In this document: positions 1 to 64,000 of the stretch, one piece after another
Position numbering within the stretch: position 1 is the first letter of the stretch
Layout: every line of letters starts with the position of its first letter
Notes under the pieces: generated by a model
The model's database searches: none
What the model saw: the letters and a program-made list of their open reading frames with translations, nothing else
What the model was told of the DNA's origin: nothing
Position numbers and translations under genes: made by a program
Origin: Selaginella moellendorffii
Lineage: Eukaryota > Plantae > Lycopodiophyta
Direction: 5' to 3'
NCBI RefSeq assembly: GCF_000143415.4
Contig: NW_003314270.1
Coordinates: 395,961 to 459,960 of the forward strand
Length of the DNA stretch: 64,000 nucleotides

Positions 1-2738
1 GGGGGACGGCAGGTAGACCCCAACTACGAACGCTCACGCTGCATTGCTGCCGCGGTGCGACCGTCCATCGCTATGAGCTATTGACTAAATGCATTGGTGA
101 GCTTATTGCGGTTGAGTTGGATTCGAGTGGTCATTTAGTTTGTGCTTGTCCATGAACTTTTATCTCATGTTTGAGGTATTATGTTTATGCTAGATAAGTA
201 TATAACTTGATGACAAGAGTTGGTGTTTGGGTCTTGTGAAGGCAAGTTGAGGGGTGATTGTTAGTTGCTTTGCGACTAGTGATTACTTGTAGACTTTGTC
301 AAAAAGACTGTTGATACTTGCTTTGCTCGATGATGATTTAGCAGTGATGGGCTTGCTTTACTGGATGGTGTTGCGGAGGATCGTGTCATTAGGCTGACAT
401 GGTTTTTCCATGGTGGCATGTCAATTCCTTTGTCGATATCATTTGGTTACATTTGGTCTATAGTGTTGGATTTCATTGAGTCTTGGATGTGGTGATTCAC
501 TCCTTGATGATGTGTTATCTGTCACTGAGTTTTGCTAACGGATTGGTCTCGGATACTAAGTATAGTATCTTCGACTTTGGTTAGCTTGGTTGCTGGAAAG
601 CTCCGAGTGGTGATTCACTCTTGCTTTCTTCTAGCTTTGTCCTGATGTTGATGGCATTGAAGTGATGCTTTGTCGTTGACATTGTTGATATTGAGACTTG
701 AGTGAAATGAGCTATCCTTCTAAGGATTGATATTGAGTTTCATTAGTCTTGATGAATATAGTGTTGATGATTTGGCTATAGATTTATGTTGTTGGCATTC
801 GTGCATTTGCTAGTTAGCAACTGTGTTGACGTTCAAACAAACTGAGTGGCAAGTTGAGTTAGTAGTGTTCTAGACGAGATTATTTAGTAGAGGATTGAGC
901 TTTAGCTTTTCCTTGAAAGGTGATTTAGTCGTGGACAATGCTACCTCTATGAGAGGAAGAGTTAGTGATTGGCATTGAAGTGATTAAATCCTTCTTGGAT
1001 TTCAATTGAGATATATCAATCATTAATGATTTTTCTTGTGCTTGTTATGAAGTGAGTTACGTCTTGCTATAGATGGATTCATGGAGGATCATTTAGTGAT
1101 CACTTGTTGAGCATAGCTCCATTGTGCTTAGCTTTTGGATTGATGCAGAAATGCTCTTCATTAGCTTTGGCATTATGAAGTTTGGCTTATGAATGTGTTG
1201 AAGAAGACATTGTGGGTTGCACCATGATTTCTTCTTTAGCATTGAAGTTAGCTTCTATGAGACTCGTGATCATTATTAAGCAAGACTTAGCTATAGGCTT
1301 CTTCGAGCTTTGGTTCTTTGGGTTTTATGCTCATTGTTCCATTTGTTAAAAGTTGTTGGGGAAGGCATTTTTTGGCTCTTTAGCTTTGATGTTGAAGTTA
1401 GTATTTGCATCTAGCAATCATTGGTGATGATTGACTATCATCTAGGATAATTGATTATCCATGTCAAAAAGTTTTGCTTGATTATTGTTGGTATAGAATG
1501 GTTTGCCGTTCTTCGGGATGGTGGATTCCTTCTTAAACGATGATTATGCATCTCTTTATTGATGGAATGATTGATGATCTTTCATGATGGTTAGTTGTTC
1601 TCTTTGATAGCTTATGCCTTTTCGCAATACCACATATTCTTTGTGGTTTGCCTGGATTGGTCTCTTGGGTTTGAGACGTCAGTAGGATGTTGCTGACACT
1701 TGCTTAGGCAACTTGAGTTCCTTGGTATTGTTGGCTGGGATCTATTCAGATTGGCTTTTGTGATAGTTGGCAGGAATGAGTGTTTGTTGGTCTTACCACA
1801 TTCATTTTCTTCTGTTGATTGTTGCTCGAGTTAGTTTTGATAGATTTGGATGTTATTTCCTTTAGGTGATACATTCGCGAGCATTGTGCTTGTTAGTCAA
1901 TGATACTTTGTGTTCTTTGAGTTCTCTCTAGTAAGTTGTTGGCTTACTGTCTACTATCTTCGATAGTTAAGTTTCATCATTGAGTTTCCTTAATGATATA
2001 CTAGCTATTGAATTTTGTTGGATGGTCATTCCTGTGTTTGCCAAATTATGATAATCTGTTGGTGGTTCCTATCTACAATACTACTGGTTTATCGGATGAT
2101 AACTTGCTTAGAATACTTTTGTGTTCTACTCTAAGATATAATCACTAGTAATTAAGCTTCTCAGATATCATTGTCTCTGACTTTGATATTGTCCATCTAT
2201 TGCTCTTTGAGTTTGGGCCAGTATAGGCAGACTGGCTTCGGCACTTTGTGTGCATGGTGAAATCTCTAGTCATGGGGTAGCTACTGTCGACTGGTCACAT
2301 AACCCGCCTCTCTGTCGATGTTCTTTATTTCGTTGAAAGGGCGTGACCGTGTAAACAACTCTAAACTGCCTGTTGACAGTAGTCTATCTAAACCTTACCG
2401 ACGGGTTTGGTTTCTTTGCTCAGGAGGGTTGGGGCCTCTGGCTTCTCTCTCTATGTCCCTGCGGGCAGGGCATATCACACTTTTGTAAGCTGGGTGACTC
2501 CCAGAGCAGCAGGGGTGGCTGACTCCGTTGGTCATTTCCTTGTCGGCGACGGCCGGAAGGTGTCTGAGCTGGTAGCGCATCCGCGTTAGACAAAGAGGTT
2601 GCCCCCTAACTCATTTAAGTTGGTGCATTTCTCACATAGTGTGAGTACCGTGAACTTTTTATGGAGTTGTTTCCTTGGCGGTATTCTAGACTGGAGTATG
2701 CATCGACGAGGACGTCGATCTTCCCAAGGGGGGGAGAG
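1..2738 (+). mobile_element. Highly degenerate internal region of LTR family A, ending in a polypurine tract
   Basis: No ORF above 104 aa. Ends GAGGACGTCGATCTTCCCAAGGGGGGGAGAG (PPT) directly before the TG of the LTR at 2739. The 5' part lies outside the window. Confidence 0.6.
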
Positions 2739-3888
2739 TGTCGCGCATGTGACTTCGGGTATCGAAAGTTACCTATCGGCTAGTCCTTACGGACACTCTT
2801 ACCTTACTGCCACGATGGCAGGAGGTCGGTATTGCTGGACCCGTTATCAGTTTCCACCTAAGCTAGTTGAGAAACTGGTCATCACATGTGCACTTAGACC
2901 GGAAGGGCACTAAGGAAGGAAATCCTAAGTTGTCATTTAGTCAAGCAGACTTGACACGGTGATGAGAAACTCATGATGTTGGCTTGCACTTGCTAGTGTT
3001 AGGAACCCCCGCGATATTGAGATTGGTCCCTCAATATTCGCTAGATGATAGCTTACCGTGTCTGCCAAACACCCTCGCTATCATGCCCTTTGTGTTAGTC
3101 TCATTTTGGTCCCAAATGCTATTTATGGAAAGTGTCCAGATTTGCTCATTTGGCATATCTACGGAATGTAGAGATCGGCCTGAACACAATGGTGTTCGTC
3201 CCGTGTCCAAATTCACAATCTAAGGACATTCCATATTTAGTAAGTTTTGAGTTTGTCCCAGAGACTAACTCCTGATACTAAGGGAGGCTTGGGGTGAAAG
3301 CCCAAAGCGTGTGTTCCTCAAGGGGGGGGGGCTGTGGGGGGTTCCAAATGTATAGTAGGGATAGTGGGTAGGTTGGGCATGGCCGACCAACCTGAGGCAT
3401 AGTCTAGCTCCCGCTTGCGTGCCTGTCCTTGTTTTGCGTCCGGCTTGGGTCTAAGCCCAAGTTCCATTCCATGCTAGCTGGTGGAGTACCCATATCCTCA
3501 CGTTAGGCCACCGGTATGCCGAAATAGCGCCAGACTCCGTTTGGCTCCGTTTTGCGTGCTGGTCCTGGCATTGGTATGCTGGTTGCTCCAGGACTGTTCC
3601 AAGTCGCTCCGGGCTCTTGTCCCTTCGCTCCTTGGGCTATATGCTCAGGAGTTGCTCCGTGGTCCGGTTCCATCACTCCTTGGTGTCACGCTTGGGAGTT
3701 TGGCACCGTTCGTTCGTTCAGTGGCTCAAGGCCCTGAACCTTGGGTTCCTGTGGACACGTGGCATGGACACGTGGCATGTGACACATGGCATCTGTCACG
3801 TGGCACAAAGAGGGTTTAGGTTCCGCTTCGTGGTGTTATCCTATGGTAAATCACCATAGGATAAAGGGTCAAAACCACGTGCGCTACA
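2739..3888 (+). mobile_element. 3' LTR of family A (~1150 bp)
   Basis: Starts TGTCGCGCATGTG and ends CACGTGCGCTACA (imperfect inverted termini). Same sequence recurs at 11502-12645 and 62291-63435. Preceded by a PPT. Confidence 0.9.
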
Positions 3889-4001
3889 ACCCCTTTTTCC
3901 AATCGGTTAAGGGTTTTGGGATACTTGAGGTTAAACGTCCTTAGGTTTGAATAGTACTGGGATGGGTGACCTCCTGGGAAGTCTAAACTCAAGAGCTTAC
4001 A
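3889..4001 (+). mobile_element. 3' half of a Cassandra LTR (5S rRNA-like), the site into which the family A element inserted
   Basis: GGTTAAACGTCCTTAGGTTTGAATAGTACTGGGATGGGTGACCTCCTGGGAAGTC resembles the plant 5S internal control region. Collinear with the LTR at 19526-19719. Ends CTTACA. Confidence 0.85.
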
Positions 4002-4532
4002 GCTTAGTTAATGGCACATAGAAATTCCATCCTTATGCTCATCTGGTCTAAGTACACTTGAAATGCGCAATTAACTCCACTAGCAGAAGAGGGGTTGATA
4101 AAGGGTTTAGCAATACTAACCTCTTGCTGTTGTAGCAGTAAGGAAATAATATCTAAAAGGATTAGCTAATAAATAACTTTTGATACCTGTAATCATATTC
4201 AAGACAAACATGATGCCTAGCAGGCTGATATGTATATACAACAGTTGAAACACTTCGTACAAAGGGATTAGGAACAACTAACACCACCTATAGATCTACC
4301 AATGCCTCATCTTGATGTTCCTCTAGATTTCGGCCCATCCATGAGAGAATCTTGATGGTTTTCCATTATTCCAAAAGAAATGAGGTCGTATACTAATATT
4401 AATGTAGTGGGATTTTAGTAATTGTCGGATTGGTTTCAATCTAGACCATTTACTCCTATATATAAACTAGGGTTTTTGGGCTAATTGATATACACATTTT
4501 TGTATTTCATTTCCATTTTCCATGCACTCACA
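4002..4532 (+). mobile_element. 3' end remnant and short LTR of gypsy family D
   Basis: About 4260-4532 is the reverse complement of about 14599-14900 (3' region, PPT and LTR of the gypsy there). Ends CACTCACA. The assignment of 4002-4260 is less certain. Confidence 0.7.
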
Positions 4533-4569
4533 ATATATATAAAATTTCAAATGTATAATGTTTATAAAT

Positions 4570-5800
<1,231 letters not shown>

Positions 5801-6162
5801 ATCATACTCCCTTATTTAAAAGTGCTATTGGCATATACCATCTGGTGTCTTTTATTCCATTTTGAGAATATGATTTGTGAATATACTTATAATCTAACAG
5901 TTCAAATTCAAAAACTTCAAATAGATGGCATAGATCACTTCAATTTCATTTGAATGACACTCTAAATCAAGTGAAAATTTGTAAAGTGATTAGGCAGATT
6001 GTGAGCTACACTCTGTGTGTGTGTGTGTGTGTGTGTTCTTCTTACTGAGATGAGAAGGGTAAGTGATGTTTACTTCCTCTTTGTCTTATTTTTCTTGTTG
6101 ATACTGGTTTTTTTTCTAATATGACAGTTCATGTATCTAGCTGTCCTCTACATTTTATATAG

Positions 6163-6556
6163 GAAAGACTCCAGTCTCAATGTGGATGAGATTTTCTCCT
6201 TGTACTACATTGTCAACCAAGGCATTCAGGCCTTCCCCATCAACTTCTGCAACACTGCCTACAATAAAACCTTGAAAGTAAAAGCCATATGCATTTTCCT
6301 ACATAGTTTTGTGATGTTTTCCCATTCTCAGGCAAGATGAAAGGTCATCAAGCTTATCCAGGACCTGATCAACCAGTGAAGAGCTTCCAGAAAACAACAG
6401 GAAACAAGCATTCTTTCGTTGCTCATGGATGAGCTTGATGACAAAGGAGAGGCTCTGGAAGTGCTGAAATCATAGACATGCTCATAAATGCTGGTCACAA
6501 CTTGATGGCTGATGGTTTTCTAAAGCAAAATCATGAAGTGCTCAAGAAAGTGAAGA
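6163..6556 (+). pseudogene. Cytochrome P450 CYP85-clan (CYP88/ent-kaurenoic acid oxidase-like) two-exon pseudogene fragment
   Basis: Exon 6163-6277 reads FSLYYIVNQGIQAFPINFCNTAYNKTLK. A 54-nt GT-AG intron (6278-6331) follows at the K|AR position. The next exon reads AR*KVIKLIQDLINQ*R...SILSLLMDELDDKGEAL, then after a frameshift EIIDMLINAGH...LKQNHEVLKKVK. This matches the KAO pattern AINIPGFAYHKALKAR...EEIIDLLLMYLNAGHE...QEHP. Contains stops, a frameshift and deletions. Confidence 0.75.
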
Positions 6557-7886
6557 TAAACATTTACAATTTCATAAAAACTTTCCTTCATACAATCTTT
6601 CTTCTTTAGGTCACATCCAGACTATTCTGTAAAAGTTTCAAAACTTCTGTAATTAAAAAAGAAAAAAGTATTCTACTGAATTGTACCTCATACAAGATGA
6701 TACCCTAAGTATTCTCATGCCTCCACTATTCTAATTCATCCCTGTTGCTAATTCAAATTCAACCTCAGTGTGCAGCATGCAGCAGCAGTTCTACATGATA
6801 AAATGTTCATGATTGGAGGGAACCACTATGTGAACGATGTCCAGGTATGTAGCTTTTTGCTCTTTAATAACTGATGTTGCACCTTTACCATAGGTGCTCA
6901 ATCTAAGAACTTCACCAGGTCCAAAGTTGAGCAAAAGATCCCAACGTCTCCTCGTCCATGCCACTTATCCCTTCAAATCAGATTTTGTCACCTTGTGCTG
7001 GTCATATCCTAGTAATCTTTCTAGCTTTATACATTCATCTTACAATATTCCCAAGTGTTTTCAGATTCAAAAGAACAGAATGCTGTCTGTTGTAGGTGGC
7101 CACTCAAAAAAACTCCCTCAACTCTGTCTCAGGTTAATGTAATGTAGAGGAGTTTTGAGATCCATCTCACATCAATGCTCTCTATCTCCAGTTCATGCTT
7201 TTGATATGGGGACTTTCACTTTCACTTGCAAGAACAAGATCCAGACTGGTAGTCAAGTTGCAAGGGAAAAAAAGTTGAGGAAATTGGTAGAATGGCTTTA
7301 AATTTTTTTGTTTTTGTGTTAGAACTAAAACTTTGCAGCATTCTTTCAGCCTCTGCAAGACAATGATTTAAATCCAAGTCTTCAGAAGGAGGACATCCCT
7401 GCTGTAAATAACTCTCCTCCATCCCTTTAGCTGCCATCAGCAAATGGTGGGATTGCCACGGAGATAAAAATGGAAGAAAATGATGTCTAAGTGCTCCACT
7501 ATTATGGAGAGATTGATGCTTGCAATGAAAGGTTTTCATATGGAGAGATTGATGTTTGTAAAGAATGGTTTTCACCTCTGGTATATGGATGAAGACCAGC
7601 ATCTTGCTATCAGGTCTATTGTAAACCTTGGTAAACTGGCATTAGGGTAGAATAAAACTTGTGAACTAAAACCTTATAAAGCTGTGGTAAAACTCGCTTT
7701 TCAAAAGTGAGACACATAGGTTAAGAAAAACTGTTTTGAATCATAGCAAAAAAGACTATACAATTTTGTTTCTGAGAGATAATTAGAAAGTCCTAAGGGC
7801 AATATTCAGTGTGCTTCTATTTTCTTGTGGTTTGGCTATTTTTCTATTTACTTATTTTAGAGCTTGCACACGCTGTCTAAGGTTTA

Positions 7887-8487
7887 GGATCCACGGTGAC
7901 TATATAGCTAAATCTCATCCTATGATCACATGCGCTACACTCACTCCCCCTTTAGAGATGTCAATATCCTCATTGACTATTAATTAACAACCCCTATTGA
8001 GCCAAGACATGCGCTACACTCACCCCCCTTTTAGAGATGTCAATGTCCTCATTGACTATTAATTAACAACCCTTATTGAGCCAAGGAGAACTAACACCTC
8101 CATTGTCCTCATTGACTATCCTTCCATTGTGTAGACTAGTCAAAGATGTCAATGTCCCACAGTAGATACCTTTATTTGGGATGCTCTAGAAGAGAAAGGA
8201 TGTACGCATAGATGCCTAATACATACAATTTTCAAATTTAAAGGTAGAAATATACCTTGCTCAAGGGTATATTATATTTTAGATAGCCACTAATCAATGG
8301 GAATTGAACCCATGCCATTACCACATGTAACACATCTTATCTCCCTCCCCTTAAGTCAATTGGAAAAGGGGCAATTGCTTGATAATAGAGCCCTTAGTGG
8401 CTATTTTATCCCCATTTATCCCCCAAAGTTCCAAAGATCCATGGTAACAATATATCCAAATCTCATCCCATGATCACATGCGTTACA
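7887..8487 (-). mobile_element. TRIM-like non-autonomous LTR element (family E), 3' LTR truncated
   Basis: 5' LTR 8487-8326 (~162 bp, TGT...ACA), TGG-starting PBS-like site, ~390-bp non-coding interior, PPT AGGGGGAGTGAG, 3' LTR starting at 7939. The PPT/LTR junction is tandemly duplicated (~80 bp, 7928-8086). Confidence 0.75.
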
Positions 8488-11345
8488 AATTAGTATTGAA
8501 ATACATATGGTTTGTATCTATTAGTGACTTTAAATTTCCATTTCAGAGTGGAGCCACATCTAAAAAAGGCAGTTGCTGAAAACCCAAAAGAATGTACTCC
8601 ATCTTCCTCTAATCCCTCTCAGACTGATTTTGTGTTTTTTGAGCTGTATTTGTTATTATTACAGATTCAACATCTGAACGGAATGTTAAGTCTTATCAAG
8701 CGGTGGGCTATTCAATGAGCATGACAAATATTAAAAAGAGATTGAGAAAAAAGAGAAACATCATGTCTTACAAATATTAAAAATAGATTGAGAAAAAAAA
8801 ATTCTAATCTATACTATGTTCCTCTCATGATTAGTTAGAATGATGGTATAAAACAAATTTCAAATTGTCAAAACAATCCAAATAATATAGCTCATCCAGC
8901 CAAACCAAATAGTAGCCCCCATGGAAGAGGAAGTCCATGTATGTATGGACAAGCTCCACCTATGTATCAGACCACATGACATAGTTTCTCTCCTTGGGTG
9001 AGTGGGAGGGCTTTGGCTTTGGCACACCAGCTCCTGCTTTGAAGGTGAAACCAAGCAGCAAACTTTGTTGAGTGGGAGCCATTTTCTTAGCCTTGACAAA
9101 GTAGCACTGGCTTTTGCACTGTTATTTTTAAACATTACAGCTCTTCAACAATGCTTTGCAATAGTTCCCATTTCTCTACTTGGTAGATAGAAATATTGCT
9201 CTGCTGAATTACAATCAATTGGAATCTGCATAAACAAAAACTTACACTTGGCTTTTGTGTATCTGGATTACACAACATCAACTTCTAGCATACAAGATTA
9301 TACCCTGACACAGAAACAAGCCTTCTCTGTGCAAAAAATCATCCAGCACAAGGCCATTATCGCAGTCATACACCAGAAACCATGAGGAAACCAGGAGGAA
9401 GAGCGATACAGTATGGAAGAAAATACAAGATAACTGACACAGTTCAAGCAGTATACAAGGATGACAGCGGAAGAGGTGCAGCAGTACAAGGACTTTCATC
9501 CACAACGAGCCATACAGTTAACGATGGCAATTTTGCATGATTGTTTATGTCTGGTGCTGCTACAGGTTGAGCATTTGACATGGGGTACCAGGGTAGTGGA
9601 GTAGACTTGCTTTACGACGCCCTGAACAAGATCAAGGAGGAGACTGTATTTTCATGTACCGTTTGTCTCTTCCAGCTTAACGGCTGGGGTAGGTCGTGGG
9701 TGGTTCGAGAGTTACTTCATCCTTTAGATTTTTGAAAAGGTTTCCTCAACCGTGCAAGACAGGCACTGGGAAATGGAGATTACGCAGGCCATCTCACATG
9801 CATGCCCTACTGTCTGGCTTATTGGAACGCTGCATTGAGCAGCTGGTTGGAGCTAGTTGGATTCGTCTGATTTCAGACAAAGAATCAGATGAAGAAAAGA
9901 AGAAATGGAAAGTGTTTTTTCTAGGAGTTCTCTCTGACAGACTTAAGCCTTCATTTGCCCTATAAAAGCTTGAGAATCCATCAAGTTTCTACACTACGAG
10001 TAAACGAAGATCAAACTGTTTCGCTATGGATCACAATGGTGTTCAGTAATTGCGTTCGTAACCAGCAAGTGTGGCTGGAATTCGAGTGTTGGAAGATGTG
10101 TCAGACACAGTTTTGTGCTACAATCCGTTTCCGTGGGTATAATCCTCTATAACATTGGTAACAAAGGGAAAGGCCTAGAAAAACGCCTGTGTCTAGACTT
10201 GGACCATACTGTGTCGGTTCTCTGTTTGCAAGTCATGGAACTCCATCATCAGCAATTCATCCTTTTGCTGTCTGCGGTATCAAAATAGTAGAGCAAAGAT
10301 TCCTTGCGTGTTATGACTACCTCCTTGCATGTGATGCACTGCGCCTGGGATCCATTATGGGCGAACCACTTTGAGAAGTTTGCAAAACCTTCACAGGGCG
10401 TATATGTCTTTGCTTCTGCAGGTGGCTTGGGATGAATCGACAAGGCCACGATTCCTTTAAGTTTTCTAGAGCACCTGCTAGACGGAAAGAGGAGCCGTGT
10501 ATTGCCACAGTTGTTTTTAAACATGAAGACCAGTAGATAGTGGTCTTTTGGTCGGTAGTGGAGAATCAGATTAAAAAAAAAAATTGAACAAGAACTTAAG
10601 TTTCTCGAGAAGATAAACTACTTTTGTCACTAACTCCTCTGGAGCTGGAGGAGGAAGATAAAGTCGTGCTCTTTTTTTCCACTAATACAAGATTAAATTT
10701 TATTATTTCATATGCATCAAGGCAATGATAACAATGTTGCCAACTGTGAACATTATATAGCAGATAGCACCGAGAAACCCTAGCGTGAGCGATCATAAAG
10801 TGCATGGATGATGGGATCAGAAAGGTCAAAGAAAATTCGAAAGAGGAACTAGTGTTGTGTGTGACGAATATAGATTCAAAGCCTGGTGCTCTGACCAAGG
10901 AGTTCTCTGTCACGGATGACAGAGAAATACTCGAGGCAATTGCATCACACTGAGTTTCAAGTTTAATAGATTCATGTGGCGCCTGTCTGAATTCGTTTGT
11001 AAAATTCCTGGACTACCGCTTTCCTTGAGACAAATGGGAAACAGTAACTGTATTTTCCTTTTGACAAAGCATTTTAAACACCAAAATATTCTGTCATTGA
11101 TTGTTTCATATGCATGCTTCCTGGAGTATGGAAGCGCACACACACAAACCCAGTGGTAAGTCCGTTTCTTGGTTTTTATTCTAAAAAACTGTTACAATTG
11201 AACTTGCCAGGGACAAAAACGAGCCCAAGAGTCCATGGAAAAGGTATTTCATGTCTAAACCAGTTTATTCAGATTGTTCCCTTTGATACAGGGAGAGAGC
11301 TCAAAAAAGGCTGCCATAAAAGAGGTGTTCATCAAAGAAATTAGT

Positions 11346-12656
11346 TGTAGCGCATGTGATCATGGGATGAGATTTAGATATACTGTCACCATGGATCCTT
11401 GGAACCTTGGGGGATAAATGGGGATAAAATAGCCACTAAGGGCTCTCTCATCAAGCAATTGCCCCTTTTCCAGTTAGCTTAAGGGGAGAGAGATAAGGTG
11501 CTGTCGCGAATGTGATTTCAGGTATCGAAAGTTACCTGTCGGCCAGTCCTTACGGACACTCTTACCTTACTGCCACAATGGCAGGAGGTCGGTATTGCTG
11601 GACCCTTTATTAGTCCCTCTTGTTCAAGTGTTAGTAAACTGGACTTTGCATCTGTACTTGGCCGGATGAGCATAAGGAAGGAATTCCTAAGTGTCTATTT
11701 AGCTGAGCATACTCGACCTGGCTTGTTAGTTCTCTTTTGCTCTGTCTTGCACTAGCTTGACAAGAACCCTCACATATTGAAATTGGTCCCTCAATATCGC
11801 TACATGATAGCTTACCGTGTCTGCCAAACACCCTCGCTATCATGCCCTTTGTGTTAGTCTCATTTCGGTCCCAAATGCTATTTATGGAAGGTGTTCAGAT
11901 TTNNNNNNNNNNNNNNNNNNNNNNNNNNNNNNNNNNNNNNNNNNNNNNNNNNNNNNNNNNNNNNNNNNNNNNNNNNNNNNNNNNNNNNNNNNNNNNNNNN
12001 NNNNNNNNNNNNNNNNNNNNNNNNNNNNNNNNNNNNNNNNNNNNNNNNNNNNNNNNNNNNNNNNNNNNNNNNNNNNNNNNNNNNNNNNNNNNNNNNNNNN
12101 NNNNNNNNNNNNNNNNNNNGTATAGTAGGGATAGTGGGTAGGTTGGGCATGGCCGACCAACCTGAGGCATAGTCTAGCTCCCGCTTGCGTGCCTGTCCTT
12201 GTTCTGCGACTAGCTTGGGTCTAAACCCAAGTTCCATTCCATGTTAGCTGGAGGAGTACCCATGTCCTCACGTTAGGCCACCGGTATGCCAAAATAGCGC
12301 CAGACTCTGTTTGGCTCCGTTTTGCGTGCTGGTCCTGGCATTGGGATGCTGGTTGCTCTAGGACTGTTCGAAGTCGCTCCGGGCTCCTGTCCCTTCGCTC
12401 CTTGGGCTGTATGTTCAGGAGTTGCTCCGTGGTTCGGTTCTGTCACTCCTCGGCTCTATACTTGGGAGTTTGGCACCATTCCTTCGTTCAATGGCCCAAG
12501 GCCCTAAACCTTGGGTTCCTGTGGACACGTGGCATGTGACACGTGGCATCTGTCACGTGGCACAAAGAGGGTTTAGGTTCCGCTTCGTGGTGTTATCCTA
12601 TGGTAAATCACCATAGGATAAAGGGTCAAAACCACGTGCGCTACAGGTGCACTACA
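11346..12656 (+). mobile_element. Solo LTR of TRIM family E (split by a family A solo LTR), inserted in the RPA70 pseudogene
   Basis: TGTAGCGCATGTG...GGTGC [A LTR] GGTGCACTACA, reverse complement of 8326-8487. Degenerate TSD TTAGT/TCAAT. Removing it restores the RPA frame IKEI(S/N)DL. Confidence 0.8.
11502..12645 (+). mobile_element. Solo LTR of family A (contains N gap 11903-12119)
   Basis: TGTCGCG...GCGCTACA, perfect 5-bp TSD GGTGC, 1144 bp like the other A LTRs. Confidence 0.9.
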
Positions 12657-14494
12657 TCAATGACCTGTAAGATGACCGTTCTTACAGGTGGTCCTTCCGT
12701 GCAAGAGTCAAGAACAAGTTGATACATTTTAACACGAAAATATCTGGATGCATAATGTCATTCGACGTTGTTGATGTCTAGGGAACAGAGATCAGAATTA
12801 TTGGTTCCGACAATTGTGCCTTGGTTTTGTCAAATAAGATTGTATAGGGTACAGTGTATTCATTTTCTGGTAGTGGTGGAATACGACGTTCCAATTAGGC
12901 ATACACACCATTTGAAGTGACATGGGAGATTCAGGCTAATAAAGGTATGGAGTTTACAGCCCTGGATGAGGATGCAACATTCCCAGGAATTGTCTTGGAA
13001 AAAACAAGCATCTTAGATGGTGTCAGAAGGAAAGGGACTCTTTTGTCAATGTGGTTGGTATCATAATATGGATTGCTACAATTTTTGTAACATCTCATGA
13101 CAATGGATCTTTTGTGAAGAAGAGAACATTGTGTCTAGGTGATGATTCAAGCCACAGTGTTGGTCTATGTCTCTGGGATTTAAAAGCAGAAGAAAGCGGG
13201 CTCATATATATAGGAGCCGATAGAGAGTGGAGTTCAGCCAATAATATGTGTCTAAGGGTGGAAAGGTATTAGACTACAGTGGTAAATCACTTTTAGCAAT
13301 TGGTGTGAATACCATTCTTATTGAACTGGAAATGGAAGTAGTAGCTGATTTGAGAGAATGGATGACATTGTACTACAATGTCACTAACTTCATACATTTA
13401 AGCACTTCATCATCCAGACAGATTATTAGCTGCACCACTACTTTATTAGAGATATCAAACATGAAGCTAAAGGTGTTAGAGAATTCCCCTATTTATAGAG
13501 TGATAGCTATTGTGAAGGAAATGAAGACAGATGAGTTTTACTATAATGCTTGTATTAATGTCATGAATGCATGGCAATATGGCAAAAAAACTACCCAAAC
13601 AGTAGATGGCTGGTTCTATAGTTATTGAGTCTGCCAACATGGTATTCAAGTATGCTCTAAAGATGTGCATCAAAGATAATAACAATCATGTGTGGGCCAT
13701 TGCATTTCAAGAGGCTGCACAGGAAATAGTGGGAATGCAGGCAAAGGAACTAGCTACAATGAGAGATGAGAACTATCCTGCATTCTCACTACATATTGAT
13801 GGTATATGCTTGAAGATTTACAATTTCAAAATCTGGAGCAAGCTTGAAAAATACCAAGACATGGAGAAGTTCAGGTTCTATATACTCTGACTTGACACCT
13901 AAGATATGCAGATTCCATTCTAATCTTTTACATGTTTTTGATATATTTATCTGTGTTTTGTTTTGTAGTTACATGGAACTTGCAAAAATAAATAAATAAA
14001 ACACACCTCCTAGCAAACATTAGCTCTATTTGATGGTTATTTGTAGCAAGAAAGGAATGTTAGGATACAAAAACTAAAAAGGGAAAGAGCAACAATGCAT
14101 GATTCTCAAGTGGACAATAAATGACAAGTACATCAACAGTATCAAAATTTAGTATGTTATAATCAACAAACACATAGTCCCCCAATAAATACAATTATTT
14201 ATACTTCAACACTCATTGCTTGCAAATGCAAAACAAGCCATTCATTACCAAAAATCCCATTACCATGCCATCTCATTAACTGCTCTTACTTCCCAAATGC
14301 CCAAATAATATACCAAATTGAGAAATGTGATTAAGCCACCTCATCATGTGTTGAATAATCATTTTAAGCTTTGAGTCTAAGCCTATATTATTCTATTCCA
14401 GTAAACTGTTTAAGAAATAGTGTTTAGTTGCAATCATAAAGGAAGTAAAAACTAAATAAACCAAATGCTTGTTACATATTGAAGAGCTTAAGCA

Positions 14495-14497
<3 letters not shown>

Positions 14498-14557
<60 letters not shown>

Positions 14558-14598
14558 GTGTGTATATCTCTCTGTATTTGTCTATATATATATATATA
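14498..14598. repeat. (TA)n microsatellite abutting the family D LTR
   Basis: Seen directly in the sequence. Confidence 0.95.
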
Positions 14599-17500
14599 CA
14601 TGTGTGTGTGGAATATAGAAAGGGAATGTAGAAAATATGCATATCAATTAACCCAAAAACTCTAGCTTATATACAAGAGCGAGTGGTCCAAATTGAAACT
14701 AATCCGATGGCTACTAAAATCCTACTATGCTAATATTAATATACGGCATCGTAGCTATACACTTGGTCCTCACATCATCCCCTTTTGGAATAATGGAAGA
14801 CCATCAAGGTTCTCTTGTAGATGGACTGGGATCTAGAGGAATATCAGAAGGAGTCATCAATGGATTTGTAGGTGGTATTAATTGCTCCTGACCCGTATAA
14901 AGCATTTCAATCGCTGCACATGCACAATCTCTGGAGGATTGGCCTGCTAGACGTCATGCCAAACCTCATAAACTTGTGGTCACACTTGCCGCAACACTTG
15001 ATACAGTCCCTTCCACTGAGCAAGGAGCCCCTTAGATAAACCATATACCGTAAGATGGGGAAAATGGACTAACATTAAATCATCCACTTTGTACTTTGCA
15101 GGTGGACAATGATGGGAGTTGTAGTGCCGTTGTTGTCCCACTTGTACATGGCCTAAGTGTTCGGCAGACTCTGTTAAGACAAGTGGAAAAATGCTTGTTA
15201 AATATTGATCCCATGACCTAGCATTGGCAGCTTATGACAATTGCAAAGGTAAACCCAGCTCCGTTGGTAATATTGGATCATGACTATATAGGAGTTTATA
15301 TGGTGAAGCACTAACAAAACTCTACACCCTTGTGACATATACATACTGAAGAGAAGGCAAATAACCATCCTAATCCAAATGTTGAAAGTTCACATACTTC
15401 ACGATTATCCCTTTGAACATCCAAATGAGCCGTTCCACCAGACTATCTGATTGTGGATGATAAGCACTTGTGAAAGTGTGGCATATCCCCAATTGAGATG
15501 TCAAAACATGAAATGCCTCAGCCATAAATGCGGGACCATTATCCGAAAAAATCCACTTTGGACAAGAATGCTGGAACACCACTCAATTGAGGAGGAAGTA
15601 TCTAATAGAAGTTATAGAAGCACTAGCAAGAGCACCGACTTCTACCCAATGAGTCAAGTAGTTAGAAGCAGTAATAATATACTCATTGCTAGCAATCGAC
15701 CATGGAAAAGGTCTTATAAGATAAAATGCCACCAACTCAAATGGATGGGAAAATCCAATTGACTCCAACTGTCCTTTGGCAGCACAAGGGGGAGTATTAT
15801 GAGTTTGGCACCAAACGCAGCTACACACATACTGGATAATATCACGTCGCATCTTCGGCCGATAGAAAGATCTATACAGTTTCTCAGTTACATAACGATG
15901 TTCCATATGCCCACTTAGAACAGGAGAATCATGGTAGGGATGGAGAAACTGTGGAATAAAAACAAAAGGCACCACCAACTGTAAATGATCATTAGGATCT
16001 ATCCCCACAAAATAAAGAAGGCTGTTTTCAAGGCAATATTGAGAATGTAAATGCCGGAAAGGCAAGTCATTAGCATGATGCAGAATTCTTAAACCTATCT
16101 TGAAGCCTTCGAATCTACAGCTCAATCTTTTGAGCCTCGCGAACCTCATCAAGAGAAGGTAGATCTTGCTCTGTGCCTTGTGGACATTGAACATCAAGTA
16201 CAACAGCCGCTAATGGCATAGAATTCTCATCTAAAAAATCCATAGATGCTAGAACAATAAGCTCGTCAGAAATATAATAAAAGAGTGGAGAAGGAAGAGG
16301 AACTTAAGAAAGGGCATCAACATCAGCTATAAAACTCCCTAGGTGATGAACAACATCAAAATCATATATTTGAAGCTTCAAAGCCCACCAAGCAGTACGA
16401 CCAACCAATTTCTTTCGCTTCAATAATGAAGTAACTATAATATGGTCACCTTCAAGTAACATTCGAGAACTATGTAGATATGCATGAAGTTTCTCAAAAC
16501 CCCAGACTACTATTAAACACTCCTCTGTTGTGGAGTAGTTCACCTCTGTTAGTTATAATGTACAGCTTATATATACAATGGGATGGCACTAACCAAACAC
16601 ATTCAAGCTCTTTTGCATCAACACACCTTCAAAATCAATATCAAAAGCATCCATACGCAAAATAAAAGGTCGAGTGTAGTTAGGATATGCCAAAACTGGA
16701 GGAGTCATCAATATCTCTTTGAGATCCACAAATGCCCACTCACAATTTGAAGACCAGATGAAAGATGATGTTGATGACTTCAGCAACGCTTGCAACAGTG
16801 CAATGCAATCAAAAAGATGATCCACAAAATGACCAAGATATTGCACCTTGCCCAAAAAGTGTTACACATCATTCACACACTTTGGAGTAGGGAACTTTAG
16901 AACAACCATAATTTTGTCAAGATCGACTTGCAAACCCTTACGAGAAATATGGTACCCAAGATAAGTTATGTCCTTAGACCCAAACATGCACTTCGACCGC
17001 TTCAACTTTAAACCAACATCTCGTAGCTAATCCAACACTTTACAAACATCATGAATGTGCTCCTCCCACATCCCCTTCGAGTGGATCAAGACATCATCAA
17101 TGAAGTCAGTAGTCACCTCTAGCATATCGCAAAGAACCTCGTCCATCATCCGCTAGAAAGTTGCTGGAGCATTGTTCAAACCAAATGGCATCACCAAGAA
17201 CTCGTACAAACTAAATGGTGTACAAAAAACAATCTTAAAAATATCTTCTTTGGCCATCGGTATTTGCTAGTACCTAGAAGCAAAATCTAGCTTGGTGAAC
17301 CAACAACTTTGCCCCAGACGATCCAAGAGATTAGCAGTGTGAGGAAGGGTACACATCTGGGATTGTTACTTTGTTTAATGGATGATAGTCAATGCAGAAA
17401 CAAACACTCCCATCAGGCTTTCTTACAAGATGAGGTTCACATGCCCAAGGACTCCATAACTTCTGACTAACACCCTTCTCTAACATCTCTTTGACATTTG

Positions 17501-17982
17501 CATGTAAAATCTTGATATCTTTGGGTGATCGACAATGAACAGGAACTTTGATTGGATGAACATCCCCGGTTGGAATCGGATGACATGTGGCAATTTTGGC
17601 CCCAGACAATAAGTCAAATTCAAAAAGATCAAAATACTCCTTCATGAGTCGATCAACCACTGCAACACAAAAATTGTTGGAAGGATCGAAAAAGGGAAGA
17701 ACAAAATAAGATGGAAACATAGGAGGAAATAATGGGGGGACAAAGGTAATGGAAACAAAGGTAGAAGTAAAGGGACGAAGAATACAAAAGTGAGAGGAAT
17801 GGATGAAACATAAGGAAGTATGACACAAGGGGGAGAAGCCTCAAAGTCACAGTTGGCATGATTGTGTTGCAACCAATCCATACCAAGGATGAGGTTAAAA
17901 GCTTGACTCAACACCACCCGCAATAACTGCAACTCAAGCTCAAGATCGCCCACACGTACAACCAAGTCCACCTCATCTTGTG
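14599..17982 (-). mobile_element. Decayed Ty3/gypsy retrotransposon family D: protease-RT-RNaseH-integrase, PPT and ~175-bp 3' LTR
   Basis: Minus-strand fragments LILGMDWL (PR), SPWA..LVRKPDGSVCFCIDYHPLNKVT (RT), LAYPNYTRPFIL..DA and NYSTTEECL..VVW (RH), HDSPVLSGH...CVWCQ and IFSDNGPAF...AYHPQSDSLVER (IN). PPT AAAAGGGGATGA precedes the LTR at 14774-14599. Many stops. The 5' part is cut by a family B LTR. Confidence 0.9.
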
Positions 17983-20900
17983 CGTAAGCGACTAAATTTT
18001 CCATTCTACTTTAGTCACTTAACCACACCTCTAACCACTTGGAGGAGTATCACTCACAACCCCATAAGTCCTATTCCGGACTTGGGGCTTTCTAGCCTTG
18101 AGAATGGCATTTCTGCCACTCAACCTTTGCACTTGGTCCAAATGCTCCATGTGTTCGATCCCATGACCGACACCCCAACGTACCACTGACATATTAACCT
18201 GTTATGCTAAGGCCATGCCCATTCACCTTGATCACACCGGTGGTCCAACACCACCTGCATCACAGTCCCAACTCTTAAAGACTGGGCCATCCGTCCCTAA
18301 GTGATCATCTAAGATCCACTCCTTAGCATTCTTAGGATGCCCGCAACCATGGGGAACACCTTCCCCAATATCCCTTTTACAGTCCTCACCAAGTCCCTTT
18401 TCTGTTTGTGGCCGTGTTCGCCAACACTGCCACTGGGACAAGGCCCACAGGCCCAACCACTAAGTCCCACTATCCTCTAAGACTTCTTCATCACATGACT
18501 GTATCCTTGGTCACCACACCAGAGGATTTTTCCTCTTCCTTTCCATAGTCTGGGACTTTGGGACAACATTTCGGAACACCGTGGCCCTACACGAGCTTCA
18601 TGGGTACTCTCCCCACCTTTTGCCTTTGGGTGCTCTAGCCATGGGCTTAGAACGAGGTTCCGTTAAGCCACACAAGGTATCCAAGTAGGTAGTGCCACTT
18701 GCGCTTGGATTGGGAGCATTGACCATTCGATCTCCTGGGGGAACTAGAGCCGACTCTTGAATACTTCACCAAGTTATCGTGCTTGTTAGTCTGTATTCAC
18801 TCTAGCCTTGGACTTCCCAGTGGTTATCTCATCATCCAACACCTGGGTACAGCCTTCCTAGACCAAACTGGCCTTTCTTGGCCAAACTGGCTCCACTGGG
18901 GTCCAACCCCCATACTTTCCCTACTATCCTACTTATACTTTTGGAACCCCTTGCAACCCCCCCCCCCCCCCCCCCCCCCCCGAGGGATGATCACTTTGGG
19001 CTTTCACCCAATAGCCTGTATTAGTATTCAGACTCGAACTTGAACTCAAACTTGAACTCAAACTTGAACTCGGTCTCAGTCTTGGTTTCGAACTCGAACT
19101 CGGTCTCAGCCTCGGTTCCATCTCGGACTCCATCTTATTGTAAGCAACCAAAGAGAACGACTCGAGAAACGGTCTATGGGGTTCAAATATAGAGAGAAAG
19201 GGCCTATGAACAAGAGTGCACCCCCTTTTCCAATCAGTTAAGGGTCTTGGGATATTTAGGGTTAAACATCCTTGGGTGTGATGGGTGACCTCTCGGGAAG
19301 TCCAAACTCAGGAGCTTACATTTGGTATCAGAGAGGTCTCGGGTCCGACTCTATTGGTTGGCTAGGGGAATCGCACCACATGTTGATTGACATCTGGCTG
19401 GTCCATTTTGCTCCCGCTGGGCTCGACTCGAGGGGTAGGGTGTCAAGAGAGCAAGGCTCTCGGGAGAGCTGCGGCTCTTAGCTTCCATTCACGAGGGCAT
19501 GAACTTGCAGGGAAGCGTGGTGGATTGTAAGCAACCAAAGAGAACGACTCGAGAGATGGTCCATGGGGTTCAAATATAGAGAGAAAGGGCCCATGAACAA
19601 GAGTGCACCCCCTTTTCCAATCGGTTAAGGGTCTTGGGATATTTGGGGTTAAGTGTCCTTGGGTGTGAATAGTACTAGACTGGGTGACCTTCCGAGAAGT
19701 CCAAACTCAGGAGCTTACACTGATGTCCATCTTAGACTCCATCTCAGACTCCATCTCGGGTCCATTTCGGACTCCATCTAGGGTCCATCTCAAACTCCAG
19801 CTCGGACTCCTTCATTGAGAGTTCCACTCCTGCTCTCGACTTTTTAAATTGAAGCTTTTAGTCCAAATGTGTTATGCTCATTTGGCTTTCACTTTGGCCA
19901 CTACCATGTGGCATCCTTTCAGCTCCACTTTGAGGCTTTGGGATTTATGTTTCACAACACCACCACCTATAGACGAAGTTCGATGTCCTCATCGAACAAT
20001 AAACTATTTTATAAAGTAATACTAGCATGTATTACCCTTTTCATCCTTGGCACCTAGTCAATATTCGTCAATGGTTTGATCACTATGCCTTGTTCATCCT
20101 TTAAGGAGCATAGTCTCTCCGACATAGAGACTGATTTGACCACCCGTGGTGGTTCTCTCCCCTTTATTGGTTTAGTTTTCACTAAACTTGTTAGAGACAC
20201 TTTCTCTTTCTCAATCCTACTACTCATTCTCGAGTAGTCTTGGTTTCCATTTATATAACCTTTGCACTTTGGAACTTTTAATTTTGACTTTTCGAAGTCA
20301 ATTTCCTGGGTGTCTCCGACACCTTGCACCTTTCACTTTGCCAAATTGGAACACTTGGGAATCCATCCTTGGAAGTACACTTCCTTTCCCACAATCTATT
20401 AGCATTTAATACATTAATGTTCTTTAGCTAACTTTGCCCTTTGGATTCCTTCCAATGAATCCCATGGCCCAAACTTGGCCACTAGTTTTTTGCTCCTCTC
20501 CGTTGATTGTTACACCAAGCAGTATAGGCTCACTACCTCCATCCTTAAGGTATTCTTTTAGTTCTATGGCAAAGGCTCCATTTTACTAAGTCTAGAGGGT
20601 GCTCACCCTTAGTAAGTCTTTTTAGCATTCTCTACTATAGGCACTATCCATAACCCAACTTTGCGACCCTTTCATGGGTCTTTCCTAGAGACTACTTTCT
20701 TAGATTTATTATACCATCACATTAACACCAATGATTTCCCTTTTTGGTGTCTTTCTCACTTGGTCACTTTGACCAAGTCACACCATTACCAATAGTTCAA
20801 ATCATCACTTTGAACTAGGAATGTTATTCCTTAACCAAACAAAGACTTTGTCCTTATTTAGCCACAAAATCACCTAATGATCTCACTTTGGTCACCTTAA

Positions 20901-21395
20901 CAGATTTGTCAATAAGTATTAAGTCTTCCAGACATTTAACTTGTTGACCATGACCTCGAGGGCATCCCCTACACTTGGCAGTGCACCCAAGCTAGCCCTT
21001 CCGGCCAAGGGTTCATAGCAACTTAAACTGGGTGTCCCCATCTCATTCACGTCTTTCTTGCACCAAAGTGTTCAAGTTAAATATGCTAAGCCACACTAAG
21101 TAATTTAACCATGCATCACAACTTTGGGGCATCCCTTGCTTGGCAGTGTGCCCAAATTAGTTTCCTTCCTGAGAGTCCATGACCACCGAAAAATGAGTGT
21201 CATATTCCAAACCATCACCACGCTCTAGTGAGTTGGGACTCAAACCCAAGCACTAGAGGGTTGGGACTCAAACTCAACTTTCGTATATGCATCTACGGAA
21301 GGCATCACCCAGGATGCCTCGCGTGACTCCTCACGCTGGTGCACCAATATATATTTAAAGCGCCCTATAGATTACAACTTAGGAACTTAATTCTT
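17983..21395 (-). mobile_element. Family B LARD, minus strand: 3' LTR (17983-19956, hosting a Cassandra) plus part of the internal region
   Basis: Reverse complement of the intact B copy. PPT ATAGGTGGTGGTGT at ~19957-19970. A further minus-strand internal piece resumes at 25368-25565. Confidence 0.85.
19139..19719 (+). mobile_element. Complete Cassandra TRIM (581 bp) with 5S rRNA-derived LTRs
   Basis: LTRs 19139-19320 and 19526-19719 (TGTAAG...CTTACA), tRNA-Met PBS TGGTATCAGAG, purine-rich tract before LTR2, TSD CTTAT/CTGAT. 5S-like GGTTAAGTGTCCTTGGG...TAGTACTAGACTGGGTGACC..CGAGAAGTCC. Confidence 0.92.
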
Positions 21396-24300
21396 AATTG
21401 GACAAAGCCAAAATGGAATTTTGCCAAGGCTAATGATGGGCATATAAAAGCCTATGAGTGGCAACATTAATCCCGGTGTGTGGGATTATAAGTTGAGCAT
21501 ACCCAGATTGAGGAACCACTCCCTAGGCTATCAGGTAGGTTCATCCCTAAAAATACTTGCTACGGCATAGTAGAAAGTGCAAAACTATTCTTCTAATCTG
21601 GAGGAGAATAATCGAAGGTGTGAGGCCAAAAGCAAATAGTAAGGGAATAGAACCAAACCATAAAAATTGAATTGCATAACCAAGGGTGGTTATGCCAGTT
21701 GGGAGTGGAAAATCAAGTGGGTGCTCAAGCATGTTGTTACTAACAACCGTGATACCATGGAGAGTCTAAAACATGGAATTATCCATGTTAAACCATATGG
21801 CAATTTAAAAACTTGCAAAAGAGAGGCCTTAGTAAGCTAAGGGACAGAGTTTCTTCAAAGGTTCCCAAAGACAATTCTAGGTAACTTAGTACCTAAAAAG
21901 TCAAGTGTAAATGGTTCATAGAATGTGTGAAATCAGAGTGGCACAGCAAAAGCATGGCCTTAAATCTTGCCATAACGCAATGCTATCAAAGTTGGGGAAG
22001 CAGTTCCCAAGTGCTCAAAGGGATGGCTTTGAATGAAAGTCGATGGTCGAGGACTTTTACGCTTGTGCATGAAACCATGTTACGTTGATCAGATGACTTG
22101 CTAAGTAAGATTGGCAAGTCAAGGAAACAAATCCCCTAGTTGAAGGTGCCAACTTCAAAAGGGGTGGCCCATGGGGCCAAGCATGGAGGAGTTCATGCAT
22201 GATCATAGACCTGTCAAGTGAGAGGACTTGGCAGTGCAAAGGAACTAGGTTCCTAAGCTGTGATTTGTAGCGCATTTAACTATAAGTTAGTGCACCAGCA
22301 TAGGGAGTCACGCTAGGCATCTTGGATGATGCCTTCCATAGATGCATATACGGAGGTTGGGTTCGAGTCCCAACCCTTTAGTGCTTGGGTTTGAGTCCCA
22401 ACTCACTAGGGTGCAGTGATGGTTTGAAATATGAGGACACTCATTTTTCGGTGGTCATGGACTCTCAGTAATGAGACTGGCTTGGGCACACTGCCAAATG
22501 GGGGATGCCCCAGAGTCATGATGCACAGTTAGATTGCTTAGTGTGGCTCGGTATATCTAACTTGAACACTTTGGTGCGAGTGGCACCAAGGATGTGGTGA
22601 ATGAGATGGGGACACCCAGTCTCAGTTGCTATGGACCCTTAGCCGGAAGGGTTGGCTTGGGTGCACTGCCAAGTGTGGGGGATGCCCCTGGGGTTATGGT
22701 GAACAAGTTAAAAGTCTAGAAGACGCAAACTTGTTAAGGTGTCAAGGTTAGATCACTAAGTGATCTCATGGCTAAAACAAGGATAAGGTCTTTATGAGGT
22801 TAAGGGATAAAGTTCCTAGTTCAAAGTGTTGATTTGAACTATTGATGATGGTGTGGCTTGGTCAAGGTGACCAAGTGGGAAGAACACATAAGGGAAATGA
22901 TCTGTGACAATGCGATGGCATAATGAGTCCAAAGAAAAGTGTCTCTATAAGAAACCCATGGGAGGGTCACAAAGTTGGGCTAGGGATAGAGCCCATAGTA
23001 GAAAATGCTAAAGAGACGTACTAAGGGTGAACACCCTCTGGACTTGGCAAAGCAAAGTCTTTCCTATAGAACCGAAAGGATACCTCGAGAATGGAGGTAG
23101 CGATCCGATGTTGCTAGGTGCAACAATCAAGTATAGGAGCAAAAGACTAGTGGCTAAGAAAAAAGTCATGGGAGTCTTGGGAAAGAATCCAAAAAGGCAA
23201 AGTTAAGCCAAGAACACTAATGTGTTGAGTGCTAACAAATTGTGGGAAAGGCAATGTGTCTCCAAGGATGAATTTCCAATTGCTCCAATTTGGCAAAAGC
23301 AGAAACCCCAAGACAGAGAGTGGTAAAGTAGCCAAATAATAAGGCCATGGACAACCTTAACACAAATTATGATAATTAGAACTTAGTGCCCAAAGTGGTA
23401 CAAAATAGAAAAAAGGATGATGATGCCCTCAAGTAAAGAACTTCTTAGGATGGGGAAGTGGAGTTGCACAATATGTGCAATGCAAGGTGTTGAAAACACC
23501 TAAGAAATTGATTTCAAGAAGTCAAAAGTAAAAGTTCTAAAGTGCAAAGGTTATATCAATGGAAACTAAGACTACTCAAGAAGAAGTAGTGGGATTGAGA
23601 TGGAGACGGTGTCTCTAACAAGTTTAGTGAGAACTAAACCAACAAAAGGAGAGAACTATCACAAATGGTCCAATCAATCTCTAAGTTGGAGAGATTATTC
23701 TCCTTAGAGGATGGGCAAGGCATGGTGAGCCTTCGATATCAAATCATTGACAAATATTGGCAAGGTGCCAAGAATGGAAAGGGTAATACATGTTGGTATT
23801 ACTTTATAAAATAGTTTATCGTTCGATAAGGACATCAAACTTCGTCTATAGGTGGTGGAGTTGTGAAACACAAAATCCTTAGGCCCCAAAGTGGAGCTGG
23901 AAAGGTGCCATGTGGTAGTAGCCGAAGCAAAAGCTATACGAGTGTAACATGTTTGGACCAAAAGCTCTAACTTGAAAGGTTGAGAGCGGGAATGGAACTC
24001 TTAACGAAGTGCTTGAGGAACAAGCACGAAGTGAGTGATAAGTGAGTCTCTAGAAAAGGGACACGAGATGGACCCGAGATGGACCCGAGATGGAGTCTGA
24101 GATGGAGTCCGAGATGGACCCGAGATGGAGTCCAAGATGGACTCGAGATGGAGTTCGAGATGGACCCGAGGTGGAGTCCGAGATGAAGTTCGAGATGGAC
24201 CCGAGATGGAGTCTGAGATGAACCCGAGATGGAGTCTGAGATGGAGTTTGAGATGGAGTCTGAGATGGAGTCCGAGATGGAACCGAGACTGAGACCGAGA

Positions 24301-25367
24301 CTAAGTCCGAGTCTGAAATCGAGACCGAGATCAAGTCCGAATACTAATACAGGCTATTGGGTGAAAGCCCAAAGCAATCATCCCCTAAGGGGAGGGGCGG
24401 GGGGGGGGGGTTTCCAAAGTATAGTAAGGAGAGTGTGGGGGTTGGAGCCCAGTGGAGCCAGTTTGGCCAAGAAAGGCTAGTTTGGCCCAGGAAGGTTGTA
24501 CCCAGGTGTTGGGTGATGAGCTGACCATTGGGAAGTCCAAGACTAGAGTGAATAGGGACCGACAAACAGGGTAACTTGGTGAAGTGTTCAAAAGCCAACT
24601 CTAGTTCCCCTAGGAGATTATATGGTCAATGCTCCCAGTCCAAGTGTGGGTGGCACTACCTACTTGGATACCTGGCGTGGCTCAACAGAACCTCACTCTA
24701 AGCCCATGGCTAAAGCACCCAAAGGTGGAAAGCGGGGAGAGTACCCATGAGGCTCACGTAGGGCCACAGTGTTCCGAAATGTTGTCCCAAAGGCCCAGAC
24801 TGTGGAAAGGAAGAGGAGTAGTCCTCTGGTGTAGTGACCAAGGATACAGTCGTGTGGTGAGGAAGTCCCAGAGGACCGTGGGACTTAGTGGTCGGGCCTG
24901 TGGGCCTCGATTTAGTGGCAGTGTTGGCAAATACGGCCATAGGCAGAAAGGGACTTGGTGGGGACCGGAAAAGGGATATTGGGGAAAGCTATTCCCCATA
25001 TCTGCAAGCATCCTAAGGATACTAAGAAGTGGATCTGGGATGATCACTCATGGATGGATGGCTCAGTCTTTGAGAGGTGGGACTATGATGTAGGTGGTGT
25101 TAGATCACTGGTGTGACCAAGGTGAATGGGCATGGCCTTAACATAACGAGCTGATATGTTGGTGGTACCTTGCGATGTCGGTTATGGGATCGGACATATG
25201 GAGCACTTGAACCAAGTGCAATGGTTGAGTGGCATGGATACCAATCTTGGGGCTAGCAAGTCCCTAAGTCCAAAAAAAGATTTACGGAGGTTGTGAGTGA
25301 AACTCCTCCAAATGGTCAGAGGTGTGGTTAAGTGACTAAAATAGAATGGAAAATTTGGTTGCTTATA
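21396..25367 (+). mobile_element. Family B LARD, plus strand, 5'-truncated (internal region plus 3' LTR 23862-25367)
   Basis: Collinear with ~32685-36921. PPT ATAGGTGGTGGAGT followed by TGTGAAACACAAAATCC. Confidence 0.87.
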
Positions 25368-25589
25368 TATTCGCTAGGAACTTAGTCCCTTGGGCCTTAT
25401 TTAATGCCCTCATAATACTAAACACCACTTCCTGGTGTTTTAGAGTGTTTGGGTGTTCTAATGATGGCTTTTTTTAAGAATGAGCATTCCTTTCATGACA
25501 TGGACTTACTATATCGCAATATAAGTAATTTATCCCCTATAAGGGTATTTCTAACTTCCTTATCCCAATAAGAAATCTTAAGTAATTAA

Positions 25590-25860
25590 TGATATCAACT
25601 AATGAAGTGGAGTACTTGGCAGCTATCAGTGTCATGAAGTTGGCAATAAATCTCAAGTTTATATGAGCCACTTTCATTGGAGATGCACAACTTATCATAC
25701 GCCAACTTACTGGAGAATACCAGGTTTGCAAAGAGAACCTGAAAAAGCTATAACAATGTGCAGTCAACCTAAAGGATGAGTTCTCTCATGTGACGTTTCA
25801 AAGTGTCCATCATAAAGAAAACTTTTGGGCATACAAATTATCACATCAAGTAATCACCAC
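25590..25860 (+). pseudogene. RNase HI fragment of the archaeal/Tat-aRH type
   Basis: TNEVEYLAAISVMKLAINL...FIGDAQLIIRQLTGEYQV...EFSHVTFQSVHHKENFWAYKLS matches the TNNxAEY...GDSQLV..Q..GEY...HVPRExN.AD.L pattern. Contains stops. Confidence 0.7.
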
Positions 25861-27206
25861 AATGCAAGAAGCAAAGGATGCTCCTAGCTCTTTAATTTCC
25901 AATATTGTCTCACTCCATCTTTTGTTTTCCACCCTCAGGCAATGCATCCCCTCTTTTATCTTTCTTTCTTTCTTGATTTTGGCCAATCCTTAGAGCATAT
26001 TTGAAGTCATCACAAAGCTACATTTGCATATTACACATTTATGAGCCGGAATTTAGATAATGGTTAAGCTATTTAGTATTCATTCTTTTTCTTCTATTTT
26101 TTATTCACTTTCCACACACTTTTTCTTTTACATTAGGGTCCAATTTGACTACAGGGTTTCTCATTGGGTTTCTCCTTATCTTCAAACTCTCATTGGTTTC
26201 TCATTGGTTCCTCCTTATCTTCAAACTCCACACCTACCTCTTTTCTTTCTTTTTCCACTTTGTTTTCTAGAGTGTCTATTAGGTCACATAGTTACCAGCA
26301 TTTGGCATCAGCATCAGAGGTATACTTTACACTCTTCGGAGGTGTCTCGCACGTTGGAGCCAATGCAATCCACCATGGTTGTATATTAGGGCATGGGAGA
26401 GAGTGAGAGAGAATATTCCAATTCCTAGAATATTCCTCATCCTCCTTGTATAAAACCTTTGCCCCACAAAGGCAAAAGAGGGGCATTTATGGAGAAGATT
26501 GGAGGATTTTTTCATGTTTGAGCAAGCGTTGGGAGAGTGCTCTTCATTTCCTCAACAGGATTTAAGTACTATAAGAAAGAATTGCATTGGATTTGCATAG
26601 GAGAAGCTTTGATGCTAGAAAAATCCATACTTTAAACAAAATAAAAACTCCATTGAATTACTAGTGGAGTTTTATGCAGTATTTAGAATAGAGTTATAAA
26701 AGAGATTTAGCTATCTTTCAAGTATTTGTGAGAAAAATTGACAGCTTGTAGCTTTAGGCTGTAGCTATATGCCATAATTGTGATTATCATTTAAATTTTA
26801 TAATTAAATCCAATCACTAATATTATAATGCATTTAGAAGATTTTTTCTCATGCTGTTACAAGTTACAAGCCACTCCAATCTAAGATTTCTAGAATCACA
26901 ATGCTATCTATGGTATACAACCTACAAGTGGGAAACCATGATTCTATATTGTGCAGAACATTTATCAATTACACAAAGAACACGTGGAAATTGAAAATAT
27001 ATACTATGTTCTCTTTCAGGTGTTTAGACCAATGCAGAGTCAGGCCCCACATAAATGATATTTCTTAACAATAGTTTTCCATAGTTCTAAGTATAAAAGT
27101 GGGTTAATTATCTTAAAATATTTATATCAAAGAATTAGAACTATAATTTAAATAGATTTTTTTAAAGTTTTAAAAATAAATAATAATATTAGTCTAAAAG
27201 ATTAAT

Positions 27207-28208
27207 ATGTTCTATAAAGGTTCAAAACAATTTTATATTTTTATCTTTCTATATTCATTAAATATATTTTTAATATTTGCAACACCTCCAATCACTATTC
27301 CTGTTCCAGCTAATGAGCCTACTATAATATATGCTAAAAATCCCTCTATCAATGTTAATCCCTTTACCCGCCTTATGAGACATGCTTTAACATATGTTTC
27401 TTCAAATTTTCTTAATAATCAAACATATCCATCTGGAATACGAAGTCTTGTTATCAGGTTCTACCAATCAGGATTCAATGTTACTGTAAATCTATATATC
27501 TTAGATCCTGGAGTAATTGGTCAAGAGAGTCTTATACAATATGATTGCACTACTGATCCAATAAATCAATTAGGCTTTCAAGGTAGTGAGGTGAGAACCA
27601 TTTTTGAAAGGATCCTAACATTCATTCGAACAAGAGCTGCAGCAGATATATATGGAATAACTTTTTATGGAGAAGTTCGTGTTGTTTTCCTCAATCTCAT
27701 GATTGACTATGAGATCACTATCCCACTTCCTAAGCTTCCCCAAGCTATATTAATACACATAAATATTACTGAAGACCATAAATCTAATATAATTCCACAG
27801 GTACAAATAACAGATCCACATAAAAATTGTTGGGCATTTTCAACCATACTAATTGGTCAGAAGGCTGATATTCTAGGCTCAACTATTGAAATTGAAAACA
27901 GTTTAACTTCACCAAATCGAAAATTCAGACTAACTTTGAAGAGTGATTGCAAGCTAAAATTGTATAGAATGGGGTATAGCATCCCACTTTGGATCAGTGA
28001 ACATAATTATAAGCCACATCAAGGTTGTTATGCACATTTACAGCAAGATGGAAATTTTGTTACTATGGCAGATAACAAAATTTATTGGGCTAGTAATAGG
28101 TATTGTATTCCACAACCTTCATGTAAAATCACAACAAAATTAGTTGTTAGTAATCATGGAAATATTATTATTTATTGGAAGGGCCAAGTTTTATGGAAAG
28201 CCTTGTGA
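27207..28208 (+). CDS. Intronless secreted protein, 333 aa: signal peptide, ~190-aa unknown domain, C-terminal bulb-type (GNA-like) mannose-binding lectin domain
   Basis: Intact ATG-TGA ORF in very AT-rich DNA. Hydrophobic N-terminus FYIFIFLYSLNIFLIFA. C-terminus LTSPNRKFRLTLKSDCKLKLY...LW...CYAHLQQDGNFV...YWASN...LVVSNHGNIIIY....LW is a B-lectin. TATAAAAG lies ~115 bp upstream. Confidence 0.85.
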   Translation: MFYKGSKQFYIFIFLYSLNIFLIFATPPITIPVPANEPTIIYAKNPSINVNPFTRLMRHALTYVSSNFLNNQTYPSGIRSLVIRFYQSGFNVTVNLYILDPGVIGQESLIQYDCTTDPINQLGFQGSEVRTIFERILTFIRTRAAADIYGITFYGEVRVVFLNLMIDYEITIPLPKLPQAILIHINITEDHKSNIIPQVQITDPHKNCWAFSTILIGQKADILGSTIEIENSLTSPNRKFRLTLKSDCKLKLYRMGYSIPLWISEHNYKPHQGCYAHLQQDGNFVTMADNKIYWASNRYCIPQPSCKITTKLVVSNHGNIIIYWKGQVLWKAL

Positions 28209-29358
28209 ACTATAAATTTAATTGATTTACCTCATTATGTTTGGCAGCAGCCTTTAAGCACTGTTAAAGCACCAAAAAGCATGACAAAGAGCATTTTTTA
28301 TTTAAACAGACTAATTTACTTTGTAATTGTATATGATACAAAATTGAGCTTCAAAGAAATGTATAGTATACTACTATAATGTTATGGCCAAAATGATATT
28401 GTTAAATTAGTATTTTAAAAAACTAGAGTTCTTGTGAATCTAGAGAGCAATAGAAAACACAAAAAGATGGGAAGTGGAAGGAGAAAGGAAGGGAATGTTC
28501 TTTTCTAAGAGTGTATTTAAATGTGTAAACTTAATAAAACAAGATATCATATTTAAGCAGATAGTACAACGAATAACATATATCTATATTTAATTCTGGA
28601 TTTACATAAGCTGTATAAAATATAGAACCCACTTGTGTATTCCTACCAGAAGGCAATGAGTGTTATAAAAATCTGATAAAAATTGAAGGTAAAATATCCA
28701 TATTTATTTGCATTAGAAGTGCTCCATTATCTCCATAATCCTCATAATGAAATATTTTTTGAGATAGAAAAATATGAAAAAGTAATTAATATGAAAAATG
28801 TATATTTCATTTATGAGAATGATTAGTATTTGTGATGCAATATTAATTGGATGGATTATTCAATCAAATCAAACAATCCATTTTGTATATATGATACTAT
28901 TTAGTATTGACATATTAATTTATAAATAAATCATCCAGTATTATAAAAGAAAAAATATAACATAAGTGGAGATGTTAATCACTCAGGATGCCTGGCGTGA
29001 TTTCCTACACTAGTACACCGACTTATACCTAAAGTGCACTACGGATCACATCTTAAGAATCTAGTTTCTTTGAACTGCCAAGTCTTTTTATTTGACAAGT
29101 TTGTAATCATGTATAAACTCTTCAATGCTTGGCCTCATAAACCACCCCTTTTGAAGTTAATATTTTCAATTAGGATCTTTGTTCCCCCCGACTTGCAAAT
29201 CTTACTTAGCAAGTCACTTGATTAGCATAACATAGTTTTATACAAAAGTGTGAAAGTCTTTAACTATCAACTTTCATTTAAAGCCATTTTTTCGAACACT
29301 CAGGAACTAGTTTCTTAACTTTAATAGTTTCACCTTATAGCAAACTTCAAGACCATTC

Positions 29359-32300
29359 TGTGAGACACAAAATCCCTAGGCCCCAAAGTGGAGCCGGAAG
29401 GGCGCCACATGGTAGTGGCCGAAGCGAGAGCCAAACGAGCGTAACACGTTTGGACCAAAAGCTCCGACTTGAAAAGTCAAGAGCGGGAGTGGAACTCCCA
29501 ATGAAGTGCTCGAGGAACGAGCACGAAGCGAGCAAAAGGCGAGGCTCCAAAAAGGGACCCAAAAGGACCAACACATGACACGTGGGAGTGTCCGAGATGG
29601 ACTCGAGTTGGAGTCCGAAGTGGAGTCCGAGGTGGACCCGAGATGGACCCGAGTTGGAGTCCGAAGTGGAGTCCGAGGTGGACCCGAGATGGAGTCCGAG
29701 ATGGAGTCTGAGATGGAGTCCGAGGTGGACCCGAGATGGACCCGAGTTGGAGTCCGAAGTGGAGTCCGAGATGGACCCGAGATGGAGTCCGAGATGGAGT
29801 CCGAGATGGAGTCCAAGGTGGACCCGAGATGGACCCGAAATGGAGTCCGAGATGGAGTCCGAGATGGAGTCCGAGATGGAGTCCGAGATGGACCCGAGAT
29901 GGACCCGAGATGGAGTCCGAGATGGAGTCTGAGATGGAGTCCGAGATGGAGTCCGAAGTCGAGACCGAGACCGGGACCGAGACCGAGACCGAGACCGAGA
30001 TCGGGACTGAGACCGAGACCGAGGCCAAGGCCGAGACCGAGCCCGAGCCTGAGTCCGAGTCCGAATCCGAATCCGAGTTCGAGTCCGAGTCCGAGTCCGA
30101 GTCTGGAGCCTGAGAGGGTGAAAGCCCAAAGCGTTCGTCTCCCAGACCCTGGGGGGTTTGGTGAGCTCCAAAAGTATAGTAGGGGGAGGACTGCAGTGGA
30201 GCCAGTTTGGCCAGGAAAGGCCAGTTTGGCCCAGGAAGGCCGGACCCAGTGTTGGGTGATGAGCTGCCCACTGGGAAGTCCAAGACTAGAGTGAACACGG
30301 ACCGACAAGCGGGGTAGCTTGGTGAAGTGTTCAAGAGCCGGCTCTAGTTCCCCCGGGAGATCGTCTGGCCGATGCTCCCAGTCCAAGTGTGGGTGGCACT
30401 ACCTACTTGGATACCAGGCGTGGCTCAACAGAACCTCGCTCTAAGCCCATGGCTAGAGCACCTAAAGGCGATAGGTGGGGAGAGTACCCAGGTGGCTCGC
30501 GTAAGGCCACGGTGTTCCGAAATGTTGTCCCAAAGGCCCAGACTGTGGAAAGGAAGAGGAGCAGTCCTCTGGGGTAGTGACCAAGGACACAGTCATGTGG
30601 TGAGGAAGTCCCAGGGGACCGTGGGACTTAGTGGTCGGGCCTGTGGGCCTCGATCCAGTGGCAGTGTTGGCAAACACAGCCAGGGGCAGAAAGGGACCTG
30701 GTAGGAACTGAGAAAGGGACTTTGGGGAAGGCAATTCCCCAGGTCTGTGGGCATCCTAAGGATGCTAAGGAGTGGATCTAGGATGACCACTCGTGGACAG
30801 ATGGCCCAGTCTTGGAGAGACGGGATTGTGATGCAAGTGGTATTGGACCACTAGTGCAGCAAAGGTGAATGGGCATGGCCTTAGCGTAACGGGCCGAGAT
30901 GTCAGTGGTACCTTTGGGTGTCGGTCTTGGGACTGGACACGTGGAGCACTTGGACCAGGTGCAAGTGTTGAATGGCATGGATGCCATTCTTGGGGCTAGC
31001 AAGTCCCAAGTCCTGAATTGGACTTATAGAGGTTGTGAATGAGACTCCTCCAAATGGTCGGAGGCATGGTTAAGTGATTAAAGTAGAATGGAAAAATTAG
31101 TCGCTTACAATTTGGTATCGGAGCAGTTCCTTAGTCCGACTTTTATTGGTGCTCAAGTATATCACCACTAGTGTTGGCATCGGAAGGTCCGAGGAGTGGG
31201 CCTATCCTTGAGGAGTAGCAAGTCTGGAAGACATGGCTCTCCATTACAGTTCATGTGTGAACTTGTAGACGAGGTGGTGGATAGAAAAGGGCCAATAATG
31301 GAACGACTTTGGGATCTTGGGAACAGTGCAAGGTTTTCCTCATTGAGTTGAGGATGTGATCCGGATGAGCATTTGTCTCAGCAAATTGGCTTAGGTTGTT
31401 GTGGTAAACAACTAAAGTTGGGATCACGGGAAAGATAGAGACTCCAAAACAATAAAGGAGTCACAAGATTATCCTCATATAGTTAAGGTTGGTGCTCATG
31501 AATGTGAGACCAAAGGTAATGACCGTGGAAGGTCAAATACGGAAGAGGACTCAAGTCCTTGAAATGGTAGCCGGGGCTACCTCTAATAAATGCTGGAACA
31601 ACCCAAGGAGTTGGGGGTGTATTAAGTGGATGAGTTGGTATTCTCATCACATGGACAAGTAGTCCTAAGGGGCAAAGGTTGCCCCCAGAGAACAAAATCA
31701 AGTGTCGGAGTAACACTTGTGAAAATAGTCCTTTTGAGTAGGACCGGAATGCAAGATGTGTATTCCAGTGAGCTAGTGCCTCACAAGTAGGACCTTACGG
31801 GTCGGTGGATTAACCAAGTCCAAAACTGCTAGACGACTCAAGTAGAGTCAAGGGATGGTCCTAAAAAGGACTGAATGAAGCATTTGGACTGAGGTGCGTT
31901 GTACCCCACAAAGGATGGGGGGGGATCATAGGATCCAAGGATGAGAATAGAGAGTATCTCATCGATGGCAAAATGTGCCATGCTAAAGTTATAGGAAAGG
32001 TGTTCCCAGAAGAAAACAACTTTGACATAAAGTTGTGTGTGACCTCTATGGGGCAGTGCTAACAGATGGTTGGCATGAGAAAGAGCGGTGTTGGTCTTGG
32101 CAAAGACTTAGACACGAATGAAAATGTCATAGAGGTAGGCTCGTGGAGCCGATGGTGTGGAGACACCAAATGTGCCAAGGTGTGATACCTTGAGGCTATG
32201 TTGGTGGGTTCATGAGAACCCCTTGCCAAAGGAATCCCAATGGAAATGGGAATGGCATAGCCTAAGCTGCAGAGCATGCAATTGGAGTGTGGTGACCCAG

Positions 32301-35300
32301 ATAGTGATGGAGGTGTGAAAGCACCAAGCAATGAGTTGTAGGACTTGACAACTATGAGGCAACTAAGCAAGAGGTGCAAAATAACTGGTTAAATGGGTAG
32401 AAGGTAGCTACCCAAGACTTCTAGTATAGGGAAGTCGGATATACCCTTACGGGGGATAAGTTGCTTATGTTGCGATATAGTAAGTCAATGTCATAAAAGG
32501 AAATACTCATTGTCAAGAAAGCCATCATTGGGACACCCGAACACTCTAGAACACCAGAAGGTGGTGTTTGATGTCGCAAGGGCAATGGATAAAGCCCAAG
32601 GGACTAAGTCCCTAGCGAATGATGGATAGAAGGTGCTATCCAAATGTCCAAGGTTGCGGAGACAGGAGAGGACTGTCTACCCAAGTTGGACAAAGCCAAA
32701 AATGGAATTTTGGCAAGGCTAGTGATGGGCATGTAAAGGCCCATAAGCAACAATGTAACCCCAGTGTGTGGGATTATAAGCTGAGCATACCCGGATTGAG
32801 GAACCACTCCCTGGGCTATTGGGTAGGTTCATCCCTAAGAATACTTGCTAAGGCATGATAGAAAGTGCAAAGCTATCCTCCTGGTCTGGAGGAGAATGAC
32901 CGAAGGAAAGGTGTGAAGCCAAAGGCAAGTAGTGTTGGGATGGAACTGAACCATAGAAATCAAAGGGCATATCCAACAGTGGTTATGAAAGTTGGGAGTG
33001 GAGAATCAAGAGGGTGCTCGAGGATGTTGTTGCTAGCAACCGTGATGCCATGGAGAGTCTAAAATATGGAATTGTCCATGTTAGACTATATGGCAACTAT
33101 AAAGCTTGCGAAAGGGGAGGCCTTAGCAAGCTGAGGGACAGAGTTCCTTCAAAGTTCCCAAAGACGATTCTAGGTAGCGTAGTACCTAGAAAGGCCAAGT
33201 GTAAATGGTTCATGGAACGCGCGAAATCAGAGTGGCGCAGCAGAAGCGTGGTCTTGAAGCTTGCCATGAGGCAAGGTTATCAAGGTTAGGGAAGTAGTTC
33301 CCGAGTGTTCAAAGAGAGGGCTTTGAACGAAAGTCGATGGTCAAGGACTTTCACGCTTATGCAGGAACCATGTTACAATGGTCGGAGGACTTGCCAAGTG
33401 AGATTGGCACGTCGGGGGAACAAAGACCCTAGTTGAAGGTGATATCTTCAAAAAGGGTGGGCCAGGGGGCCGAGCATGGAGGAGTCCATGCATGATCATA
33501 GACATGTCAAGTGAGAGGACTTGGCAGTGTTGAGGAACTAGGTTCCTAAGCTGTGATCTGTAGCGCGCTTTAAAAATAAGTTGGTGCACCGGCGTGGGGA
33601 GTCACGCCAGGCATCTAGTGTGATGCCGTCCATAGATGCATATACGGAGGTTGGGTTCGAGTCCCGACCCTCTAGTGCTTGGGTTCGAGTCCCAAATCAC
33701 TAGGGCGTGGTGATGGTTTGGAATATGAGGACACTCATATTTCGGTGGTCATGGACTCTCAGTGGGGAGACTGGTTTGGGCACACCGCCAAGCGAGGGAT
33801 GCCTCGGAGTCGTGATGCACGGTTAGATTGCTTAGTGTGAAAGCTCGGCATATCTAACTTGAACGCTTTGGTGCAAGTGGCACCAAGGTCGTGGTGAGTG
33901 AGATGGGGACACCTAATCTCAGTTGCTATGAACCCTTGGCCGTAAGGGCTAGCTTGGGTGCACCGCCAAGTGTGGGGGATGCCCCCGGGGTTATAGTCAA
34001 CAACTTGGAGGTCTAGAAGACCAAGTACCTCTTGGCAACTCTGTTAAGGTGCCAAGGTGAGATCACTAGGTGATCTTATGGCTAGATAAGGACAAGGTCC
34101 TTGGTTGGCTAAGGAATGAAGTTCCTGGTTCAAAATGTTGAAATTGAACTGTTTAAGATGGTGTGGCTTGGTCGCGATGACCAAGTGGGAAGAGCACCTA
34201 AGGGAAATAAACTATGTCCGTCCGATGGCATAGTGAGTCCGAGGAAAGTAGTCTCTATAAAAGACCCATGGGAGGGTCACGAAGTTGGGCCATGATAGAG
34301 CCCATAGCAGAATATGCTAAAGAGACATACTAGGGGTGAACATCCTCCGGACTTGGCAAAGAAGAGTCTTTGCTATGGAACCGAAAGGATACCTCAAAAA
34401 TGGAGGTAGCGATCCGATGTTGCTGGGTGCAACAATCAAGGATAGGAGCAAAGGACTAGTGGCCAAAGTTTGGGCCATGGAATTTAATGGAAGGGATCCA
34501 AATGGCAAAGTTAGCCAAGGAACACTAATGTGTTCGATGCTAACAGCTTGTGGGAAAGGAAGCGGACTTTCAAGGACGGATTCCTAAGTGCTCCAATTTG
34601 GCGAAGTAAAGGCTCCAAGTGAGGGAGCGGTAAGGTAGCCAAATGATAGGGCCATAGACAGCCCTAGCACAAGGTATGATAAATGGAACTTAGTGCCCAA
34701 GGTGACACGAAATAGAAGAGAGGATGATGGTGCCCTCAAGTAATGAACTTCCTAGGATAGGGAAGTGGAGTTGCACAATCTGTGCAATGCAAGGTGTTGG
34801 AGACACCTAGGAAATTGACTCCCAAAAAGTCAAAAGAGTAAAAGTTCCAAGGTGCAAACATTCAATAGATGGAAATTGAGACTACTCGAGGAGGAGTAGT
34901 GGGATTGACTTAGAGAAGGGTCTCTAAGAGGTTTAGCAAGAACTAAACCAATAAAATTGGAGAACCATTACATGTGGTCCAATCAATCTCTAAGTTGGAG
35001 AGACTACGCTCCTTAAAGGATGGACAAGGCATGGTGAGCCTTTGATGTCAAACCATAGACAAAGATTGGCTAGGTGCCAAGGATGGAAATGGTAACACGT
35101 GTGGGTGTTACTTTATGAAAGGGTTTACCGTTCGATGAGGACATCGAACTTCGTCTATGGGTGGTGGAGTTGTGAGACACAAAATCCCTAGGCCCCAAAG
35201 TGGAGCCGGAAGGGCGCCACATGGTAGTGGCCGAAGCGAGAGCCAAACGAGCGTAACACGTTTGGACCAAAAGCTCCGACTTGAAAAGTCAAGAGCGGGA

Positions 35301-36921
35301 GTGGAACTCCCAATGAAGTGCTCGAGGAACGAGCACGAAGCGAGCAAAAGGCGAGGCTCCAAAAAGGGACCCAAAAGGACCAACACATGACACGTGGGAG
35401 TGTCCGAGATGGACTCGAGTTGGAGTCCGAAGTGGAGTCCGAGGTGGACCCGAGATGGACCCGAGTTGGAGTCCGAAGTGGAGTCCGAGATGGACCCGAG
35501 ATGGAGTCCGAGATGGAGTCTGAGATGGAGTCCGAGGTGGACCCGAGATGGACCCGAGTTGGAGTCCGAAGTGGAGTCCGAGATGGACCCGAGATGGAGT
35601 CCGAGATGGAGTCCGAGATGGAGTCCAAGGTGGACCCGAGATGGACCCGAAATGGAGTCCGAGATGGAGTCCGAGATGGAGTCCGAGATGGAGTCCGAGA
35701 TGGACCCGAGATGGACCCGAGATGGAGTCCGAGATGGAGTCTGAGATGGAGTCCGAGATGGAGTCCGAAGTCGAGACCGAGACCGGGACCGAGACCGAGA
35801 CCGAGACCGAGATCGGGACTGAGACCGAGACCGAGGCCAAGGCCGAGACCGAGCCCGAGCCTGAGTCCGAGTCCGAATCCGAATCCGAGTTCGAGTCCGA
35901 GTCCGAGTCCGAGTCTGGAGCCTGAGAGGGTGAAAGCCCAAAGCGTTCGTCTCCCAGACCCTGGGGGGTTTGGTGAGCTCCAAAAGTATAGTAGGGGGAG
36001 GACTGCAGTGGAGCCAGTTTGGCCAGGAAAGGCCAGTTTGGCCCAGGAAGGCCGGACCCAGTGTTGGGTGATGAGCTGCCCACTGGGAAGTCCAAGACTA
36101 GAGTGAACACGGACCGACAAGCGGGGTAGCTTGGTGAAGTGTTCAAGAGCCGGCTCTAGTTCCCCCGGGAGATCGTCTGGCCGATGCTCCCAGTCCAAGT
36201 GTGGGTGGCACTACCTACTTGGATACCAGGCGTGGCTCAACAGAACCTCGCTCTAAGCCCATGGCTAGAGCACCTAAAGGCGATAGGTGGGGAGAGTACC
36301 CAGGTGGCTCGCGTAAGGCCACGGTGTTCCGAAATGTTGTCCCAAAGGCCCAGACTGTGGAAAGGAAGAGGAGCAGTCCTCTGGGGTAGTGACCAAGGAC
36401 ACAGTCATGTGGTGAGGAAGTCCCAGGGGACCGTGGGACTTAGTGGTCGGGCCTGTGGGCCTCGATCCAGTGGCAGTGTTGGCAAACACAGCCAGGGGCA
36501 GAAAGGGACCTGGTAGGAACTGAGAAAGGGACTTTGGGGAAGGCAATTCCCCAGGTCTGTGGGCATCCTAAGGATGCTAAGGAGTGGATCTAGGATGACC
36601 ACTCGTGGACAGATGGCCCAGTCTTGGAGAGACGGGATTGTGATGCAAGTGGTATTGGACCACTAGTGCAGCAAAGGTGAATGGGCATGGCCTTAGCGTA
36701 ACGGGCCGAGATGTCAGTGGTACCTTTGGGTGTCGGTCTTGGGACTGGACACGTGGAGCACTTGGACCAGGTGCAAGTGTTGAATGGCATGGATGCCATT
36801 CTTGGGGCTAGCAAGTCCCAAGTCCTGAATTGGACTTATAGAGGTTGTGAATGAGACTCCTCCAAATGGTCGGAGGCATGGTTAAGTGATTAAAGTAGAA
36901 TGGAAAAATTAGTCGCTTACA
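29359..36921 (+). mobile_element. Complete, very young non-autonomous LTR element (LARD, family B), 7563 bp
   Basis: LTRs 29359-31109 and 35171-36921 (1751 bp each, near-identical). PBS TGGTATCGGAGC (tRNA-Met), PPT ATGGGTGGTGGAGT, perfect TSD CATTC. The 4.06-kb interior has no ORF much above 100 aa. Confidence 0.95.
29590..30105. repeat. Minisatellite inside the B LTR (GAGATGGAGTCC / GAGATGGACCC, then GAGACC/GAGTCC hexamers)
   Basis: Seen directly. Repeated in every B LTR (about 19030-19810, 24060-24340, 35400-35915, 40040-40390, 63810-64000). Confidence 0.95.
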
Positions 36922-38320
36922 CATTCTTTTGCTATGCCACTTTAATTTTGCATATTCTTATGAACCATTTACACTTGCCTTTCTAAATACTAATTTACCT
37001 AGAATTGTTTTTGGGAACCTTGAAGGGATTTTATTTTTAATCTTGCTAAAACCTCTTCTTTTGTAAGCTTTTTTATTGCCATATGGTTTAACATGGACAA
37101 TTTTATACCTTAGACTCTTTATAGTACCATAATTGTCAGTAGCAACACCTTTAAACACCTATTTGATTCTCCATTCTCAATTTGCATAGCCATCATTAGT
37201 TATGCCCTTTAATTCCTATAGTTTGATTTTATCCCTTTATTACTTGTTTTTGACCTTATATATTCTTTTTAGTTGTTCTCCTTCTTTTTACCATACCTTA
37301 GTAAGTATTCTTAGGGATGAACCTACGCAATGACTTTATTATTTTGTTCTTTATTATTTATTTTTATAATTTTTATTTTTTCCTTATATTTAAAGCTATT
37401 CCATTATATGATGGCATATGTGTAGCTGTTATAGACAAATTTATTATGCACATAAACATATTTAATTTATATTTTGTGATTGTATGGATTATAATATTTG
37501 CATGGGATATACCACACCATGTGTGCAACTATATCATCTCCTCTCTTTTGAGTGATTCAATTCAATCTATAATCCATAAAGTTTGGTATATACAAGAAGT
37601 GCAAAGCATTGTAAGATTTTGTTCTGAGCAATTAATAAGTGACTTTTCTATTGTTTTCTTGGCCATAACCTGTATAGAGATTGATTCTTTGAAAGAATTT
37701 AAGGTGAGATTAAGTTCCTTGAGATTTTGGGGTGGTGGAGATACAAATCAATTGAAGTTGGTAGATTGTCATTTAGATCCAAGCAATTGATGTTTTGCAA
37801 TTGTGAAGGGATCTTGCTCAAGAGGATGTTGCTTTTGAGATTGTGCCAAGAGCCCTAGCATGGTAGTGATAGAAATTAGGCCTTGCTAGGCTACTAAGTG
37901 AGATTGACATTTTTGTTTGTAATACAGATTTTCTATTTTGACATTGCATGGTGATTAATTGTGTTGATCTTAGTATTAGGATGTTAGATGCTTTAGGACT
38001 ATTCTAATATTCCAACATATAAATTATCTTTACTACTAACATCTACAATAATTTTACAGATTATGGGTAATATTTTGTCAATATCGAACAAAAAGATCTT
38101 GTGGTCTTTCATAATACTTAATTATACAATGAGTATATATAATGAATAGGAATAATAATGAAAATAAATCAATATAGTAATTTATAATTGTTTCAAGTTA
38201 TTTTAAATAGTTATATTGAGATTAAATATTAAAAATATAAACATAGAAATATTTATAAATGGAGATATAAATAATATAACCCGATATTATAAATATTATA
38301 AATTTTCTTTTATATATTAT

Positions 38321-38496
38321 TGTGAGGTATAGATGTATATCTACAATGCTATATACTAATATTAACATAATGGAATTTTAATAGCCATTGGATTGGTTTC
38401 AATCTAGACGACTCATTTCTACATATAAACTAAGGTTTTCAAGTTAATTAAATATACACATTTCTATATTCCATTTTTATATTCCATGCACTCATA
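38321..38496 (+). mobile_element. Solo LTR of family D
   Basis: TGTGAGG...CATGCACTCATA, homologous to 4380-4532 and to the reverse complement of 14599-14774. Lies in AT-rich DNA. No clear TSD. Confidence 0.75.
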
Positions 38497-39284
38497 TTAG
38501 TGGATATAAGGGTAGTTTTGATTATCCCTTGCATTGTTTAGATCTTTTATATTATTGTAGTATTTTCCATTTCTTCTCTTTTGTTTTTCTTCTTTTCATT
38601 AATCTTTACTGTAGAGTTGTAGCTTCCTCCTCCTTTTACTCTAGAGTAATAATTAAAATTATGTGATTACAACTAAACAATCAAACTCAATTGATGGTGG
38701 CATTTATGACATATGGTGCATTTCCTTTTGTTTTTGCTACTAATCCTCATATCCAACTAAAGTTCTTCTGAGGGAATTGTACTATTGATTTAACCACTTT
38801 ATAATGATTGCCACCTATCATTCTTAGGATGATGTTTGGTGTCTACACAAGTTTCCCACATGTTTCCAACAAACAACATTGTGCATAGCCACTTGTGTGG
38901 AATGGAGCCTTGTCCCAGATGTCTTTAAGTGCACATGTTAATAATTATAATGATGCCTTTTGGTAATTACATTGTCTTTATTAAAGGTCATGAGTCAGTT
39001 ATACAATTTGGTGTTCACTTTTACAGTCTTTTGCTTCATGCAAAGCCAAATATGTTAGATAGGAATGTTTTAGCCAGTGCTTCATCAAATTTTATGGGAT
39101 TTACTTATGTATGTATTTGCTTTAGCCACCTTTAATGATGCTCTTCAACTGACACAATGCTATGAGATATCACCTCTCCCATATATCATTATATGTACTT
39201 CAACTCTAGAGATGATCTTATTCCATTGCAAGTTGATGCTATTACTCTTTGTATTCAAGGACAAGGGTGAGGACAAGATTATGG

Positions 39285-39470
39285 TGTAAGCTCCTAAATT
39301 TGAACTTCCCAAAATATCATTTAACTTAGTATTACTCAAACCCAAGGACACTTAACCCTAAGTATTCCAAGACATTGGAAAAGGGAATCCACTCTTATTT
39401 ATGGGTTTTTTCCCTTTATATTTAAATCTCTATGGATCATCTCTTGAGTCATTCTCTTTGGTTTCTTACA
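39285..39470 (-). mobile_element. Solo Cassandra LTR (degenerate)
   Basis: Reverse complement of the 19526-19719 LTR, TGTAAG...CTTACA, perfect TSD TATGG. Confidence 0.87.
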
Positions 39471-39721
39471 TATGGCCGTGATGTTTACTACTAAGCATAT
39501 GATAAATTTAACCACACATATTAGCATTATCGGTATTTTCTAAATTGGCATCCTTCATTTGCTAGATAGAGGTTTTAGTGTCAACAACGTCCTATGCTTG
39601 ACACAAAAAAGTTTCTAAAAAATAAGGAGTCACACGAGTAATGGAAGGTCCTTGCATGAATAAGTCATTAACTCTTTTATCCTTTTTTTAGGAGTACCAT
39701 CAAAAGGTTCATAAGGTTTTG

Positions 39722-41890
39722 ATGAGCCACACTAGGTATCCAAGTAGGTAGTGCCACCCACACTTGGATTAAGAGCATCAACCATTTAATCTCCCAAAGG
39801 AGCTAAAGTCAGCTCTTGAACACTTCACCAAGTTACCTCACTTGTCCTTCCATGTTCACTCTAACTTTGGACTCCTCAATAGTTATATCATCACCCACCA
39901 CGTGGGTATAGCCTTCCTTGGTCACATTGGCCTTTCCTAGCCAAACTAGCTCCAATGGAGTCTTCCCCCTACTATACTTTTCGAGCTTGACAAACCCCTT
40001 AGGGTTTAGGAGATGATCACTTTGGGCTTTCACTCTTGGACTCACACTTTGACTCAGACTCAGACTTAGACTCGGGCTTGGACTTGGTCTCGGTCTTAGT
40101 CTCAATCTCGACCTCAGACTCCATTTCACACCCCATCTCAAGTCCATCATAGGATCAACCTTAGACTTTCCATCTTGGGTCCATCTTGGACTCTATTTTA
40201 GGTCCATCTCAGACTCCATCTCCGGTCCATCTCAAACTCCATCTCAAGTCCATCTCGGACTCCATCTTAGGTCCATCTCAGATCCATCTCAGACTCCATT
40301 TTGGACTCCATTTCAGATTCCTTCTCAAACTCCATCTCAGACTCCATCTCAGATTCCTTCTCCGACTCCATCTTGGACTCTTTTCAGACTTGTTTTTGAC
40401 ACTTCCATGTGTCACAACACTTATTATATATCAATCCTTCTTATATCCCTTTTTAGAGACTCATTCATTAAATGCTTCATTCTCATTCCTTGAGCACTTT
40501 GTTCAGAGTTCCATTCCCACTCTCAACTTTCCAAGTTAGAGCCTTTGGTCCAAACATGTTACACTTGTTAAAATTTCGTTTTGACCACTACCATGTGGCA
40601 CCCTTTCTACTCCACTTTAGAGTTATAGATTTGTGTCTCACAACTCCACCACCCATAGACAAAATTTGATATCCTCATTGAACACTAAACCATTTTATAA
40701 AGTAATCCTATCATGGATTACCATTTTTCATCTTTGGCATTAAGCCAACATTTGTTAATGGTTTGACACTAAAAGCTCACCATACCTTACCCATCCTCTA
40801 CACCTTCTTTATTTCAATTTTACTACTTATTCAAGAGTAATTTTAGCCTCTACCATCATAATATTAACATTTTGAGTCAATGTCTTAGGTGTGTCCAACA
40901 CCTTGCATTACACTGGTTGTGCAAACACCACTTCCCCATCTTAGGAAGTTCTTTACTTGAGGGTACCATCGTCCTCTTTTCTATTTCATACTACCTTTAG
41001 CACTAAGTTCTAGTTATCCATAATTCGTACTAGAGTTATTTATGGCCTTATTATTTTGCTACTTTGCCGCTCCATCTCTTGGAGATTTCACATTTACCAA
41101 ATTGGAGTATTTGAGAATCCATCTTTGGAAATATATTTCCTTTCCCATAATCTATTTGCATCCTATTCCTCACTTAACTTTGCCATTTGGAATCCTTCTA
41201 ATAATTTCTATAGCCCTTTTTTTGCCATTCATCTTTTGTTCCTATCCTTTGATTATTGCATTAAGAAACATAGGATTACTACCTCCATGCTCGAGGTATC
41301 CTTTCGGTTCTATAGCAAAGGCTCTACTTCACTAAGTTTAAGGGGTGTTCACCCTTTGTGACCCACACTTGGGTCTTTCTTTAGAGATTATTTTTTTGGA
41401 CTCATAACACTATTGCATTGTTACAATTCATTTCCCTTATGTGTCTTTTCCATTTGGTCACCTTAACCAAGTCATACCATTACTAATAGTTCAAATCAAT
41501 ACTTTGAATTAGGCATCATATTCCTTAACCTCACAAAAACTTTATCTTTATTTAGCTATGAGATTACTTAGTGATCTCACCTTGATATCTTAACAAGTTT
41601 ACTAATAGGTGCTAAGTCTTTCAAACATTTAAGTTGTTGACCATAACCCTAGGGGCATCCCCCACATTTGGCGGTGCACCCACGCCAACGCTTTTAGCCA
41701 AGGGTCCATAATAATTAAAACTGAGTGTCCCTATCTCATTCACCATGTCTTTAGTGCTATTTGCACCAAAATTGTTCAAGTTAAATATATTAAACTTTCA
41801 CACTAAACAATATAACTGTGCATCACAACTCTGAGGCATCCCCCATTTATAGTATGCCCAAGTTAGTCTCCTTACTAAGAGTCCATAATC
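39722..41890 (-). mobile_element. Old family B fragment (partial 3' LTR to 40642, PPT, internal region)
   Basis: Reverse complement of ~33750-36240 with deletions. Confidence 0.8.
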
Positions 41891-42279
41891 AAGATTGGTC
41901 CTGACCCTTTTGAACAGCAACTGGCCAACTAGCTGACTGTGGTTATCAACCGGCCGTGAAAGTGCCAAACGGCCAAACGGTTCACAAATTTTTTTTGATA
42001 AAAGAAAAACATTTTTAATAAAACTAAACTAATAAAAGTAGGAAAACCAAAGCATTAGACTAAACCAAACCAAAGTATTAGCCCAAACCAAACCAACTAC
42101 TACTCAACTTCTTCAACATCTTTGACAATTTCCTCGACATTTCTGGCATCTTCCTCAACAATCACATCTTCATGTAGAAGATCTTTTTCAGCTAAATCCT
42201 CTATACCAAGAGATTCAAGCCTAACTTACATCTCTATAATCCTCATCCATTGTGGTTCAATTGCAATTGTGTCAAGATC

Positions 42280-42493
42280 GATCTCTAGGGTCTAGGAAAC
42301 AATCACTTTGGGCTTTCACCTTCGGACTCGAACTTAGATTTGGACTCAGACTTGGTCTTGGTCTCAGTCTTGGTCTTAGTCTCAATCTCTTTCTCAACTT
42401 CAACCTCGAACTCCATCTTGGACCCCATCTCAGGTCCATCTTGAGCTCAACCTTGGACTCTCCATCTTAGGTCCATCCCGAACTCTATCTCGG
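42280..42493 (-). mobile_element. Family B LTR fragment that is the target of element C (continues at 63609-63705)
   Basis: CTTTGGGCTTTCACC plus CTCCATCTC repeats on both sides of element C. TSD CTCGG/TTCGG. Confidence 0.7.
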
Positions 42494-43700
42494 TGTAAAG
42501 AACCAACTCCCCGAGGTGTCGTAGGCTAAAGGATCCCTGAAAGCAGGATCGAAATGACAAAGAGTTCATCGGATGGGACCAAGTCTGAGATCGAGTCCAA
42601 GACCGACTCTGAGACCGAGTTAGAGATAGAGTCCAGGATCAAATCCGAGGCTGACTCAAAGACCGAGTTCGAAACTGAGTTCGAGACAGAGTTCGAGATC
42701 GAAGATCGGGTCCGAGACCGATTCCGAGGTCAAGTTCGAAGTCAAGTCTGAGATTGGGTTCGAGATCAAGTTCGAGATCGAGTTCGAAACCGAGTCCGAA
42801 GTTGGGTCCGAGATCAAGTCCGAGATCAAGTCTGAGACCGAGTCCAAGTACTAATACAAGTCAAGGGGTGAAAGCCCAAAGCATGCGTCTCCCGGGGGGG
42901 GAATTGCTGCAAGGGGTTCCAAAAGTATAGTAGGGATAGTGAGGTCTAGGAACCAATCTTGAAGGAACTCTCCAGTGGTGCTTCCAAACTGACTTGAGGT
43001 TGAGACTAGGGCCGAGGGGCCTTGGGTGGGAGTGAGCATGGACTCGGGTGGTGCCGGAGGGGCCACCCAAGGAAGTGCTCAAGAGCAACTCCCACTCCCA
43101 AAAGGGAAACTGACTGTGGTGCTCTCGGCTCATGTGGATTGGTGCCCCACTTGAGTACCTTGTAGCTTATTGGTCCTTGCCCTTCCTAGGGGCTTGGGCC
43201 TTCCCTTCAAGATGGAAGTCGGGGGGTAGAGGTACCCATACCGGGCCGTTAGGCCATGGTGTTTTGCCTCGGTGTCCTAAAGCAAGTGTTGCACCCAAAG
43301 CTTGGGATTTAGAGGGTCCCATGATTAAGTCTTGTTGTACCAAAGGATGTTAGGAACCTAGAGGCTTGGTGTGCTTGGCTGCTTGTGCTTGCGAGGAGTG
43401 TAGCCAAACCTTAAGTCCAGTCTAACCTGGGGAGGGGGATTGGGAGAGATTTAGGAATCCGTGGATGGGTGGCTAACGCTCCATTGCTCATGCAGTGAGT
43501 AGCTGAAACCAAGTAGGACCAAGTAGGATCTGGTACAATAGGTGGGAACCTTGGCGAGAGAATTTAGCAAAAGCCAAGGCAGTGTTGGTTGGATAGACGA
43601 GATAAGCTGGCAAATTGAAAAGGAAAAATTTGTGGCTTACAATTTGGTATCAGAGCCTTTTCCTTAGTTCTAGCAAAGGATAGAGACAGATTGCTGGGAG

Positions 43701-46700
43701 ATGGCAAAGGTAGAGCGGAAACGAACCAAGGCGGAGACGGAACCTCCCCCAGAGCTAGAGCCTTCGGTCGAACAAGAGGCTATGGATGAGGAATCCTTGT
43801 ATGAAGAGGACTCTAGTGAGGAAACTTCCAAACAAGAGTCCGGTGGTGAGGTTCGGTCGTCCAAGGCTCGATTAGACATTCTAGAAGGACAATTGGCATA
43901 GACCAATGCCTTGCTGGAGACTCTCGTATGCAAGCTAAAGCGTGACAAGAAGCGGAAGAAAAGGCAAAAGACTGTAGATGCTGGCAATGCAGAAGGTGCA
44001 GACCCTTTGGCAGGGACTGAGGCAAAATTAAACAAGGTCGAATAAACCGAAGTGAAATCAGTCCCTCAGACAGTTCCCAAATACAAACCAAAGCCCCCAC
44101 CAGTCTTCAAGGGAGTGAATGACTATAAGGTGGTGGAGGATTAGTTTTACGATATGGAGGACTACTTCTAAGCTTGGTAACTGAGTCCCATGTGGTTACC
44201 AAGTGCTGGTCCCATGTGCAAAACCATACTTGGCAGATAATGCCAAGTCTTGGTGGAGAACGACAGAGGCCAACAAAGGACAGGTGGCCACTTGGGAAAT
44301 GATGAAGGCGAAGATCCGCGTGACTTACATTCCTCTGAATGCTACTCTGCATCTAAGAGACGAGCTGAGTAGGCTGAAGCAGACCGGAACCATTCAGGAT
44401 TATGTGAATGGGTTTATAGCAAAGAGGATACTTGTCACGGACATGGGGGATATGGATGCGTTTCATGCCTTCATATCAGGCTTGCAAACCTGGGCTCGCG
44501 GTAAGGTGATGCGTTGGAACTCGACCAACTACAAGGAAGCATTGGATGCGGCCATCAAGGTGCATTTCAACGATAACCTGCGAAAGGGGAACAGAACAGG
44601 GTCGGGGTCCATGTTTAACAAAGGGGCCAAACCAAGGGGAACATATAGCAAAGGGAAATTCAAGAAGAGTTTCTCTAAGAATGAGTCCTCGGGGTTCCGA
44701 AAAGGCAAATCTAGCAACTAGCGAACAAGTATGTGGGGGAGTCAAGCAAAAAGAGATAAACCCACGGATAAGAAGGTCAAGTCGGTTAGTAACGTGAGAA
44801 ATAACGTATGCTACAACTGCGGTGAAACGAGACACTTTTCAAGGGAATGTCCCTACCCGAAGAAGGCCAGAGCCAATACGGCCATTAAGTCAGGTAAAAT
44901 CCAAACTGAGGTATGTGATTTAGTCCTAGCTCAAAGTTACTCATTACATGAACAACTTTGGTAAAGAGCCATTCGCGACATCTACTAGCCCTTTGAGGGA
45001 AGCTCGGAGGTAGCTTTGTTAAGATCCTTATTGACACGGGTGTTTCAGATAATTTTGTGACTGCAGACATAGTCCGGCAAGCCGGACTAATGGTGTAGCG
45101 GCTGGGCGAACCAAGAACTATAGAGTTTGTTCAAGGTAGCCAAAGCACCGATGAGGTACTTTGACAAGCAAGAGTCGAAGTAGGGACATGGAAAGTAAAC
45201 ATGGATTTCACCGTGTTGGACATGGCGGGATTTGACGTGATCTTCAGGATTGATTGGTTCAATCAGTTCATGGTAGCCCTGCATGGATAAGGTAGGAACC
45301 TTGTGGTATTAGCGAATGCCCAAAGAAGAAGGTCTAGGGTGGAGGCCCAGGATCTAAAGGTAAGGCAATGCAAGGCCAAAGATTCCTGCCTAAATCTGGT
45401 GTTCACGAGAGGACAACTCACTAAAGGAACCAAGACAGCATTTTTGTGCTTACTCTTGGTGAAGAGTAACAAAAAGATTGGAATGAAAGAAGTATCTTTA
45501 GCGATCCAGTGGGTGTTGGACGAATTCTAGGATACCATGCCAGAGGAGCTACCGGCGGGGTTGCCCCCCACATGATCGATAAAACATAAGATTGAGCTGG
45601 TCGAGGGTGTTGAGGTGGTGGTTCGTCCCCCTTATCGTTTGAACAAAAAAGAACTCAAGGAGCTCAAGCACCAACTAGAGGAGTTGGTGGACAAAGGATA
45701 TGTTAAGTTGAGCAAGCCGCTATATGGGGCACTGGTGTTATTTGTGAAAAAGAAAGATGGATCTATACGCATGTGCATAGACTACCAATTGCTCAACAAG
45801 TATACAAAGAAGAACAAGTACCCTTTGCCAAGGATTGAGGACCTGTTCGATAGGTTGGGAAAGGTAAAATACTTCTCGAAGATTGACTTAAGGTCAGGAT
45901 ACTACCAGATTAGGGTAGCAGAGGAAGATGTCGAGAAGACAACCTGTCAAACAAGGTATGGGAGCTTTGAGTTTCTGGTGATGCCCTTTGGGCTATGTAA
46001 TGCACTGACAACGTTTTCGGCATTGATGAACCACATCTTTGTACCCTATCTGGATCACTTTATGGTCGTCTATATTAATGACATCCTGATCTATAGCAAA
46101 ACGCTAGAGGAGCATGTTGAACACTTGACGAAGGTGTTTGAGAAACCAAAGGAACACCAGCTGTATGCTAAAGAGAGCAAATGTGACTTTGCTCAACAAG
46201 AGGTAAAGTTTCTCAGGCATGTAGTGGGCAAGGACGAGCTCAAGGTGGACCCTAAGAAGGTCCAAGCGATCTAGGATTGGGAGCGACCATTGAATATAAA
46301 CGAGTTAAGGGCATTCTTGGGGCTATGCAACTACTACCGAAAGTTTATCAAACACTATTCCAGAGTAGCCCTACCCTTAATGGACTAAACGTGAAAAGGG
46401 AGGATGGTATGGATAGCAGAATGCGAGGCGGCATTTGTCCACCTCAAAGGGAAGTTGAGGAAGGCTCTCGTATTGGCATTACTAGACTTTGGTAAAGACT
46501 TTGAGGTAGAAACAGATGCTTCAGACTTTCTGTTGGGTGCAGTTTTGAAGTAAGACAACCATCCAATATTGTTCTTCTCGAAGAAGTTGGACAAGGCTCA
46601 ACGGAAGTGGCCTACCTATGAGAAGGAATTTTTTGTGGTGGTCAAGGCACTCAAGGAGTGGCGACATTACCTTGGGAGACACTTCAAGGTTTACACGGAT

Positions 46701-47508
46701 AATGTGGCAATGAAACACTTCTTGTTAGAGCCCGACCTGAGAGGGAAACAGGGTCGGTGGGCCAATGCTTTGGCCGAGTTTGATTGCAAGATTCTATACA
46801 AGCCTGGGAAGAGCAACATCGTGGTGGATGCGCTAAGTCGAAAAGCGAGCTTGAAGTTGGCGATATCCAGCGTGATAGCAACCTTTTGGGATGATGTGTA
46901 GACAGCATATGAGAATGATGGTCTAGCACAAGAAGTGTTGTTGAGGAATCTCGAGGCATGTGAAGCTCACTAGAGAAGTGAGCTGCCAACGAAAGAGAAA
47001 ACAGGCTATGTGAAACGTAATAGACTCCTCTATTACAAGCAAACGAGGGTGTATGTTCTAGAAGGGGAACTAAGGAAGGTAACCTTAGAAGAGTGTCATG
47101 ACAGACCTTTTGCGGGACATGGTGGAGTGCCCAAGACAATGGGCTTACTCAAAAGGAAGTACCATTGGCCAAATGTGGCTAAGGACATCCAAGACTATGT
47201 AAAAACATGTCTAACATGTCAGTATGTCAAAGCCGTGACTAAGGCTAGTGGGGGCTTGTTACAAAGCATCCCAATTCTAGACCATTCGTGGAAATGTCTT
47301 ACGATGGACTTCATCACGGGACTCCCCCCAAGTGAGGGGTTTGATGCGATATTCGTGGTAGTGGACCGATTTTCGAAGATGGCACATTTCATACCCACCA
47401 CAACGGAAGTGGATGTGGAAGGTGTGGCAAAGCTATTCTTCGAATAAGTGGTTCAAGTGCGGGGAAGGCCAGAGGAGATCATCTCAGATCAAGTTAAGAT
47501 CTTCACTA
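43701..47508 (+). pseudogene. gag-pol of family C with stops and frameshifts; integrase cut by the DNA transposon
   Basis: Gag LKQTGTIQDY, zinc knuckle [39 protein letters not shown]...MPFGL...VYINDIL, RH ETDASD...EFFVVV, IN HDRPFAGH...CLTCQ...TMDFITGLP...VVDRFSKMAHF...IISD. Confidence 0.93.
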
Positions 47509-47950
47509 AAGCTCTATTTCGTTAAAGTGTGAATTGTCATTATCCCACTTGTAAAATAAGGTTTCCAAACCTTTATATAGTATATAAATATAACAAAATT
47601 CAACTGCATTGAGGCACATGCCATTTTATTTTAAACAAGGAAATGTCTACTCAATCACTTCTCCTCCCCCTGCCACTGCTTCACCTCTCTCTTCTCCTTG
47701 TCATCGTCGTCCAATTTCTTTCCATCCTTTTAATATTGGCTCAGTTGCTCCGAGTCTAGGTGGAGCCCAAGTCCCCATTCAATCTTTACTTTCCCATTAT
47801 TAATAAAACAACTTCGTAGACTTCCAATAACATGCTGTAACACTTCTAGTATAATGCAAATCCTCTCAAAGAATTGTCTTTTAATATTAATACAATGGCA
47901 TGGAACCCCATGCCATAATAAGTTACATTTTTAAATAAATACATGCCATC

Positions 47951-50900
47951 TCAGACTGTTATTTTTTGCCTCCAACGCCTATACAATAATCTTGGAATTT
48001 CATCACTCTCCACACTATCAGGATTTAAACCCAATAGTAATGCCATCTCTTCTCTAATACGTCCACGCTCATGTTCAGTGGTCGAAGAACCCATCCGGTT
48101 GAGCAGATTATGGAGATGCGGATAGTGCTTGACTAGACAATATACATGCCATAAATGATGACTGGTGTCTGTCCGATCAAATGGCTTCTGATATACCGTT
48201 CCATCTGCCATTTGGTTGATTTTTGCAGCCACCTCCTGGACTGGCCGGTTCTCTATCACCATCGCTCCAAGCCGTTTTGCAAGGTCCCCCAGAACATACG
48301 GTTTCTTCTCCCTAGTTTCCATACTGCAAGAGATGGGGTGCACTGCATATGTGTGCGTGTTCGCTGCAGTTTTAATCGGCGAGTCATCGATGATGAGGAT
48401 TTCACTTGAGCTAGCAGTCCGGTTCATCACTACAGCCTCTGGCTTGACGAAGATGGGCTTGCTACCCCTCACATGGACCATAGTCAAGCAATCCTCCTGC
48501 GTTAGGAGAAAGTCAAATGGTAATATTACTCGCGTCTGATCGTGCATCATCTGTAGCAACGTTAATGCATTGTGGCGCATCATGGATGTCCAAACTCCCA
48601 ATTGCAAATTGAACCCGGCCCTCTGTTTTAAGTGTCGCATGGTCATTATTAGATCCCGCAGTTTCTCCCGTGTGATTAATGTGAATCTGTCTCTTTTGAC
48701 CAACTTGCGACCGCAGGCTTTGGAGGGTGCAATGACATTCGAGGACGAGCCACGCTCATGGGAGAAAAGGACACCGTTCAGATCAAAAACGATACAGTAC
48801 CTTCGCCGTGACTCTGAAATGAAATGCGTCAACATAAAAAATGGTACAAGTCAATTTTACCATCTACAATATTAGCGAATGTTGCTCCCGATGGTCGTTG
48901 AGAGGGTTTTGGTCGAGGAAACGTGAAGGGCGGAAATACTCTCCTCTGCAATGTGGGGTCAATCGCATCCGATGGCGTGTGGGCACATGCCATTTCAGCT
49001 GTAGACTCTGGTACAACTGGCTCAACAGTGGCATGGGGTGGTTCCGATGGCGTGTGATCACACGCCATTTCAGCTGGTGCCTCCGTTGGCAAAGTGGACA
49101 TGACCGAACAGGCAGCAGGGGCGGTGTAGGGAGGTTCCAACGGCGTGTAGTCAGACGATTGGGCACACGTTGGATCCGTTGGAAATGAGGATACGACCGG
49201 CTCGGCAGCTGGGGCGGCCTCATGCGGGTCCAATGGCGCCTGGTCACCGTCAGTTGGATACGTGGACAAGATTGACTCAGTGGTATGGGCAGCATCAAGT
49301 GGAGTGTGGTCAGCTTGTTTGGCGTTGATATGGATAGTAGCCTCCACCAGCTCTGATGACTCTTGCAGGCAAGTAGAGTCCACTGGCGGATCCATATGCA
49401 TGTCCAAATATCTCCCTTCGATTGAGATGGTATCCTCCCTACTGGCTACTAAAAACAAACTCATTAGCACATTGAATCGACTATACTGTATTTACCATCA
49501 ACTGCTATTGAGGAACTAGGATCGATATCACTTGGGCGCACTGCTGATTCTGAAGGATTGGACATACGTTTCGACCCTTGCTTGGCACTATCCTTCCTCG
49601 ACACTAAAGGCTAGAGTTTGTAAATTCAACTGAATAATCTCTACTTACCATTTGCTCTGCGACCTACATGGACAATGTTAGAAATGGTAAAAGGTTAGGA
49701 ATGGATGTACTATTATTTACCTGATGGTTTGTCTTGTATGACCTTCCTCCGCTGCTCTTTGGCCACCTCAGGCTGGCCATCGTCGTCATCATCGTCGTCG
49801 TCGTTATTGTGATCATCACCATTGTGAGGACCATCCATGTCCTCTTCGTCCTCCTCTTCTTTGTCCTCCTCTTCGTCCTTCTGCTCTTCCTGCTCATTAT
49901 CTTTCTCTGGCTCCTCATCCCCCTCCTGCATTTCTTCCATAGGCTGCTCAGGCTGGATGGCTTGTTCTTCCAGGACCATCTTGGGAAAATCATTTGGCCG
50001 AGTCTCCATCTCAAAATACAAGACATCCATAGCCTGTTTTAGTGTGTGACCTAGGACCGTATCTTCACCCGACTGTCTTAACATGGTTTTTCCACGTTCT
50101 TGCACCCTTCGAAGACGACGAGATGAGAAAAACGTGGCCCTGACTTGAAAAGCATCCCTCATCCATTGTACCTCTCCATTGAGATTGGGGAAGGGGAGTC
50201 CGCCATAGGAATCTGAGTCAGGAGGTGGTGACTGGCTGCTTTCACTCAGCCCTTGATCTGCAATGAATGGCATGAGCACACACGCCATAACCGCAAGGCA
50301 TTGCCTATCATCTTTTCGTTGCCCTTCTTCCTTTTCGAATCAAACGCCTCTGATCCCGACGACTGTCCAACGTGCTTTCGCTTTTTATGACCACTGTCAG
50401 TTTGAGCTTGATCTGCAAGAAATGGCATGAGGACCCACGCAATAACCATGACGCTTTACTTCCCGTCCTTGGTGGCTCTGTCGTGCCTTCCGCATCCTCA
50501 GGTGCCTGCTCCTCAATTCCCTTTCGCTTTCGTTTCTTATGCGCCCGTTCTACAGAAATAGCATGAGGACATACGCGATAAGCATCACAAATGCTTTTAC
50601 CCTTCCTCCTCTGCCCTGGTCGGTTGTCCATCTCTTTGTCTACAGCGTCTGAAAGCTGTTTTGCAGGTAGCCTAATTCGAGGTTCACGACGTCTCCTTTG
50701 CACTTGAACTATATATTATTGCATCAACACATGCAACATCCCATAATATTTTTAAGTTACCTTTCATAAAGTTTTCCATTGGTTCAACTCGTTCCCCTGA
50801 AATACAAACTTAGATAAGTGCATGGGGCCATATGTCATGATTGTACCTGTTTCGGAACTCTCCTTATCACTCTCCGAGGCCTCCCCCTCCTCCACTGGAG

Positions 50901-53900
50901 GCACGTTGTTCCGTTCGATTTCCTTGACGCGATCTGCAAGAACATTAGTTAATTGCATGGGGCCACATGCCATCAAACCTTCAGGTTCTTGTCGTGAGGT
51001 CTACGCTGCTTGCCCTAGTCTCTTTGGAATTTGAGCTGCAAAAAGCAATGGCATGAGAATTCACGTATAACAAAAATGATTGGTACCTCTCGTCCGTTGT
51101 ACTTGGCTGGTGCTTGCCTGTTTTGCCTTTGAAGAAGTGTCTCCTGCAAGGAATGGCATGAGACCACACGCCATTGCAAATATAATTTGTACCTCCTTTT
51201 TTCCTATTGCTTGTTTGTTTGTCCTTCTTTGATTCGCCACCAGTGCGCTTTTCAGTCCTCGTGTCTGAATATTCACAACGATCATGATGGCGTGAGGCCT
51301 CACGTGACCTTACCTTGTGCAGGTTGTGAGCTCGGCCCAACATGGGTATCTTTAACAGTAGCTGTTAACGCCGTTTCAGCATCTGGGGGTGGCCACGCTC
51401 CTTCATACAGAGCTTGTGAGATAACATTTAAACTTAAAGTGCGTACTCACCATGTTCGTAGAGAGGATACTGTTTTTCTTTGGCAACTGTAATTATATGC
51501 TCCATTGAAGTCACCTCTTCAATGGAGTTTGTCACCGCAACACAGGGGACACCCTTGAGTAGTGCGGCTCGAAAGAATGGTCCGCCACAGTTGTACTCGA
51601 CAACGCATTTGCCCTTGGAGTCGGAAGTAGGTGACCCACCCGCTATTGCGTTGAAGACCCAACTGAGCATTTCCCATGCTGCATCTGGAGCTTTCTCTGG
51701 ATTCGAAAGCTCCATAGCCGTCTTCAATTCCTCAGGCACAGGTAAATTGACCTCCCTCAGATCAATTCGATCGGCCTTGTCGAACAAAGCTGGGAAGTCA
51801 CTCCAGTCCCACTCTGCTACAGGACCAATAACAACGGCAAGTGTGAAGATGTGGACATTCGTCGGTATCTTCTTCTTAGCCATTATCCCATGGATCTCCT
51901 GCATCTCCTTGCCTTTCAAACGAGCCTTCACCTCGTTCAAGGCCTTCTAGAACTTGTGATAGGATTTGGAGTCATAGATCATATAGTGGACTGAAGATTC
52001 CACCTCCGCAAGTCCCACCATTAAGTCAATGATGGAGCTGACTTCGTCTGCATGAGTGATCTCCTCATTTGTGAAGTCCATCACACAAAAGATGTTCTTG
52101 ACCTGCTCATCTCCACGGGAAACGATGCTCCTCCACCTTTGATCCTCATCCGAATTCACGTATACCCGGTAAGGTTCTCGATAGGCCTCTGCTGCAGGGT
52201 CGAGCTGTTTCTGAAGCCGGCGGTCGACATCCCTCTTAATGAAATTTGGATACTGATCCAACTTCTCAGCTTTACTTTTCATGGCATCCCGCAGCAGATC
52301 GATGAACTTGGGGGCCCCCTTCATGTACTCGTCGATGTCTTCATTTGACAACTCCAGCTCTTCCATCATCTCTTGCGTGGTGTCGATGCTCACCCTCTCC
52401 ACAGCCACTTGCTCGAAGATCCAATCCTTCAATAGCGCACGAGCTCTCAGAGTCGTGCACAAGTCCTCGTATGTCACAATATGGCCGGGAGTCATTTTGG
52501 TCTTGTTGAAGACTACCTCACCACGTAGAAGAGCATTAGCCACTGTCAGAAGGTCGTCGTCGTCTAGAGACCGCAAGAAACGCAAGGCGTTAAGCTTCAA
52601 ATCATTGGGCTTCCGGCCGTCCTCCACACCCATTGAGTTTAGCAACTCCCCGTCATGGTACCTCCTCAGCACATCTACCCATTTGTCAAAAACAACTTTT
52701 GTCGCGAGTAGAATGTTATGGATGCTGAGTGTGTCATTGACCCCCAGTGTTTTCAAGAGAAGACTCGAGAATTCCTGCAATGGAAATGGCGTGAGGCCAC
52801 ATGCTATGCCACATGCAACGAGGCTTACCTGCCAAGCGCTAGTTGCTAGTGCACGTCCTTGTGCTGGTTTTTGTGGCTTCTTCAGTTGAACCCAAAGCTT
52901 CCGTGTTCGTGCCAATGTCTCATGCAGACCCGATTTGTAGCACGTTTCTTGCTTGACATTCTACGCGTGGGAGATGTATATGATAGATCGGAGGGGCGAG
53001 TTGCCTTTTATCAGGCGAACAACTCTTGTCTTGAAGACTTTCTTCACCTCCTCGCCTACCATAATATCCACAACTATCTCTTGCATCGCCAAGCTAGAAT
53101 ACTGCTCGGAGACGGCATAGAACCGGATGTTCTGATCGTCCAACACCTTCCTATTGATCAAGTCTGGAAACCTTGTCTCGCCCTTCATTGTTCGGTAGTA
53201 GGGGATCACGTCTGCGATGTCAGGTGTTACTGGACTTGCCAGCATCTTCTGCTTCAGTTTCTCCACCCACTCATCAGATACTAGCCTATGGTTGTATTTG
53301 CTTTGGATGTCGATGTGGCTCACGTCGATTATATATACTTTGTTGGAATAGTAACAAGTACTATTATATGCGACGATTTTTGCTGCCTCTTCTTGCTCTT
53401 TTTGCTCTTTGCGGCTCTTCTTTTTGGTGGGTGTAGTGTTCGAACCCGAGGCAATGGCATCACCGAGTAACTTCTTTTTTGGAGCAGGAGAGTCGGACGT
53501 CGGCTTGAGCTTGACCACCCTTTTCTGCTTCGGGGTAGTTTCCAGATCGACCCCCTTCCCCTTCACTTTGCGAACTAGAGTCACTCTCAACGGCTCAATG
53601 TTGGAATATAGTTTTTGAACATTGCCGTAGGTGAGGTCCGTGGATTCCATGTGATCTTCATAGACCCGCAGCGTCTTTGAAATTATGGGCCTCCTGGACA
53701 ACCTCTCCCTAGCTCCCTCTAGGAATTCCTCATAGCCGCTGCCCCCCTCCGGGAAGCCGCTAGGATGTGCAAGGTGGATCTTGAAGGCGGATGCTATCTC
53801 TACCACAAGTGCCAGTCCATATTCTTGCATGGAACTGCATGGAGTGTCTGTCACTTGGATGAGGATCCCCATGCATTCTTTTCTCCCACCATCTATGTTG

Positions 53901-54249
53901 TACAGCCTTAGATCCTTGTCTTCCATCCCGAAAGTCCAACTGGTGAGCTCCTCCCCCTTCTCTGCATCCACATTGACAGTGGCTGGAAGAAGAACGCAAT
54001 TCCTCGCCTGTTCAGAAATGCACAACAATTAGAGCTGACAGATGAAAAGCTAGCAGCTGGAAATAACGTGAGGCCACACACCATTCACCACTGCATCAGA
54101 TGTCTTGAGGCTGCATCCTAAGATGGTGTGAGGCTACACGCCATCTGTAACCGGACTGCACTCGAGAGCCCAATCGGTGCATGCCAATGTTGCTACTGAA
54201 TGGCATGTGGCCTCATGCCATTTTCTACTTGGCCTAAAAGACTTACCAT
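47951..54249 (-). pseudogene. 17-exon cargo gene (1772 codons, 3 in-frame TAG): ParB-like domain, degenerate DNA N6A/N4C methyltransferase fold, disordered linker, FCP1/NIF-like HAD phosphatase
   Basis: ATG at 54249-54247. Introns 54008-54246, 52775-52828, 51401-51450, 51265-51313, 51144-51192, 51036-51086, 50934-50978, 50797-50846, 50709-50760, 50550-50600, 50413-50459, 50258-50304 (GC-AG), 49664-49720, 49604-49648, 49449-49495, 48814-48860. Removing them (980 nt) leaves 5319 nt in one frame. Stops at 52961-52963, 51947-51949, 51001-51003. HAD motifs IVFDLNGVL, GVWTS, FVKP, IIDDSPIK are strong; the ParB and MTase calls are weaker, by-eye matches. Confidence 0.8.
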
Positions 54250-54902
54250 TTGAAGCCGAATGGAGGCGTGACAATCGAGGCTGGACTCGCTGGCGAATGT
54301 GCACTGTGTGTGCAGCGGATCGTAGCAGCAAGGCTACTCTGCCACTTACAGTTGGAGAGTGGCGCTGAAATCTCCCTAGACGCCAAGTGGGCTGCGTGTG
54401 GGTGGCGGAGTGGGCGGCGGAGTTGGTGACGAAGTTACAAACTGGGTGTGTCTTGAAGTGGACGCCGATGCACACGAGTGCGATGCGAGCGCGAGTGTGA
54501 TGCAAGCGCGAGTGGACGCCGATGCACACGAGAAACCTGTAGAGAAGGTAGATAAGCGCGAATGTGAGCGTGATTGCGAGTGGGAGCGCGATGCGAGCGC
54601 GAGTACGAAGCAAAATGCAAAACCTAACCTCACACGCGCGAAATGTCACGACAGTTGGTAATCCCGCAACGTCATCATTCCTCGGACTTGGGTGCCACCA
54701 TTAATTTCTGGATCGCCGCGCGCATGCATGCACGTGAAATCCAAAAGAAATCCGCAACGTCATCATTCCTCGGACTGCATGCACGTGAAATCCAAAAGAA
54801 AGATCATGATTGGGATATCATTTAATACCCTCGCTATATTTATACCATGCATGATTGGATATTCCAAAGCATCTTGTATTTCCAAAAATGCCATATGTTC
54901 AA

Positions 54903-56432
54903 AGAATGGTATACAATGTCCTTCTTGATGACCCTGCAAAGAAGGATCTCGATCGGACACCACATGAGACCACACGAGCCTTACAATGTTTCAGGGGCAT
55001 TTGCCATAGATCCGACCGTTATTTTGCTCCAAGATTCTACAATTTGGTGTGCATTGACCTTTCCATCGACACTACAAAGGGACATCACAATCAGATGCAG
55101 GATCACAAGAAACCAACTTCACTAACTCTGGTTTCACCAAGATCTACGTAAGGAGTTATGAAATGAAAGGACCCTCTCTATTGAAATGTGTTTATGGTCC
55201 TAGGGGCATTGTGACATATCAAAGGATTTTGCATCAAGTTCTGTATTTGCATGTTTATCAAGCTACTGAATTGCTAAACCCTAAACCCTCCCTAAATATG
55301 TGGCAAATGCTGCGTGAAAAAAGATGCCCTTTCTGGGCAAATGCTGTAAGAGGCAAATGCCGAGCAGTTACACGGCGAATAATCTTGGCGCGGATTGCTG
55401 ACATGGCATGGCAAAGTTCGAATCACTGACATGGCACAGCTGGATCGAGGCAAGGACATGATGTGACAAAGTTCAACGTCCGACAGCAAAGTCTAGAAGC
55501 TACTCAGTTTGAAATTTGTCAGAGGAATTATAAGATCTGGTTTGTCAGAGGATTTGATGTGACGTTCAAGCGTGTGGGCTCATGCAATTTTGATCCCAAA
55601 AGATGCACCAAAAAATGCTCGGCATCATCTGGCGTTGGCGTGGGGCCGCATGCCATTTTCAGGGGCACATAGGAGTATATTCCTAGAATATTCTAACATG
55701 CGCGAGATTTTTTTGAGTTTTCTGGAGATCCAACCCTTAGATCACAACTAGATTTTACAGAATGGTATACAATGTCCTTCTTGATGACCCTGCAAAGAAG
55801 CATCTCGATCGGACACCACATGAGACCACACGAGCCTTACAATATTTCAGGGGCATCTGCCATAGATCCGACCGTTATTTTGCTCCAAGATTTTACAGTT
55901 TGGTGTGCATTGACCTTTTCATCGACACTGCAAAGGGACATCACAATCAGATGCAGGATCACAAGAAACCAACTTCACTAACTCTGGTTTCACCAAGATC
56001 TACGTAAGGAGTTATGAAATGAAAGGACCCTCTCTATTGAAATGTGTTTATGGTTCTAGGGGCATTGTGACATATCAAAGGATTTTGCATCAAGTTCTGT
56101 ATTTGCATGTTTATCAAGCTACTGAATTGCTAAACCCTAAACCCTCCCTAAATATGTGGCAAATGCTGCGTGAAAAAAGATGCCCTTTCTGGGCAAATGC
56201 TGTAAGAGGCAAATGTCGAGTAGTTACACGGCGAATAATCTTGGCGCGGATTGCTGACATGGCATGGCAAAGTTCGAATCACTGACATGGCACAGCTGGA
56301 TCGAGGCAAGGACATGATGTGACAAAGTTCAACGTCCGACAGCAAAGTCTAGAAGCTACTCAGTTTGAAATTTGTCAGAGGAATCATAAGATCTGGTTTG
56401 TCAGAGGATTTGATGTGACGTTCAAGCGTGTG
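54903..56432. repeat. Near-identical 674-bp direct duplication (54903-55576 and 55759-56432) between the two divergent transposon genes
   Basis: Both copies run AGAATGGTATACAATG...TTCAAGCGTGTG with offset 856. The ORF track shows duplicated ORFs with few substitutions. Confidence 0.93.
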
Positions 56433-56865
56433 TTATTTTTGAATTCTCAAACTCATTCCTAGGTCTATCATTTTTGTGCGTCGTGTTCTTGGTTCCACTG
56501 AGCACAGTGAGCGCTGCTTGTGTAAGCGGCGTTGTGAGCTGTGGTTTATGCATCTACGAGCGGTTGTGGCATTGCGAGCACCATTGCGAGCGGCAGTTTA
56601 TGCGAGTGGCAGTTTGTGCGAGCGGCGCTACGAGCAGTTGCGGTGGTGCGAGCGGCGCTACGGTACCACTAATGGTATGAGGGCTCATGCCATCTTGGGG
56701 CTTGCAAGTTCATCACTAGCATATTGCTAATAGTTTCTTTACCTGCCTATAGCTGTGTGTTTATCAAGATGGTATGAGGGCTCATGCCATCTTGGGGCTT
56801 GCAAGTTCATCACTAGCATATTGCTAATAGTTTCTTTACCTGCCTATAGCTGTGTGTTTATCAAG

Positions 56866-57045
56866 ATGGCATGAGGCCTCATTCCATCTTTGGCCCCTGC
56901 TAGCCTATTGCCATATTCTTTTTGCCTTGCTGCAACTGTATGGGTGACTAGTCACGCACACAAAAATATATACAGTTGCAGCAAGGCAAAAGGAATATAG
57001 CAACAGGCTAGCAGGGGCCAAAGATAGCGTGAGGCCTCATGCCAT
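56866..57045. repeat. Long hairpin (~76-bp arms, ~28-nt loop) capped by palindrome copies and preceded by a 97-bp tandem repeat (56672-56865)
   Basis: ATGGCATGAGGCCTCA...TTTGGCCCCTGCTAGCCT...GCCTTGCTGCAACTGTAT pairs with ATACAGTTGCAGCAAGGC...AGGCTAGCAGGGGCCAAA...TGAGGCCTCATGCCAT. Confidence 0.92.
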
Positions 57046-57232
57046 TAGTGGTACCACTAATGGCATGAGGGCTCATGCCAATTTTGTGAATGCGAAATTT
57101 CACGTGGGTGTCAATAGCATGTTTGAATAATGGTATGTGGCCTCATGCTATTGAGGTTGTTTGGTATGTTATGATTTAGGCCATTCTCCAATCATTTTTT
57201 GTATGGTCTTAACTTCTTTTCTACACTTTCAG

Positions 57233-60059
57233 AATAGCCTCCGCAAGTGCAACGCATGTTCCCTCCGTGGATCTTAAGAACCGTGCTAAATGGATTCAGG
57301 CAAAGGTGTTTCTAAACAACCCCGAGGGGGAGGTGGTAGCTGAGGGCTTAGCCACAGTTGTCGATCCAAGAGATGCGGTTGCTAATCAAGAATTAGGCTG
57401 GGATGATATTAGAGTTGCGATTTTAGAGGTTGTTGACACAGAAGAAAACAGTCTGACTATTGGAAGCATTGTGCGGTGGAAATTGAGGCACTTAGTGTTT
57501 GAGAATGTGAAGGATTCACAATCAAACACCACTACAACTGATGACAGAACATCTCTTCATGGGAAAAGAAAGTACACCTTCCTAAAGCGCAGCCAAAGGG
57601 ATCTAAGCAACGAACTGAAAAGGCAGAAAATGGCGATGGAGGTTCAAATGGTCTCGACAGTTGCTTGTTGCAAGAGGAGGTGCTGTCAACATGCTGATTG
57701 GGATGTTATTGAAGAGGAGAGAGCAAGATACAAGACATTGTCCTGGAAGGCAGCTCGCAATTTTGTGTATGAGGCATTACGGTCATCTGTTGATGCTTCA
57801 GAACATCAGGTGGGGGGCATGGTCTTCCAGAGGGGTTTGGTCTGCATGAAGGCATGGAGAATCATTTATGGAGTCCCTCGAACCACATTCTACAGAATCA
57901 AAACTGAGTTCGAGGAACAAAGGGTTCAACAGGCAGTCCATGGGAACGACGGTACTCACAAAACCAGGGGTCATGTTATATATGGAGAGGCAATCTTCAA
58001 GAGGTTTGTCGAGACATATAGCAAGCAACAACCACATAAAACCCGCCTCTTGGAAGATGGAACACGAGACACCCAACGAGTTCTCCCTTCCATGTATACC
58101 AAGGGGGCCATATTGGAAGATATGAATCGGGAACTCCAGAGTAATGGCTACAGGAAGCTGAGCCAATCTAGATTTAGTAGATTGTGGAGCAACAGGTTCA
58201 GGGATGTGAGTATAGGAAAGTACTCCAGCTTTTCAAAGTGTGACGAGTGCACTGCTATCAAAATGGCTTTGTCGAAGAATTCTTGCATCGCTCAAGAGCG
58301 AGAGACGTTGGTTAGAAGGCGGCTCGACCACAACATCGAGCAGAGAAGCTGCAGGACTGCATATTATCATAACAGGATTCTCTCCATGGAGAGACCTGAC
58401 TCTTACCTCTGCATCATCCATGACAAAATGGACCAGAAAAAGACGTGCTTACCTCGACTCAATCCTGCCCCCAAGGTAATCTCTTCATCCATGCAGCTGC
58501 CTGTGTCTCTGTTTGGCATAATCGCTCATGGGCATGGTGCCCAGAACTATGGGAACTTCTTTGTACCTCTATGGGGTGGCGGGGGTGCAAACATGATGAT
58601 TGCGTCCCTAGCAAAACACTTAAGGTCTTTGCAAAGTGCGCAGACTGAGCTGAACGGCCAACCCTTGCATAACGCCCTTGTCGATCGAACCCCATACAGG
58701 GTTCAGCTAGAGGAGGAGCAAAGGCTTGCAGTATCGCGTGGGGCCCCATGCCATCCCAGTGAATATGTTGGCCGTCAGATTGTAGGGTTATCACGTGAGG
58801 CCTCATGCCATTCCGACGAGGCTAGTCGCCCGGTGAATGCACAGCCTCATCCAAATGAAGCAGAATCTCAAGGAAGTTCTTGCGGCCGATGTGGCCATCC
58901 ACCCCATCTTCTGCTCCAAACAGACAATGCTGGCAGTGAGAACAAAAACATGTACGTCTTTGCGTACTTGGCGATGCTTGTTGCCAAAGGCATATTTGAA
59001 ATGGTTACACTTGGCTTTCTCATGGTTGGGCACACTCATGAAGACGTCGATGCCATGTTCAATCACCTGGCAGAGTCCCTCCGGCGATCCAATGTCCTCA
59101 CCCTCCCACAACTCTACGATGAATTCCAAAATTGCATCAAAGGCACTGTTGAAGCTGCACTTGTGACAGAGGTTCCAGACTTTAAGGGGTTTGTAAAAGG
59201 CTACATCAGGGACGGATCCGAAACGCTGATTGGCCACTCCAAGCCTCTTCAGTTTCATTTCAGCATGCATGACGGTGCTCCAGTGATGAGGTACAAGATG
59301 AGAGAATGGGACACAGTGTGGCTGCCAGTGGACGGCATTGAACTCTTCAAGAGAGATCCCATAACTGGGGAACCTATGATTCCTCAGGGTTCCCCACGGC
59401 CGATGCACCCGGATGGACTCAAAGACCAGGAAAGTATAGTGGCCGGGATTAGATAGCATATTGCCTTCTGGAAGAGGGGGTTGGTGTTTGGTGGAGAATC
59501 CTATTTTAAGAGGTGCAAGCCTTTGCTTGAATACTGGGAGAAGATTATATCTGCTATCCAAAATGGGCCAGTTGTATATGAAGAATTGGAAGAGTCCTTT
59601 TGGCTAGAACCCAGAGCACCAGATAGTAGCGGAACAATGTCCTCTAGAAATGCAGTGACAGATAACGATGTTGAGGATCACTATTGTGGGCCGAGGAACA
59701 AGAAGCCGGATTCAACATTCAATCCAGTACAGGTCTACAAAGGAATGGTCCTGCTTGTCTGACCCAGTAATAAAAAACAAATGATATGGGTGGGGCGCTG
59801 CATCACTGATGCAGAGGAGGACGCGGAAACTAACTCCTTCAATGTAACTGTGGAGTGGTTCAAACCAAGTTCCGGATATACGAAGGATTGCCTAGAAAAG
59901 AGATGGGTGCTGAATCCAAGGGATCCCAGCATGAGCATATCGGTGGATAATGTTGTGCATGGTTGGATGCGGAAGCAGAGTGCCACCATTACCTTGCCAG
60001 ACCATGCAAGAGATGCAGCAAGAGCATTTATAACCCGGGTTCAAGGTGAGATTCATTAA
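57233..60059 (+). pseudogene. Sola-type DDD transposase (~930 aa) with two in-frame stops
   Basis: ORFs 57267-59456, 59481-59762 and 59781-60059 share one frame (TAG 59454-59456, TGA 59760-59762). Motifs: CCKRRC...VCMKAW..IYGV, FSKCDEC (CxxC...H), IIHDKMDQ, LQTDNAGSENKN, FLMVGHTHEDVDAMF. Splice acceptor at 57232, so the true start is probably in an upstream exon. Confidence 0.85.
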
Positions 60060-62290
60060 TATTCCTTTACTAAGTTTCTAATGTATTTTATTTCAAGGTG
60101 AACAATCCGAATCTGAATCAGAGGAGGCGTGATGGCATGTGGCCTTACGCCATTCCTAGGTGAGATGATACAAATAACAAGTATAAATTCTTAGTTGTTC
60201 TAGCAAATCTTACTTAAAGTTCAAGGTGAACAAGCCGAATATGAATTCATCGGATTGTTATAACAAATTGTGAGGTGATGGCATGAGGCGATATGCCATT
60301 TGAGAGTGGTAGCCATTCCTATATAAGGTGAGTGAAATATTTATTAGAAATACCTCATTCAATTGTGCACTTCTAAGTCTTGGTCCACTTAGCATTGTTT
60401 GCATGTTTCTATTTTAATTCTTTCTCTAAAATGTTATTTAGCATGTGGCTTCATGCCATTGCTCTCCACAATCATACATTGAATTTTTCTATCCTTGCAT
60501 AATACTTCTCCATATATATAGCATGTGTGCACATGTGATATGGTTCATTAGGCCTGATATAGTGTGTGAGGTAAAACAAAGATGATGTGACATATGCATT
60601 TACCAATCACACGTGCATAAATCTAATAATATGGCGTGTGGCCCATATTAATGGCACATAAACCCATATTGTGGGCTTACGTGCTTTATGTACCATCATT
60701 CCCTTGCAGCGTGTGTGTTGGTTTCCTTTTATAACACAACGAACTCCATATTTTAGGTGAAGAGCATTCTCATGGCAAGCACAAAATCTATAAGTGAGGC
60801 AGAAAAGGAGACGGAGAAGGAAATAGGTGAAGATGTAGAATATATAAGTCTTCCAAACTCCCCGTACTATACTCTAGGTGATCATTTTTCTGAACAAACG
60901 GCAACATTAACAACTATCGAGAACGCCCCAGTAACGTCAGAGACAACAATCCAAAGCAAAACAACTGACCCGGAGAAGGATGATAGTACCGCTGAGAGTA
61001 CCAAAAAGGAGGTGTCCACTAGCGCTTAGGCTTATAATGGCGTGTGCCCTCATGCCATTTACTTGATCACCAAATACCTTTTTCCTTTGCACTAGTATAT
61101 CTTAATACCGGTCTGAGAAAATAGAATGGCATGTGCCCTCAGGCCTTTTACTAAATCACCTTTGAAAGAAATGCAAGCCTCTATGTCGTAAAAAAAAGGT
61201 ACTAGAGAAATTCCTTAATAATATGAATGTTATTTAGTTTCATGAAAATACACTAAGGGTCAAATGAGTTAAATGACTTCTCCAGACTAGCAATGCCTCT
61301 TGCTACACCTTCACAATTAGATTCGTTAGAAAAAGATAACATTGAATAATATCTAAATGTTCTCACCATTAAGTTATATGTCTGGCTAATAGGAATGACG
61401 TTCATCTTGGAAAGCTCACCACACGCTCAATGAACAAACAAATAGTGTGTGCGTGCATGCCATTGCTCTTCTTTAGCTTCAGATTCGGCTTGTTCACCTT
61501 GACAATGAGATTTATTATACAACCAGATGGACTCAGTCTGGACACAAAGTCACCGCGCTAGTCACCATGCCCCAGATATGTCTAGCCCCTAGACAAAAAA
61601 CATATAATTTCACGTCATTTTCAAATACTTGAAAATTTGTACCTAGTCCCATTTTACTGAATAAATCCCACTTTAACAAAATAGAGCTTACAAGGACACT
61701 ATAAGCCACAAATTTTTCCTTTTCTACAAGGGGTTCCAAAAGTATAGTAGGGATAGTGAGGTCCAGGAACCAGTCTTGAAGGAACTCTCCAATGGTGCTT
61801 CCAAACTGACTTGAGGTTGAGACTAGGACTGAAGGGCCTTGGGTGGGAGTGAGCATAGACTTGGGTGGTGCTGGAGGGGCCACCCAAGGAAGTGCTCAAG
61901 AGCAGCTCCCACTCCCAAAAGGGAAATCGACTACAGTGCTCCCGGCTCATGTGGAGTGGTGCCCCACTTGAGTACCTTGTGGCTCATTGGTCCTCACCCT
62001 TCCTAGGGGCTTGAGCCTTCCCTTCGGGATAGAAGTGGGAGGGTAGAGGTACCCATACCGGGCCGTTAGACCACGGTGTTTTGTCCCGGTGTCCCGAAGC
62101 AAGTGTTGCACCCAAGGCTTGGGATTTAAAGGGTCCCATGATCAAGTTTTGTTGTACCAAAGGATGTTAGGAACTTGGAGGCTTAGTGTGCTTGGCTACT
62201 TGTGCCTGCGGGGAGTGTAGCCGAACCTTAAGTCTAGTCTAACCCGGGGAGGGGGATTGGGAGAGATTTGGGAATCTGTGAATGGGTGGC

Positions 62291-63435
62291 TGTCGCGAAT
62301 GTGACTTCGGGTATCGAAAGTTACCTGTCGACTAGTCCTTACGGACACTCTTACCTTACTGCCACGATGGCAGGAGGTCGGTATTGCTGGTTCCCTTTAT
62401 CAGTCCCTCTTGTGCTAGTGGAGTTAACTGGGCATTTCGAGTGTACTTAGACCGGATGAGCATAAGGACGGAATTTCTACATGTTATTAGCTAAGTATAC
62501 TTAGCCCGGTAAGGAGTTCCCGTCTCGTTTTGTCTTGCACTTGCTAGTGACAAGAACCCTTGCGTATTAAGATTGGTCCCTCAATATTGTTGGATGATAG
62601 CTTACCGTGTCTGCCAAACACCCTTGCTATCATGCCCTTTGTGTTAGTCTTATTTCGGTTCCAAATACTATTTATGGAAAGTGTCTAGATTTGCTCATTT
62701 GGCATATTTACAGAATGTAGAGATCAACCTGAACACAATGGTGTTCGTCCCGTGTTCAAATTCGCAATCTAATGCCATTCCATATTTAGTAAGTTTCGAG
62801 TTTGTCCTAGAGACTAACTCCTGATACTAAGGAAGGCTTGGGGTGAAAGCCCAAAGCGTGTGTTCCTCAAGGGGGGGGGGGGGGGGGGGTTCCAAATGTA
62901 TAGTAGGGATAATGGGTAGGTCGGGCATGGCCGACAAACCTGAGACATAGTTTAGCTCCCGCTTGCGTTCCTGTCCTTGTTCTGTGTCCGGCTTGGGTTT
63001 AAGCCCAAGTTCCATTCCATGCTAATTGGTGGAGTACCCATGTCTTCGTGTTAGGCCACCGGTATGCCGAAATAGCACCATACTCTATTTGGCTCCATTT
63101 TGCGTGCTGGTCCTAGCATTGGGATGTTGGTTACTCTAGGACTGTTCCAAGTTGCTCTCGGCTCCTGTCCCTTTGCTCCTTGGGCTTTATGCTCGGGAGT
63201 TGCTCTGTGGTTTAGTTCCATCACTCCTTGGCTTCGTGCTTGGGAGTTTGGCACCATTCCTTTGTTCAGTGGCCCAAGGCCCTGAACCTCGGGTTCCTAT
63301 GGACACGTGGCATGGACAAGTGGCATGTGACATGTGGCATCTGTCACGTGGCACAAAGAGGGTTAGGTTCCGCTTCGTGGTGTTATCCTATGGTAAATCA
63401 CCATAGGATAAAGGGTCAAAACCACGTGCGCTACA
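62291..63435 (+). mobile_element. Solo LTR of family A inserted in the C 3' LTR
   Basis: TGTCGCG...GCGCTACA, 1145 bp, perfect TSD GTGGC. The C LTR sequence rejoins across it. Confidence 0.93.
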
Positions 63436-63705
63436 GTGGCTAACGCTCCATTGCTCGTGTAATGAGTAGCTGAAATCAAGTAAGACCAAGTAGGAGTTGG
63501 TACAATAGACAGGAACCTTGGCGAGGGAACTTAGCAAAAACCAAGGCAGTGTTGGTCAGATAGATGAGGTAAGCTAGCAAATTGGAAACGAAAAATTTGT
63601 GGCTTACATTCGGGTCTATCTCATACTTCATCTTCAGTCCATTTTGGACTCCATCTCGGGTCCATCTCTTATCCATACCAGACTCCATCTTGAACTCCAT
63701 CTCAA

Positions 63706-64000
63706 TGTGAGACACAAAATCCCTAGGCCCCAAAGTGGAGCCAAAAGGGCGCCACATGGTAGTGGCCGAAGCGAAAGCCAAACGAGCGTAACACGTTTGG
63801 ACTAAAAGATGGAGTCCGAGATGGATCCGAGATGGACCCGAGATGGATTCCGAGATGGAGTTCGAGATGGATCCGAGATGGACCCGAGATGGAGTCCGAC
63901 ATAGAGTCCGAGATGGACCCGAGATGGAGTCCAAGATGGAGTCCAAGATGGACCCGAGATGGAGTCCGAGATGGAGTCTGAGAGATGGAGTCCGAGATGG
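63706..64000 (+). mobile_element. Start of another family B LTR (runs off the window)
   Basis: TGTGAGACACAAAATCCCTAGG as at 29359, with an internal deletion before the minisatellite. Confidence 0.88.

Follow-up and report, generated by a model that had tools for sequence, protein, structure and literature searches.

The question raised by this locus is why the same 22-bp palindrome, ATGGCRTGWGGCCWCAYGCCAT, is found in ten introns of one minus-strand gene, and whether it serves the DNA of a transposon, the splicing of its RNA, or the formation of introns. The window, that is, the whole stretch of 64,000 nt of Selaginella moellendorffii DNA that was analyzed, contains a large DNA transposon with a transposase-like gene and an accessory gene (table 1).

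Table 1. Features of the transposon in the window (positions are those of the window; distances with a minus sign are counted from the 3′ end of the intron)
Feature	Coordinates	Strand	Remarks
Whole DNA transposon, ~14.2 kb	47509..61689	.	Ends set by terminal inverted repeats; high depth in DNA runs
Left terminal inverted repeat	47509..47542	+	29/35 columns match the right repeat
Accessory gene, predicted 17 exons, 1,772 codons	47951..54249	-	Three in-frame TAG in the window copy
Four further short introns, phase 1	48814..49720	-	49720-49664, 49648-49604, 49495-49449, 48860-48814; no palindrome
Intron, 47 nt, GC donor	50258..50304	-	Palindrome CTCAT at -16
Segment of 695 nt missing from most copies	50407..51101	.	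Holds six introns and 399 coding nt; in frame
Intron, 47 nt	50413..50459	-	Palindrome CTCAT at -16
Intron, 51 nt	50550..50600	-	Palindrome CTCAT at -15
Intron, 52 nt	50709..50760	-	Degenerate palindrome (9 mismatches); TTGAT at -16
Intron, 50 nt	50797..50846	-	Palindrome near 5′ end (CCCAT); separate CTTAT at -19
Intron, 45 nt	50934..50978	-	CCCAT of the palindrome (near 5′ end) is not branch-like; TTAAC at -16 is separate
Intron, 51 nt	51036..51086	-	Half-decayed palindrome; intact 3′ half = CTCAT at -19
Intron, 49 nt	51144..51192	-	Palindrome CTCAT at -16
Intron, 49 nt	51265..51313	-	Palindrome near 5′ end has the sole yTnAy (-29)
Intron, 50 nt, phase 1	51401..51450	-	CTCAC of its own at -17; no palindrome
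Intron, 54 nt, phase 0	52775..52828	-	Palindrome CTCAC = branch-like motif, -18
Intron 1, 239 nt, phase 0	54008..54246	-	Three palindromes: 54063, 54123, 54200
Putative upstream intron of transposase gene	56663..57233	+	Intron status inferred from GT/AG alone
DUF7869 (PF25273) transposase-like gene	57213..60133	+	Pfam match E 6.8e-41; stops after 59453 in the window copy
Downstream non-coding palindrome cluster	60132..61465	+	60132, 60278, 60438, 60518, 61037, 61126, and weaker copies
Right terminal inverted repeat, 35 bp	61655..61689	-	

Structure of the Transposon and Its Proteins

The element is present in high copy number, and its copies are mostly 95–99% alike. The window copy is decayed, showing a C-to-T bias, stops, and an internal deletion. 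The termini are exact only to approximately 15 nt; with this uncertainty, the terminal inverted repeats (TIRs) start with AAGCTC, and the letters CACTA are located just beyond the left TIR and are absent beyond the right one. No target-site duplication was found at the window copy, where the flanks of the TIRs differ and the ends may be rearranged. The search in Rfam gave nothing above threshold and only sub-threshold hairpin matches at 56.8–57.1 kb.

DUF7869 is the only Pfam match of the transposase, with no match of the Mutator type. The acidic motifs HDKMDQ, DN..ENKN, and GHTHEDxD are conserved in the transposase alignment and resemble those of Sola-like DDE transposons. Other copies carry at least 414 extra nt at position 57241 of this gene, and two palindromes (58733 and 58790) are located in its variable linker. 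The putative intron preceding it includes six palindromes (56672–57130), a 97-nt tandem unit, and an inverted repeat with 76-nt arms, and the cluster following it lies partly within duplicated small units.

The accessory protein consists of a ParB/DUF3723-like lead, an N6_N4 methyltransferase-like lead, a long charged low-complexity region assembled from small exons, and a C-terminal NIF (HAD) domain. The latter is the sole Pfam match above cut-off in the four parts scanned, all outside the small-exon region. The methyltransferase lead is an Atlas score of 0.92 against a cluster in which 54% of the members carry PF01555, and it had no Pfam match. Structure models (pLDDT 65, for this same part, and 54), including the transposase, gave no significant match in the fold search, and neither protein showed an identifiable DNA-binding domain. 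Homologs were not found with the two large accessory exons, and a representative search returned five remote relatives, one of them also with the NIF end, together with one chance repeat protein. By tblastn, no clear accessory gene was found next to 80 related transposases (four weak matches, E 0.001–0.005), a weak negative since many of the relatives' loci are short or decayed.

Distribution and Symmetry of the Palindrome

Sites with up to five mismatches number 33 in the window, 31 of which are located in 47509–61689, and none was found in five shuffles of the window. The 49.8 kb outside the element contain only two weak sites. Within the element, 27 of the 31 palindromes are non-coding and only four are coding, though coding sequence makes up 58% of its length (P = 3e-7). 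Twenty of the 31 lie outside the accessory-gene introns, including two exonic ones (48972 and 49047) among the last four introns.

The palindrome has the symmetry of a double-stranded site. In detail, 57 of the 62 half-sites retain G10/C13, for which a hairpin offers no pairing; positions 6/17 and 9/14 vary independently. T7/A16 do not vary in any of the 62 half-sites, within introns or outside them, and such conservation is therefore no evidence of splicing.

Related transposases are accompanied by six other lineage-specific palindromes, with up to 10 copies per locus and mainly in the flanks; none of the six was found in the window's element. The relatives' terminal repeats were also searched for, and none was clear. 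In a tree of 24 transposase rows, each palindrome type is confined to one side of a branch, with six changes for seven types, a result that says no more than that related transposases have a motif in common; one of the labels (L005) is weak, with 3 hits against a null of up to 3. The window's transposase is placed outside the GTGGCCAC clade despite the similar palindrome core, and a GGCC-centered core is seen again in a separate clade. Within the AT-rich group, 11 of 25 distinct loci have the palindrome in the transposase intron, against 1 of 25 for the adjoining exon sequence; the other 14 introns carry no significant palindrome.

The bias toward non-coding DNA, the occurrence outside introns, and the palindromes of the relatives indicate that the palindrome most likely acts as double-stranded DNA and would be the site of a dimeric protein encoded by the element, by analogy with VANDAL/VANC and Spm/TnpA. 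A sequence-only reading had proposed that the introns carry binding sites inside a coding region, and this prediction still agrees best with the four coding copies out of 31, the dyad running through the center, and the relatives having palindromes of their own.

Predicted Introns of the Accessory Gene

Removal of the 16 predicted introns yields one open frame throughout the gene. The intron ends are GT-AG, or with a GC donor in the intron starting at 50304, and fit spliceosomal introns with a branch-like motif and an open frame. Fourteen phase-1 introns follow in succession, and every exon between them is a multiple of three. The nine introns of 45–54 nt placed by the sequence-only reading at their acceptor ends are all present in this gene model, as are the degenerate copy in the intron at 50709 and the three copies in the first intron. 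The claim of a single copy in each of the nine stands for eight (1–4 mismatches), whereas the palindrome of 51086–51036 is half-decayed (7 mismatches). As a rule for all short introns, one palindrome each is too broad: ten have it and five do not.

The copies of the element are consistent with splicing. Among the listed indels, those not divisible by three fall in introns or the UTR, that is, -1 at 50585 (intron 50550..50600, in the other long-form copies), +7 at 51283/6 (intron 51265..51313, next to the palindrome, in most copies), +4 at 49622, and +1 at 54266. The listed coding indels are in frame (-15 at 51622, -3 at 49440–44, and the 695-nt loss), and the stop at 51003 is not present in other copies. 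Frame, indels, and branch-like motif together suggest that these segments are spliced. Two raw RNA runs labeled with this species, covered to approximately 12% each, yielded no spliced read and no read of the gene; what matched did so in part and came from other transcripts. Contigs of run X20, which is RNA only by guess and may be DNA, traverse introns 48860 and 54246 unspliced and therefore count neither for nor against splicing.

The 695-nt segment, whose loss left a joint with 4-nt microhomology, is missing from ~93–99% of the copies, which outnumber the long form ~15-fold or more. Since most copies lack six palindrome introns, amplification does not require the full array. Presence and absence among copies, which the sequence-only reading had suggested checking, concerns these six introns lost together; none of the joints listed (15/40 and 15/304) marks a precise intron loss.

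Overlap with the Predicted Branch Point

A branch-like yTnAy is located 15–19 nt from the 3′ end in 14 of the 15 short introns (mean of 2.2 and maximum of 8 in 5,000 shuffles) and at the same distance in 1 of 59 exonic YAG decoys, this range having been picked after looking at the data. In six introns the motif is the palindrome's own CTCAY, with A16 being 15–19 nt before the AG. T is found at position 14 of the palindrome in 7/7 introns relying on it versus 19/40 half-sites outside introns (Fisher P = 0.012). These P values overstate independence, because the range was chosen post hoc and the six introns may share descent, one having given rise to another. The palindrome letters and the predicted branch point would therefore coincide in six introns, one word having two uses. 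No paper joining transposon binding-site palindromes, introns, and the branch point, and none mentioning "DUF7869", was found in our search, with subscription journals and Repbase outside its scope.

Weighing of the Explanations

The explanation that we consider reasonably probable is that the palindrome is the DNA site of a dimeric element protein, multiplied in non-coding room, with CTCAY doubling as the branch point in six micro-introns. Another possibility is that such a site reached the introns as a by-product of tandem exon and intron duplication, the branch overlap being an accident of one ancestral intron. Duplication was among the alternatives of the sequence-only reading, and several observations fit it: the succession of phase-1 introns with exons of 3n length, one adjacent trio, units 50239–50315 and 50394–50470 that are 71% identical over 77 nt, the six introns that most copies have lost in frame, and the like turnover of exon/intron repeats described for VANC genes (PMC5735166). 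However, none of 45 exon pairs is alike at P < 0.05 (best 0.055). The alignment of the introns, suggested earlier as the check, showed likeness mostly confined to the palindrome; after masking, only 5 of 28 pairs are alike at P < 0.05, uncorrected. Moreover, the palindrome is kept at two different positions while flanks diverge, and the phase-0 intron 52828 also carries it, with A16 at -18. This makes duplication as the whole explanation unlikely.

A pre-mRNA hairpin hiding the branch point, and regulating the splicing of the element's own gene, would fit A16 in the 3′ arm, the 8-bp arm pairing in the folds of introns 51192 and 50304 (-14.5 and -17.3 kcal/mol), and the slight excess of G-U over A-C in intronic copies (9 vs 7 of 99 arm positions). 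It is quite improbable, as 22 of the 99 arm positions are unable to pair, dyad symmetry is also conserved in the letters of the loop, at the center, which a hairpin leaves unpaired, a fold below z -2 is reached by only 1 of the 10 short introns with a palindrome, and most copies, like the relatives' palindromes in flanks, are outside such introns. Introners are known by full-length likeness among introns, copies in many host genes, and precise presence/absence. Many tiny introns with a common palindromic core and similar 3′ ends recall such a mobile unit that creates introns by insertion; here the flanks are mostly unlike, the lengths differ, the palindrome is offset from the 5′ end by 5–21 nt, all but a few introns are of one phase, and both the listed joints and the 49.8 kb beyond the element speak against it, so that the earlier suggestion of an introner is very improbable. 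Recruitment of a host transcription or chromatin factor is equally remote: the proteins' lack of an identified DNA-binding domain and the recurring GGCC-centered core could be read in its favor, but the seven palindromes track transposase lineages, which better fits a changing element-encoded reader, and dyads of 16–30 bp are long for sites of host factors.

Under the preferred explanation of an element-protein site, the binder would most likely be the transposase, or possibly the accessory protein, and copies would have multiplied wherever the element has non-coding room. By analogy with VANC and TnpA, their purpose may be to draw an element protein to sites throughout the element, which would serve self-recognition or anti-silencing. 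The palindrome, ~9 nt, and CAG may constitute a ready-made 3′ splice module; such units could then duplicate with phase-1 low-complexity exons and be spliced out in a lineage with ~50-nt introns, and each duplicated intron would add sites with the protein frame unchanged.

Relation to Known Systems

VANDALs are Mutator-like, in contrast to the DUF7869 transposase here. Intronic VANC motifs, tandem repeats of exons and introns that vary, and the VANC domains DUF1985/DUF287 are described in PMC5735166. Both systems have a large DNA transposon with an accessory gene, a family-specific motif concentrated in non-coding DNA (introns, intergenic, and terminal), and motif-bearing units gained or lost among copies. 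They differ in that DUF1985/DUF287 are not among the Pfam matches of the four scanned parts of the accessory protein, and the VANC motif is a 9-mer whose arrayed copies share one orientation, whereas a 22-bp dyad, one per 50-nt intron, is found here. The overlap with the predicted branch point and the ParB-like/methyltransferase-like/NIF protein also set this element apart. In VANDAL/VANC, the element protein binds the motif and lowers DNA methylation; for the present palindrome, binding is a prediction.

Spm/CACTA elements have CACTA termini, a short target-site duplication, and TnpA/TnpD domains; neither protein here matched a TnpA/TnpD or Mutator Pfam family. Sola elements have a 4-bp target-site duplication and share TIRs and acidic motifs with this element, and they are not known to have a second gene or dispersed palindromes. 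Family-specific TnpA motifs and transposase-driven activation (AtMu1) are reported in bioRxiv 10.64898/2026.08.24.746577. In the Spm and AtMu1 systems, motifs are family-specific and clustered and the reader is element-encoded and can be the transposase itself, as predicted here, whereas binding is at the termini and not at sites spanning the whole element and its introns. Sola transposases have no Pfam model (PMC5751038). Internally symmetrical fungal (stw)introns (PMC8469720) are likewise short introns with a common symmetrical sequence. Unlike these and introners, the likeness here is mostly palindrome-only, within one transposon gene, nearly in one phase, and more of the palindromes lie outside introns than inside them.

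Implications

It is tentative, and we regard it as doubtful, that a binding palindrome and a branch point were fused into an "operator-intron" (palindrome, ~9 nt, AG) which spread in its own gene. If true, selection for sites would have created introns, occupancy or a hairpin would be coupled to splicing, and DUF7869 elements at large would be a further plant transposon family, with self-recognition palindromes specific to each lineage. How plant transposons recognize themselves by sequence is understood for VANDAL and Spm, from work in Arabidopsis and maize. With its seven distinct palindromes, a third family unrelated to these would offer matched protein-site pairs for testing how specificity changes, and the overlap of site and branch point in 50-nt introns would offer a testable route by which binding sites may seed or shape introns.

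Structure of the Element and Its Genes

The transposon and its surroundings are given in the table. Sequencing depth is high over the entire element in DNA runs. Gypsy neighbours and plant-type telomere letters suggest that the host is probably a plant. On the plus strand, the other copies differ from the window copy mostly by A>G and T>C (in the sequencing run X4, at 220 of ~290 places), an excess expected if the window copy has decayed through cytosine deamination. Its transposase gene also lacks at least 414 nt at 57241 that other copies have. The transposase has 16 relatives (29-95% identity) with conserved acidic motifs. A NIF domain lies at the C-terminus of the accessory protein and also of one remote relative. 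Language-model leads suggest that the accessory protein may hold a ParB/DUF3723-like part (very high score) and an N6_N4 methyltransferase-like part (slightly lower, still high score; family on 54% of members); fold searches yielded no significant match.

Features of the element and its surroundings (window coordinates)
Feature	Position	Strand	Remarks
DNA transposon with palindromes	~47509-61689		imperfect 35-bp inverted repeats at ends
DUF7869 transposase-like gene	57213-60133	+	DUF7869 match, E 6.8e-41
Accessory gene, divergent from transposase gene	54249-47951	-	frame of 1,772 codons after removing 16 introns
Tandem unit, 75 nt	48968-49083		two coding palindromes; accessory protein reads EMAC(D/A)HTP
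Transcript-matching stretch, 40 nt	54313-54352		upstream of accessory start codon
Tandem duplication, 856 nt	54898-56430		97% alike; between the two genes
Inverted repeat	56866-57045		upstream of transposase; 76-nt arms, 92% complementary; 28-nt loop; palindromes on flanks
Small palindrome-bearing unit	60091-60310		two in tandem after transposase
Same unit, inverted	61436-61512		one, near right end
Decayed gypsy-like pol	44185-47490		adjoins left end
Other high-copy repeats	61700-64000		adjoin right end
Low-complexity stretches	4467-5953, 29347-30398, 35108-36210		open in several frames

The two flanks of the element are not halves of a single target. Depth is uneven across the 856-nt duplication, which may belong to some copies only. 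The inverted repeat could be a source of small RNA; against miRNA families it gave sub-threshold matches only. The 40-nt stretch matches an abundant transcript in RNA runs, and the loose ends of these matches resemble the 3' end of large-subunit rRNA. An Rfam search gave no confirmation of rRNA identity for this stretch, which is possibly an rRNA fragment captured into the accessory 5' UTR. Elsewhere in the window, the identical ORF pattern of the low-complexity stretches at 29.3-30.4 kb and 35.1-36.2 kb suggests a duplicated repeat.

Palindromes and Predicted Introns

A consensus scan allowing up to 5 mismatches located 33 palindromes in the window, 31 of them within the element, and none in five shuffles. 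Twenty of the 31 lie outside the accessory-gene introns. Only four are coding, though coding sequence makes up 58% of the element (p 3e-7); two of these fall in the variable linker of the transposase. The sequence-only reading had described nine micro-introns with one palindrome each. All nine are present with the lengths it gave, eight with a good copy and one (51086-51036) with a half-decayed copy. The degenerate copy in intron 50760-50709 and the three copies in the first intron were recovered as well, and five more short introns are palindrome-free. The presence of palindromes in predicted introns is a real feature.

Removal of the 16 predicted introns leaves a single frame with three TAG stops, of which the one at 51003, the only one covered by the rows listed, is missing from other copies. 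Fourteen introns in succession are in phase 1, every exon between them being a multiple of three, and the indels listed, which leave out 11 indel rows of one comparison, are either frame-keeping in coding sequence or, when not multiples of three, confined to introns or UTR. All but one of the 15 short introns have a yTnAy motif with its A at 15-19 nt from the intron end, a range picked after inspecting the data. In 5,000 shuffles the mean was 2.2 introns and the maximum 8, and 1 of 59 exonic decoys has the motif. By frame, phase, indels, and branch-like motif, splicing is well supported at the DNA level. Two raw RNA runs (~12% of each) gave no read on the accessory gene, only partial rRNA or low-complexity transcript matches.

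In six introns (named by minus-strand 5' ends: 52828, 51192, 51086, 50600, 50459, and 50304), the CTCAY of the palindrome is the sole branch-like motif at 15-19 nt, and in intron 51313 the sole candidate is within the palindrome at 29 nt. Introns 50978 and 50846 carry the palindrome at the 5' end, where it reads CCCAT, with a separate branch-like motif at 16-19 nt; all five palindrome-free short introns likewise have their own. T14 is found in 7/7 introns relying on the palindrome versus 19/40 half-sites outside introns (p 0.012, treating as independent introns which may share descent). The palindrome followed by ~9 nt and CAG thus appears to make up a whole 3' splice module.

Origin and Nature of the Palindrome-Bearing Introns

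Three alternatives to binding sites had been proposed. An introner-like unit is not supported by the introns of this gene, which are mostly unlike outside the palindrome (5 of 28 pairs alike, eight introns compared). Tandem exon+intron duplication fares better: the uniform phase and the 71% likeness over 77 nt of units 50239-50315 and 50394-50470 would fit an old event, but none of 45 exon pairs is significantly alike. As for an RNA hairpin, positions 10 and 13 are too close together to pair in one, yet G10/C13 persist in 57 of 62 half-sites. The partners 6/17 and 9/14 change independently of each other, and of the 10 short introns that bear a palindrome just one folds below z -2. A double-stranded DNA dyad fits these data better than an RNA stem.

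Intron presence differs among copies, with six introns missing together from most of them. The joint 50406-51102 has a depth of 93-99 versus 5-7 for the long form in low-coverage runs; in deeper runs the long form is near 1% by summed depths. The missing 695 nt include these introns and 399 coding nt, keeping the frame as computed from exon lengths, and 4-nt microhomology at the joint suggests deletion from a long ancestor. Amplification does not need the full palindrome-intron array, which argues against a vital role of each intronic site.

Palindromes of Related Transposases

Of 287 loci that carry related transposases, the best 80 essentially lack the window's palindrome (three single matches with 5 mismatches) but hold six other recurrent palindromes: in L001 (9 copies), L002-L004 (2-4), L008/L012 (3-5), L017/L042 (10 and 2-4), L018 (7), and the AT-rich group L019-L080. 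About 10 of the 21 loci in one scan gave nothing above the null, and most of these are short. In some relatives, palindromes form tandem arrays with a period of ~46-47 nt (L017:49-353, L055:5541-6362, and L030:410-1006), which approach the arrangement seen in VANDALs.

A tree was built from 24 transposase cores, after 4 of the 28 rows selected had been left out for short matches; on it, one change per palindrome type suffices. Since kin share labels, the tree shows lineage specificity and does not demonstrate co-evolution. The AT-rich group has a transposase intron that the window's gene lacks, and the group's palindrome is in this intron at 11 of 25 distinct loci; the neighbouring exon sequence has it at 1 of 25. 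These loci come from 48 segments that collapsed to 26, of which one has no such intron, and the copies are decayed and akin to one another. Next to the best 80 of 287 transposases, no clear accessory gene turned up, a weak hint that the transposase is the palindrome's reader.

In VANDALs, whose repeats and exon/intron structures change fast, the family-specific motifs bound by VANC proteins lie in introns and in other non-coding DNA (PMC5735166). Both TnpA and the AtMu1 transposase act on clustered family-specific motifs at the termini (bioRxiv 10.64898/2026.08.24.746577). A similar working is plausible for this element, though its domains do not qualify it for membership. The passages considered from PMC4738411, PMC5751038, and PMC6839031 describe no element of this kind. 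In this element, lineage-specific palindromes of a DUF7869 transposon family are packed into predicted micro-introns, where they likely double as branch points. We consider this dual use, with the palindrome as a double-stranded DNA site for an element protein, moderately probable; the overlap of palindrome and predicted branch point is the new detail.
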